Shown here: piece by piece, positions 1 through 37,661 of the stretch
Layout: every line of letters starts with the position of its first letter
Numbering within the stretch: position 1 is the stretch's first letter
DNA from: a virus
Taxonomy: Duplodnaviria > Heunggongvirae > Uroviricota > Caudoviricetes
Reading direction: 5' to 3' (one strand)
Virus record (IMG/VR): IMGVR_UViG_3300012943_000386
Location: 1-37,661 of that record
Length of the DNA stretch: 37,661 bases
Notes under the pieces: model-generated
Databases searched by the model: none
What the model was told of the DNA's origin: nothing
Seen by the model: the letters and a program-made list of their open reading frames with translations, nothing else
Made by a program: the position numbers and the translations under genes

Positions 1-93
1 ACGCTCGTAGGCCAGTTCCCTCTTGTATACCACGTATCGTAGGAACCCTCTATTACGGAGGGCGGGGTTGACGCTGCTTAACTGGCTATTGCG

Positions 94-378
94 TCATGTC
101 TTGAAGATGCTGTCGAGCCACCAATGTGGAAACTTTGGGTCTTCGTAGAGCTCAAACTTGAACAGCGTGCGCTCTTCTATTCCCTCTTTCCACATTGCAA
201 CGTTTACTGAGAGCCACTTCTTGCCGTGGGCAAATCCGTTTTTCTCGCTGATCGGCAACCCTAAGCTTTCATGGTTGAACATCTCGACCAGCATTTCATC
301 GCTGTAATCAAAGAGGTGTTCCCAATCTCTGCCGAAGACGCGATACACGCTGCACATTCGCCTGAACTTTGCGCTCAC
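94..378 (-). CDS. hypothetical phage protein (94 aa)
   Basis: ORF track; same strand as neighbouring genes; no recognisable motif. Confidence 0.6.
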   Translation of the reverse strand: MSAKFRRMCSVYRVFGRDWEHLFDYSDEMLVEMFNHESLGLPISEKNGFAHGKKWLSVNVAMWKEGIEERTLFKFELYEDPKFPHWWLDSIFKT

Positions 379-596
379 TCCACCAATGGTGCGAGCTGGT
401 TGGCGACTTAGTTGGTTTTGGTTCCTGCGTTTAGCGTTGACATAGCTTCCTCCATTTTGAATAGTTGCAGGCCGGTGAGGTATCCGCTATTCGCTTCCCA
501 TTCTCCGTTTAGCTTTCCTTACCTGCGTCCGATGGCCTTAACGTAGTCGTACTACAGCCATCTGGCGTCGCGCGTGTACTTTGCGCTTCGCGTTAG

Positions 597-917
597 TTAG
601 CCAGCTTTGTGCTTGCTGGCAGTTTCATGGGCCTTGGTAACGGAAGCTTTGTACTTCCCACCATCAAGCTCATCCCATGATACGGTATCTTTCTTCTTGT
701 GAAAGCCGAGTTCACCAGGAATATCGCCGGTGATCTCAAGTGGCCAGGCCTGCATCATGATTGCTGTCTTGTCGCCGCCAAGGTGAAGAACGTCTCCGTC
801 CTTGATGTTGTCGTCCGTCTGAGTGCGGTCATAGGCAGCTGAACCACCTTCTGCGCACTCCTTGCTGAAGTCATGAACCTTGATTGGTCGTGGTCCGGCG
901 ATTTCAAAGAGCTTCAT
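597..917 (-). CDS. hypothetical protein (106 aa)
   Basis: AGGAG RBS before ATG; ATAAATA motif at 939-945 upstream. Confidence 0.7.
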   Translation of the reverse strand: MKLFEIAGPRPIKVHDFSKECAEGGSAAYDRTQTDDNIKDGDVLHLGGDKTAIMMQAWPLEITGDIPGELGFHKKKDTVSWDELDGGKYKASVTKAHETASKHKAG

Positions 918-944
918 GTTGATCTCCTATAGAGATCATATTTA

Positions 945-1023
945 TGGTGGACCAAACCGGACTCGAACCGGCGATACTCCTCCATTTCTGGGGAGGGCGG
1001 TTTCCTTACATACCACCTGGCCC
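945..1023 (-). tRNA. atypical tRNA or tRNA-like RNA with 8-nt anticodon loop (CCAGAAAU); identity undetermined
   Basis: Acceptor GGGCCAG/UUGGUCC-A-CCA, T arm GCCGG-UUCGAGU-CCGGU, anticodon stem CCUCC/GGAGG; no U33. Confidence 0.6.
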
Positions 1024-1110
1024 GTAAACCACATCGGCGCGTTGCATGATCGGGCCACGCCGACGAATTGGTTCCCTGCGAGCTCCCGACCATCTCGCTT
1101 GAACTTGATT

Positions 1111-1195
1111 TGGTACCCCTAACAGGAGTCGAACCTGCACACCTTGCGGTACGAGGACCTAAACCTCGCGCGTCTACCAGCTTCGCCATAGGGGC
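1111..1195 (-). tRNA. tRNA-Leu(UAG)
   Basis: Cloverleaf GCCCCUA...UAGGGGU-A-CCA, anticodon loop UU-UAG-GU, long variable arm. Confidence 0.95.
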
Positions 1196-1310
1196 ATTGA
1201 AATGGTCCGCCAATTTTCGATTGCGGCATCCTCAAGGGACTTCGGCGGACTTTACCGCGACATCACCTACACTGCTTGCTTGAGTTGCCTCAAGTGGGGC
1301 TTGTCGTTTT

Positions 1311-1393
1311 TGGTGCCTCTGGAAGGGGTCGGACCTTCACGCGTTTCCGCGCTGCGCTTTAAGGGCAGTGTGTCTACATTTCACCACAGAGGC
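1311..1393 (-). tRNA. tRNA-Leu(UAA)
   Basis: GCCUCUG/CAGAGGC-A-CCA, loop CU-UAA-AG, variable arm CGCG-GAAA-CGCG; T loop reads UCCGACC (C at position 55). Confidence 0.88.
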
Positions 1394-1399
1394 ATAATT

Positions 1400-1500
1400 T
1401 GGTAGCGGATGCTGGAGTCGAACCAGCTATCGCCAGGTTATGAGCCTGGAATGATACGTGGTCTCTTTCGAGACAGTCACATCCGTTTCACTCGCCCGCT
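1400..1500 (-). tRNA. tRNA with CAU anticodon (Met or Ile2) carrying a 27-nt hairpin inserted in the D loop
   Basis: Anticodon arm CCAGG-CUCAUAA-CCUGG, T arm GCUGG-UUCGACU-CCAGC, 3' ACCA; 101 nt in total. Confidence 0.8.
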
Positions 1501-1508
1501 ACAGAAAA

Positions 1509-1617
1509 TGGCGCGAAAGGTTGGGATCGAACCAACGGCCGCTCGGCTTTTCGCGTGACGCCAGGGTAGGCTAATCACGTTACTTCCCCAAGCCCTCTAC
1601 CACTGAGGTACTTCCGC
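1509..1617 (-). tRNA. tRNA-like RNA with a 41-nt structured segment in place of the anticodon loop
   Basis: Canonical body: GCGGAAG/CUUUCGC-G-CCA, D arm CCUC-AGUGGUA-GAGG, T arm GUUGG-UUCGAUC-CCAAC; anticodon stem CUUGG/CCGAG encloses 1547-1587. Confidence 0.75.
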
Positions 1618-1750
1618 AAATCGTTCGGTTTCACCAGTAGCGCATTATCGAGGAGAACGTTAGGGCTACCGAAACCACTCCGCTCTTCTAATCTCGTGCA
1701 CTTGCTGATGGGTTCCTACGCTAAGCGCTTCACGCTTTGGTGGAATTGGA

Positions 1751-1816
1751 TTGACAACAAAGGGGTTGGGAACGGATGGATCGAATGCATGATAACCATT
1801 CCCGATCGGTTGTCAA
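1751..1816 (-). ncRNA. stem-bulge small RNA, copy A (UUAUC motif)
   Basis: UUGACAAC-CG...GGGAAUGG-UUAUC-loop-CAU-CCGUUCCC-pyrimidine-rich bulge-GUUGUCAA; homologous to 1918-1991 and 2353-2416. Confidence 0.7.
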
Positions 1817-1825
1817 ATTTGAAAC

Positions 1826-1910
1826 TGGTGCCCTCGAGAGGACTCGAACCTCCACGCCTTTCGACTCTAGCACCTCAAGCTAGCGCGTCTACCAATTTCG
1901 CCACGAGGGC
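1826..1910 (-). tRNA. tRNA-Leu(GAG)
   Basis: GCCCUCG/CGAGGGC-A-CCA, loop UU-GAG-GU, long variable arm. Confidence 0.95.
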
Positions 1911-1917
1911 AAATCAA

Positions 1918-1991
1918 GAGAACAAAAATGAAGGACGGTGTTTTGAACTGCTTGTTAAGCTGCTTGGATAACCATCACATCGCCGGTTCTC
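1918..1991 (-). ncRNA. stem-bulge small RNA, copy B (UUAUC motif)
   Basis: GAGAAC-CG...GAUGG-UUAUC-loop-CA-CCGUC...UUUUU-GUUCUC; outer stem sequence differs from copies A/C but still pairs. Confidence 0.62.
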
Positions 1992-2003
1992 AAAACCATT
2001 CTA

Positions 2004-2219
2004 TCACGTAACAATCTCGCCAGCCATCTTTTGCTCATGCGCAAGCTGGGCGTCGAGAAGACGTTGATCTTCTGGAGAAAGGTTTCCAGCATTCGCCTTT
2101 AGGTAGGCGACGCGGGCGGCACAGCGCTCGAAGGCTTCCTTGAGAAGCTTATCGATGCGGTCGAGCAGAACGTGCGCCTCTTTGATGAGGGCAATTCGCT
2201 CTTCGTCCGAAAGTGCCAT
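2004..2219 (-). CDS. small helical hypothetical protein (71 aa, MALSDEER...) inside the tRNA array
   Basis: AGGAG RBS before ATG at 2219; the longer track ORF runs through tRNA-Gly, so its upstream extension is unlikely. Confidence 0.7.
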   Translation of the reverse strand: MALSDEERIALIKEAHVLLDRIDKLLKEAFERCAARVAYLKANAGNLSPEDQRLLDAQLAHEQKMAGEIVT

Positions 2220-2268
2220 GACATTCTCCTTAAAAGACAAACGGGCATATTTCAGCCCTAGACCAAAT

Positions 2269-2342
2269 TGGAGCGGGATGCGAGACTCGAACTCGCTTCG
2301 TTGGTGTGGAAGACCAAGGCACAGCCTATATACCAATCCCGC
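2269..2342 (-). tRNA. tRNA-Gly(UCC)
   Basis: GCGGGAU/AUCCCGC-U-CCA, anticodon arm UUGGU-CUUCCAC-ACCAA, U73. Confidence 0.93.
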
Positions 2343-2352
2343 ATGAAAAGGA

Positions 2353-2416
2353 TGACAACAAAAAGGAGCTGACGGATGTTTCTAACCAAAAGATAACCAT
2401 CAACGAACGGTTGTCA
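2353..2416 (-). ncRNA. stem-bulge small RNA, copy C (UUAUC motif)
   Basis: UGACAAC-CG-UUC-GUUGAUGG-UUAUC-loop-CAU-CCGUCAGC-UCCUUUUU-GUUGUCA. Confidence 0.7.
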
Positions 2417-2429
2417 AATCGAAAAGGAA

Positions 2430-2555
2430 GGCAGCGGCGGGGTTTGCACTCGCAACGCCTGTCAAGCGCGTTTCCCTGATACCCTCGTGGTTTGACAGCA
2501 CCACTACTCTTGTCAGGATAGAACCGGCATCGTTCACCGGCTCGCTAACACTGCC
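2430..2555 (-). ncRNA. 126-nt tRNA-like RNA with a potential kissing-loop interaction; no encoded CCA
   Basis: Acceptor-like GGCAGUG/CGCUGCC, D-like hairpin CCGGU/GCCGG, extended arm UCCUGA/UCAGGG, T-like arm GCGAG-UGCAAAC-CCCGC; loop CUGUCAA is complementary to loop UUGACAG. Confidence 0.6.
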
Positions 2556-2563
2556 ATTGAAAC

Positions 2564-2652
2564 TGGTGGGTATGGTAGGGATCGAACCTACTATGGCCGC
2601 AAGGCCGTCTGCTTTACAGGCAGATGTGACACTCCAACTTCACCGCATACCC
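2564..2652 (-). tRNA. tRNA-Tyr(GUA)
   Basis: GGGUAUG/CAUACCC-A-CCA, arm UCUGC-CUGUAAA-GCAGA, long variable arm. Confidence 0.92.
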
Positions 2653-2657
2653 AAAAC

Positions 2658-2743
2658 TGGTGGAGCCTCTTGGATTTGAACCAAGGTTGCCCGAAGGCGG
2701 CAGATTTACAGTCTGCTGGTTTAAGCCGCTCACCCAAAGCTCC
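2658..2743 (-). tRNA. tRNA-Tyr(GUA), second divergent copy
   Basis: GGAGCUU/AGGCUCC-A-CCA, arm GCAGA-CUGUAAA-UCUGC, long variable arm. Confidence 0.94.
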
Positions 2744-2760
2744 AAAGAAAAGCTGATTTG

Positions 2761-2874
2761 CTACGCTGGTTCAGCTCGAACCTCGATAGACCCACGACAG
2801 CGTCGTGAGCTCAAATTGTGCGCCGCATTTACCAGACCCACGAGTTGTGTGGGTCACCTCGTCGTGAGACGTAG
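2761..2874 (-). ncRNA. candidate structured RNA with an internal duplication
   Basis: Terminal CUACG/CGUAG pairing, hairpins at 2791-2809 and 2835-2855, AGACCCACGA and GTCGTGAG each occur twice; lies between tRNAs. Confidence 0.4.
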
Positions 2875-2895
2875 GAAGATCGACGCTTCTTGTAT

Positions 2896-2970
2896 TGGTG
2901 CACCCTGTAGGGATCGAACCTACGGCATCCCACTTGTAAGGAGGGCGCTCTACCGCTGAGCTAAGGGTGC
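2896..2970 (-). tRNA. tRNA-Val(UAC)
   Basis: GCACCCU/AGGGUGC-A-CCA, loop CU-UAC-AA. Confidence 0.96.
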
Positions 2971-3319
2971 ATGAACACTGTGAGAGCTCAACGCCTAGGC
3001 GGAGCTCATCACTAAAAATCGTACCAGGCTCGCACTCCTCCATCCTCAGGCTGGTCCACCGGATGGTCTCTTAGCGGTCCAGTTATTTGTTAGGTCGGGC
3101 TCATCGGCCTCATACCGAGCGGAACTCTTAACCGCTCTCTAAAACGAACTCGGGGAGCTTTTTGGCTCCCCGGGTATCAAAGTCTGGTTTTGTTTAGACT
3201 TTAAACCCGGGTCGTGCTTCCTGCACCGAGCAATACACTACCGGCCAGTGAGACTGGCGAATAGGAAATGCTTGTAGGTAGGGCTATGGAAGACATGACA
3301 TCCTCAGAATTGTGTACCG

Positions 3320-3327
3320 TATTTATA
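3320..3327 (-). promoter_or_regulatory. T4-type late promoter TATAAATA upstream of the tRNA array
   Basis: Exact match to the T4 late consensus, oriented toward the tRNA cluster. Confidence 0.6.
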
Positions 3328-3409
3328 CGGGGCCGTCAATCTTCGCAACGACCCTGCATCAATGTAGGGATAGATCTTATCACACCGGAATGATGATGTA
3401 AACTGACGC

Positions 3410-3415
3410 TAAATA
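3410..3415 (+). promoter_or_regulatory. putative late promoter TAAATA for the acyltransferase
   Basis: Lies 24 nt upstream of ATG 3440; the same motif precedes many genes in the window. Confidence 0.5.
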
Positions 3416-3439
3416 TCCAATCAGCATCTAAGGCGGATC

Positions 3440-4654
3440 ATGAAAACTCGAATTACGACGGAACAGGACTTCAGCGTCAAGCTGTGCGGTTTGGATTTCG
3501 TCGGAGGGTTCATTTACATCAGAAGCCTCGTGTATCTAAAGCATCATCTAGACGTTGACAAATTTGCCGCTGCCATCTCTACAACCATTGCCTCCTATCC
3601 TTATTTGGCTGGTACCGTCGTAATTCGTGATGGCGCCCACTACATCGAGCCCGGCATCGGCGTAGAGTTTGAGTATGATGACGTCGATGTGCCTTGCCCG
3701 CCCGTTGGGCTGAATATCCCCGTGCGCACAGAGCTCCTGCCGAAAAGTGGGTGGCCTGTTGGTGGTCCGCTCGTGTACATAAAGATTACGCGCTTCAATG
3801 ACGGAACCTGCGCTCTATCTCAATCAGTAGCGCACGTTGTTGGCGATGCCGTGAGCTGTAGGTTATGGTCAAACCTGTTGATGAAGAACTATGTGAGTGA
3901 TGAACCATTTTTATCAGAACCAGACATTCGGCGCCTGTCTACGTTTGAACCACTTGAATATCCATCAAGCCAATTTTCTGCTGATAGGCCAGCGGTCGGG
4001 ATTGAGGATACAAAGCGCATCAACTTCTTCATTGATCATCCTCAGCTGGTAAAGCTTCGACGCACGACAAAACTGGCAGGCATCAGCGCGGTTGATATGA
4101 TCCGCGCGCTGATAGTCAAGACGTTCAATGACGTGTGCAAATCAGAGATTTCTGTCCAGATGGTTTACAACGCGCGGTATGTTCAGGGATCCGACATTCC
4201 AAAAGCATACACTGGAAACAGCAACCTGAAGTGGAAGTGCGACATACCAAAAAATCCAATGTCGATATTCGAAACCGCCTCCCTGCTGAAGGCACAGCCA
4301 ACGCCAACGGCACAGGATGTCAAGCGCGAGATAGCGCTGATACAGAAAAAATATGAAGAGAACGGGCTGATGTTCAACGGTGGCATCATTGGCGCAACAT
4401 CTCAGCAGTCCGATAAGTCAACGCTGACCATCAACATTGCGACGGTGGCATCATTGGCGTTGAACGATGAGGTTTTGCATCGTGAGCTGCTGATATTGGT
4501 ACCGGAAAAATTTCCATTCAACCTGGCATGTGTCTTCAGCATCATGGATGCGAGCAACAGGGCATCGTTGATAATACCAATTATCCTTGACGTAGAGATA
4601 GTTGATGAGTTTGAGCGGCGGTTTAGCGCTGCGCTCAGCTCGCTTGGGGTTTAG
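3440..4654 (+). CDS. CoA-dependent acyltransferase (BAHD/transferase or condensation-like fold)
   Basis: HXXXD motif VAHVVGDAVS; N-terminal pattern ...YPYLAGTV...; 404 aa; no DFGWG motif seen. Confidence 0.72.
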   Translation: MKTRITTEQDFSVKLCGLDFVGGFIYIRSLVYLKHHLDVDKFAAAISTTIASYPYLAGTVVIRDGAHYIEPGIGVEFEYDDVDVPCPPVGLNIPVRTELLPKSGWPVGGPLVYIKITRFNDGTCALSQSVAHVVGDAVSCRLWSNLLMKNYVSDEPFLSEPDIRRLSTFEPLEYPSSQFSADRPAVGIEDTKRINFFIDHPQLVKLRRTTKLAGISAVDMIRALIVKTFNDVCKSEISVQMVYNARYVQGSDIPKAYTGNSNLKWKCDIPKNPMSIFETASLLKAQPTPTAQDVKREIALIQKKYEENGLMFNGGIIGATSQQSDKSTLTINIATVASLALNDEVLHRELLILVPEKFPFNLACVFSIMDASNRASLIIPIILDVEIVDEFERRFSAALSSLGV

Positions 4655-5666
4655 TTCCACCGACCAGCATCATGCCGCCCGTAGTGGCGCTGAACTGGAT
4701 ATCCTTAAATCCTACTAGAAGCAAAAGCTCTTCCAGCTCACGCTTAGTTCTTTGCTTGCCGCCGGCCAGGGCCATGGTAAGATTGAACAGCGCGGTCAAC
4801 ATCGGCCCACTTTTGTCGTCGTTCCAGGTGTGCTCATGAAGCCAAATCTTCCCACCTGCTTCAAGGTGTTGATACGCCTCATAGCAGATCAGCGAGCACG
4901 CCCTATCATCAAAGCCGTGCAAGAAATTTCCAATGAAGACTGTGTCAAACTTACCGAGAACCCATGGAACCTTGAACGCGTCGAGTGGGCATAGTGAGAT
5001 TTTATCACCTACTCCAGCAGCCTCAATGAATGGAGCGATGTTTGGGAACGCCGACGGTAGCTCAGCCAAAACAACGCTGATCTCTGGGTATTTGAGAACA
5101 AGTGGGATTGAAAACACACCTGAACCACCAGCCAGATCCAGCACATTTTTAGAACCAGCGAATAGACCGCTGTTTACAGCAGCAAGGTTGGCTGGTAAGT
5201 TGCGCACCTGCTGATTTAGCAGCCGCTCATGAGTGCCAAAGTTCAGCGGCGCGAACTGTGGTAGCGAATACACATCTGGTATTGGCTTTTTCAAAAAGTA
5301 TGGCGGAATTGGATCAGTTAGATACAGCTCATCACCAATGTAGAATGGGCTTGAGGCCGAGATGTAGTCACGCGCGAGTGGCGTTGCCACATATCTTCCG
5401 TCAACGTGTACGGCTATTCCTGCAGCACAGAGAATACCTAGAAGTCCTCTAATGGCACCCAGGTTCAGGTCAGTGCGCATCATGATGTCTTCTGGCATCA
5501 CGGGCCTGTCGAGCAGCGCGGCAGTGACACCGTGATCTATGCTCCATTTGACATACTGCGCGATGGCGCGCTCGATTGGGAACAGGCGAATGCCAATGGC
5601 ATTCAGTAGCTCATTTATGTCTGTCGATGGCGGTGTCAGGGCGCGCCACTGCTCAGCGTCCATCAT
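4635..5666 (-). CDS. SAM-dependent O-methyltransferase, family 2, with N-terminal dimerisation wHTH
   Basis: VLDLAGGSG, FIGNFLHGFDD, GGKQRT motifs; start placed at 5666 by ATGA coupling to the upstream stop. Confidence 0.85.
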   Translation of the reverse strand: MMDAEQWRALTPPSTDINELLNAIGIRLFPIERAIAQYVKWSIDHGVTAALLDRPVMPEDIMMRTDLNLGAIRGLLGILCAAGIAVHVDGRYVATPLARDYISASSPFYIGDELYLTDPIPPYFLKKPIPDVYSLPQFAPLNFGTHERLLNQQVRNLPANLAAVNSGLFAGSKNVLDLAGGSGVFSIPLVLKYPEISVVLAELPSAFPNIAPFIEAAGVGDKISLCPLDAFKVPWVLGKFDTVFIGNFLHGFDDRACSLICYEAYQHLEAGGKIWLHEHTWNDDKSGPMLTALFNLTMALAGGKQRTKRELEELLLLVGFKDIQFSATTGGMMLVGGTKPQAS

Positions 5667-6388
5667 GATTTTACACCTACAAAGCCTGCGAAATTCATGC
5701 AGCGCCAGAAGCAATCTGCTTTAAATCCTACGAGCTCAAGGGATATGATATTTTCCTCAGCGGTGCGTGGGACAAGAACACCAACAAGTGATTTTTTCTT
5801 GCTAGCTATCTCCTCACGTGTATATCCGTTTGAATGCTTCATGTCCTCATACCATTCGGTGAGCTCATCATCAATCGACTGGTTTCTACCGAGAACCTTT
5901 TCTACAACGATGAAAACACCACCAGGCACTGTATTTTGATATGCCTGCTGGATGATGCGAGCACGTTCTTTTGGCTCGATGAACTGAAGCGTGAGCACCG
6001 CAAGCGTTACGGATGCTGGAGCAACAGGGTACATCTGTGTAAGATCTACCTGCTCAATGCTAACAATGCCAGCGTCAATGTGGTGCTTGAAGCGTTCTTT
6101 GGCTGCCGCCACCATAGGTGCGGAGACATCTACACCAAGATAGTTGAGATCATTACCGACGGCCATCAGGAAGTCATTGATTGACGCGCCGCGTGAACAC
6201 CCTAGATCAACCAGATGTGTTTCTGGCTTGGCATGACGGGCTCCAATCTCTAGCACGAGGCGGCGCATGTTGGCATAGTCAGGGATAGAGCGCCTGAGCA
6301 TGTCCTCAAAAACGGTCGTTACTGACGCGTCAAACTTCCATTTACCGTCTGGGAAGTGACCGAGCGACGTTTCAGCTGGCTGTTCCAC
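5663..6388 (-). CDS. CmoA-like class I SAM-dependent enzyme
   Basis: W-x-FD...VF-x-DML-x-RSIPDY, DLGCS-x-G, LTLQFI and IVVEKV closely follow the CmoA family pattern. Confidence 0.75.
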   Translation of the reverse strand: MEQPAETSLGHFPDGKWKFDASVTTVFEDMLRRSIPDYANMRRLVLEIGARHAKPETHLVDLGCSRGASINDFLMAVGNDLNYLGVDVSAPMVAAAKERFKHHIDAGIVSIEQVDLTQMYPVAPASVTLAVLTLQFIEPKERARIIQQAYQNTVPGGVFIVVEKVLGRNQSIDDELTEWYEDMKHSNGYTREEIASKKKSLVGVLVPRTAEENIISLELVGFKADCFWRCMNFAGFVGVKS

Positions 6389-7613
6389 TTTTCAGTGCCC
6401 TGCTTGCAGCATAGAAACAGGCGGCGGCCATGGTGTATCCAAACGCATAGATGCCGAGGATGGAATATCCAAGAGCGGCTGGACCGACCAGCGGTGTGAA
6501 GACGTCGCTGAAATAACCAACGATGATTGGGCCGAGTGAAAGACCAATGAGGTTCGTTACCAACACGTGGCTAGCTTGTCCCATGGCCCTTCTGTCCGGA
6601 CCAACGGCGCGCTGTTCGATGTTTGTCACAATACCGATGTTCATGTGCATCGACACGATGATGAAGCTGAGCGCCGCGATAGCAATAGGGAAACTGCCAG
6701 CAGTAAACATCAACACCGCGAATGGAATTACGCCAAGCACTGAAGCAATAGACACCCAAAGTCTGGCCTTATCACCAAGCTTTGTTACTAGCTTCTCAGC
6801 CATCCAAGTACCAGATAGAACGCCAACCATGCCACCGATACCATACATCAAACCCATTAGAAGACCGGCACTGGTGGTGCTGACCTCATGTACGCGCATA
6901 AAGTAGGATGCCATCCACATGCCGGAACCTGTTGCAGCCATCACGGTGAAAGCTGAGGCAGCTATTGTCCAGCAAAAATCCTTCTTCTTCCAAAGCTCCT
7001 TCACAGTCGTAAGAAATGGTTCCCTTGCAGCAGTGCTTTCACGTGGTGGTTCTTTGATCGTGAACTTTACGAGCAGCGTTAGTAGAAGTCCCGGGATACC
7101 AACAGCCAAGAAGGCGGCGCGCCACCCATAGTTGGCGCTAATCCAACCACCAAGCACGAACGAAACTAGAACCCCGAGTGGAGTAGTCGATGCGAGAATT
7201 GAATAGACCTTAGCGCGTTTTTCCGGTGGGAAATACTCTGATGCGATGGAGACTGAGCTTGGATAAGCACCAGCTTCACCTATACCTACACCAATTCTTG
7301 ACAAGAAAAAGGTGAAGAAGCCCGTCACTAGACCACAGGCGGCCGTCATGGTGCTCCAAAGACCCAGACACACGCTCATGATGGTTGTTCTATTCTTCCT
7401 ATCGAGCAGATACGCTATTGGAATACCCATCAGCGAATAGAAAAGAGAGAATGACAGGCCAGAGATCATTCCGAGCTGCGTGTCTGAGAACCCGAATTCA
7501 GCCTTGATCCCCGGAAAGAGGACCGAAATGATCTGCAGGTCGACCATTCTGAGCAGCATGACAAGCCACAGCACGGCCAAGACATAGTAGCTGTATAAAA
7601 GTTTGTTCTTCAT
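6372..7613 (-). CDS. MFS transporter (spinster-like, about 12 TM helices)
   Basis: YLLDRKNR motif A variant, RIGVGIGEAG, repeated hydrophobic segments. Confidence 0.92.
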   Translation of the reverse strand: MKNKLLYSYYVLAVLWLVMLLRMVDLQIISVLFPGIKAEFGFSDTQLGMISGLSFSLFYSLMGIPIAYLLDRKNRTTIMSVCLGLWSTMTAACGLVTGFFTFFLSRIGVGIGEAGAYPSSVSIASEYFPPEKRAKVYSILASTTPLGVLVSFVLGGWISANYGWRAAFLAVGIPGLLLTLLVKFTIKEPPRESTAAREPFLTTVKELWKKKDFCWTIAASAFTVMAATGSGMWMASYFMRVHEVSTTSAGLLMGLMYGIGGMVGVLSGTWMAEKLVTKLGDKARLWVSIASVLGVIPFAVLMFTAGSFPIAIAALSFIIVSMHMNIGIVTNIEQRAVGPDRRAMGQASHVLVTNLIGLSLGPIIVGYFSDVFTPLVGPAALGYSILGIYAFGYTMAAACFYAASRALKSGTAS

Positions 7614-7638
7614 CGATAGGTATCCTTATGCGATGCGG

Positions 7639-7645
7639 TATTTAT
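7639..7645 (-). promoter_or_regulatory. putative late promoter ATAAATA for MFS/CmoA-like/OMT
   Basis: Sits in the 43-nt gap between the ligase and MFS genes, followed by an AAGGA RBS. Confidence 0.5.
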
Positions 7646-7656
7646 CGGCTCATAGT

Positions 7657-9123
7657 TCACGCGCTTGGTTGAACTAGAAGCTGAACAGAGCTTCTGTCTA
7701 CCTTACCCGTTACGGTCGTTGGGAGGTGATCGACAAATCGTATGACCTGCGGAATTACGTGTGGGGCGACAAGCTTTGACAGGTGGCTGATGATCTGCAC
7801 CTCACTGACGCCAGGTGCAGCAATGACCGCGACACCAACAGCCGTATGCCCAAGTCTATCGCTGACTGGCACCGCGCAGGCGGCAGATATTCCATCACAG
7901 TTTAGAAGCGCCTGTTCAATCTCTAGCGGATAGACGTTGCCGCTCTTACAGATGAACATATCATCGACGCGGCCTCGCCAGAACATGAACCCATCTCCAT
8001 CTCGATAGAACACGTCTCCAGTCTTATACCACCCATCATGAAAACGGCTCTCATTTAGCTCTTCATCAAGGTAGCATTTTTCAACGGTGGCGTTCTTGAC
8101 CCAAAGCTCACCGAGGCTTTTGTGTTCGTTGCCATCGACGTCGATGAGCTTCACTTCACCATAGTGATGACGGCCACAGCTTCCGCGCTTGAACTTAGCA
8201 CTCATTTTTTCATCGTTGGAAAATGATATTCCTGGGATGCATTCCGTGGCCCCATACGTAGAAATGATGAAGGCGCCCAGCTTTCTCTCTACCTCATCAT
8301 ACAGGTGGTGCGGGCAGGCCTCACCACCGGCAAAGCAATACTTCAGATCACTAAAGTTATAGTCGACCTTTGACTTGAGGACCAGCGAAAACATTGATGG
8401 GATCAGCATCATCGTGTTAGCCTTGACGCTTGATGCCAGCTTGAGATACGAGTTTGGTTGGAAGCCGTCAATCATGTACAACGGTCTGTTGATGGCGAGC
8501 GCGTCGAGGAAATCCAACAATCCACCAATGTGACTGAACGGGAGAACAGAAATATGTGGTGCGCTCATTGAGGTAAACGTGTCAGCCAAGAACTTGTCAA
8601 TGAAGTACTGAACGAAGTTCATAAGCACGCCGTGAGTTCGATGAATGGCCTTTGGTTTGCCGCTTGACCCGGACGTAAAGAGGATGACTGCCCTAGTTGA
8701 TGCATCAAGCTCAGCCACTACGAGCGGTGCAGACGGAAGCGTGAGGATGCTCTCCATTGAAATGGCGATCGAGCATGATTGCGGAATTGCGATGCCCCTT
8801 AGCTCACCATGAATGCACGCCACGGGGCTCAGAAATTCTAAAGATCGCCTGATCGGTGAAATGTCCGCAGTTGGATTTAGCGGGATGGCGATGGCACCAA
8901 TGCTGATCGTAGCAAGAAAAGCGACGATCATTTCAACACTGTTTTTGGAAATGATGAGAACGTGGTCGCCGGCTTGAACGCCGCGTGCGAGTAGATTGGC
9001 GCTCAGGGCACCGACGTGGCCAAGAATTTCCTGCTGAGAGAACGACCTAGTGATGGTCGCACCGACTGTTTCAAAGATGGTTTTGTCGGTGCGTTTCGCA
9101 TCGAGCAGTGATATGATATTCAT
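7657..9123 (-). CDS. AMP-forming acyl/aryl-CoA ligase (ANL superfamily) 1
   Basis: LFTSGSSGKPK, YGATE, YKTGD, GRVDD and LPTTVTGKVDR core motifs are all present. Confidence 0.92.
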   Translation of the reverse strand: MNIISLLDAKRTDKTIFETVGATITRSFSQQEILGHVGALSANLLARGVQAGDHVLIISKNSVEMIVAFLATISIGAIAIPLNPTADISPIRRSLEFLSPVACIHGELRGIAIPQSCSIAISMESILTLPSAPLVVAELDASTRAVILFTSGSSGKPKAIHRTHGVLMNFVQYFIDKFLADTFTSMSAPHISVLPFSHIGGLLDFLDALAINRPLYMIDGFQPNSYLKLASSVKANTMMLIPSMFSLVLKSKVDYNFSDLKYCFAGGEACPHHLYDEVERKLGAFIISTYGATECIPGISFSNDEKMSAKFKRGSCGRHHYGEVKLIDVDGNEHKSLGELWVKNATVEKCYLDEELNESRFHDGWYKTGDVFYRDGDGFMFWRGRVDDMFICKSGNVYPLEIEQALLNCDGISAACAVPVSDRLGHTAVGVAVIAAPGVSEVQIISHLSKLVAPHVIPQVIRFVDHLPTTVTGKVDRSSVQLLVQPSA

Positions 9124-9170
9124 TATGCTTTAGCGAGGCCCTACTAGGGCGTAGAATTCAGCGGTCGGTT

Positions 9171-9662
9171 TTATAGAGCGTCGAAGATACCCACGAGTAT
9201 CGCAGCATCGCTTGCCACTTCAGATGGCTCACCTGCTGGAATAGCAGCGATTGCAGCCTTCAGCAGTGAACGAGTATCGTCCATTTCTGCGTCGCGGTAT
9301 GCAAGTCTCCACCTCGTCCAAGCTTCATCACTCGCTTCTGAGAGACTAATTGCCGTTGCAAAGTCTGCATACGCTGAGAAGTAAACAACTCTAATTGAGT
9401 TGACGTCGTATGGCTCAAGAGCAGCAAAAATACCGTTGATCGTTGATACGTCTGAAGCATACTGCCCAGGGTTGGTTGAAGCAGCAATGAGCGAAGCCGC
9501 GAAGCTTGCATTTCTGTGAGAGCTCATGGACGGCGTAAGGAACGCGTTGATGTAACGATCAAAGGTCGTTGGATCGTTGGTGCTCTGACTGATTGCTGTG
9601 GCAAATGACTGATAGCCCTGCCTGTCCTTGACAATCAGATCTAGTGCTTCTTGGTTCGTCAT
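9171..9662 (-). CDS. orphan alpha-helical hypothetical protein (163 aa)
   Basis: GGAG RBS; ATAAATA at 9699-9705 upstream. Confidence 0.7.
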   Translation of the reverse strand: MTNQEALDLIVKDRQGYQSFATAISQSTNDPTTFDRYINAFLTPSMSSHRNASFAASLIAASTNPGQYASDVSTINGIFAALEPYDVNSIRVVYFSAYADFATAISLSEASDEAWTRWRLAYRDAEMDDTRSLLKAAIAAIPAGEPSEVASDAAILVGIFDAL

Positions 9663-9698
9663 GTTTTCTATCTCCAGGGGTGCTTCGGCCGCATCGAC

Positions 9699-9755
9699 TA
9701 TTTATTGGCATTCTCTTCCACAATAGAATTCTTATGATGGATTTGCAGGTAAATA
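9699..9755. promoter_or_regulatory. divergent TAAATA late-promoter pair
   Basis: ATAAATA on the minus strand (9699-9705) and TAAATA on the plus strand (9750-9755), each roughly 20-40 nt from a start codon with an RBS. Confidence 0.5.
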
Positions 9756-9774
9756 CTGCATCCAGGAGTTAGCC

Positions 9775-11280
9775 ATGTACCTCAACGAAAGCTTCCCAGA
9801 TAAGATCGCCATCATTCATGCCGATAGGAACGTTAGCATGACCTATGGCGAGCTTATTGACAGCTCAAATCAGGTCGCAAATTTCTTCAGGTCGGCAGGG
9901 CTGATGAGCGGTGATCATGTTGTGCTCCTGCTTCAAAATGTACCAGAATATCTCGTCGTTGCTTGGGGAGCGCTTAAGGCTGGGCTGCTCATCACCCCGC
10001 TAAACCTCAACATAGCAACGAAGGACATTGACTTCATCATCAAGGATTGCGGGGCGAGGGCGATAGTTTCATGCACCTCACAGCGCTCAATATTTTCAAA
10101 GCTTGAGCTTGACGGGATGACAAAGCTTCTCGTTGGAGATGGAACAGAGCCAGGATGGTCATCTCACAGCGAGGTAACGACGCTGTCTAGGACATGGGCA
10201 GACGAGCAGACAACAGTTGGGGCAGTGCGGTGCTACAGCTCAGGAACGACCGGGCGGCCTAAAGGCGTCGTGCTGCTACCAGGAAAGAAGCCAAGCGGAA
10301 ACTCATTCAAGGATGTCTACGCTCTTTCACCAAGCAGCGTTTACCTAAACCCATCTCCACTGTTCTACTCATCGGCCATTCACTTCTCGCTGATCCTTCA
10401 GGGGGCCGGGGGCACCGTTGTGCTCATTGATAGATTTACACCGTGCAAGGTGCTCGACTGCATTGAAAAGTACGGCATTACACACTGTCAACTGGTTCCA
10501 ACGATGATGGCACAGCTGCTGGAGGTCAAAAGGGATGTTGCTTCACACCTGCAAATGATCATCCACGGCGGCGCACCATGCCCGATCAATGTTAAGATGG
10601 GCATGATAGACTGGTTCGGTCCACTCATAATTGAAGTGTACACCTGCACTGAGGTGTATGGTGCAACCTACATCACAAGCGAAGAATGGCTTAGGAAACC
10701 CGGTTCAGTCGGAAGAGCGCTCCAGGGTATCCTTCACGTGTGCGGTGAAGATGGAAAAGAGCTACAGCCAGGAAATATTGGACAGGTGTATATTGAAAGT
10801 GGTATGCAGTTCAGATACACGCGTGAAGAGGAGATGAAGAAGCCGCATGAAAATGGTTGGCTCACTGTTGGTGACATCGGTTATCTTGACGCTGACGGCT
10901 ATCTGTTCTTAACCGATAGACAGGACTTCATGATCATCTCTGGCGGGGTAAACATTTACCCGAGCGCTGTCGAGGCGGCAATGCGACAGCATCCAGCGGT
11001 AAAGGACGTAGCAGTTTTTGGGCAGAAGCACCGAGTGCTTGGGCAGTCAGTTAAAGCCGTGGTTGTTTCATCAGAGCCACCGTCCCTCAAGCTGAAGCTC
11101 GAGCTCAAGCAGATGGTAAGAAACAGCGTGGCAAGATTTGCGGTACCGCGCCAAATCGTATTCGTAGATGAGCTGCCGTATGAGAACGGTAAGCTCAACA
11201 AGCTAAAACTTGCTGAGCTTACCAGCGATCTGGGCGGTACATCGCGCGGAGCTGAACCTCAGGCTTCGGCTCGTGATTGA
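9775..11280 (+). CDS. AMP-forming acyl-CoA ligase (ANL superfamily) 2
   Basis: YSSGTTGRPKG, GGAPCP, YTCTE, TVGDIG, DRQDFMIISGGVNIYP, ENGKL; AGGAG RBS. Confidence 0.92.
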   Translation: MYLNESFPDKIAIIHADRNVSMTYGELIDSSNQVANFFRSAGLMSGDHVVLLLQNVPEYLVVAWGALKAGLLITPLNLNIATKDIDFIIKDCGARAIVSCTSQRSIFSKLELDGMTKLLVGDGTEPGWSSHSEVTTLSRTWADEQTTVGAVRCYSSGTTGRPKGVVLLPGKKPSGNSFKDVYALSPSSVYLNPSPLFYSSAIHFSLILQGAGGTVVLIDRFTPCKVLDCIEKYGITHCQLVPTMMAQLLEVKRDVASHLQMIIHGGAPCPINVKMGMIDWFGPLIIEVYTCTEVYGATYITSEEWLRKPGSVGRALQGILHVCGEDGKELQPGNIGQVYIESGMQFRYTREEEMKKPHENGWLTVGDIGYLDADGYLFLTDRQDFMIISGGVNIYPSAVEAAMRQHPAVKDVAVFGQKHRVLGQSVKAVVVSSEPPSLKLKLELKQMVRNSVARFAVPRQIVFVDELPYENGKLNKLKLAELTSDLGGTSRGAEPQASARD

Positions 11281-11584
11281 ACTCGCGTGAGTGCTGCATA
11301 GCAACGATCATGAGGGCATTAGCGATATCGAAGGGGAAACCCTGGCGGTTCTCGGTATCGACGTTCAGCATGAACTGCAGCTTGTCGCTGAGCAGTTCAG
11401 TTCCCCAGCACGACGTGATCGTCTTGTGGATGCGTGGGAATTCCTTCGCGATCAGCTTGATGGCCTGCTGGCTCTCGGCCTTTGGGTGAAACGTAGCAGT
11501 CACGCATGAGGCGTCGGCGTGGTTGCGAGGATCGCTCGTGGCGCCAGATCTGTATTTTCCCGAATGTTCGAAGTAGCTAGTCAT
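11219..11584 (-). CDS. hypothetical protein with an FP..I...WG...RQGFP motif (121 aa)
   Basis: GGAGG RBS before MTSYFEH; early promoter at 11607-11636; overlaps the 3' end of the convergent ligase gene. Confidence 0.65.
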   Translation of the reverse strand: MTSYFEHSGKYRSGATSDPRNHADASCVTATFHPKAESQQAIKLIAKEFPRIHKTITSCWGTELLSDKLQFMLNVDTENRQGFPFDIANALMIVAMQHSREFNHEPKPEVQLRAMYRPDRW

Positions 11585-11606
11585 TGACGTATCCTCCGCA
11601 TAGGTC

Positions 11607-11636
11607 ATTATAACCTGCTTGCAATCTGGGATACAC
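11607..11636 (-). promoter_or_regulatory. early promoter GTGTAT-N18-TATAAT
   Basis: Member of a recurring -35/-10 family with an 18-nt spacer. Confidence 0.55.
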
Positions 11637-11637
11637 T

Positions 11638-12513
11638 TTACATAATGTCCCACGTGCGATCCTTGGGCTTGACAACTTCTAGGTTCTTCTCCCAGGCAGC
11701 CTTCATCAAGGCGGGCTTCACATTGAGAAGCTTAGCCACTTCTATGAGTGCACTAAGGTCCTTTGGAAAGCAGGCCCCTCGAACTCCAGCAATTCCATCC
11801 ACGCCCGGTACGTTCATATGTGAGCTGCCTAGGCGAGCGTCGTGGCTTGCTAGCGTCACAACCTCGTTGTAGTCTACTGACATACCTGCCCTCGTGAGCG
11901 CCTCACATACCTGGCTCAGCTCACAGCTGAGCACGACGCGCACCGCGAGCTGAATGTTGATGAAGTACTTTACCATCTCAGCTACGGTAGAACTGGATGC
12001 CTTCAGCACGTGGACATCGGGGAAGTAGGTGCGGTAGACATTTCGCACGACATTGACAGCTTCATGATTTCCACCTAGAATGATGAACTGCTGAGCTCTA
12101 GCGTCATTGAGCGAGTTTGCTTGAGTGAGGAACTCTGGGCTGAAAACAATCTGGAGGTTCTCGTAGCGCTTCGTCCACATCTCAACAGAGCCAGGTGGAA
12201 CGGTGCTCTTGACAACTGCTGTCCTGGTTCCTGGAACTGAGGCCAGTTGTTCTAGGATGTTCTCTACAATCGTGATGTCGGCTGCACCATCTTGCTCCAT
12301 AGGAGTTGGGACACAGATGAAGTAGATGCGTGAAAAATCTTTGAGCGCCTCACACGCTTTGATGAGGTCGCTGACTAACGGTGAAACTGCAATTGAGCCG
12401 TGGGTGTACTTACCGTTCTTGTCGCACGTGTAGACCGCTGCACCCTTTTCGGTGAAGATCGTGCTAAGCGCACTCCCGACGAACCCCTGCCCTATGACTG
12501 CTATCGATTTCAT
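11638..12513 (-). CDS. UDP-glucose/GDP-mannose dehydrogenase family protein lacking the C-terminal domain
   Basis: GQGFVG, FICVPTP, KST, SPEFL and GACFPKD motifs; only 291 aa. Confidence 0.85.
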   Translation of the reverse strand: MKSIAVIGQGFVGSALSTIFTEKGAAVYTCDKNGKYTHGSIAVSPLVSDLIKACEALKDFSRIYFICVPTPMEQDGAADITIVENILEQLASVPGTRTAVVKSTVPPGSVEMWTKRYENLQIVFSPEFLTQANSLNDARAQQFIILGGNHEAVNVVRNVYRTYFPDVHVLKASSSTVAEMVKYFINIQLAVRVVLSCELSQVCEALTRAGMSVDYNEVVTLASHDARLGSSHMNVPGVDGIAGVRGACFPKDLSALIEVAKLLNVKPALMKAAWEKNLEVVKPKDRTWDIM

Positions 12514-13696
12514 TGATGTGATTTGCTGATGGACCGTAACTTACATATTTAACAGGTAGGAAACGGTCAAGCGTCTGAATGAGAGCTTCAGCCGATTGTT
12601 GCCAACCACCGCGATCATCGTAGAACGAGAAATCGGCTGAAACTTGGTCGAAACAGGTAACGGCGAGTGATGGGGCATTGATCTTGATGCCAAGAAGTTC
12701 AGCGAGCGGTTTGCTGCGCTGAAGGTCGGCTTCAATGAACTGCTGAAGAACGCGCGTATCTAGTGGCGCGTACCTGAAATGCCCCTGCCATTCTCCAGTG
12801 ACATTAGTCGCGTCGACAATTTCAGTGGAAGAGAACTTCTCACCCTCATGTAGAAGATGGCCTGCGCCATGGCGCGTCTTGTAGCAGCGGGTGACATAGA
12901 CTGGTGAGAGCTCTTGAACGCCTACTTCCCTTGCCGCTAAAAGAGCTGTTGGCAAGCCAGTCACTGAGCGCGTAACGTGTGGGAATTTTCCAAGGAATTC
13001 GTCAAGCTGCAGGCCTTGAGCTCCCTCAAAGACAAACTGCTTATCGTCACTCCGTGGGCGTGGGGTGATCTTGGAGAAGACCTCTGCGGCCGCCCGCAGG
13101 CTCTGACCTTCATTGAGCAGGTCTACGGCATCGAGCAGCTTCTCAACTTCAGGATCGCTTGAGTTGAACTTGCCAAGTTCGATTTTCCAGTAGTTCTTGT
13201 ACGTGTGCTGCAGCTTCTTCCAGAAGCGCTCATCAGTGAGGTCCTCTACGGTCAACGAGAACCCAGCCAGCTTTCGAGTAATCGTATCGTTGATGCCCAT
13301 GCCACATGAACCGTGGCGACCGCTTCCGCGTGATAGCTCACGCAGGCGGTTCAGCACGATGTCGAACGCCGTTGTTACCTCGGCGTGTGGGTGAACTTCT
13401 ACCTGAGGCTGAACGATGGCGTCGGCCATCTGCGTGCGCAGCACGTCAAGCTCTCGGTGCAGCATGAACGGGTTGGTGATAAAGTTGCTGGAGAGGAACG
13501 TTGCAGCACCGGCAAACGTTCCAGCCCCAACATGACTAAACACGTGTCTTCGATTACCATCAACTACCGTGTGACCGGCTTGAGCTCCGCCGTTGAAGCG
13601 AACTACCGTCGCCGGAAATTCCTTCCGACTTAGGTAGTCGGTGATGAGGCCTTTACCCTCATCACCGAACCCAGCGCCGATCACTACGTAGTTCAC
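12464..13696 (-). CDS. adenylosuccinate synthetase-like protein (PurA family)
   Basis: GAGFGDEGKG, RFNGGAQAGHTV, FEGAQG, TRHGAG, SYGP. Confidence 0.85.
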   Translation of the reverse strand: MNYVVIGAGFGDEGKGLITDYLSRKEFPATVVRFNGGAQAGHTVVDGNRRHVFSHVGAGTFAGAATFLSSNFITNPFMLHRELDVLRTQMADAIVQPQVEVHPHAEVTTAFDIVLNRLRELSRGSGRHGSCGMGINDTITRKLAGFSLTVEDLTDERFWKKLQHTYKNYWKIELGKFNSSDPEVEKLLDAVDLLNEGQSLRAAAEVFSKITPRPRSDDKQFVFEGAQGLQLDEFLGKFPHVTRSVTGLPTALLAAREVGVQELSPVYVTRCYKTRHGAGHLLHEGEKFSSTEIVDATNVTGEWQGHFRYAPLDTRVLQQFIEADLQRSKPLAELLGIKINAPSLAVTCFDQVSADFSFYDDRGGWQQSAEALIQTLDRFLPVKYVSYGPSANHINEIDSSHRAGVRRECA

Positions 13697-14607
13697 GCCG
13701 CCAGCTTCATTGCGTTCTGGAAGGCGTAGCGCAGTTCCGGACCGACCTTCGCGGAGTTCGAGATGACCTCCTCGATGTTGGCGCCGTTCGCGATAGCCAT
13801 CGTCGCCATCACCACGTCGGTGAGGTACGCGGGGTCGCGAAGGAAGATCGCGTTCGGACCGAGCATCTTCGTCCAGCTCGCACCGACCGATGCGCTCGGC
13901 CGACCGTGCTCGGCGATCACGTGGAACACCTGGTACTTCTTCTGCGCGGCCTTGAGGCTCGCAGCCGGAGAGGTGTTCTCATATTCACCAGGCCCGAAGA
14001 TCTCCTGCAGCGCGTCCTTCGGAACCGTGGCAAACGGGGCCGGCTCGTCACCGAAGGTGAACAGGAAGCCAGGCTTGCCAGTCTTCTCGAAGTTTTCCAG
14101 GTACGTGTAGTTTGCACCGAAGTACCAGGCGAGATCGTAGCTCTCGCTTCCGTTGCCGCCACCGTTGCCGACGAGCCACAGCTTTCGCAGCTGCTCGACG
14201 ATGCGAAGGTCAGGCTCGAAGTACGACACCTGCAGAGCGCCATGGCCTTGAGCGAACACGTCGTCGATGCCCATGAACATCACGTGCGGGTCGCTGACCA
14301 CGCTGGTCTCGTGGATCTTCGTCATCAACTTCGGCAGCTCGTCCTTGGCGATCTTTTCTGCCAGAGCGCCCATCGAGCCAGTGACGTCGAGGCCAAGGAT
14401 GATCGGCGTCGGGTCTGGGTTCGCCTCGGAGATGATGCTCTCGCGAAGCTGCTGGCCCTTGCGGTCACCCTTGCCGACCTTGACGTTGCGGGGATCGAGC
14501 TTCTCGTCGATGTTGTGTGAGAACACCTCCGCGCGTGAAGCCGACCGGTAGTTGGTGGATTTGGCGTACGACTTGTAGTCGTCATCATTCCATCTTGAAT
14601 TGCCCAT
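13693..14607 (-). CDS. von Willebrand factor A domain protein
   Basis: MIDAS-like LDVTGSMG, GNGGGNGSESY, FTFGDE. Confidence 0.8.
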   Translation of the reverse strand: MGNSRWNDDDYKSYAKSTNYRSASRAEVFSHNIDEKLDPRNVKVGKGDRKGQQLRESIISEANPDPTPIILGLDVTGSMGALAEKIAKDELPKLMTKIHETSVVSDPHVMFMGIDDVFAQGHGALQVSYFEPDLRIVEQLRKLWLVGNGGGNGSESYDLAWYFGANYTYLENFEKTGKPGFLFTFGDEPAPFATVPKDALQEIFGPGEYENTSPAASLKAAQKKYQVFHVIAEHGRPSASVGASWTKMLGPNAIFLRDPAYLTDVVMATMAIANGANIEEVISNSAKVGPELRYAFQNAMKLAA

Positions 14608-14631
14608 CGCTGTGCTCCTTTTTCCTTATGA

Positions 14632-15318
14632 TCAGCGGTTGAACGGACCACTGGAATTTCCAGTGCGGCCGCCACCGAACAAGCTATCACCACCGCCCAT
14701 CATCTTGGACATCATCATCATCTGCATCATGCCGGCCATCGGGTTGGCGCCTGCGGCACCACCACCGATCTGCGACATCAGCATCAGCGGCATGATCTTC
14801 TCGATATCGAAGCTGTCGCCGCCCATCATCAGCATCGGCAGCAGTGAACCCTGCAAGCCGGCCAGGGCACCAGCTCCACCGTCTGCGCCGGCAGGCATGA
14901 TGCTCAGAAGGCTTCGTACAACGAGTACACCACCATCGAGGCCGAACATCTGCACCTTCGGCGGAACCCATGAGCTGATGTTGCCACCAGGACGGATGAT
15001 GCGGAAGGTTTTCTTACCGCTCTCTGCGGTCTTGATGGAAACGATCCAGCCCGGCGCCTCGCCGCTGGTGTAGATCAGATCGCCGACCTTGACCGTATCG
15101 ACTGGTGTGTTCTGCGCGAACGCAGGAATTGCAACACCGAAGTCTTCGAATGGGTTGATGACGATGGTTGCTTCATCACCTTCACCTTCGATCGTGGCGA
15201 TTTCGCCATCGCGAGTGCGAACACCCAGTTTGCCCGACATCAGGTCCCATACGACCGAGTCTACCTTACGGAACATCCGCCCCATCATCTTTTCAGCCGA
15301 AAAACTTGAACTCTTCAT
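14632..15318 (-). CDS. hypothetical protein with a Met/Gly-rich C-terminus
   Basis: AGGAG RBS; LPMLMMGG...MMQMMMMSKMMGGG tail. Confidence 0.8.
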   Translation of the reverse strand: MKSSSFSAEKMMGRMFRKVDSVVWDLMSGKLGVRTRDGEIATIEGEGDEATIVINPFEDFGVAIPAFAQNTPVDTVKVGDLIYTSGEAPGWIVSIKTAESGKKTFRIIRPGGNISSWVPPKVQMFGLDGGVLVVRSLLSIMPAGADGGAGALAGLQGSLLPMLMMGGDSFDIEKIMPLMLMSQIGGGAAGANPMAGMMQMMMMSKMMGGGDSLFGGGRTGNSSGPFNR

Positions 15319-15408
15319 GACGTTTCTCCTTACAAGTTAGTTGACACACGGCACGTGTACTATGTGTTGCAAGTACGGCGTGCCGCCGCAGTACATGCCA
15401 AATCGAAA

Positions 15409-15612
15409 TTACTTCTTCACGCAGATCGCTCTAGGTCTACCTTCGATGTAGTAGGACTTGTGACGGAGCTCATACTTCGGGTAATCCCGCAGCCACTCCG
15501 CCTTTGCACTTTCGCAGGTAGCACGAGTACTGAACTCAATGCTGTGAATAGCCTGTCCACTCTGGGACGTGCTACCTACGATCGTGAGGATCAGTACGTA
15601 GATCTCGTTCAT
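15409..15612 (-). CDS. small protein with a hydrophobic N-terminus (67 aa)
   Basis: ATGA-coupled to NAMPT; YVLILTIV hydrophobic stretch. Confidence 0.6.
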   Translation of the reverse strand: MNEIYVLILTIVGSTSQSGQAIHSIEFSTRATCESAKAEWLRDYPKYELRHKSYYIEGRPRAICVKK

Positions 15613-17138
15613 ACCGCCGCCCGTGCGCGGATTTCAGCGAGGTTGGTCTCGTTGTACAGCACACCGTTGTGGTAGACCAGCTGGTGCATGTCTTCCCACT
15701 CGCTATCAAGAGGACCCTGGTCGAGGCGGGCAGCCATGTACTCGTTGTTCATGCGGCTGCGAACCAGCGTGAGCACACCTTCCTTGCTTTTCTTGCCAGG
15801 GTCAGTGATTGGGTCCTTGGCGAGACCGATCCACTTGCCGTTGACGAGGCGAGCACTCGCCTTCTGTGCGAACTTGAAGGTGTCGCGGTTGACCTTCTGC
15901 AGCAGCGCGCCGCCAGAGCCGAAGATCACGTTGTCGGCAGAGAAGCCGAGGACCATGATCTTGCCGAGCAGAGACTTGATAGCGAGGTGATCGACGCCGT
16001 CGCCCTGGATAACACCGACGTAGTTGATGCGGCGATAGCCCTTGCTGGTGATGGTTGAACCGAATGCGACTTCCTGCAGGCGCAGGATCCGCGGGACCAG
16101 AACCATCATGTCACCGCTGTCTGGGCGGAAGACAACCTTGCCGCCGGACTTGCCGAACTCGATGATCTCGTCGCGAAGGATGGTGCAGCAGGCCTCGGCT
16201 TCGCGGATCACGTCGTAGCCGTCGAGAACGATTGAGACAATCTTGAGGCCGAGCTGAATGGCGCGGCGCAGCTGGTGACGAATGTACTTCACCTGCTCTT
16301 CAGGCGACTTGCCGTAGGAACATTGCACGCTGTGCTCAGTCGCGTAGACCGAGTAGGCGGCCATCAGTTCGTTGTAATAGTAGTTCGCCGTGAGGATACC
16401 TTCGACGGTGTCAGAACCCATGAAGCTGACCAAGTGGGCAGCTCCACCAATTTCTGCCTGCTCGGCGCAGGTAACGCCACGGCCACCGAAGTCGTGCAGC
16501 GCGAATGGCAGCAGACCCATGTCGCCACCGCTGGCCTCGTAGGCGTTCTTGATGGCCATCTTGATGGAGCGATCCATCGAAGCAACAGTCGCCCCATACC
16601 AGAAGCCGCGCTGCAGCACCGTCTCGATGCCACTTGACAGGAACGCGAAGTCCTTGCCAAAAGCAGTGACGCTGTACAGCGGCAGACCACCAGGAACCGG
16701 CGTACCTTCTGGCACGGCGCGGATGGTGAGTGGCAGGTAACCGCCGAATTCGCGGACGATGCGAACCCATACCGAGCGGCGGAACAGCGGCGCGCCGAAG
16801 TGCGCCTTCGCAAATGCTTCAGCGGCATCGACGTCGGCCATTGTGATCGGGTCTTGGAAGTAGCGGTTGAGCAGCTGCTGCATGTTGAATGGGACGATAA
16901 TCTCGTTGCGTCCCACTCGAGCCTCGCCGTATGACGACATGGCTTCCATCTCGCCGCCATCAGTTTCATCAGGGTAGGCGTAGGGGTGAGCGAACTTGTA
17001 GCTGTCAAGGCGAAGGATGAGCGCGATGCGCTGCGAAGGCTTTGCCGTGTACGACTTGTCGGTTGACTTGGGACCAATGAGACCCTGGATGATTGGGTCA
17101 ACATTGCAAAATCCATAATCTTGAGTAACTTCGGTCAT
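15609..17138 (-). CDS. nadV: nicotinamide phosphoribosyltransferase (NAMPT)
   Basis: DSYKFAH, LHDFGGRG, FMGSDT, ATEHS, RPDSGD, IQGDG, FGSGGALLQ, KDPITDPGKKSK. Confidence 0.95.
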   Translation of the reverse strand: MTEVTQDYGFCNVDPIIQGLIGPKSTDKSYTAKPSQRIALILRLDSYKFAHPYAYPDETDGGEMEAMSSYGEARVGRNEIIVPFNMQQLLNRYFQDPITMADVDAAEAFAKAHFGAPLFRRSVWVRIVREFGGYLPLTIRAVPEGTPVPGGLPLYSVTAFGKDFAFLSSGIETVLQRGFWYGATVASMDRSIKMAIKNAYEASGGDMGLLPFALHDFGGRGVTCAEQAEIGGAAHLVSFMGSDTVEGILTANYYYNELMAAYSVYATEHSVQCSYGKSPEEQVKYIRHQLRRAIQLGLKIVSIVLDGYDVIREAEACCTILRDEIIEFGKSGGKVVFRPDSGDMMVLVPRILRLQEVAFGSTITSKGYRRINYVGVIQGDGVDHLAIKSLLGKIMVLGFSADNVIFGSGGALLQKVNRDTFKFAQKASARLVNGKWIGLAKDPITDPGKKSKEGVLTLVRSRMNNEYMAARLDQGPLDSEWEDMHQLVYHNGVLYNETNLAEIRARAAV

Positions 17139-17176
17139 GATAAGCTCCTTATCGTGAAATGCGCTGAGGTCGTTCC

Positions 17177-18331
17177 TCAGCTCGGAATTCGACCAATCAT
17201 GGTCAGTAGCATGTGGTAATGATCCTCGAAGAACTTTTCGGGTTGCTTGAGGGCCTCATTGATTGGTACCCAATCCACCTTGGCGACCTCTCCCTTTTGC
17301 GGCTTGACCTTCGGCAGCGGCTTCTGGTCGTCCAGCTTGAAGAGGAAGCAGGTGGTGATGGTGCGACCGCGCAGCGAGCGATCCGGGTGGTCAAACGTTT
17401 CCTTGCTGCGGATGGAACCGTACAGCTGCGCCTTCGACAGCTCGATCCTCGTTTCCTCGATCAGCTCGCGAACGCAGCCGTCGATGAGCTTTTCATTCTG
17501 CTCAAGGAAGCCGCCAGGCAGCGCCCATAGCCCCTTGCCAGGGAAGTTGTCGCGGATATTGAGGAGAACGTGACCCGACTGGATCACGCACGCGTCGGTG
17601 GTGACGAAGGTTGGGGCGTATGGAGCAACGCTCCACGTCTTCTTGTACTGCTCGATGTACTCGTATTCCTTCTTCAGCGCCTTGAAGATTTCATCGCCGT
17701 CATGACCCTTGCCGATGAAAGTGCTGAGGAAGTCCAGCGTCTGCTGTGGCACCATCTTGCTGAAGCGGCCGTAGTTTGGCCCGTCCATGTAGAAGATGTT
17801 GTCGTTTGAGAACATCAGGCGACGCACTTCCGTGGCGCTGAGTTCAAAATCAACAGGCGTCTTGTTGACGAGGTCAGGAACGAAGAGGTCGCCGAAGGTG
17901 TGGAGGTACCACGATGACTTGTCCTTGTCAGAACCGGTGAGATACACCTTTGGGTTCAGGCCGATGCGATCAGCGAACTCGTTCTTTGCTTCGTCGACGG
18001 CATCTTGCACGCCGCGGATCCAGCCGTTGTCATTGTAGGGGTGGTCATAGAGCGGCTTGATGCTGAGGTAGCCGTAGTTACCGTTGATGCTTGGTGGGTC
18101 GTATGCCCAACCTCTGCCTGGGCGCGTCTGCGCCTCGAAGCACTTGATCATCTCGGCGCGTTCTTCGAAGGTGAAGGGGTTCTTCGTGTTGCGAGCCTGG
18201 CCCGAACTACCGATGAGAACAAGAACTGCTTTTGATGTTTTGAGCGCACGCTCAAGAACTGCAGCGTGGCCATTGTGGAACGGTGAGAACCGTCCGATGA
18301 AGACCGTTAGGTCTTTTGTTTTCGTATCCAT
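17177..18331 (-). CDS. bifunctional NMN adenylyltransferase / ADP-ribose Nudix hydrolase (NadM-Nudix)
   Basis: FIGRFSPFHNGH, KNPF, SATEVR and Nudix box GGFLEQNE...RELIEET. Confidence 0.95.
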   Translation of the reverse strand: MDTKTKDLTVFIGRFSPFHNGHAAVLERALKTSKAVLVLIGSSGQARNTKNPFTFEERAEMIKCFEAQTRPGRGWAYDPPSINGNYGYLSIKPLYDHPYNDNGWIRGVQDAVDEAKNEFADRIGLNPKVYLTGSDKDKSSWYLHTFGDLFVPDLVNKTPVDFELSATEVRRLMFSNDNIFYMDGPNYGRFSKMVPQQTLDFLSTFIGKGHDGDEIFKALKKEYEYIEQYKKTWSVAPYAPTFVTTDACVIQSGHVLLNIRDNFPGKGLWALPGGFLEQNEKLIDGCVRELIEETRIELSKAQLYGSIRSKETFDHPDRSLRGRTITTCFLFKLDDQKPLPKVKPQKGEVAKVDWVPINEALKQPEKFFEDHYHMLLTMIGRIPS

Positions 18332-18384
18332 TCGAGCTCCTCGACTGGTAAATTATTAGCAAGGATCGTTTCCTTGCTCTACCG

Positions 18385-18421
18385 TATTTATATTTTACCA
18401 ACGGTAGGTTGGTATGTAAAC
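18385..18421 (-). promoter_or_regulatory. overlapping early (GTTTAC-N18-TAAAAT) and late (TATAAATA) promoters of the NAD operon
   Basis: GTTTAC 18416-18421, TAAAAT 18392-18397, TATAAATA 18385-18392. Confidence 0.6.
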
Positions 18422-18426
18422 TTGCG

Positions 18427-18714
18427 TTAGTCTAGAATTGCGAGCAGGTCTTCCTCGACAACTACGATCAGGGCCTCGCCGTTGATCTTGACTTCAAAGC
18501 CGACGTCGCTGCTCAAAAGAACCGTGTCACCGATCTTGACCTGTAGTTTGACCAGCTTGCCGTTGTCAAGCGTCCTGCCAGGACCAACACCTGCCACCGT
18601 CGCCTTGCGATACGATGATGCGGTCTTCTGGCCAGGCAGGAGAATTCCGCCGGCCGAAACTGCATCCTCTTCAATTGGCTGCAGAAGTACGCGGTTGTCT
18701 AGGAGCTTGATCAT
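18427..18714 (-). CDS. groES: co-chaperonin GroES (Cpn10)
   Basis: LLDNRVLL...SAGGILLP...VGPGR...VKIGDTVL...EEDLLAIL. Confidence 0.92.
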   Translation of the reverse strand: MIKLLDNRVLLQPIEEDAVSAGGILLPGQKTASSYRKATVAGVGPGRTLDNGKLVKLQVKIGDTVLLSSDVGFEVKINGEALIVVVEEDLLAILD

Positions 18715-19067
18715 ACTGAAATTCTTCCCTTTGGTGTTTGCTGAGCAAGGGCGATGCCCGAGGTCTGCTCAATGTATTGATTTTCGACGTGCTTGGCTGG
18801 TGAGTACGTCAGGAGAACTGCTGCAGCTGGAATGACCAGCTGCTCAATCTCTGGGTTCGAGAGCGTCCATGGAACGAAGGCAAGGCCTACGCTTCCAGCG
18901 CCGTTTGGCAACATCCTCAGCATGTGTGGGCGACGAACGATGTACTCGACAATCTTCGTCTTTGCGCCGCCTTCAGTGAGAACTGATGGACCGACTTCTT
19001 CCACAATCGCGGCCACGACTTCTTCGCCGCTGACCATCTTGAAGGTGAGGATGTTATTTGATGACAT
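18711..19067 (-). CDS. conserved phage protein, possibly Sm-like fold
   Basis: FKMVSGEEVVA...PW...Y pattern recalled from T4-like phage proteins; not verified. Confidence 0.6.
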   Translation of the reverse strand: MSSNNILTFKMVSGEEVVAAIVEEVGPSVLTEGGAKTKIVEYIVRRPHMLRMLPNGAGSVGLAFVPWTLSNPEIEQLVIPAAAVLLTYSPAKHVENQYIEQTSGIALAQQTPKGRISV

Positions 19068-19111
19068 TATGCAGCTCCTATGTGCTGCAGATATTTACTG
19101 CGCGCCTGTGA

Positions 19112-19363
19112 TCAGGTTTCAGGGTTGGATTTTGGCTGAGCTGCTCGCTTAAGCACGTCGCGAAGATCTGGAATGCAGCCAGCGTCCATGAGAAGATTGA
19201 CGTGCATCTGAGTAAGCAGAACTGGCGTATCGTCGATGAGAATACCGAGCTTGTTGAACGCCCACAGCTGAGCCTTCTTGATGTCTACCACACCATTTTG
19301 ATCGGCGAAGTTGTAGTAGAGGAGAAGGAGATCTAGCTCTAGCTGGGTCGGTAGTTGTGCCAT
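19112..19363 (-). CDS. hypothetical protein (83 aa)
   Basis: GAGGGAG RBS before MAQLPTQ. Confidence 0.55.
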   Translation of the reverse strand: MAQLPTQLELDLLLLYYNFADQNGVVDIKKAQLWAFNKLGILIDDTPVLLTQMHVNLLMDAGCIPDLRDVLKRAAQPKSNPET

Positions 19364-19399
19364 GCTCCCTCGGTTGAAGCGGGCTTGTGGGCCAAAAGC

Positions 19400-19715
19400 A
19401 CCCACAAGCCCTAACCGTTATTTTACAAGGTGGTTTAGACCCCGCATGGTTCACGCCGCTAGGCGGAGCTCCATGTAGTTATCGTCGTTAGCAGTTATGC
19501 TATTGCTTCATTTACGCCGATCGCCTGGCGTGTCGCGTCCCGCATCTCCGCAGCCCTGTCGAAACCTGTCACCCCCGTAGAAGTGGTGCGCTAACACCAC
19601 TTTGAAATTTGGTGGAGGTGGGGGTATTGAAACCCCGTCCAAAGCCCTTCAAGTTAGTCCGTATTACGACAATGAAACCATCATATCATGAACCCGTCTC
19701 CGAGTACACGATCAT
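19400..19715 (-). ncRNA. ssrA: circularly permuted (two-piece) tmRNA; tag ANDDNYMELRLAA
   Basis: T arm plus CACCUCC-A-CCA ends at 19610, 33-nt hairpin intervening segment, then GGGGGUGACAGGUUUCGAC from 19576 (G3-U70 pair); tag ORF 19451-19492; ATAAATA at 19722-19728; outer ends approximate. Confidence 0.9.
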
Positions 19716-19731
19716 CCTGGATATTTATGCA

Positions 19732-19920
19732 TTACTTGGTGTAGATGACCTCAACCAAGGTCGCGCCGTCTTCGCGCTTGTACTCTACCCAACCGTCTGC
19801 CAAGGCATCCGCTTCCGGGGTTCCAACAACCGTAGTAGGATCGTAGGCGACGGTAGCAACCTGAGCCCCAGCTTCGACAAGGGTCTGAAGCGCTTCTTTT
19901 TCGGCTTCGGTCATTGTCAT
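19732..19920 (-). CDS. small acidic hypothetical protein (62 aa)
   Basis: GGAG RBS; ATAAATA at 19952-19958. Confidence 0.65.
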   Translation of the reverse strand: MTMTEAEKEALQTLVEAGAQVATVAYDPTTVVGTPEADALADGWVEYKREDGATLVEVIYTK

Positions 19921-20013
19921 GGTTAGCTCCAGCTCAGTTGTCTCGTGTTCTTATTTATGTGCGTCAAGATCAAACCGGATAAATATGGGTAGACCTGGGT
20001 CGCGTCGACCCTA

Positions 20014-20361
20014 ATGGAAACTTCAATGAAGATTACGTTCAAGCAGAGCCACCAGATCATCAACCTAGGTGATGACATCACGGAAGAGCAGCTAACTGAA
20101 ATTTTTGGATTTGGAAAGGGTGATAAGGACAAACTGTCAAAGGCTCAGGCCGAGCGTACAGCCCTAATCAAGAAGTACGGCGCCACCGTTGGCGCGCAGA
20201 AGCATGCCATTCAGCAGAAGCAGAAAGATGCACAGTGGGCTGCAGCTAAGGCCCACGCAGAACGTGGTACGCCACAAGACAAAGTTAAGAAGACAGACGC
20301 ATCGGCTGCCGGCGCCAAAGCACGCGAAGACGACTGGGTACGCAGTTTTTCAGCCAGATAA
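20014..20361 (+). CDS. hypothetical basic protein (115 aa)
   Basis: ATAAATA at 19979-19985 upstream; terminator downstream. Confidence 0.65.
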   Translation: METSMKITFKQSHQIINLGDDITEEQLTEIFGFGKGDKDKLSKAQAERTALIKKYGATVGAQKHAIQQKQKDAQWAAAKAHAERGTPQDKVKKTDASAAGAKAREDDWVRSFSAR

Positions 20362-20381
20362 GTTTCCAGTTTACGAACAGC

Positions 20382-20410
20382 AGAAAGGGACCTTACGGTC
20401 CCTTTCTTTT
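20382..20410. terminator. bidirectional intrinsic terminator
   Basis: AGAAAGGGACC-TTAC-GGTCCCTTTCTTTT between convergent genes. Confidence 0.75.
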
Positions 20411-20429
20411 GCCCTGGAGAAGGGTTGGC

Positions 20430-20924
20430 TTAAGCAGCCTTCTGACCGAGACCACCACCACCAGCCATCTGAGCCGGCTCAACGATCGTCGCAGGGGCGC
20501 GCACGACCTTGGTGCTGCCCTTGTTTGTGGTCGTTGATGCAGCGCGCTTGTTGGTGCCGCGGTTGAGCTTGCGTACTGGTCCGCCGATTTCCTTCAGGCG
20601 GTCACCGACGACGCGGCTCAGTGAGATCAGCTGCTTCTTGACCTTCTTCTCGGTCTCGTTCTCGTTGACCGCCTGGGCCACCTTGATGAGACGAGGAAGG
20701 TTCTTCTTGAGGAACTCCGGGTTGACGAAGTTGTAATTGCGCGGGACGGTGAAGCCGACGGCGCCGAGGTTCTTGTCGTTCACGACAATGGATACGCCAA
20801 TCCACGCATCAGCATGGTCAGCAGGGCGAACATTTTTCCAGAAGCCACCCTGAATTTCAGGGAGCAGAACTTGCAGGAACAACTGCTTCTGCACTTCCGT
20901 GGCGACGGTGAGGGTCTTCGACAT
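20430..20924 (-). CDS. hypothetical basic protein (164 aa)
   Basis: AGGAG RBS; early promoter at 20967-20996. Confidence 0.75.
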   Translation of the reverse strand: MSKTLTVATEVQKQLFLQVLLPEIQGGFWKNVRPADHADAWIGVSIVVNDKNLGAVGFTVPRNYNFVNPEFLKKNLPRLIKVAQAVNENETEKKVKKQLISLSRVVGDRLKEIGGPVRKLNRGTNKRAASTTTNKGSTKVVRAPATIVEPAQMAGGGGLGQKAA

Positions 20925-20966
20925 GATCTTCTCCTAGGTCAAACAATAAACTTCAAACCAGGCACC

Positions 20967-20996
20967 ATTCTAACATGACGCCAATCTGCGGTAAAC
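20967..20996 (-). promoter_or_regulatory. early promoter GTTTAC-N18-TAGAAT
   Basis: T4-early-like -35 element; member of the recurring family. Confidence 0.65.
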
Positions 20997-21002
20997 TAGC
21001 GC

Positions 21003-21470
21003 TCAACCTGCTGCTTTGATCTTCTTGTAGCTCTCGTCATAGACACGAACCCATGCATCGGAAGCCGTCAGGTTGATGCCATATGACTTGGCAAACTCGA
21101 CGAGCTTGACGAGGTTGGTAGTGTGCTTGGCCTCGAACGTCTCGCGCGGTACACCAATGACGATCTGCTTGACGTCGAACACCTTGACTGTTGGCTTCGC
21201 GCCTTCCGGCACGACGCACATTTCGATGTACGAGAGCAGGCTGTCACGCCCATGGATGCGGCGCATCTTGGCATCAAGCAGGTACTTCACCGTGTCGATG
21301 AACTTCACGACAACCAACGAGCCGTCTACGTTCAACTCGTGGCGCCGCGGGATCTTTGGGGTGACGAACTTGCCGTTCAACGCTTCAGCTAGCGTGCCCT
21401 TTCGAAATGCGGTGATGAACTCTTCAGGCGTAGCGATCAATGCTTTCAGCTCGGCGTCATTCATGTTCAT
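21003..21470 (-). CDS. hypothetical protein (155 aa)
   Basis: AGGAG RBS; dense minus-strand gene packing. Confidence 0.75.
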   Translation of the reverse strand: MNMNDAELKALIATPEEFITAFRKGTLAEALNGKFVTPKIPRRHELNVDGSLVVVKFIDTVKYLLDAKMRRIHGRDSLLSYIEMCVVPEGAKPTVKVFDVKQIVIGVPRETFEAKHTTNLVKLVEFAKSYGINLTASDAWVRVYDESYKKIKAAG

Positions 21471-21473
21471 CTC

Positions 21474-21704
21474 CTAGATGTTGGCGTACTGCTTGCTCAG
21501 CTCAGACGGCACGAGGTCGCGCAGCCCATTGTCGTGGATGTTGGTGCGAAATGCGGGGAATAGCAGAACGACGCAGTTTTCGTGATCTACGTATGTGTCG
21601 TCCTCAAAGAGATTGCCGAGCGTAGTAGCGAACTCGCCGGACTTTAGGCACACTACCTCACCAAATCGAAAAAGGATCTCGCGGTCTAGGGCTGGTGTGC
21701 TCAT
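21474..21704 (-). CDS. hypothetical protein (76 aa), possibly leaderless
   Basis: ATG lies 7 nt below the -10 element of promoter 21711-21740. Confidence 0.55.
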   Translation of the reverse strand: MSTPALDREILFRFGEVVCLKSGEFATTLGNLFEDDTYVDHENCVVLLFPAFRTNIHDNGLRDLVPSELSKQYANI

Positions 21705-21710
21705 AGACCT

Positions 21711-21740
21711 ATTGTACCCTGAACCTGCAGTCAAGTAAAC
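21711..21740 (-). promoter_or_regulatory. early promoter GTTTAC-N18-TACAAT
   Basis: Member of the recurring family. Confidence 0.62.
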
Positions 21741-21746
21741 TACAGG

Positions 21747-22115
21747 TTAGGCCATGGGCACATTCGATTTAGGCTTCGGTGGCGGAACTGGCGCGTCGAA
21801 CTTCGTGTTCATCTCGAACTTGGCACCATCCTCTGTTGAGATCACTACGCTGTCCTTCTTGAAGAAGACGCAGGCGGTGTAGATGGCGCGAAATTCGGTT
21901 AGAAAGATAACTCCACGATATTGATCCTTTGGACATCCAAGGGAACCGCGTTGAACCATGACGGAGAATGATCCGTCTGGAGCTTGAAGTGTTGCCAACA
22001 GGGTGTGGGCTTCAAGCGCATCATTTTGCTGAACTGGCGGTGGTGGTTGGGTCGGAGTAGCGGCTATCCCGACAGAAGCTGCCAAGAGCAGGGCTGAAAG
22101 TGCTAGACTTCTCAT
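21747..22115 (-). CDS. secreted/periplasmic hypothetical protein
   Basis: Signal peptide MRSLALSALLLAASVGIAA; GGAGG RBS. Confidence 0.75.
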   Translation of the reverse strand: MRSLALSALLLAASVGIAATPTQPPPPVQQNDALEAHTLLATLQAPDGSFSVMVQRGSLGCPKDQYRGVIFLTEFRAIYTACVFFKKDSVVISTEDGAKFEMNTKFDAPVPPPKPKSNVPMA

Positions 22116-22151
22116 ACGCCTCCTACGCTGAAAACCAGCGCGCTAAATGTC

Positions 22152-22172
22152 AAAGGGCCCTTTCGGACCCTT
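22152..22172 (-). terminator. probable terminator hairpin
   Basis: AAGGGTCC-GAAA-GGGCCCTT followed by a T-rich tail. Confidence 0.5.
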
Positions 22173-22202
22173 CAACTGAGACCGTATGTATTTACCTACG
22201 GG

Positions 22203-22520
22203 CTATCGCGCGGTCGCCACCGGAAACGTTTCCGGCCTAGCATGCCGCTCCCAGCTCTCGAGGTCTGAGACCTCTCGAACCAGGTGGCGTGGAGCCACGA
22301 ACCACAGCTTCGGGCGTGGATCACCTGGGCGATCGAATGCTTCCACCTCATCGTGCGAAAAGGCAACGCCTGCGGCGTTGAATGGCCCATTGCTGACGAG
22401 GCAGATCGGCACGGTCGACTTGGTGAGCACTTCTGCCGGGCGAACGTGGGTCAGAGGAGTGGCATTCTCACGAAGCCACTGCTCCTTCTCCATGTTCGGC
22501 GGGTTGATGTAGCAACCCAT
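22203..22520 (-). CDS. hypothetical protein (MGCYINPP..., 105 aa)
   Basis: Starts immediately after the upstream stop codon. Confidence 0.65.
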   Translation of the reverse strand: MGCYINPPNMEKEQWLRENATPLTHVRPAEVLTKSTVPICLVSNGPFNAAGVAFSHDEVEAFDRPGDPRPKLWFVAPRHLVREVSDLESWERHARPETFPVATAR

Positions 22521-22521
22521 G

Positions 22522-23103
22522 TTACTTGGCGGGCCGCAGCTGCAGCGGACCGTCTTCCTTCTTGTCCTTGAACACTTGGTCGGCCTTGGCGGTAGACACA
22601 ATGTCGAAGTCGGACAGCGTCACCTTCGGGTAACCAGCCCACTTCAGCCACATTCCACCCCAGAAGGAGCCGAGCTTCGTCTCGTACTGACGACGAATGT
22701 CGATCAGACCACGCTGGCCATTCTCGAAGTTGCTGCGGAAGCTCTCGATCACCTGCTGCACCTTCACGTACAGGCCTGGGTCAAGTGTCGGGTTGTGTTC
22801 CTGCAGGAACTGGAACGTTGCCTTCGAACCACCTTCACCATAGCGACCCTCGATGGCAGCGGTAACGACCTTGGTCAGATCATCGCGGTACATGTCGTTC
22901 ACCTGGACGATCTCGAGAACCTTCTGCACGCCCTGCGCGTAGATGTTCTTGTTGTCGGTCTGCTTGGCCTTCAGCTGGTTTTCCATGCTGTTGCCGTAGT
23001 CGTACGCAGAGCGATACGAACTGAAGCACGCCATGCCGACCAGCGCAATCAGCGCCAATGCGACCAGCGCGATAATCCCAGCACCACCTTTCTGTCTGTT
23101 CAT
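22522..23103 (-). CDS. membrane-anchored coiled-coil protein (LemA-like architecture)
   Basis: GAGGAG RBS before MNRQKGG; N-terminal TM helix; WAGYP near the C-terminus. Confidence 0.7.
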   Translation of the reverse strand: MNRQKGGAGIIALVALALIALVGMACFSSYRSAYDYGNSMENQLKAKQTDNKNIYAQGVQKVLEIVQVNDMYRDDLTKVVTAAIEGRYGEGGSKATFQFLQEHNPTLDPGLYVKVQQVIESFRSNFENGQRGLIDIRRQYETKLGSFWGGMWLKWAGYPKVTLSDFDIVSTAKADQVFKDKKEDGPLQLRPAK

Positions 23104-23134
23104 GTCATCTCCTCGTTGCAAGTTAAAAGCACAC

Positions 23135-24295
23135 TCAATATCTGCGCAGGCGCGGCATGCCGTAGCTGTTGAAGCTGTTGGCACGACCACGATTTACGTA
23201 GGTGAAAATCCAGAAGCCAAAGTACGCGAGCGCGATGAGGATCGAGCAAGTCGTCATCACCCATGCTGGCGGATCAATCTCGGCCTCAAGGTACTTGAAG
23301 TCCTTCATTGACTTCCGCTTGAAGGTGGCGAAGCCTTCATCACGAACAGCACCGATCACACCATCAGCGGTGAGTGTTGGCAGCGCGAGTATTCTATCAC
23401 GCAGGCTCACCTGGAAAATCTCATCTTTCGTCAGCGCCATGATGCGCACCCAATCTGCCTTCGCAGGGAAACTGCTGGCGCCGATGACAACCACGATGTC
23501 GTTCTTCTTGCCGTTCTTCCATGCGTCCTGAAGCGCAAAGTAGAAGCCGTCATCAGTGAACTTGGTGAGCACGATCACTGCGTTGGCCTGACGGGCAGGA
23601 CCAAGTTTCTTCAGCACCTCAGACAGCTTGTCGTTCCACTCGCGGATGTTGCTGACTGGAATTCCGATCGGTATCACGCGATCAACGTGGTAGAAGTCAT
23701 AGATGCGATCTGGGTACGCGGGTATCAACGCCTTGTACTTCTCACGCTGCGCGGAAGATACTGGGTTGAAGAGCGTTTCAGGCACGGCCTTGATGTAGTT
23801 CGTGTAGCCGTGGGTAGCTGACACTGGATCACCAGGCTTGATAATCAACCAGCGCTGCGGATCAGGTGACTTGTACACGCGCTTCGACGTTTCATCCAGC
23901 GCCTTGATCGTGTAGCTTCCGATGTTGGTCGAGCATTTCCAATCAACGGTGTAGTGGTCCTCGTAACACGTCGAGCAATGCTCTGTAGAGTGACCATCCG
24001 AGTCCGTTGTCGTATAGCAGTTGCACTGATACGAGCGAACGTAGCTGTCGTGAATACGGTCCTTCTTGACGACCTCGCCGTTCAGGATTTCAGTGTCGCT
24101 GGTCTTGGATCCTTTGCCGGCATAGAAGGCGCTGGTCATGATGAGCATGCTGATCAACATGCCGCCAGCTGTGAAGCCAACGATCTGGCCTAAGCTGATG
24201 TCGCGATCTGGCATCAGCTTGCGAACGATGAAGATTGTCGCCACTGAGAGAAACAGTGGGATGAAGAAGTACCAAAGAAGGGCGATGTTGACCAT
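23135..24295 (-). CDS. membrane protein with a large extracytoplasmic domain
   Basis: Two N-terminal and one C-terminal TM helices; CxC/CxxC cluster. Confidence 0.8.
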   Translation of the reverse strand: MVNIALLWYFFIPLFLSVATIFIVRKLMPDRDISLGQIVGFTAGGMLISMLIMTSAFYAGKGSKTSDTEILNGEVVKKDRIHDSYVRSYQCNCYTTTDSDGHSTEHCSTCYEDHYTVDWKCSTNIGSYTIKALDETSKRVYKSPDPQRWLIIKPGDPVSATHGYTNYIKAVPETLFNPVSSAQREKYKALIPAYPDRIYDFYHVDRVIPIGIPVSNIREWNDKLSEVLKKLGPARQANAVIVLTKFTDDGFYFALQDAWKNGKKNDIVVVIGASSFPAKADWVRIMALTKDEIFQVSLRDRILALPTLTADGVIGAVRDEGFATFKRKSMKDFKYLEAEIDPPAWVMTTCSILIALAYFGFWIFTYVNRGRANSFNSYGMPRLRRY

Positions 24296-24531
24296 CAGCC
24301 GATCGCCACGATTGAAATGATCTTGGCCTCGCCGGTTTTCAGCATCTGCCGAAGTTCTACGGCAGTGGGGGCAACTTCACGGTCTGGACCGTCTACGTAG
24401 TCCTCTACGGAAACACCGTGGTTGGGGACGTCCCTTACGCGATGGTCATGTGGAGCCAAGCGCAGCTTTACAACCGCGTTTTGGTCCTGCTGAGCGAGGT
24501 GCTCTATCAACTCTCTTACAATCATCGGCAT
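24295..24531 (-). CDS. hypothetical protein (78 aa)
   Basis: AGGAGG RBS before MPMIVRE. Confidence 0.6.
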   Translation of the reverse strand: MPMIVRELIEHLAQQDQNAVVKLRLAPHDHRVRDVPNHGVSVEDYVDGPDREVAPTAVELRQMLKTGEAKIISIVAIG

Positions 24532-24754
24532 GGCACTTCCCTCCTTGAGGGGTTGGAATGGTGCAGGCGTGTGCACCACCCCGAACTTACAATTTTCCTA
24601 ACTGCAGCCCAGTCCCGTCCACTACGCAGGGGTCGCGTGAGGTGCACCTCGGCAATCACGTCAGGAGAGGGCTTGTGCACAGTCCTTCCTCAAGATCAGC
24701 CAAGGGCGCTGACCCGCGCAGGTTAATTATATCAACCTGTTGGTAGGATGTAAA

Positions 24755-25021
24755 CTAGTGAGTTGCCTTGAGCCGGCGCTGAGGGCGGAACGGTTCGGAA
24801 ACGCCAACATTCGCCTGGGCAAGGTCGATTGTCAGCTCGACAAGGGCTTCGCCTGGGCGGAGCTTGATGTCGTACTTGTTGGTGAACTTCTTGGCGTGGA
24901 TTGGTTCTTCAACAAAGTTGGCTTGCTGCTTTGACGCATCAAAGCCGGCGAAGTAGGAGCCACTCGCGCTGTTCTTGACGACATAGAGGGAAACGATTGC
25001 GGAATTTTCAGTATTCATCAA
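24755..25021 (-). CDS. hypothetical protein (88 aa)
   Basis: AGGAGAG RBS. Confidence 0.7.
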   Translation of the reverse strand: MMNTENSAIVSLYVVKNSASGSYFAGFDASKQQANFVEEPIHAKKFTNKYDIKLRPGEALVELTIDLAQANVGVSEPFRPQRRLKATH

Positions 25022-25046
25022 AGCTCTCCTATAAGCTTCATTTAGG

Positions 25047-25484
25047 TCATGTCCTGCCCAGCGTCTTCAGTGTTCTCTCAAGCGAGACAGCGAGGACGAT
25101 GTTCAGGGCTCTTGCAGCTGCCTCACTCGCCATATCTGGCGGCGTGGCAAAAATCTCAGTCCCACGGTGGAAGGCGGCAAGCCAGCCAAGTGGATTTCCA
25201 GAGCCGGTACCTGGGCTGAACACTGCGGTTCTCAGCTCAAGCTTCTTCTCAACGCGTGAAAGTAAATTGATGTCATCGAGAATGCGGCCTTTTACCTTCA
25301 TCTTAGGCGGCAGCTTCTCAATGATGTAGGTGTCCAGTTTATCACGAACCGCAGCCTGTTGCCACTCACCAAGCACGTCGTCAAGAACGTCCCTGAAAAT
25401 GTCGTGGTTGGACTTTATCTCAACCGATGGGGGTTGCTTCGGGTCCCTTGTAGGCCGCTTGAACTGATAAACCTTGGCCGTCAT
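25047..25484 (-). CDS. hypothetical protein (145 aa)
   Basis: ATGA-coupled to the metallophosphoesterase. Confidence 0.7.
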   Translation of the reverse strand: MTAKVYQFKRPTRDPKQPPSVEIKSNHDIFRDVLDDVLGEWQQAAVRDKLDTYIIEKLPPKMKVKGRILDDINLLSRVEKKLELRTAVFSPGTGSGNPLGWLAAFHRGTEIFATPPDMASEAAARALNIVLAVSLERTLKTLGRT

Positions 25485-26359
25485 ACTTCAAAGACCTGGG
25501 TCGTGTCGTATGTTTCGCCGCGGCCACGCTCGTGCGGGTATCCGAGTGGGTTGCAGTGGAGCAGGGTCTCACCGATCTTTCCACTGAACTTCGTGTGGGT
25601 GTGACCGAAGAACCACATGGCTGGCTGGTGCTGAAGAATGAAGTCGTCCAGGTCTGAGGCAAACGCATGGTTCAATATGCGAGTGGTCGGATCGAGCATG
25701 TACATTGGGTGCACTGCCTGCATCGAAGGCAGGTGATGCGTCACAACGACGGTGCGGGAGTTGTCGATGCCGGTCATCCACTTGCCGAACTGCTCGATGG
25801 TGGCCTTGAAGATCTGGTGCATCTGGGTCGGGGTTACACCTCTACCCTCTTCATCTAGAATGACCTTGTGGTCAGTGATGCAGCGAGCAACAGCTTGATG
25901 GATCTGGCTGAGCGCATAATGATCTCCGGCGGCGACCTTCCAGCCATAATCAGTCCATAGCGTACCAAGAATGAAGATGACGCCATCGATCTGTACCATC
26001 ACTGGCTCATTACCGGCAATGGTCAGCTTGTCAGCATAGTTCTCGCCAAGTGCGCGCGACGCTGCATCTTCGATGAACATTTGGCTTTCATCAAGATGTG
26101 TGCCATAGTGCTCATGGTTTCCAAGCACATAGATAATGTGCCTGAAGCGAGGTGCAGCAAGCTGGAAAAACGTGTCAAAGCGACGTGAGCGCTTTGCTGT
26201 TGCAATATCGCCGGCGGCAATGAGAACAGTTTCAGCGTCGGTTGGCAGTGGAGGTAGAATTTCTTCTAGCTTCTTGGAAGCAGCCAGCATTCGATCGCCA
26301 TCGAACGTGTCGTAAAAGAATTCCAAATGCAGGTCGCTACAAGATCTGATTTTCAACAT
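25481..26359 (-). CDS. calcineurin-like metallophosphoesterase
   Basis: SDLH, AGDI, LGNHEHY, THH and GHTH motifs. Confidence 0.9.
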   Translation of the reverse strand: MLKIRSCSDLHLEFFYDTFDGDRMLAASKKLEEILPPLPTDAETVLIAAGDIATAKRSRRFDTFFQLAAPRFRHIIYVLGNHEHYGTHLDESQMFIEDAASRALGENYADKLTIAGNEPVMVQIDGVIFILGTLWTDYGWKVAAGDHYALSQIHQAVARCITDHKVILDEEGRGVTPTQMHQIFKATIEQFGKWMTGIDNSRTVVVTHHLPSMQAVHPMYMLDPTTRILNHAFASDLDDFILQHQPAMWFFGHTHTKFSGKIGETLLHCNPLGYPHERGRGETYDTTQVFEV

Positions 26360-26414
26360 GGTTTCAACTCAACGTTGGTGGTCTTATTCTAACAAATGGC
26401 TGTAACTGAAAACA

Positions 26415-26567
26415 CTAAAGCGTCTTCACCTTCAACCACTCTCTAAAGCACAGTTTCATCTCATTCACAGCGCCGACTTTCGAAGAAAGCGCCAACTCAC
26501 CAACCCTCTTACCAAGAGCTTCTATCAGCCGCCTAGAGCGGTAAAGTTGGAGGTCGATTACTTTCAT
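26415..26567 (-). CDS. small ORF missing from the track (50 aa, MKVIDLQLYRSRR...)
   Basis: Translated by hand; fills the gap; GTAAATA motif upstream. Confidence 0.5.
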   Translation of the reverse strand: MKVIDLQLYRSRRLIEALGKRVGELALSSKVGAVNEMKLCFREWLKVKTL

Positions 26568-26675
26568 TCACGTCGTCCATGATCAGACGATTGTATTTAC
26601 GAAACGAAAACGCAACGCGGCTGATGTGCGAGAAGAATTCCCGCAGATCAGCCTTATCTCGTATATAGGAGCCGA

Positions 26676-27035
26676 CTACCTTGGGTTATAGTCGGTGTTC
26701 GTTCTGAACTTGTAGTATGAGGGAAAACTCTCAGTGTAGTCAGGACTGTGGTACTCGACCTTCCATCCAGCTTTTTCGAAGATGGGTTCAAAGTTCAGCC
26801 ATCCACCTTCCTTGATTGCGTCGTTTATGGGTTTCCCCATGAACGTATCGCCAAGCTCCGCCTTGATGCGCGAAACAATGTCGTCCTTCTTGACTGACGC
26901 GTGGTAAATACCATTCTTGCCATCGCACGCCGCCGAAAGAAGATCGTTGACGATCTTGACCACAACCGGCGGAAAGTTGTCGAGCTTGTGCTGCGCGACG
27001 CCGCGAGGTGAAACTGGTTGGATTTCGTTGCTCAT
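26676..27035 (-). CDS. conserved phage hypothetical protein (119 aa)
   Basis: ...WLNFEPIFEKAGWKVEY..P..Y; ATGA-coupled. Confidence 0.75.
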   Translation of the reverse strand: MSNEIQPVSPRGVAQHKLDNFPPVVVKIVNDLLSAACDGKNGIYHASVKKDDIVSRIKAELGDTFMGKPINDAIKEGGWLNFEPIFEKAGWKVEYHSPDYTESFPSYYKFRTNTDYNPR

Positions 27036-27334
27036 GCTGCCTTCCTCTCAAGCCACCCTTCGTGCATACACATTTCGATGTTCGTCCAGACGCTCTCGAA
27101 CCCATTCTTGCCGCTGATGAGAAGATTACCTTCAGTTGTCCAGCGATGGTGCGGGCGACGATCCGTCCGTTCGATCACTCGCAGCTCCTCGCCGCGCTTG
27201 TACACCTCACCACCGCGGGTGTAGAACCACGGCACCTTGACCACGAGAACATCACCAGGCCCAAGCGGCGGCACTGGAGCCGGAAAATCTTCGCTCTCCT
27301 CTCGCGTCACACCATCATCATAGATGACCTTCAT
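27032..27334 (-). CDS. hypothetical protein (100 aa)
   Basis: ATGA-coupled gene chain. Confidence 0.7.
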   Translation of the reverse strand: MKVIYDDGVTREESEDFPAPVPPLGPGDVLVVKVPWFYTRGGEVYKRGEELRVIERTDRRPHHRWTTEGNLLISGKNGFESVWTNIEMCMHEGWLERKAA

Positions 27335-27666
27335 ACTATCTCCGGTTTTTCAAAGCGAAAGAGGAAGCTTGGATCATTGCCGAGCTTCTTCAGTGTGGCC
27401 TGGGCGGTCTGATACGTGGCGAAGGCCTTGGCGCTTTCATCTTCTGCGACCGCGACGGCGTACTCATAGATCTTCTTGCGGGCGAGGGCGAGCGTCTTGG
27501 CACTGCCGATCCCGCTACCACCGCGCCAGCACTGGAACCTTGGCTCCTTGCGCTTGCGGCGTTCTTCCATCATGAAGTGCTCGCTGGACGGGCGCCCATC
27601 CTTGAAGTCCTCAATGCCGTACTCGGTGCCGAGGATGACGAACGTTTCGATGTAGGCGACGCTCAT
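27331..27666 (-). CDS. hypothetical protein (111 aa)
   Basis: ATGA-coupled gene chain. Confidence 0.7.
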   Translation of the reverse strand: MSVAYIETFVILGTEYGIEDFKDGRPSSEHFMMEERRKRKEPRFQCWRGGSGIGSAKTLALARKKIYEYAVAVAEDESAKAFATYQTAQATLKKLGNDPSFLFRFEKPEIV

Positions 27667-28019
27667 ATGCTTTTCAGCGTCTTGATGGCCGCAGCCACCT
27701 GACCCGGAACCTCGTTCAGCAGGGTGATTGCGTTGCCATCGAGAGCGCTTGCTCCCCAGTTGAACTTCGGCAGCGCTTCACGATGAAGGCGGGCTGCCGC
27801 CTCCAGAGCTTCGAGCGCCTGGTTTGGCGCTGCCTTCAGCTTGGCGATCAGACCGCGGAGTGAAGCAATGTCCTCCTTCAGAGCATCAGCCCAAATTTTG
27901 CCTGGATCTGAAGCTGATCCACGATCAATGAGCTTGCCCAGATTTGTCTGGCGACGGGCATACCAGTCGATCTCGCTGATCGCCTGCTCGATTTCATCCA
28001 TCAGCGTAACTTCTGGCAT
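27663..28019 (-). CDS. hypothetical protein (MPEVTL..., 118 aa)
   Basis: GAGGAG RBS; the upstream part of the track ORF overlaps another gene. Confidence 0.7.
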   Translation of the reverse strand: MPEVTLMDEIEQAISEIDWYARRQTNLGKLIDRGSASDPGKIWADALKEDIASLRGLIAKLKAAPNQALEALEAAARLHREALPKFNWGASALDGNAITLLNEVPGQVAAAIKTLKSI

Positions 28020-28029
28020 CGCAATCTCC

Positions 28030-28359
28030 TCAGTGTTCTCTTGAGCAGCGCTTCTTAGACAGCGGGTACATGGTCTCCCACCCGGACGGAATGAACTTGC
28101 CACCTTCCAGCGGATCGCGGTCATAGACACCGTAGAGGTCCTGCTGCTGGCCGCACTCGCGGCAGTAGCGGCGAGCCGGGTTGCGCTCGTCGTAGCGGTA
28201 CGGGAAGAAGAAGTTGCGCACCTCGCGCAGGGTGTCAGCAGTGTCCCTGAACGACTGGCGCACATCTTCCATCGTGATGCGCAGGTCCTTTTTGGTGGCG
28301 CGCCACTCACCAGCCAGATCAGAGTTCTTGATGGTGTGGTAGATTTGCTTGAAGATCAT
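28030..28359 (-). CDS. hypothetical protein with a CxxC motif (109 aa)
   Basis: RYCRECGQ; GAGGG RBS. Confidence 0.65.
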   Translation of the reverse strand: MIFKQIYHTIKNSDLAGEWRATKKDLRITMEDVRQSFRDTADTLREVRNFFFPYRYDERNPARRYCRECGQQQDLYGVYDRDPLEGGKFIPSGWETMYPLSKKRCSREH

Positions 28360-28485
28360 GACACCCTCACTCGATGTCGAACTTGTTCTTGAGAATGACC
28401 ATGATCACGAAGAGCACGCCGACAACTATGAGCGTAGTCTTCCAATCGGCGCCAATACCCGCGAGATATCCAATGGCGAATTCCA

Positions 28486-29805
28486 TTACTCATCATCCCG
28501 GATTTCGACGGTCTTGTCGTCGCGATCGTGTTCGTAGGTGCAGAACCGCAGTGAGCGGTACTTCTTGGACTTGGAGGATGTGACCTCCTGGTACTTGATG
28601 ACGTGCGTCTTGGCCAGCCACTTCTTGGGGTTGGCCGCCATGTCGCGACGCTGCTCGTCGCTGAAGCCGCTGCCGACGTTGAACTCGACGCGCTCGCCGC
28701 TTTCAAGGTAGGCGACGCAGTTGACGCCGCCGGTCAGACCAGCTTTTTCCAACCGGCTCTTCGGCCGGCCAGGGTAGAAGCCGACGATGCGGGCATCCAC
28801 GTCGTAAAAGCGCTTGACCTTCGTCCATGCGAAGGTGCGGTCCCACTGGTAGGTGGCTTCCCAGTCCTTCAGGATCAGGCCTTCGACGCCGTGCTTGTCG
28901 ATGGCGTCGTTGCAGTAGGCCATCATCTCGTGGTAGTCCTTGACCTCGCGACCTTCAGAGAGGATGATCTTCTTGCACTTGGCGCTAGTGAGCAGGCTGT
29001 CGAGGTTCTTGCGGTTCTCGCGCATCGTGATCTTGGTGCTCTGCGCTTCCCAGTCAGTGAGCGGCATCAGGAAGAAGGCGCGGAGGCGAAGGTTGCCCTT
29101 GGCCTCGTCATTGCCGGACTTCTTCGCATTCACAGTCTCGGTGAAGTTGCTGGCATACCGCTCGCCGTCGAGGATGTAGTCGTAACCGAGGTAGTCGTGA
29201 ATGCGGCGCAGGTCCTCGTCGAAGAGGCCGTTCATGTGTTCAGCGACCTTGCCGCTGCGCGAGTAGTAGACCAGTCCGTCAGCCTTGACGATGGCGATGG
29301 TGCGTTCACCATCATACTTGAAGTCGGCCTGGCATGGGAAGGTGACGTACTTCTCGAAGTCTTCAGTGTCCTCGCACTTGTCGGCGAGCATGACGCTGAA
29401 GACCGGGATTGGATTGTCAGGGTGGACCTTGTTGAAGGTCTCGTCAGAGAAGCCGGCCTTGAGGTCCTTGTCGATGACGCGTTCGACGTATGAGGCGGTC
29501 GCCTTCGAGAAGTTGCTCAGCACGTTCGTGATGGCGAGTTGAGCCTCAGAGCCGGTGATGTCGCGATCATGCAGCGCGTTCAACAGAACGAAGAACTTGT
29601 CGAAGCTGGCCTTCGTGTCGTCGCCGTCAAAGTGAGCAGGCTGCTTGAACTTCTTGACACCGAAAACTCGGTACGGGTTCAGCGCTTCGTGGATCAGCTT
29701 CTGCGCAATGTTGTCGGCCGAAGCGAGCGCCTTTTTGATGGCGTCCTTCTTGCCGGCTCCACCAGCGGCTTCGCAGGCTCGTATGACGTGGACAAAATTG
29801 CTCAT
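28486..29805 (-). CDS. ATP-dependent DNA ligase
   Basis: Motif I KYDGER, DGE, EGLILK, WTKVK, OB-fold GSGFSD, SLRF. Confidence 0.93.
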   Translation of the reverse strand: MSNFVHVIRACEAAGGAGKKDAIKKALASADNIAQKLIHEALNPYRVFGVKKFKQPAHFDGDDTKASFDKFFVLLNALHDRDITGSEAQLAITNVLSNFSKATASYVERVIDKDLKAGFSDETFNKVHPDNPIPVFSVMLADKCEDTEDFEKYVTFPCQADFKYDGERTIAIVKADGLVYYSRSGKVAEHMNGLFDEDLRRIHDYLGYDYILDGERYASNFTETVNAKKSGNDEAKGNLRLRAFFLMPLTDWEAQSTKITMRENRKNLDSLLTSAKCKKIILSEGREVKDYHEMMAYCNDAIDKHGVEGLILKDWEATYQWDRTFAWTKVKRFYDVDARIVGFYPGRPKSRLEKAGLTGGVNCVAYLESGERVEFNVGSGFSDEQRRDMAANPKKWLAKTHVIKYQEVTSSKSKKYRSLRFCTYEHDRDDKTVEIRDDE

Positions 29806-30020
29806 TTGATCACCTTTGTGCATTCGAGTACGGCAGGGCCGTAGTATTGGTAGAAGTTGCCGATGCCGAGGGTGCCGAGCGTCCAGAGCAGGGCAGTCCA
29901 GGCACCAAGGAGAAACAGAACGCCGAGGATCGTGATCTTCATGACGCGCCAGAAGTACGCTTCGACGTACATCGAGCCGACCATGATCACCTCCGCCAGG
30001 AAGACGCCGAGGCGGATCAT
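29802..30020 (-). CDS. small membrane protein (72 aa)
   Basis: GGAGG RBS before MIRLGVFL; two hydrophobic helices. Confidence 0.6.
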   Translation of the reverse strand: MIRLGVFLAEVIMVGSMYVEAYFWRVMKITILGVLFLLGAWTALLWTLGTLGIGNFYQYYGPAVLECTKVIK

Positions 30021-30586
30021 GCTGCCTCCGCCAGGTTGTGGACGTTGAGGGCGGCGTAGAACTTGCCGCGCTCTTCCAGCGTGAACCGACGCTCGACGCG
30101 GCGGATGACGTCTCCGATCGTCTTCAGCGCCTGGTCGACGCGGGCTCGGCCAGAGCGGTGCTTGCGACGGCGCTTCATGTCGATTGACGAGCAGTCGTAC
30201 GTGTGCTTGGTGTGGGCGGGAAGCTTGTACACTTCCGTCATCACGGCCTTCCACTCCTTGCCGTGCGGCATGAGCTTCTTGCCGGACTTGCGCTCAGCCG
30301 TATGGTAATTTATGAGGTGAGCAACCTCGTGCGCGACCGTCTGCTTGAGGAAGTGGTCCTCGTTCTCGACGAGAAGGATGAGGTTCAGGCGAATGAGGTT
30401 GGCGCCGTAGGTGGCGGTACCGCCAAAGCGGTTCTTGATGTCGTAGCGAACTTCAGGCCGCTCGAACTTTCTGTCGAAGTGCTTCTCAGCGATCTTGTAG
30501 CACTCTTCGATGCGAGCCTCCACCTTCTTCCGCAGCGCGGGTGACAGGAGTAGGAGGGTCGGAACCGTTGCCTTCTGCTTTCTCAT
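30017..30586 (-). CDS. SprT-like zinc metalloprotease
   Basis: HEVAH, PHGKEWK, HTY-x-C. Confidence 0.9.
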   Translation of the reverse strand: MRKQKATVPTLLLLSPALRKKVEARIEECYKIAEKHFDRKFERPEVRYDIKNRFGGTATYGANLIRLNLILLVENEDHFLKQTVAHEVAHLINYHTAERKSGKKLMPHGKEWKAVMTEVYKLPAHTKHTYDCSSIDMKRRRKHRSGRARVDQALKTIGDVIRRVERRFTLEERGKFYAALNVHNLAEAA

Positions 30587-30617
30587 CTTCGCTCCTCAGC
30601 GTTCATCAGGTAGGGCA

Positions 30618-30647
30618 ATTGTAAGCCAACCTGTCGAGAATGTACAC
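30618..30647 (-). promoter_or_regulatory. early promoter GTGTAC-N18-TACAAT
   Basis: Member of the recurring family. Confidence 0.55.
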
Positions 30648-30669
30648 AGGTTGATTATTGTTAACTGGC

Positions 30670-31191
30670 CTAGTTCTTGCAGCCGGTGCCAAATGGCTTG
30701 AGCCCAATGTCGCTGTTGTGGCCAATCTGCCACGTCTTCGCACCCAGCATGCCTAGGTGCCATGACCAGCGGGCAATGTACCACGGTGAGTTGCGCTCGC
30801 CGTATTCGTTGGAGGTGTCCTTGCGCGCGAGAAACTCGCTGACGCCGCGGTACAGAAGCGACCACGCAACCGAGGAAAGCGCCACCTCAGACCTGGATGG
30901 GTGCTTGCCAATGAGCGGTCTTGTCATGAAGTTGGCTTCCTCATAGCAGTACCGATCGGCCGTAAAGCCACGGTCAGTCCATGCCTGTAGCTGCGCATCC
31001 GTCCGCTGTGAAGAGGCAATGTGCATCGTCTGCCCCATGTCGACAATGTTCTCGGCGTGCCAGACTGCCTCCATCGCGTAGAAGATTTTGTCGTCGGTGC
31101 GCTTTTCAACGCGACCTTCGACTGGGAGAATGAGCTGAAGAGATGAGCAGCCGCTCATAAGGAGTGTGGCTGCGATGATTGCGAGCTTCAT
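30670..31191 (-). CDS. lipoprotein (173 aa)
   Basis: Lipobox LLMSG-C. Confidence 0.75.
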   Translation of the reverse strand: MKLAIIAATLLMSGCSSLQLILPVEGRVEKRTDDKIFYAMEAVWHAENIVDMGQTMHIASSQRTDAQLQAWTDRGFTADRYCYEEANFMTRPLIGKHPSRSEVALSSVAWSLLYRGVSEFLARKDTSNEYGERNSPWYIARWSWHLGMLGAKTWQIGHNSDIGLKPFGTGCKN

Positions 31192-31691
31192 GCTGTCACC
31201 TTTTTACGCTTGCCCTTGGCCTGCCAGGTTTCCCATGCCTCCTGGACAAAATTGTCCTTGTAGAGGTCCTTGTCATCGTCATCACGCTCAAGGTAGGCTG
31301 GTCCACGCTCCGTCAGAATGTACTCCTCAAAGCGCTGGCGGGCAGGAACAGCCTTTGTCGCACGACGCTTCTTGGAAAGAGTGTAGCCGAGTTCTTCAGC
31401 AGCCCGCTTCAGCAGCTGCAGTTTCTTGTCGCGATCAGCCTGCTTCGAGCTCCAGCTTCCATGGGAGAGAGCTTCGAAGCCGATGCAGTCGATGACTGCG
31501 AGGGTCTGCACGTCCGCGTGTTGGCATTCAACAACGCGGCCGTAGTGAAGATCGGCTTCGCGACCCTTCGGATCGCCAGGCTTGTAGTGCGCGAAGTTCA
31601 TGCCGTGGAAGATCTTCTGACCGAGGTTTGGGTCCTTTGCCCAGACATCGGCGACGTCGTTGTTCAGAATGACGACCGTGCGGAAGCCCAT
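31188..31691 (-). CDS. hypothetical protein (167 aa)
   Basis: Coupled gene chain. Confidence 0.7.
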   Translation of the reverse strand: MGFRTVVILNNDVADVWAKDPNLGQKIFHGMNFAHYKPGDPKGREADLHYGRVVECQHADVQTLAVIDCIGFEALSHGSWSSKQADRDKKLQLLKRAAEELGYTLSKKRRATKAVPARQRFEEYILTERGPAYLERDDDDKDLYKDNFVQEAWETWQAKGKRKKVTA

Positions 31692-31972
31692 TACACTTTC
31701 CCCTTGATGTGGCGTTCGATCATCTCGACGCGAATTCTGTCGGTGTTCGGGTTGATCGCGAGGTAGTCGATGAACGTGCCGTTCCAGTGCACGAGCTCGC
31801 TGAGGGTGCGATCAGTGTCCCAGTAGCGGATACGCTGGTCGCCCCATTTGGCGACGCACTCTTTCACCACCGCTTCGGCATCGTTCGTGACGGTCTTGCC
31901 ACGCCCGAGATCGTCGATGATGATGAACCCACCAGTGATGTCGCAGAGAGCGTATTCAGCGCGGTTCATCAC
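31691..31972 (-). CDS. hypothetical protein (93 aa)
   Basis: IIDDLG..TVTNDAE pattern; coupled gene chain. Confidence 0.7.
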   Translation of the reverse strand: MMNRAEYALCDITGGFIIIDDLGRGKTVTNDAEAVVKECVAKWGDQRIRYWDTDRTLSELVHWNGTFIDYLAINPNTDRIRVEMIERHIKGKV

Positions 31973-32262
31973 AGCACCTTCTTACGCTGTTTCCGCGGCT
32001 TGCGAGGCTTGAGCTCTGGTGCCTTCTCGTCGACAGTCCTTGAGCGAGTGTCGGTGTCTGGCGTGGCGAACCACCAGAGGCTGCCTTCAGCCTCGATGAA
32101 CTCGGCGGCCTTGTACTTCATGAGACTGTACAGCGCCGCCGAAACTCGGTTGCTGCTAAGACCGGTCTCGGTCTGAAGCTGCTTGCCAGTCCTGAAGTCG
32201 TTCGCGCGGATCAGCGCCGCGAAGACTATGGACGTGGAGGTCGGTTGCTTGAAGCGCTTCAT
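31969..32262 (-). CDS. putative winged-helix DNA-binding protein (97 aa)
   Basis: TGKQLQTETGLSSNRVSAALYSL HTH-like segment; basic tail. Confidence 0.55.
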   Translation of the reverse strand: MKRFKQPTSTSIVFAALIRANDFRTGKQLQTETGLSSNRVSAALYSLMKYKAAEFIEAEGSLWWFATPDTDTRSRTVDEKAPELKPRKPRKQRKKVL

Positions 32263-32263
32263 G

Positions 32264-32566
32264 TTAGGCGGCCTTGCAGAGGGACGGGCTAACCGACCAG
32301 GTCAGGCCGAATGGGGCGGCCTTGCCGTCGACGATCTCGCGACCCTTGATCGTCTTCGCGTTGATCTTCGTGATCTCGATGACCACGTCGCGGCCGCGGC
32401 GGCTGTCCGTGAAGCGGACTTTCTGACCAACGTAGAAGGAGGCACCTGCGATAAGCTGCTTGCGAGTGCTCAATGTCCGCAGCTGCTCACACACGATGGT
32501 GTTGAGGTTGCGAAGTTCCTGCTCGTTCAACGTGTGCAGGTTATTTAGAATGTCAGCGTACTTCAT
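32264..32566 (-). CDS. hypothetical protein, possibly SH3-like C-terminal half
   Basis: VGQKVRFTD...ITKINAKT...WSVSPSL; early promoter at 32600-32629; start uncertain. Confidence 0.65.
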   Translation of the reverse strand: MKYADILNNLHTLNEQELRNLNTIVCEQLRTLSTRKQLIAGASFYVGQKVRFTDSRRGRDVVIEITKINAKTIKGREIVDGKAAPFGLTWSVSPSLCKAA

Positions 32567-32642
32567 CTCAGTCATCTCCAGATTGGTCAACGTGAGGCCA
32601 TTGTAAACTGCAACCTGTGGATTGTACACAGTTCACATTATG

Positions 32643-32885
32643 TTAAATGGAGCCCTTGGGCTCCATCTTGGTGCGGCCAAGCTTGATGTCGATCTTGACG
32701 ATCTTGGAGGCCAGCTCAGTGAGGTCCTTCAGCCGGTACTTTTCGTGAAGCTGGCGGTCGCGGCCTGGAAGTGGGGTGGCCTTGAGCTTCGTGATCTTGT
32801 TCACCAGCTCCGCGCGTTCGGCCAAAAGGGCCTGCCGCTCGGGGGTATCTTTGACAATGCCTGCACGTCCACCGGCCATGTTCAT
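32643..32885 (-). CDS. hypothetical basic protein (80 aa)
   Basis: AGGAG RBS; early promoter GTGTAC-N18-TATAAT at 32906-32935. Confidence 0.7.
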   Translation of the reverse strand: MNMAGGRAGIVKDTPERQALLAERAELVNKITKLKATPLPGRDRQLHEKYRLKDLTELASKIVKIDIKLGRTKMEPKGSI

Positions 32886-33037
32886 CTCCTGTTTCAGCTC
32901 AGGTCATTATACCCTGATTGGAGGCTGATGTACACTGTTGACCTGCTAACAGGTCCGCGCTTGGTTAAATACTGAACGACAACAAGAACAAGCGCCGAAG
33001 AGCTGCTAGCTTAGCACGAACGGTGCGGAGATAATTC

Positions 33038-33469
33038 ATGCCCAAGAAGCGCATCCCTGAGCTCAAGATTGAGCACGTCAATGACCGCGCGAACAACATC
33101 TTTCTCAGCCTGCTTGAGTACAAGCGCGAGACATATCTATGCGTCATCGACAACGTATCGCCATCCGAGATAGGAGCGTACGTGCTAGATTATGCAGAGC
33201 AGGAGAGGGTGCCAGTGGCTGAGTTCTTAAGCGTCATCACGCACTGGTTCTACTCGAAGTCAGAAGCCCATCCACTAAGCATCGAGCTGGCGCGACTAGG
33301 GTTGACCGAGAGGATGGCGCCAATCTATAGAACATTTGATGCAGCGTATGTTTCGCGCATCATTGGGCACGCGTTCTCATTTGAGAGCGACAAGAAGTCA
33401 AAGGTTCGACGTAGGCGCGTCATCCCAATTCAAGAAGGGATCGCGATCAAGCTGAAGCGTCAAGGGTAG
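33038..33469 (+). CDS. conserved jumbo-phage-type hypothetical protein (143 aa)
   Basis: GGAG RBS; TAAATA at 32966-32971; isolated plus-strand gene. Confidence 0.75.
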   Translation: MPKKRIPELKIEHVNDRANNIFLSLLEYKRETYLCVIDNVSPSEIGAYVLDYAEQERVPVAEFLSVITHWFYSKSEAHPLSIELARLGLTERMAPIYRTFDAAYVSRIIGHAFSFESDKKSKVRRRRVIPIQEGIAIKLKRQG

Positions 33470-33638
33470 GAAGCGGATACTTCTTATCAATGAAGAGAAG
33501 CCGTCCAGGCGGACACTTCCTCGCTACCTCGCAACCATCGAACATGTAGAACCCGAAGTAAAATGGTGGGCGGTCATCGATTACCCAAGACAGGCGTATC
33601 TTTAGGGTAGGAGTTTCATTCTCCTCCCACAGGCTCAT
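33447..33638 (-). CDS. possible small protein (63 aa)
   Basis: Fills the gap in the minus-strand chain; weak support. Confidence 0.35.
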   Translation of the reverse strand: MSLWEENETPTLKIRLSWVIDDRPPFYFGFYMFDGCEVARKCPPGRLLFIDKKYPLPTLDASA

Positions 33639-33652
33639 TCTATTCCAGCCTC

Positions 33653-33991
33653 TCATATAATTGAGTGGCAGTAGAAGCCGACGCCTACGGCAAATAGCTG
33701 AAAAGCGACAGTGAAGAACATAACCCACTTTAGGTAGGTCATGTAAGCCGCTCGCATAAAGTAGATGCCAAATCCAAGCAGCGCAAGCAGCGCAACCTTG
33801 ACCAACAGAATTGAGTGCATGCCATAGCTGACGATAAGCTGACGCATGAGTGGGTTGACCTCAGCATCTGGTCCGTCAAGAACCACCAGTTGTCTTGTCA
33901 GCTCAAAGTCTAGCAGTGACAACCCAGTAAGTACTATGAAGAGCTGCCACAGAATGATGCGGCGGTCGATGACAACAGCATCAAACGCCAT
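33653..33991 (-). CDS. membrane protein, DUF5658-like
   Basis: D..LT...G...E.NPLM motif; three or four TM helices. Confidence 0.65.
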   Translation of the reverse strand: MAFDAVVIDRRIILWQLFIVLTGLSLLDFELTRQLVVLDGPDAEVNPLMRQLIVSYGMHSILLVKVALLALLGFGIYFMRAAYMTYLKWVMFFTVAFQLFAVGVGFYCHSII

Positions 33992-35021
33992 AGAGCCTTC
34001 TCAGCTGCTCGATCTTCCACTCCCTGAACTTCACGTCAAGCTCAGGCGTTCTTGCCTGCAGTACAGACTTGGCAATGACGTCGTCAACCTTGGCAAACTC
34101 TGCATTGAGGTAGTCAGTAGCCTCTTCAAGTGAGACCTCACCAGCCTTTACGCTTCGAATGTAATCTTTGTTTGGTCGTGGGAACAGGATGTAACCCTTC
34201 GTCGAGAGCTCAATTACCTGCTCAGTGATGCGGATGGCGTGGGAAAGTGCTTTCCAATCTACACCTTCACCCTCGAACTCCTTCACTCGATCACCGTAGT
34301 TGCCGAGCGACTTCTCAATCGACTTGACGATGGTGTGAATGCGGTTCGTCATTGAGTACTGCTTACCGCAGATTTCAATGCCTGGTGCTGGCTCGGTTCC
34401 ACCGGCAGCGTTCATGATCTCAATGCGCTTTACGTGCTGAAACTGTAGCAGCTCATGCATGAGCGTTGGTGTATCGTTGAGCGTCAGCTTCTCACGCTGC
34501 TCATTGGTCCATACGTTTGCCTGACCCCACTTGTTGAAGGTGCGCAGCACGTCACCAAGTGTGGAGTAGCGCTGGGTCTTCAGCCCGTAAAGACGGGACT
34601 GGGCAACGGCGTAGCCGACCATCTTCTTCACGTTGTTCGTGAGGAAGTTCTCAATGAGCCCATGCATCATTGCCTCAATGAAAATCACCTCTTCTCGAGT
34701 GAGATCATCATTCATAATGGCGAGCCCGTTGGTGGCGGCAAAGGCCACCTCAAGCGCATAGGTCTGTCCATCATAGAAGTCGTTGAAGAACACCTGCAGC
34801 GGCAGGTACTCAGTCTCAGTTCCACCGGCGATCATGCGATCGTGGTCAGACAGCCCTTCAGGCTTTTCCTTCTTGTTGATGATGCGCACATTCAGCAGCA
34901 CGTCATCAAGCGACGGCAAGCACACTGCCTTGTAGTCAAAGTCGGATGAAGGACCATTTGTTCCGTACAGGTGCGAACCCGTCAGGATTGAAAAGAGGGC
35001 AGTGTCTTTCTTGACCTTCAC
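33981..35021 (-). CDS. Pol-beta superfamily nucleotidyltransferase (Nuc-transf/RlaP-like)
   Basis: LTGSHLYGT...SDFDYKAV; KALSHAIR; FPRP. Confidence 0.85.
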   Translation of the reverse strand: MKVKKDTALFSILTGSHLYGTNGPSSDFDYKAVCLPSLDDVLLNVRIINKKEKPEGLSDHDRMIAGGTETEYLPLQVFFNDFYDGQTYALEVAFAATNGLAIMNDDLTREEVIFIEAMMHGLIENFLTNNVKKMVGYAVAQSRLYGLKTQRYSTLGDVLRTFNKWGQANVWTNEQREKLTLNDTPTLMHELLQFQHVKRIEIMNAAGGTEPAPGIEICGKQYSMTNRIHTIVKSIEKSLGNYGDRVKEFEGEGVDWKALSHAIRITEQVIELSTKGYILFPRPNKDYIRSVKAGEVSLEEATDYLNAEFAKVDDVIAKSVLQARTPELDVKFREWKIEQLRRLYGV

Positions 35022-35022
35022 G

Positions 35023-36153
35023 CTATGCTCCGATTACATTTCTGATCGTATCAACTCTTGCAGCAGCCATCGCTCTACCAATCTCTGGGCCTGTCAGGTG
35101 CATGAACCTATCTGCCTTGACATGCTGTGCGAATGCGCGTGCAGTAAACAGTCTCTGGGCTTCCAGCGGCCACTCATCACCAACGGCCTCAGCGAGGTGC
35201 ATTACCTGGATGAGGTCATTTGCTGTCGGTGCCTGCTCATCAAAGCCACGCACAGAATGCAGCAGTTGATACACACCTTCGGCGGTTGGCTTTGTCTCGC
35301 GCAGCTTGCGAACTGCCTGCGTCAGCTTCTTCACGTTGGTTGGAATAGCTGCAGACTTCTGCGCTGAGTTTTCTGCCACATGAGCAATGTAGAATGGCAG
35401 GCGCTCAACAGCCGCACACCTCCGAACCTCCTTCGCGAAGGCCAGAATAGTGTGTAGGTCGCACTGCATCTGACCAAACAGGTCATCCAGAAACTTCACG
35501 TCGAACCGCAGGGCTGCCTGCTTGTCGTGCATGAAGGCAACCGGTACCAGCACGTTCATTGCCATCAGCGCTGTGAAGAAGCGATCTGGGCGAACGCAGG
35601 TGCTGAACATCTTGTCGAGCTCAGCGTAGTAGCGCTCGTCAGACAGCTCGTTCATCTCACCGCTGGCAACGATCTTCTTGCACAGCTCGATGGTGCTGAA
35701 GTTGATGTCGAAGTCCGGCCATCGCGCGTAAAAGCGAGCCAGCCGGATCACGCGAAGTGGATCCTCAGCGAAGGCATCTGAGACGTGGCACAGCACGCCG
35801 TTCTTCAGGTCTGTGTAGCCGTCGATCGGGTCGACGATCTCGCCGGTCTCGATGTCCTTGGCGATCGCGTTGATGGTCAGATCGCGGCGCAGCAGATCGT
35901 CCTTGAGCGACACACTAGGGTCAAATGTGGTCTCGAAGCCGAGGTAGCCGGCAGCCACCTTACGCTCCTTGCGTGCGAGGGCGTACTGATCACCTTTTTC
36001 ATCCATGAAGACTGGGAAGTCGGCACCTACCTTCTTGTAGCCACGCGCCAGCATGTCGGCCTCGGTAGCGCCAACCACGACGTAGTCACGGTCATTGCTC
36101 TCCATGCCCATCAGTTCATCACGAACTGCACCGCCAACGAGGTAGACTTTCAT
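35023..36153 (-). CDS. cca: tRNA nucleotidyltransferase (CCA-adding, class II)
   Basis: VYLVGGAVRD, DRDYVV, VGADFPVF, DLLRRDLTINA, EDPLRVIRLARF. Confidence 0.92.
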   Translation of the reverse strand: MKVYLVGGAVRDELMGMESNDRDYVVVGATEADMLARGYKKVGADFPVFMDEKGDQYALARKERKVAAGYLGFETTFDPSVSLKDDLLRRDLTINAIAKDIETGEIVDPIDGYTDLKNGVLCHVSDAFAEDPLRVIRLARFYARWPDFDINFSTIELCKKIVASGEMNELSDERYYAELDKMFSTCVRPDRFFTALMAMNVLVPVAFMHDKQAALRFDVKFLDDLFGQMQCDLHTILAFAKEVRRCAAVERLPFYIAHVAENSAQKSAAIPTNVKKLTQAVRKLRETKPTAEGVYQLLHSVRGFDEQAPTANDLIQVMHLAEAVGDEWPLEAQRLFTARAFAQHVKADRFMHLTGPEIGRAMAAARVDTIRNVIGA

Positions 36154-36185
36154 TTTACATAATCCCTAGGTGGGTCTTGTAGCCC

Positions 36186-36215
36186 ATTCTAACCTGAACG
36201 TCGCCCAGCCTAAAC
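36186..36215 (-). promoter_or_regulatory. early promoter GTTTAG-N18-TAGAAT
   Basis: Member of the recurring family; upstream of cca. Confidence 0.55.
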
Positions 36216-36590
36216 TGTTCTGCGGAAGCCTGCCACCGTGTCGTTGCAGGCGCGGCATTGCCAGAGCGAGTGTCTAGCAACATCTTCACCAAGTTTTTGG
36301 CGCCAGTCGATGCACTCTTGACAAGTGCAGTAGGTCAGTTCGTTGTTGATGTGCAGCATCAATGGAAGTGGGCCAGGTTTCGCGAATGCGTTCGCCTTGA
36401 CAACGTTGTGCGCCAGCTGAGGCGTTGTTTTCTTACGATCCTCTGCCCTAAAAATAGGATCAGAGTAAACAACTTGAATTCCCTTTGGGGTAAACGAGAG
36501 CACCGTGCCAGTGATCATGCCCTTGTAATACGGTGGGTTGAATGCCACCGTATCACCTATGACAAGCTCTTGACCAAAGATGTCCTTCAC
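36210..36590 (-). CDS. hypothetical protein (126 aa)
   Basis: KDIFGQEL..GD.VAF N-terminus common in phage proteins; Cys-rich tail. Confidence 0.7.
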   Translation of the reverse strand: MKDIFGQELVIGDTVAFNPPYYKGMITGTVLSFTPKGIQVVYSDPIFRAEDRKKTTPQLAHNVVKANAFAKPGPLPLMLHINNELTYCTCQECIDWRQKLGEDVARHSLWQCRACNDTVAGFRRTV

Positions 36591-36820
36591 AGGCCAGCTG
36601 CCTCGAAGTCAGGCATCCACACGCCGTTGACCTTCTTCAACGGCGCATCACCTGGATCTTCTTCGACGATCCATTGACCGTTGAGCTTGCACCCATAGAT
36701 CTTCTCACCTTCTGGGCCATTCAACTTTGCGGCCAGCTCATTGGCTTCATTCTCGTCCTCGAGATATGCCGCAAGCTGCTGCGCTGCATGGTTGACCACG
36801 TTGAAGATCTTGACTTCCAT
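36587..36820 (-). CDS. hypothetical protein (77 aa)
   Basis: Coupled gene chain. Confidence 0.65.
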   Translation of the reverse strand: MEVKIFNVVNHAAQQLAAYLEDENEANELAAKLNGPEGEKIYGCKLNGQWIVEEDPGDAPLKKVNGVWMPDFEAAGL

Positions 36821-37528
36821 TTACAGTCCCTTGGTCGCGTTGGCAACCATGGCGCGGCTGACGGCCGAGAACACCGCGTCGAGAACGTTCGCTGCGATAC
36901 GGGTGATCTTCATCAGCAGGTCTGAGAAGAGCAGCGAGACAATGACGATCGGCCACTGGAACACCCAGATGGAGATGATGCCGACGTTTTCCTTGGCGCG
37001 CGGGGTCAGCGCGTCGACGATGGCAGTCGGCTTGTTGAAGTCGACATCATCAGTGTAGATATGCTTGCGCGACTGTGAACCGTATTCCAGCTTGTCCTTG
37101 TAGAAGCCGACGAAGGCAATGCGTTTTTCACAGTCAGTGAACGGCTGATCAGCATCGCGGGTCGGGTTACCATTGCGGTCCTGGCGAATATCGAGGAACT
37201 TCAACATCGCGGCCAAATCCTTGGTCATCGCCACATCAAACTTGGCCTTGATTGCCTTGATGCCCTTGATATGCTTGTAGCTGAAGATGATCCACTTGAC
37301 AACTGCGGTGCCAAGGCCAAGTACAATGTAGCCAGGCAGATACTTCGTCAGGATCGGCAGCCAGCCGGCCGAAGCAATGAAGTCCTTGATGTACGGCGTG
37401 CCAAAGTAGGCGACGGCGATGCTGGCGACCATGATACCGATGGACCAGTCATAGCGCTCATATGAGAACACGATAACATCGACTAGAAAGGCGAGCACAA
37501 GCAAAATGAGGATAGCAGTGGTAAGCAT
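36821..37528 (-). CDS. multi-pass membrane protein (235 aa)
   Basis: AGGAG RBS; four hydrophobic segments. Confidence 0.8.
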   Translation of the reverse strand: MLTTAILILLVLAFLVDVIVFSYERYDWSIGIMVASIAVAYFGTPYIKDFIASAGWLPILTKYLPGYIVLGLGTAVVKWIIFSYKHIKGIKAIKAKFDVAMTKDLAAMLKFLDIRQDRNGNPTRDADQPFTDCEKRIAFVGFYKDKLEYGSQSRKHIYTDDVDFNKPTAIVDALTPRAKENVGIISIWVFQWPIVIVSLLFSDLLMKITRIAANVLDAVFSAVSRAMVANATKGL

Positions 37529-37537
37529 CGATATCTC

Positions 37538-37661
37538 CTAGCGTTGATTTTTTCCGATTTTGACAATTTCTGTTGACGAAACAAGCTTGGCACCTGCACC
37601 CAAGGCCACCATCTGCTGGTCAGATGTGATGTCGTAGTGCGATGCAACTCGGTGCTTGTGG
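37538..37661 (-). CDS. C-terminal fragment of a DUF4031-like protein (runs off the window)
   Basis: Hand translation HKHRVASHYDITSDQQMVALGAGAKLVSSTEIVKIGKNQR*; HYD...A...GA motif. Confidence 0.6.
   Translation of the reverse strand, partial: HKHRVASHYDITSDQQMVALGAGAKLVSSTEIVKIGKNQR

What the first reader, a model, noticed from the sequence alone, without database searches (positions are those of the whole stretch)
1751..2416. Three paralogous stem-bulge small RNAs with an invariant UUAUC, dispersed among the tRNAs
Copies at 1751-1816, 1918-1991 and 2353-2416 share one architecture: outer stem ending AAC, then CG, an inner stem ending AUGG, a loop starting with UUAUC and ending CA(U), CCGU, a U-rich bulge, and the outer stem 3' strand. 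Stems covary: GGGAAUGG/CCGUUCCC versus GUUGAUGG/CCGUCAGC, and GACAAC/GUUGUC versus GAGAAC/GUUCUC. Loop length varies. This layout resembles metazoan Y RNAs and nematode sbRNAs, which also have UUAUC at the loop start, but the Ro60-binding GGUCCGA is absent and no Ro60/Rsr gene is in the window. I do not recognise it as a described phage RNA family.
Basis: partly seen in the sequence, partly recalled or inferred. Interest (0 to 1): 0.8.

Follow-up and report, generated by a model that had tools for sequence, protein, structure and literature searches.

The report
Minimal Ro60 partner RNAs among phage tRNAs

Summary
Three about 68-80 nt elements lie on the minus (tRNA) strand at 1750-1817, 1915-1994 and 2351-2418. 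They share an outer stem, an unpaired CG, an inner stem ending in GG, an invariant UUAUC, a variable loop, a U-rich bulge and the closing strand. Both stems covary strongly.

The same "handle" occurs about 10 times in each of two complete relatives (336 and 358 kb). Both encode a true Ro60 (TROVE plus Ro60 vWA domains), and each has one copy just upstream of that gene. Across 62 phage Ro60 loci, 40 of 40 model hits lie on the Ro60 strand and 36 of them lie within 1 kb upstream. A model built only from those Ro60-adjacent RNAs finds exactly the three window copies and nothing else in the window.

Sister copies carry an inside-out tRNA and align to Rfam YrlA. The window copies have the handle only, like YrlB/Yrn2-type hairpin Y RNAs.

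Ro60 binding, expression and processing are inferred, not shown. The window's own 101-kb fragment (about 25% of the genome) holds no Ro60 gene.

Earlier notes of this scan describe the same kind of Ro60 handle-RNA families in other giant phages. My verdict is a new member of a known kind, of moderate interest.

The parts
1750..1817 (-). Copy 1, a minimal Y RNA-like element. Outer stem 1816-1809 with 1758-1751; unpaired CG 1808-1807; inner stem 1803-1796 with 1775-1768; UUAUC 1795-1791; 15-nt loop; 9-nt pyrimidine-rich bulge 1767-1759.
   Evidence: Sequence, fold, R1 71.9 bits, R2 (built from Ro60-adjacent RNAs only) 54.3 bits, E 2.4e-12.
1915..1994 (-). Copy 2. The outer stem has G for C at one position and the compensating change opposite. 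UUAUC is at 1971-1967. The loop is longer (about 28 nt) and nearly identical in the G002 ortholog.
   Evidence: R1 47.3 bits; R2 28.2 bits, E 2.4e-5.
2351..2418 (-). Copy 3. UUAUC is at 2396-2392. The loop is identical in the G002 ortholog, while the inner stem differs from it by a compensatory pair change.
   Evidence: R1 69.6 bits; R2 44.9 bits, E 8.2e-10.
1826..1910 (-). tRNA-Leu(GAG). Copy 2 ends 4 nt before its 5' end, and copy 1 starts 8 nt after its 3' end. It is the likely source of the processing cuts that free the small RNAs.
   Evidence: ARAGORN, Rfam tRNA 56.3 bits. Processing is inferred.
2269..2342 (-). tRNA-Gly(UCC). Copy 3 ends 8 nt before its 5' end.
   Evidence: ARAGORN, Rfam tRNA 48.9 bits.

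Best explanation
The three elements are minimal, handle-only Y RNAs, the small noncoding partners of a phage-encoded Ro60 (Rsr/TROVE) ring protein.

Shown here:
- They share a conserved, covarying two-helix handle: outer stem, CG-containing internal loop opposite a U-rich bulge, inner stem, then GG-UUAUC.
- The same handle lies immediately upstream of Ro60 genes in many related phages.
- The same handle forms the stem of YrlA-type tRNA-mimic Y RNAs.

Inferred:
- They are transcribed with the tRNA array and freed by the cuts that mature the flanking tRNAs: RNase P at the 5' end of the downstream tRNA and 3' trimming of the upstream tRNA.
- Ro60, whose gene probably lies in the missing three quarters of this genome, binds the internal-loop region of the handle on its outer surface, as in the solved frog Ro60-Y RNA complex.
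- The RNA then gates Ro60's central cavity. Through its short, sequence-conserved loop it may also direct Ro60 to a partner such as host PNPase or a tRNA-processing or repair enzyme, within a battery of about ten Y RNAs with different heads.
For: 1. Structure. Both stems covary and the fold is strand-specific through G-U pairs.

2. Link to Ro60.
- Both complete relatives that carry the handle encode a TROVE plus vWA_Ro60 protein, each with a handle copy about 600-750 nt upstream of the Ro60 match on the same strand.
- In 62 phage Ro60 loci, all 40 R1 hits lie on the Ro60 strand. 36 end within 1 kb upstream of the Ro60 match, and 33 loci have a hit.
- The cultured Sinorhizobium jumbo phage Phosso encodes Ro60. 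It has handle copies that exactly fill unannotated gaps between tRNA genes, and one copy 1.4 kb upstream of Ro60.

3. Membership. Model R2, built only from the Ro60-adjacent set, finds exactly the three window copies (54.3, 44.9 and 28.2 bits) and nothing else in 37.7 kb at E<=10.

4. Continuity with YrlA.
- Handle-bearing sister RNAs align to Rfam YrlA: L036 25.9 bits over the tRNA-like core, L090 40.0 bits global, L097 44.7 bits global.
- For comparison, the published YrlA of mycobacteriophage ET08 scores 37.4 bits.
- The alignment places the handle's CCGAAU and UUAU on YrlA's CGAAUG and CUAC. These are the GNCGAA and YUAY features of Chen et al. 2014 (PMC4201824).

5. Hairpin Y RNAs without a tRNA-like domain are already known (YrlB, Yrn2; PMC4201824).
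Against: - No Ro60 gene is found in the 101,661-base record that holds the window. In the closest complete relative, the orthologous copies lie about 60 kb from Ro60 across the circular junction. The window copies therefore fail the published 'within 4 kb of Ro60' criterion.
- The 5' motif is degenerate in the window copies. Only CCG is kept, and the A's that follow it in YrlA are present in copy 1 only.
- No Rfam Y RNA family hits the window copies even at E<=10.
- A5, the training set for R2, was itself collected with R1, which was trained on the window copies. The membership test is therefore not fully independent, although the position of those hits beside Ro60 is.
Confidence: 0.8

Rival explanations
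1. They are structured RNAs of the tRNA operon with a job independent of Ro60, for example punctuation or processing signals for the polycistronic tRNA precursor, or partners of another phage protein. On this reading the handle near Ro60 genes reflects shared ancestry, not shared function.
For: The window copies and most copies in G001, G002 and Phosso sit in tRNA-sized slots between tRNA genes, far from Ro60. No Ro60 gene is in the held fragment.
Against: The conserved parts are the same in the Ro60-adjacent and the tRNA-array copies. All three genomes examined that are complete or nearly so and carry array copies also encode Ro60. Processing signals would not need an invariant UUAUC, or loops that stay the same while the stems change.
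Confidence: 0.1
2. They are sigma-70-type promoters for the downstream tRNA genes: the outer-stem 5' strand acts as the -35 box and the start of the UUAUC region as the -10 box.
For: Copies 1 and 3 match the consensus at 11 of 12 and 10 of 12 positions with a 16-nt spacer. Each copy precedes a tRNA or tRNA-like gene.
Against: The -35-like hexamer is not conserved in the family. The outer stem takes at least a dozen other sequences, always with the compensating change on the 3' strand. The inner stem pairs the would-be spacer with sequence downstream of the would-be start, which only makes sense if the whole element is transcribed. An extra promoter role in this lineage is not excluded.
Confidence: 0.04
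3. They are copies of a small mobile DNA repeat (MITE-like) with terminal inverted repeats that has spread in the tRNA region.
For: The elements are multi-copy and bounded by an inverted repeat.
Against: Copies within one genome are only about 60% alike, with compensatory rather than random changes. Orthologous copies stay in the same slots between two phages that are 78-90% identical. All copies have one orientation, that of the tRNAs or Ro60. G-U pairs make the fold strand-specific.
Confidence: 0.02

Closest known systems
Hairpin-type bacterial Y RNAs without a full tRNA-like domain: S. Typhimurium YrlB, M. smegmatis YrlB, D. radiodurans Yrn2 (Chen et al. 2014, PMC4201824)
   Same: These are small RNAs that form one long interrupted hairpin with a small loop. 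They carry the Ro60-site motif near the 5' end and coexist with a tRNA-mimic Y RNA in the same genome.
   Different: Those RNAs are encoded within about 2 kb of rsr, one per genome. The window copies are three of about ten paralogs. They sit between tRNA genes far from Ro60 and keep only CCG of the GNCGAA motif. Ro60 binding of the phage RNAs is untested.
YrlA (Rfam RF02553), the tRNA-mimic Y RNA of bacteria and mycobacteriophages
   Same: The handle is the same: terminal stem, CGA-type internal loop, upper stem, then YUAY at the start of the loop (alignment). Sister copies in related phages carry the inside-out T arm, closed acceptor-like hairpin and D arm.
   Different: The window copies have 15-28 nt loops and no tRNA-like domain, and they get no Rfam hit.
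Thermus phage phiLo Ro60 with Yrl1 and Yrl2 (PMC12135203)
   Same: A phage-encoded Ro60 has stem-bulge-stem Y RNA-like partners carrying a CGAA motif, encoded upstream of the gene. Binding and a ternary complex with host PNPase were shown in vitro.
   Different: phiLo has two RNAs beside the gene. Here there is a family of about ten spread through tRNA arrays, with an invariant GG-UUAUC. I made no sequence comparison with Yrl1 or Yrl2.
Metazoan Y RNAs and nematode stem-bulge RNAs (PMC4726728; Rfam RF01656)
   Same: The layout is lower stem, bulge, upper stem, then UUAUC at the start of the loop. One Ro60-adjacent phage unit aligns end to end with the nematode model at 26.1 bits. It shares the CCG, GGUUAUC and ACUUG blocks.
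   Different: That score is below the gathering score of 38. A second unit in the same locus scored 20.1 bits, but the family was not hit in nine other loci or on the window copies. Those RNAs are Pol III genes with a replication role in animals. Homology is possible but not shown.

Membership tests
Y RNA (Ro60-bound noncoding RNA) | Bound and stabilised by Ro60/Rsr | not testable with these tools
   Needs immunoprecipitation or gel shift. The complex predictor takes proteins only.
Y RNA (Ro60-bound noncoding RNA) | Encoded near a Ro60 gene on the same strand (within 4 kb in Chen et al. 2014) | tested here: not met
   Not met for the window copies. There is no TROVE match in the 101-kb record, and the orthologs in G002 lie about 60 kb from Ro60. 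Met for the family: all 40 hits are on the Ro60 strand and 36 lie within 1 kb upstream.
Y RNA (Ro60-bound noncoding RNA) | 5' and 3' ends pair into a stem interrupted by a conserved bulge or internal loop that carries the Ro60-site motif (GGUCCGA in animals, GNCGAA in bacteria) | tested here: inconclusive
   The stem and internal loop are present and covary. Of the motif, only CCG is invariant. CCGA occurs in copy 1 and in most Ro60-adjacent members.
Y RNA (Ro60-bound noncoding RNA) | Same family as RNAs found beside Ro60 genes | tested here: met
   R2, built from the Ro60-adjacent set only, scores the three copies at 54.3, 44.9 and 28.2 bits, with no other hit in the window at E<=10.
YrlA (Rfam RF02553) | tRNA-like domain: T arm, closed acceptor-like stem-loop, D arm | tested here: not met
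   The loops of the window copies are 15-28 nt with no T or D arm, and they get no RF02553 hit at E<=10. Sister copies elsewhere do have the domain.
YrlA (Rfam RF02553) | Score at or above the Rfam gathering score (69 bits) | tested here: not met
   No phage member reaches it. The best scores are 44.7 (L097) and 40.0 (L090), and the published ET08 YrlA itself scores 37.4.
Nematode sbRNA / metazoan Y RNA | Match to the Rfam models (RF01656, Y_RNA) | tested here: not met
   The window copies get no hit at E<=10. One related phage unit scores 26.1 bits against a gathering score of 38. UUAUC at the start of the loop is shared (PMC4726728).
Sigma-70 promoter | -35 and -10 hexamers conserved among family members | tested here: not met
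   Copies 1 and 3 match, but the -35 positions vary freely with compensating changes on the 3' strand across the family.

The most novel reading that the evidence does not exclude
The phage handle (CCG junction, upper stem, GG-UUAUC, and a closing strand ending in ACUUG or UUUG) may be a true homolog of the core of animal Y RNAs and nematode sbRNAs. On this reading, giant phages use it as a universal Ro60 docking module on a battery of about ten RNAs with different heads. These would include handle-only forms (this window), inside-out tRNAs, and complete CCA-ended tRNA bodies with the handle in place of the anticodon arm. Ro60 would thereby be steered to different tRNA-handling enzymes during infection, for tRNA quality control, repair, or evasion of host anticodon nucleases.
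Probability: 0.25. Interest if true: 0.75.

Novelty: new member of a known kind. Interest (0 to 1): 0.5.

Why it matters
Ro60-Y RNA particles are well studied in animals because of lupus autoimmunity, but little studied in microbes, where one or two Y RNAs beside rsr is the textbook picture. This window adds a clean example of a different arrangement in giant phages. These phages carry many Y RNAs with one docking handle and different heads, packed into tRNA arrays and probably matured by the tRNA-processing enzymes. The minimal copies define which parts of the handle are indispensable: the CG internal loop, the U-rich bulge and GG-UUAUC. They are convenient substrates for binding and structural work. 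Annotators should also know that 'empty' tRNA-sized gaps in phage tRNA arrays can hold such RNAs, and that the Rfam YrlA model misses them.

Tried and rejected
- Rfam at gathering score, and at E<=10 on 900-3450, gave nothing on the three copies.
- BLASTN of the region against GenBank phages matched only tRNA genes; there is no close cultured relative.
- The sigma-70 promoter reading was taken seriously because of the -35/-10-like match. I rejected it as the conserved function because the -35 positions covary with the 3' strand.
- The MITE reading was rejected (see rival explanations).
- Three of the eight exact-pattern hits in viral contigs (L003, L004, L007) lacked the 3' half of the fold. 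I set them aside as chance matches, probably in coding sequence.
- Model R1 found nothing in mycobacteriophage ET08. R2 gave only a weak hit just upstream of its Ro60 (18.3 bits).
- The resemblance to the nematode sbRNA family was not seen again in nine further Ro60 loci, so I treat it as a lead only.
- Complex prediction was not used because it does not take RNA.

Full report
**What is in the window**

All eight tRNA genes of the window lie on the minus strand. On that strand the three elements (1817-1750, 1994-1915, 2418-2351) share one plan. In order, this is an outer stem ending in AAC, an unpaired CG, an inner stem of about 8 pairs ending in GG, and an invariant UUAUC. A variable loop of 15-28 nt follows, then the inner 3' strand starting with CC, a pyrimidine-rich bulge ending in UUU, and the outer 3' strand starting with GUU.

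The nine-base core occurs three times against 0.14 expected by chance. Copy 2 ends 4 nt before tRNA-Leu(GAG), copy 1 starts 8 nt after that tRNA, and copy 3 ends 8 nt before tRNA-Gly(UCC). Rfam gives nothing for the three copies at its gathering scores or at E<=10.

**The family outside the window**

An exact-pattern scan of viral contigs found the element in several uncultured phages. Among them are two complete or nearly complete jumbo genomes:
- G001: 336 kb, 98% complete.
- G002: 358 kb, with terminal repeats. It is collinear with the window at 78-90% identity.

The window's own record is a 101,661-base fragment, estimated 25% complete. A relaxed pattern gave 8-10 same-strand copies in each complete genome, against at most one for the reversed control pattern.

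I built covariance model R1 from 13 short copies. It found 28 members in the loci I held, all on the tRNA strand.

The outer stem takes at least a dozen different sequences, each with the compensating change opposite. The measures on these 28 members were:
- 87.9% of cells pair, against 31-53% when the 3' partners are slid by 1-3 columns.
- 91 cells are compensatory, against 11-36 for the slid controls.
- 0 of 500 shuffles reach the observed values.

Frequent G-U pairs make the fold specific to the tRNA strand. The orthologs of copies 1 and 3 in G002 differ from the window copies by compensatory changes. The loops of copies 2 and 3 are nearly or fully unchanged.

**The link to Ro60**

One copy in G001 (L036 3285-3420) has a long loop that contains, in order, a T arm, a closed acceptor-like hairpin and a D arm. 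This is the inside-out tRNA order of bacterial YrlA. Rfam YrlA matches that core at 25.9 bits.

Both complete genomes encode a protein with TROVE and Ro60-type vWA domains. Each has a short handle copy about 600-750 nt upstream of the Ro60 match on the same strand. The window's fragment has no TROVE match.

With an alignment of the two Ro60 proteins I fetched 62 phage Ro60 loci, each with up to 6 kb of flank on either side. R1 gave 40 hits in them:
- All 40 lie on the Ro60 strand.
- 36 end 1-1000 nt upstream of the Ro60 match.
- 33 loci have at least one hit.

On this set 88.9% of cells pair against 37-45% slid, with 180 compensatory cells against 23-50.

Model R2 was built from this Ro60-adjacent set alone. 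It finds exactly the three window copies (54.3, 44.9 and 28.2 bits) and nothing else in the window at E<=10. One caveat applies: the set was collected with R1, so only the position of its members beside Ro60 is independent evidence.

**Continuity with known Y RNAs**

In locus L090 at least eight units stand in tandem before Ro60. One of them aligns end to end with Rfam YrlA at 40.0 bits. A unit in L097 does so at 44.7 bits and carries the same handle. The published YrlA of mycobacteriophage ET08 scores only 37.4 bits, so the Rfam model is narrow and these scores are comparable with an accepted member.

The alignment places the handle's CCGAAU on YrlA's CGAAUG, and its UUAU on YrlA's CUAC. These are the GNCGAA and YUAY features that Chen et al. 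2014 tie to Rsr recognition and to the start of the variable loop (PMC4201824).

The same paper describes hairpin Y RNAs without a full tRNA domain (YrlB, Yrn2). These are the closest known forms to the window copies.

Phage Ro60 with Y RNA-like partners is established in two sources: mycobacteriophages, CcrColossus and Bacillus phage G (PMC4201824), and Thermus phage phiLo, where binding and a complex with host PNPase were shown in vitro (PMC12135203). A few jumbo phages are known to carry TROVE proteins (PMC7824862).

The cultured Sinorhizobium jumbo phage Phosso encodes Ro60. It has handle copies that exactly fill unannotated gaps between tRNA genes, plus one copy 1.4 kb upstream of Ro60.

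**Resemblance to animal Y RNAs**

UUAUC at the start of the loop is a conserved feature of nematode sbRNAs and vertebrate Y RNAs (PMC4726728). One L090 unit aligns over its whole length with the nematode sbRNA model RF01656 at 26.1 bits, against a gathering score of 38. It shares the CCG, GGUUAUC and ACUUG blocks.

A second L090 unit scored 20.1 bits on the same model. The family was not hit in nine further loci or on the window copies. I treat it as a lead towards deep homology, not a result.

**Rivals**

Copies 1 and 3 match the sigma-70 consensus at 11 of 12 and 10 of 12 positions. The -35 positions are not conserved in the family, however, and they covary with the 3' strand. The inner stem also pairs the would-be spacer with sequence downstream of the would-be start. 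The conserved object is therefore an RNA that spans the whole element.

A mobile repeat is unlikely for four reasons: the copies are diverged yet compensated, they keep their syntenic slots, they share one orientation, and the fold is strand-specific. A Ro60-independent role for the array copies cannot be excluded without experiments.

**Mechanism: shown and inferred**

Shown: the conserved fold, the strand, the family relation to Ro60-adjacent RNAs and to YrlA, and the co-occurrence with Ro60 in all three complete or nearly complete genomes examined that carry the handle.

Inferred from knowledge of Ro60-Y RNA particles:
- The RNAs are co-transcribed with the tRNAs and released by tRNA-maturing nucleases.
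- Ro60 docks on the CG internal loop and its flanking pairs.
- The RNA gates the Ro60 cavity or tethers it through its loop.

**Standing**

Earlier notes of this scan report the same kind of handle-RNA family with Ro60 in other giant phages. They mention minimal forms and tRNAs with a grafted handle. My own loci show the same independently.

The window's three RNAs are new members of the known Ro60-Y RNA kind. Their spread through tRNA arrays and their copy number are, as far as my literature searches went, not published.

Noticed in passing
L031 about 1095-1245 (-), L032 about 7140-7270 (-), L036 about 5200-5340 (-), L037 about 4100-4240 (-): Four complete tRNA bodies in related phages: a 7-bp acceptor stem that covaries between the four, a D arm, a T arm, a discriminator base and an encoded CCA. 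Their anticodon arm is replaced by the Y RNA handle in circularly permuted order. In three of the four the outer stem is closed by a tetraloop. This is the reverse topology of YrlA.
   Followed up: partly
L090 5090-5905 (+): A tandem array of at least eight handle-bearing units directly upstream of a phage Ro60 gene. It mixes minimal units, units with a T arm only, and units with a full inside-out tRNA.
   Followed up: partly
window 1512-1617 (-): A tRNA body (Rfam tRNA 44.6 bits) with an insertion of about 35-40 nt in the anticodon loop and no Y RNA handle.
   Followed up: no
window 1396-1500 (-), 945-1025 (-), 2430-2555 (-): Further tRNA-like stretches in the array that ARAGORN does not call. 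The first gets a weak tRNA-Sec hit of 18.5 bits. Unassigned spacers of 115-150 nt lie at 1196-1310, 1620-1745 and 2744-2895.
   Followed up: no
window 2004-2219 (-): A small open reading frame of about 71 codons with a good ribosome-binding site, inside the tRNA array between tRNA-Gly and copy 2. The stretch is conserved in G002 at about 85% nucleotide identity.
   Followed up: no
window 19360-19717 (-): A permuted (two-piece) tmRNA gene with tag peptide ANDDNYMELRLAA (ARAGORN; Rfam tmRNA_permuted 124.9 bits).
   Followed up: no
window 1-107 and G002 358338-358444: The first 107 bases of the window are 100% identical to the last 107 bases of G002 (part of its terminal repeat), although the next kilobase is only about 78% identical. 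This may be a shared conserved end sequence or an assembly effect.
   Followed up: no
L084 3625-3842 (+): A group I intron (Rfam 89.1 bits) about 2 kb downstream of a phage Ro60 gene.
   Followed up: no

Follow-up and report, generated by a model that had tools for sequence, protein, structure and literature searches.

A conserved gene island in T4-like jumbo phages with predicted organic-acid activation, transfer and carboxymethylation functions

Described systems and the phage block

Homologues of CmoA, which synthesises carboxy-S-adenosyl-L-methionine (Cx-SAM), have been found paired with transferases other than CmoB in TglE/TglF, MccS/MccB and CmoA/CmoX (PMC10491745, PMC12783734). In the 3-thiaglutamate (TglE/TglF) and microcin C-like (MccS/MccB-CTD) systems, a CmoA homologue is accompanied by a dedicated carboxymethyltransferase in secondary metabolism, and MccB-CTD illustrates that the acceptor enzyme is not necessarily CmoB-like (PMC10491745). 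As for phages, DNA modification is the role of all experimentally studied CmoAs; the product series of the CmoA/CmoX/CmoY kind of system, represented by Synechococcus phage S-B43, is 5cxmC followed by the glycine amide (PMC12783734). Phage-borne specialised-metabolite clusters are reported to occur predominantly in temperate phages in the survey by Dragoš et al. (bioRxiv 10.1101/2020.10.01.322628).

We analysed a 37,661-nt stretch of viral DNA (hereafter the window), in which the original prediction had delineated seven contiguous genes with intact motifs. All seven ORFs are present at the predicted positions and carry the claimed domains (Table 1). The predicted acyltransferase, two ANL ligases and MFS transporter were borne out, but the second "methyltransferase" turned out to be a homologue of CmoA-type Cx-SAM synthases.

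Like the CmoA/CmoX/CmoY system, the island combines a CmoA (sharing 37-44% identity with the CmoAs of such systems) with a transferase of the methyltransferase fold and AMP-forming ligases. However, its transferase is of the small-molecule Methyltransf_2 type rather than a C5-DNA methylase, its ligases are ANL enzymes (PF00501) rather than asparagine-synthetase-like, BAHD and MFS genes are added, and its CmoA falls into a separate clade common with bacteria. The Tgl and Mcc systems differ in another way: TglF is a CmoB homologue acting on a scaffold peptide and MccB acts on a peptidyl-nucleotide (PMC10491745), whereas the island partner is a COMT/DsyB-like Methyltransf_2 protein, and the island is devoid of PEARL, LanB and MccB genes. 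The parallel drawn earlier with plant 4CL/HCT/COMT holds at the level of the three superfamilies, that is, for the sequence from acid to CoA thioester, BAHD transfer and methyltransferase tailoring, and for the BAHD fold. It does not extend to details, as BAHD identities in structural alignments are 13-18%, neither ligase is specifically 4CL-like and the methyltransferase resembles DsyB and bacterial enzymes more closely than plant COMT. Nothing points to hydroxycinnamates as substrates. Compared with the clusters of the Dragoš et al. survey, the island belongs to a T4-like jumbo myovirus and combines several enzymes for acyl activation and tailoring, with no integrase among the scanned ORFs.

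Table 1. Features of the island and its immediate surroundings (positions in the window)
Feature	Position	Strand	Remarks
TAAATA promoter-like motif	3410..3415	+	25 nt upstream of BAHD start
BAHD-fold acyl-CoA-dependent acyltransferase, 404 aa	3440..4654	+	PF02458, fold match
Methyltransf_2 (COMT/DsyB-like) methyltransferase	4635..5666 (alternative start 5714)	-	343 aa from ATG at 5666
CmoA-type Cx-SAM synthase homologue, 241 aa	5663..6388	-	TIGR00740, PDB 4gek
MFS transporter, 413 aa	6372..7613	-	PF07690 (MFS_1), 175 bits
TAAATA motif	7639..7644	-	head of MFS-CmoA-MT operon
ANL1 adenylate-forming ligase, 488 aa	7657..9123	-	PF00501 + PF13193
163-aa helical repeat protein	9171..9662	-	first gene of ANL1 operon
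TAAATA motif	9699..9704	-	head of 163-aa/ANL1 unit
TAAATA motif	9750..9755	+	head of ANL2
ANL2 adenylate-forming ligase, 501 aa, FadD4/PRK13390-like	9775..11280	+	NF038341
Conserved 129-aa protein (144 aa from GTG)	11219..11608, ORF to 11653	-	homologue in L007
UDP-glucose/GDP-mannose dehydrogenase (UGDH)-like protein, 291 aa	11638..12513	-	PF03721 + PF00984
TAAATA motif	12546-12551		accompanies UGDH-like gene

Phage residence and distribution of the island

The seven-gene block is phage-borne, as originally claimed. Among the genes of the contig are those for terminase, tail sheath, tail tube, ribonucleotide reductase (RNR) and helicases, and its TerL is 44% identical to that of RsoM2USA and about 40% to those of PA5oct, Atu_ph07 and XacN1. 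We read the carrier as a giant, lytic phage belonging to a group of uncultured, T4-like jumbo myoviruses. The record provides 101 kb of phage sequence, or 25% of the genome by the CheckV estimate. On one side the block is bordered by an array of seven tRNAs (1111-2970) and on the other by purA-like, NAMPT and NMNAT genes, in line with the predicted placement. In agreement with the predicted lack of an integrase or IS element nearby, no integrase or transposase family was matched among the cluster and flanking ORFs scanned at 3440-18331, outside the tRNA region with its short ORFs (1-3440).

If a piece of host chromosome had been joined to a phage contig by misassembly, this would account for the lower GC3 and different codon use of the island compared to the phage core. 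However, a similar GC3 offset is seen in all three phage lineages carrying the island and follows the composition of each genome. Moreover, an ENA contig of 198 kb, assembled independently, matches window positions 1-14654 with 100% identity and adds about 107 kb upstream, placing the block about 110 kb within the phage genome, with both junctions identical in the two assemblies. Two further phage lineages hold versions of the island at the same tRNA-array/NAD-salvage locus with the same flanking genes, and the transcription units are headed by phage-type promoter motifs. Such a chimera thus has a negligible probability and is in practice refuted.

TAAATA occurs 17 times in the window compared to 4.3 expected, and genome-wide 24 of 34 sites lie no more than 60 nt before an ORF start (12.9±3 for random positions). 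Five of these phage-type motifs each stand at the head of an island transcription unit. Within one unit, the CmoA stop codon overlaps the Methyltransf_2 start (ATGA) both here and in lineage L007, and MFS-CmoA-MT is translationally coupled in two phage lineages.

The gene set differs between phages. In L007/8/9 the order BAHD, MT, CmoA, MFS, ANL1, the small protein, a 119-aa protein and UGDH is preserved, with identities of 35-76%. L002, whose island also sits at the purA/tRNA locus, has BAHD, an ANL2-type ligase, a 78-aa version of the small protein and a TylF-type methyltransferase, but neither MFS nor CmoA nor a Methyltransf_2-family enzyme. ANL1 and ANL2 substitute for each other between phage lineages. 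Since there is no single fixed gene set in the three lineages, the universal core consists only of BAHD, the small protein, one ANL and one methyltransferase. The conserved unit may extend to the 129/144-aa protein and the UGDH-like gene, as both also occur in the L007 lineage. The former, whose counterpart at the corresponding position in L007 is the 119-aa protein (60% identity), has phage-core-like codon use and matches no Pfam or Atlas family. The latter is 47% identical to an equally short L007 copy; it keeps the catalytic-Cys motif GACFPKD but is truncated, lacking PF03720, the C-terminal nucleotide-sugar-binding domain. This truncation together with core-phage codon use means that it is possibly unrelated to the island, and its membership in the pathway is uncertain.

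Five of the seven phage genes have direct homologues, with 25-50% identity and the same adjacencies, in uncharacterised bacterial cassettes of three MAGs: CmoA→Methyltransf_2→ANL2 in a gammaproteobacterium (L019), CmoA→MFS→Methyltransf_2 in a member of Vicinamibacterales (L021), and MFS and ANL1 with a type I PKS and MT→ANL2 in a member of Steroidobacteraceae (L020). The MT→ANL2 order recurs in L014 and L018, and in a bacterial metagenome contig (L017) an ANL2 fragment lies near BAHD. Bacterial homologues of the cluster reside in PKS/NRPS-like and tailoring clusters. Given these shared partnerships, the block looks like captured bacterial natural-product chemistry, and the three cassettes likely represent its source pool. 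They differ from the phage island in carrying a PKS module, PCP and thioesterase, or efflux genes, whereas only the island has the small helical protein and phage promoter-like motifs.

Predicted enzymes of the island

The CmoA homologue has a class I methyltransferase fold and matches TIGR00740 over its full length (E 7e-47); its 160 bits are below the cut-off of 193 but equal the score of CmoX-linked phage CmoAs. It also matches phrog_4752 (224 bits) and PDB 4gek (E 3e-32). In the tree it clusters with other methyltransferase-linked CmoAs, including bacterial ones, at 100/98 support for their own split, and apart from the DNA-system CmoAs. Its neighbour matches PF00891 (E 2e-16) and, among PDB structures, best DsyB (7wdw, E 3e-25). 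The original prediction assumed O-methylation. A Methyltransf_2 enzyme is indeed present, but since the other "methyltransferase" is a CmoA-type synthase whose stop overlaps its start, carboxymethylation appears more likely than plain O-methylation, and gene adjacency makes this enzyme a candidate Cx-SAM-dependent carboxymethyltransferase. The family need not always depend on Cx-SAM, as no CmoA lies near the closest bacterial homologues (L012, L014 and L020). In 3D, no phage-specific basic residue could be positioned to bind the Cx-SAM carboxylate, and the only group-specific columns (Y115 and K/R126) were weak.

The acyltransferase scores 26.9 bits against PF02458 (cut-off 22.7) and has the HxxxD catalytic motif (H132-VVG-D136), with H and D invariant across 40 homologues. 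The best PDB and Swiss-Prot folds for its AF2 model (pLDDT 90.7) are all plant BAHDs (HCT, COSY and SHT; E ~1e-22, TM 0.72-0.78; 0.72-0.76 on HCT), confirming the predicted plant-like, HCT-like fold. A DFGWG motif is absent.

Both ligases retain the ANL core motifs (TSGSSGKPK/SSGTTGRPK, YGATE/YTCTE, GRVDD/TDRQD and TGKV/NGKL), and neither reaches an equivalog cut-off. In the PDB, ANL1 best matches FadD10, feruloyl-CoA synthetase and 4CL, each at about E 1e-32 to 1e-35, and for both ligases 4CL is one of many equally distant ANL matches. ANL1 shares 46% identity with its L007 counterpart and 35% with the ANL adjoining MFS and PKS in L020. ANL2 scores 433 bits against NF038341 (cut-off 850); its identity is 38% with the L002 ligase and 32-35% with the ligases that lie directly downstream of the MT homologue in the bacterial loci L014, L018, L019 and L020. 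Bacterial homologues of ANL1 and ANL2 adjoin carrier domains (L014 and L020), yet the available 101 kb of the phage yielded none.

The best NCBIfam match of the transporter is TIGR00893 (D-galactonate transporter subfamily; 124 bits, full length), and the protein shares 76% identity with its L007 counterpart and 40% with the MFS adjoining ANL1 in L020. Its nearest subfamilies, ACS/organic-anion (aromatic-acid) symporters, are importers rather than efflux pumps, so that export of a diffusible product, as initially proposed, is not the favoured direction.

The 163-aa protein consists of two copies of a four-helix unit of about 80 aa. It matches no Pfam or other known family, and homologues occur in no lineages other than these three of phages (with 167 aa in L007 and a single unit in L002). 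Its model (pLDDT 75.6) gave no PDB match with Z >4. As a lead only, its nearest Atlas feature clusters include DUF4214/RsaA-N-terminal proteins (0.92).

Alternative readings and the proposed pathway

The island could instead decorate the cell envelope or glycoconjugates, with BAHD acylating and the methyltransferases modifying a sugar-containing acceptor (LPS, capsule, glycolipid or nucleotide sugar). The UGDH-like gene could then supply uronic acid, and the phage might thereby exclude superinfection or alter the cell surface late in infection. Such a role is consistent with the UGDH-like gene being kept beside the island in two lineages, the TylF-type (sugar O-) methyltransferase of L002, bacterial BAHD homologues adjoining GT1, GT2 and GT4 glycosyltransferases, full-length UGDH and heparinase, and, as a lead, the Atlas neighbours of the small protein. 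We nevertheless consider it unlikely, because the island has no glycosyltransferase, flippase or polysaccharide gene, the UGDH-like protein has lost its nucleotide-sugar-binding domain and may not belong here, and the MT and ANL homologues reside in PKS/NRPS-type rather than glycan clusters. Hypermodification of nucleic acids, in which, by analogy with CmoA/CmoX/CmoY, Cx-SAM would serve to carboxymethylate phage DNA or tRNAs and an ANL would couple the carboxylate to an amine, seems a little less likely again. It is suggested by the role of the phage CmoAs studied so far, by CmoA homologues of other phages adjoining C5-DNA methylase, ParB or asparagine synthase, by the parallel order of steps, with a carboxyl handle installed before an AMP-forming ligase acts, and by the abutting tRNAs with cmo5U-type anticodons (Leu-UAG and Val-UAC; Pro-UGG and Ala-UGC in L007). 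However, neither C5-methylase (PF00145) nor CmoB (PF08003) was found in the 101-kb record, Methyltransf_2, BAHD and MFS families are without precedent on nucleic acids, and DNA modification leaves the transporter without a role. The grouping of CmoA with bacterial MT-linked CmoAs, away from those of DNA systems, and the same partnerships in bacterial PKS-type clusters also argue against it.

There might also be no single pathway but a hypervariable "moron" island gathering independent auxiliary genes. CmoA could act alone, boosting host tRNA cmo5U wobble modification (for which the neighbouring tRNAs would suffice as a rationale) or draining SAM, MFS could be a nutrient importer and the ligases could take part in fatty-acid metabolism. 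Variable gene content, five separate promoter-like motifs and codon use unlike the core would fit. But the same families recur side by side in unrelated bacteria, MFS-CmoA-MT is translationally coupled in two lineages, and BAHD, the small protein, an ANL and an MT co-occur in all three, which makes independent genes improbable.

We favour, with a probability of roughly one half, a conserved auxiliary metabolic island captured from bacterial natural-product/tailoring clusters and placed under phage promoters, with predicted uptake, activation, transfer and carboxymethylation of organic acids. MFS would import an anionic organic acid. ANL1 and/or ANL2 would adenylate carboxylic acids, most likely yielding CoA thioesters because no carrier protein is present, and the BAHD HxxxD dyad would move the acyl group onto an acceptor hydroxyl or amine. 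The CmoA homologue would convert SAM and prephenate to Cx-SAM, with which the coupled Methyltransf_2 enzyme would putatively carboxymethylate the acid or the acceptor. The newly added carboxylate could itself serve as a substrate for an ANL ligase, and the handle-then-ligase logic of the phage DNA system would here be applied to a small molecule. That all island genes form one pathway, and that the phage benefits from it, we infer.

The original metabolite reading therefore stands as far as a phage-borne, conserved set with intact motifs is concerned, but without export or a plant analogy beyond superfamilies, and none of the product candidates (signal, antibiotic or plant phenolic) found support. 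The island is built from enzyme families acting on small molecules, and chemistry on a small organic acid during infection, its most likely role, is not known to have been described for a virulent phage. If Methyltransf_2 does perform Cx-SAM-dependent carboxymethylation, it would represent a fifth kind of Cx-SAM user.

Layout and phage residence of the island

The window represents bases 1-37,661 of a 101,661-base IMG/VR virus record (CheckV completeness 25%). Gene products of the remaining record include tail sheath, tail tube, head-tail adaptor, RNR, helicases and a large terminase, which shares 44% identity with its counterpart in Ralstonia phage RsoM2USA and ~40% with those of the PA5oct-like, Atu_ph07 and XacN1 jumbo myoviruses. 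Between a seven-tRNA array and a purA-like gene, we found the open reading frames and protein families of the small-molecule cluster that had been put forward in the original prediction (Table).

Features of the phage island and its surroundings, and bacterial loci with homologues of its enzymes (identities in brackets)
Sequence	Feature	Position	Strand	Remark
Window	Seven-tRNA array	1111-2970	-	one flank of the island
Window	PF02458 'Transferase' (BAHD)	3440-4654	+	404 aa
Window	Methyltransf_2 enzyme (MT)	4635-5666	-	343 aa from ATG
Window	CmoA-like class I methyltransferase fold	5663-6388	-	241 aa
Window	MFS_1 transporter	6372-7613	-	413 aa
Window	ANL1 ligase	7657-9123	-	488 aa
Window	Family-less protein	9171-9662	-	163 aa
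Window	ANL2 ligase	9775-11280	+	501 aa
Window	Family-less protein	11219-11608	-	129 aa
Window	UDP-glucose-dehydrogenase (UGDH)-like protein without C-terminal domain	11638-12513	-	291 aa
Window	purA-like gene	12464-13696	-	other flank of the island
Window	NAD+ salvage set	15609-18331	-	NAMPT, NMNAT-Nudix
Window	tmRNA, permuted	19360-19701	-	ARAGORN
L007 (related phage)	UGDH-like protein	10994-11839
L007	Radical-SAM protein	11885-12823	-	312 aa
L002 (related phage)	NAD+ salvage set	1859-5423		with PRPP synthetase
L012 (bacterial)	MT homologue beside megasynthase, KR, second OMT, Rieske oxygenase, carbamoyltransferase
L014 (bacterial)	PanD, PP-binding protein, MT, directly ANL (35% to ANL2), thioesterases
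L017 (bacterial metagenome contig)	ANL2 fragment, OMT, sulfotransferase, BAHD homologue (26%)			outside the GTDB scan
L018 (Pseudomonadota MAG)	MT, then ANL2
L019 (Gammaproteobacteria MAG)	CmoA (49%), then MT (41%), then ANL2 (34%)	69-3457
L020 (Steroidobacteraceae MAG)	Methyltransferase, α/β-hydrolase, MFS (40%), ANL1 (35%), type I PKS module KS-AT-KR-ACP, MT (37%), then ANL2 (33%), HlyD/MacB efflux	311-12652
L021 (Vicinamibacterales MAG)	CmoA (50%), then MFS (25%), then MT (36%), then second OMT	2251-6493

Window positions 1-14654 recur with 100% identity in a 198-kb ENA contig from another assembly, which runs ~107 kb further upstream, so that the block lies more than 100 kb from both ends of a phage sequence at least 209 kb long. 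The island genes have a lower GC3 (0.47-0.57) than 32 genes of the phage core (0.687±0.063) and a lower RSCU correlation with the core (0.47-0.66 compared with 0.86±0.06); in both related phages, the GC3 of the island is likewise below their own genomic composition. Such an offset fits a long residence combined with weaker codon bias rather than a chimera. In view of the identical ENA assembly and of the offset in the related lineages, an assembly chimera is excluded in practice, and the island can be considered phage-borne, as was claimed at the outset.

The window contains 17 copies of the hexamer TAAATA where 4.3 would be expected. Throughout the record (G000 1-101661), 24 of its 34 sites lie 5-59 nt upstream of a same-strand ORF start, whereas 12.9±3.0 would do so at random, and 28 lie on the minus strand, where most genes are encoded. 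Five sites head the BAHD gene, the unit of the 163-aa protein and ANL1, the MFS-CmoA-MT unit, ANL2 and the UGDH-like gene. Judging by this placement, the hexamer acts like the core of a phage promoter. The longer T4 late promoter TATAAATA has just two occurrences in the window, and scans for sigma-70 promoters and terminators returned counts no higher than chance.

Several neighbouring features deserve mention. The UGDH-like protein keeps the NAD-binding and central domains and, with GACFPKD, the motif of the catalytic Cys; its entire C-terminal UDP-binding domain is missing in two phage lineages, and a conserved 119-129-aa protein of no known family comes after its gene. The 129-aa version has no Pfam, PHROG or Atlas family, and we found no support for the idea that it supplies the missing domain. 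The purA-like gene matches phrog_1211, named for the PurZ-type enzyme of 2-aminoadenine (Z-base) phages; its NCBIfam scores (137 bits on PurA vs 45 on PurZ) speak against PurZ, and it is probably a PurA-like auxiliary gene. The NAD+ salvage set adjoins the island and is a neighbour in all three lineages; the strongly biased, high-GC3 codon use of these genes suggests high expression. The tmRNA, whose tag peptide is ANDDNYMELRLAA, is preceded by TAAATA at 19722-19727.

Conservation in related phages and counterparts in bacteria

An exhaustive HMMER search of Logan assemblies with the transferase profile, together with exact look-ups, recovered a phage lineage (L007, L008 and L009) in which the order of genes is the same as in the window. 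L007 has the tRNA array, BAHD on the plus strand, then on the minus strand MT, CmoA, MFS, ANL1, a 167-aa protein, a 119-aa protein and the UGDH-like gene, with NAMPT and NMNAT further along. Identity to the window ranges from 35% for BAHD, 40% for the small protein, 46% for ANL1, 47% for the UGDH-like protein and 48% for MT to 60% for the 119-aa protein, 61% for CmoA and 76% for MFS (NAMPT, for comparison, 72%). L007 also encodes, between the UGDH-like gene and NAMPT, a radical-SAM protein with the motif CPVGCRFC, which we take to be RlmN/Cfr-like; tblastn found no counterpart in the 101-kb record of this phage. In the third lineage, represented by L002, the space between purA and the tRNA array holds BAHD (28.5%), an ANL2-type ligase (38%), a TylF-type methyltransferase and a 78-aa protein equivalent to a single repeat of the 163-aa protein, to each half of which it is 36% identical. 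The content of the set varies: common to all three lineages are BAHD, the small helical protein, an ANL ligase and a methyltransferase, and the MFS-CmoA-Methyltransf_2-ANL1 set is common to two.

No GenBank phage with the island was found by megablast with the island and the remaining window, which gave a 142-bp NAMPT match only, or by tblastn with ANL2 and MFS. The latter gave distant matches (at most 30% identity), many of them in records resembling host contamination. Neither the BAHD protein nor its two-sequence profile nor a profile of MFS retrieved related loci from IMG/VR. The phage copies of each protein are nearer to one another than to any bacterial copy, a pattern that fits one ancient capture followed by vertical descent with gene loss or replacement.

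The closest cellular MT homologues are 41-45% identical and reside in natural-product-like loci (L012 and L014). Further loci were collected by scanning GTDB genomes with a profile and then applying tblastn and Pfam; a two-sequence MT profile found nothing in the first genome-contig scan, and an eight-sequence profile then succeeded. The uncharacterised cassettes of L021, L019 and L020 suggest that soil Proteobacteria and Acidobacteriota make a family of carboxymethylated natural products that has yet to be studied. Other bacterial BAHD homologues adjoin glycosyltransferases, full-length UGDH and OMT.

Enzyme families of the island

The catalytic motifs originally noticed are in place. In the transferase, they are represented by H132-VVG-D136, with both H and D invariant across 40 homologues. 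The Pfam PF02458 match exceeds the gathering score, and the AlphaFold2 model (40-sequence alignment, pLDDT 90.7) has the two-domain BAHD fold. The top 50 PDB and top 30 Swiss-Prot matches of the model are nearly all plant BAHDs, with fungal TRI101 in addition (E down to 6e-23, TM 0.72-0.78, identity 13-18%); among them are HCT, COSY, spermidine and putrescine hydroxycinnamoyl transferases and alcohol acyltransferases. A DFGWG-like string, the C-terminal structural motif of plant and fungal clades, is absent from all three phage proteins, which is why we place the phage transferase outside the plant BAHD clades. By sequence and modelled structure, it belongs to a divergent branch, bacterial and phage, of the BAHD fold that depends on CoA thioesters.

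Both ligases belong to the PF00501 + PF13193 family (175 and 209 bits) and are only 25% identical to each other. The A3 P-loop, A5, A8 hinge Asp and A10 catalytic Lys motifs are TSGSSGKPK, YGATE, GRVDD and TGKV in ANL1 and SSGTTGRPK, YTCTE, TDRQD and NGKL in ANL2. The parallel with the plant 4CL type holds only at the level of the superfamily: neither ligase reaches an NCBIfam equivalog cut-off (the best being ANL2 on FadD4, 433 bits vs 850), and PDB matches to FadD, MatB, MenE, feruloyl/4CL enzymes and NRPS A-domains come at similar E-values, with no single best-matching substrate class. The transporter scores 175 bits on PF07690; its best subfamily model is TIGR00893 (D-galactonate/ACS; 124 bits over the full length, cut-off 395), followed by an aromatic-acid:H+ symporter model (90 bits) and efflux models (40-60 bits).

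The model of the 163-aa protein (pLDDT 75.6) shows two four-helix units. Pfam assigns no family, even at E<=10, and a 5.8-billion-protein index contains only three members; neither sequence nor structure search revealed relatives beyond the three phages. Foldseek gave no PDB match at E<=0.001, and the best Z in the wide VIA-align search was 3.8. Atlas feature matches to DUF4214/RsaA_NTD clusters (0.92, few shared features) provide a lead only. We also considered a carrier protein but did not adopt this role: PF00550 has no match in the phage record at E<=1 or in its small proteins at E<=10, Ser is invariant in the first repeat only, and no carrier-protein fold occurs among the structure matches of this model, whose pLDDT is only moderate.

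Two methyltransferases had been predicted. One is indeed a Methyltransf_2 enzyme with the motifs DLAGGSG and LHGF, but the other is a homologue of the carboxy-SAM (Cx-SAM) synthase CmoA, matching TIGR00740 over positions 13-239 of 239 (E 7e-47; 160 bits, cut-off 193), phrog_4752 (224 bits) and the E. coli CmoA structure PDB 4gek (E 3e-32). The E. coli residue that is presumably R199 (own numbering of the 4gek chain) aligns with its K198. Since a CmoX-linked phage CmoA (L010), whose gene adjoins that of a C5-DNA methylase, scores the same 160 bits, the sub-threshold score is probably a property of these divergent clades rather than a sign of decay. In an unrooted maximum-likelihood tree of eight sequences, none of them a housekeeping CmoA, the four CmoAs linked to a methyltransferase (two phage, two bacterial) form one side of a split with support 100/98; on the other side are four phage CmoAs whose partners are C5-methylase, ParB or asparagine synthase. 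CmoA is already known in jumbo phages; in Erwinia phage Y3, it sits beside asparagine synthase. Production of Cx-SAM from SAM and prephenate was shown for the CmoA homologue of phage S-B43 (PMC12783734). In published systems, CmoA is always paired with a dedicated carboxymethyltransferase (PMC10491745, PMC12783734): CmoB acts on tRNA, TglF on a scaffold-peptide thiol and MccB-CTD on a peptidyl-nucleotide (PMC10491745), whereas CmoX carboxymethylates phage DNA, upon which the AMP-forming amide ligase CmoY follows (PMC12783734).

The MT enzyme (PF00891) is homologous neither to CmoB/TglF (PF08003) nor to CmoX (PF00145), and the 101-kb record has no match to PF08003 or PF00145. Its best solved relative is DsyB, the S-methyltransferase of DMSP synthesis (E 3e-25), with ASMT, DnrK and COMT far behind. 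DMSP synthesis itself was considered but not adopted, as the DsyB match is just 92 bits and the aminotransferase, reductase and decarboxylase of that pathway are not present. The CmoA stop overlaps the MT start (ATGA in the window, a 1-nt overlap in L007), and CmoA lies next to a Methyltransf_2 gene or one gene off in two bacterial phyla; at three other bacterial loci of the MT family, CmoA is absent. Because of this overlap in two phage lineages and the pairing in two phyla, we would put at about even odds that Cx-SAM is the cofactor of the MT family or, failing that, of those members linked to CmoA. By analogy, then, MT may work like the known Cx-SAM carboxymethyltransferases without belonging to their families. 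An eight-sequence alignment brought out no phage-specific basic residue for the Cx-SAM carboxylate. Four CmoA-linked and three unlinked MTs are distinguished only by columns Y115, K/R126 and D221; the first two, candidate carboxylate ligands, recall the Tyr/Lys/Arg carboxylate cage of CmoB (PMC10491745).

Proposed pathway, its rivals and significance

From these families, motifs, folds and conserved adjacencies, we infer the steps of a possible pathway. The transporter would import an organic acid to be activated by ANL1; uptake is suggested because in L020 the MFS gene adjoins ANL1 while a separate MacB/HlyD system is available for export, and because the MFS profile is importer-like. As the phage record has no carrier protein and a BAHD enzyme is present, the ligase products most plausibly are CoA thioesters, from which BAHD would move the acyl group to a hydroxyl or amine. 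The ANL2 homologue directly follows the MT gene in four bacterial loci; ANL2 may thus act on the MT product, possibly activating the new carboxymethyl carboxylate. The outcome could be a phage-specific carboxymethylated acyl ester or amide built from the imported acid. Equally, the pathway might neutralise a small molecule, such as an anti-phage metabolite of competitors or a plant or host compound.

It is tempting to see here a self-contained small-molecule conjugation pathway of virulent jumbo phages, together with a fifth class of Cx-SAM carboxymethyltransferases (Methyltransf_2) and a diffusible product that alters infection. We assign this reading a probability of roughly 0.3. The UGDH-like gene, the TylF-type methyltransferase of L002 and the glycosyltransferases that adjoin bacterial BAHD homologues might instead point to decoration of a glycoconjugate. 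However, the island has no glycosyltransferase and the UGDH-like protein no nucleotide-sugar-binding domain, and we regard this role as unlikely. Hypermodification of DNA or tRNA has a precedent in phage CmoA and could be connected with the tRNAs adjoining the island, which have cmo5U-type anticodons. It seems slightly less probable still: neither C5-methylase nor CmoB was found in the 101-kb record, the CmoA falls into a different clade of the eight-sequence tree, and the partner families act on small molecules. Finally, the genes might be unrelated morons brought together independently, an explanation that is weakened by the recurrent bacterial adjacencies and that we rate lowest of the three.

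To our knowledge, the auxiliary metabolism encoded by lytic phages almost always consists of single enzymes topping up central or nucleotide metabolism. Temperate phages are the main reported carriers of phage-borne biosynthetic clusters (bioRxiv 10.1101/2020.10.01.322628). In the present case, a seven-to-nine-gene set of the secondary-metabolism type, with a transporter, is kept in three diverged jumbo-phage lineages. A literature search found nothing resembling three features of this system, which accordingly appear undescribed: the occurrence in virulent jumbo phages of a multi-enzyme set that combines acid activation, BAHD transfer, tailoring and a transporter; the pairing of CmoA with Methyltransf_2 enzymes, in bacteria as well as in phages; and the small helical protein, a constant companion of the BAHD enzyme. 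The island proteins are few and, except for MFS, soluble. Recurrence of the CmoA-Methyltransf_2 pair in phages and two bacterial phyla points to an unrecognised natural family of carboxymethyltransferases, enzymes that are sought for bio-alkylation chemistry (PMC7496830). The pairing would carry the strategy of a carboxyl handle plus an AMP-forming ligase from phage DNA to metabolites, and retention of the island under phage promoter-like motifs implies that a small-molecule transformation is useful in the lytic cycle.
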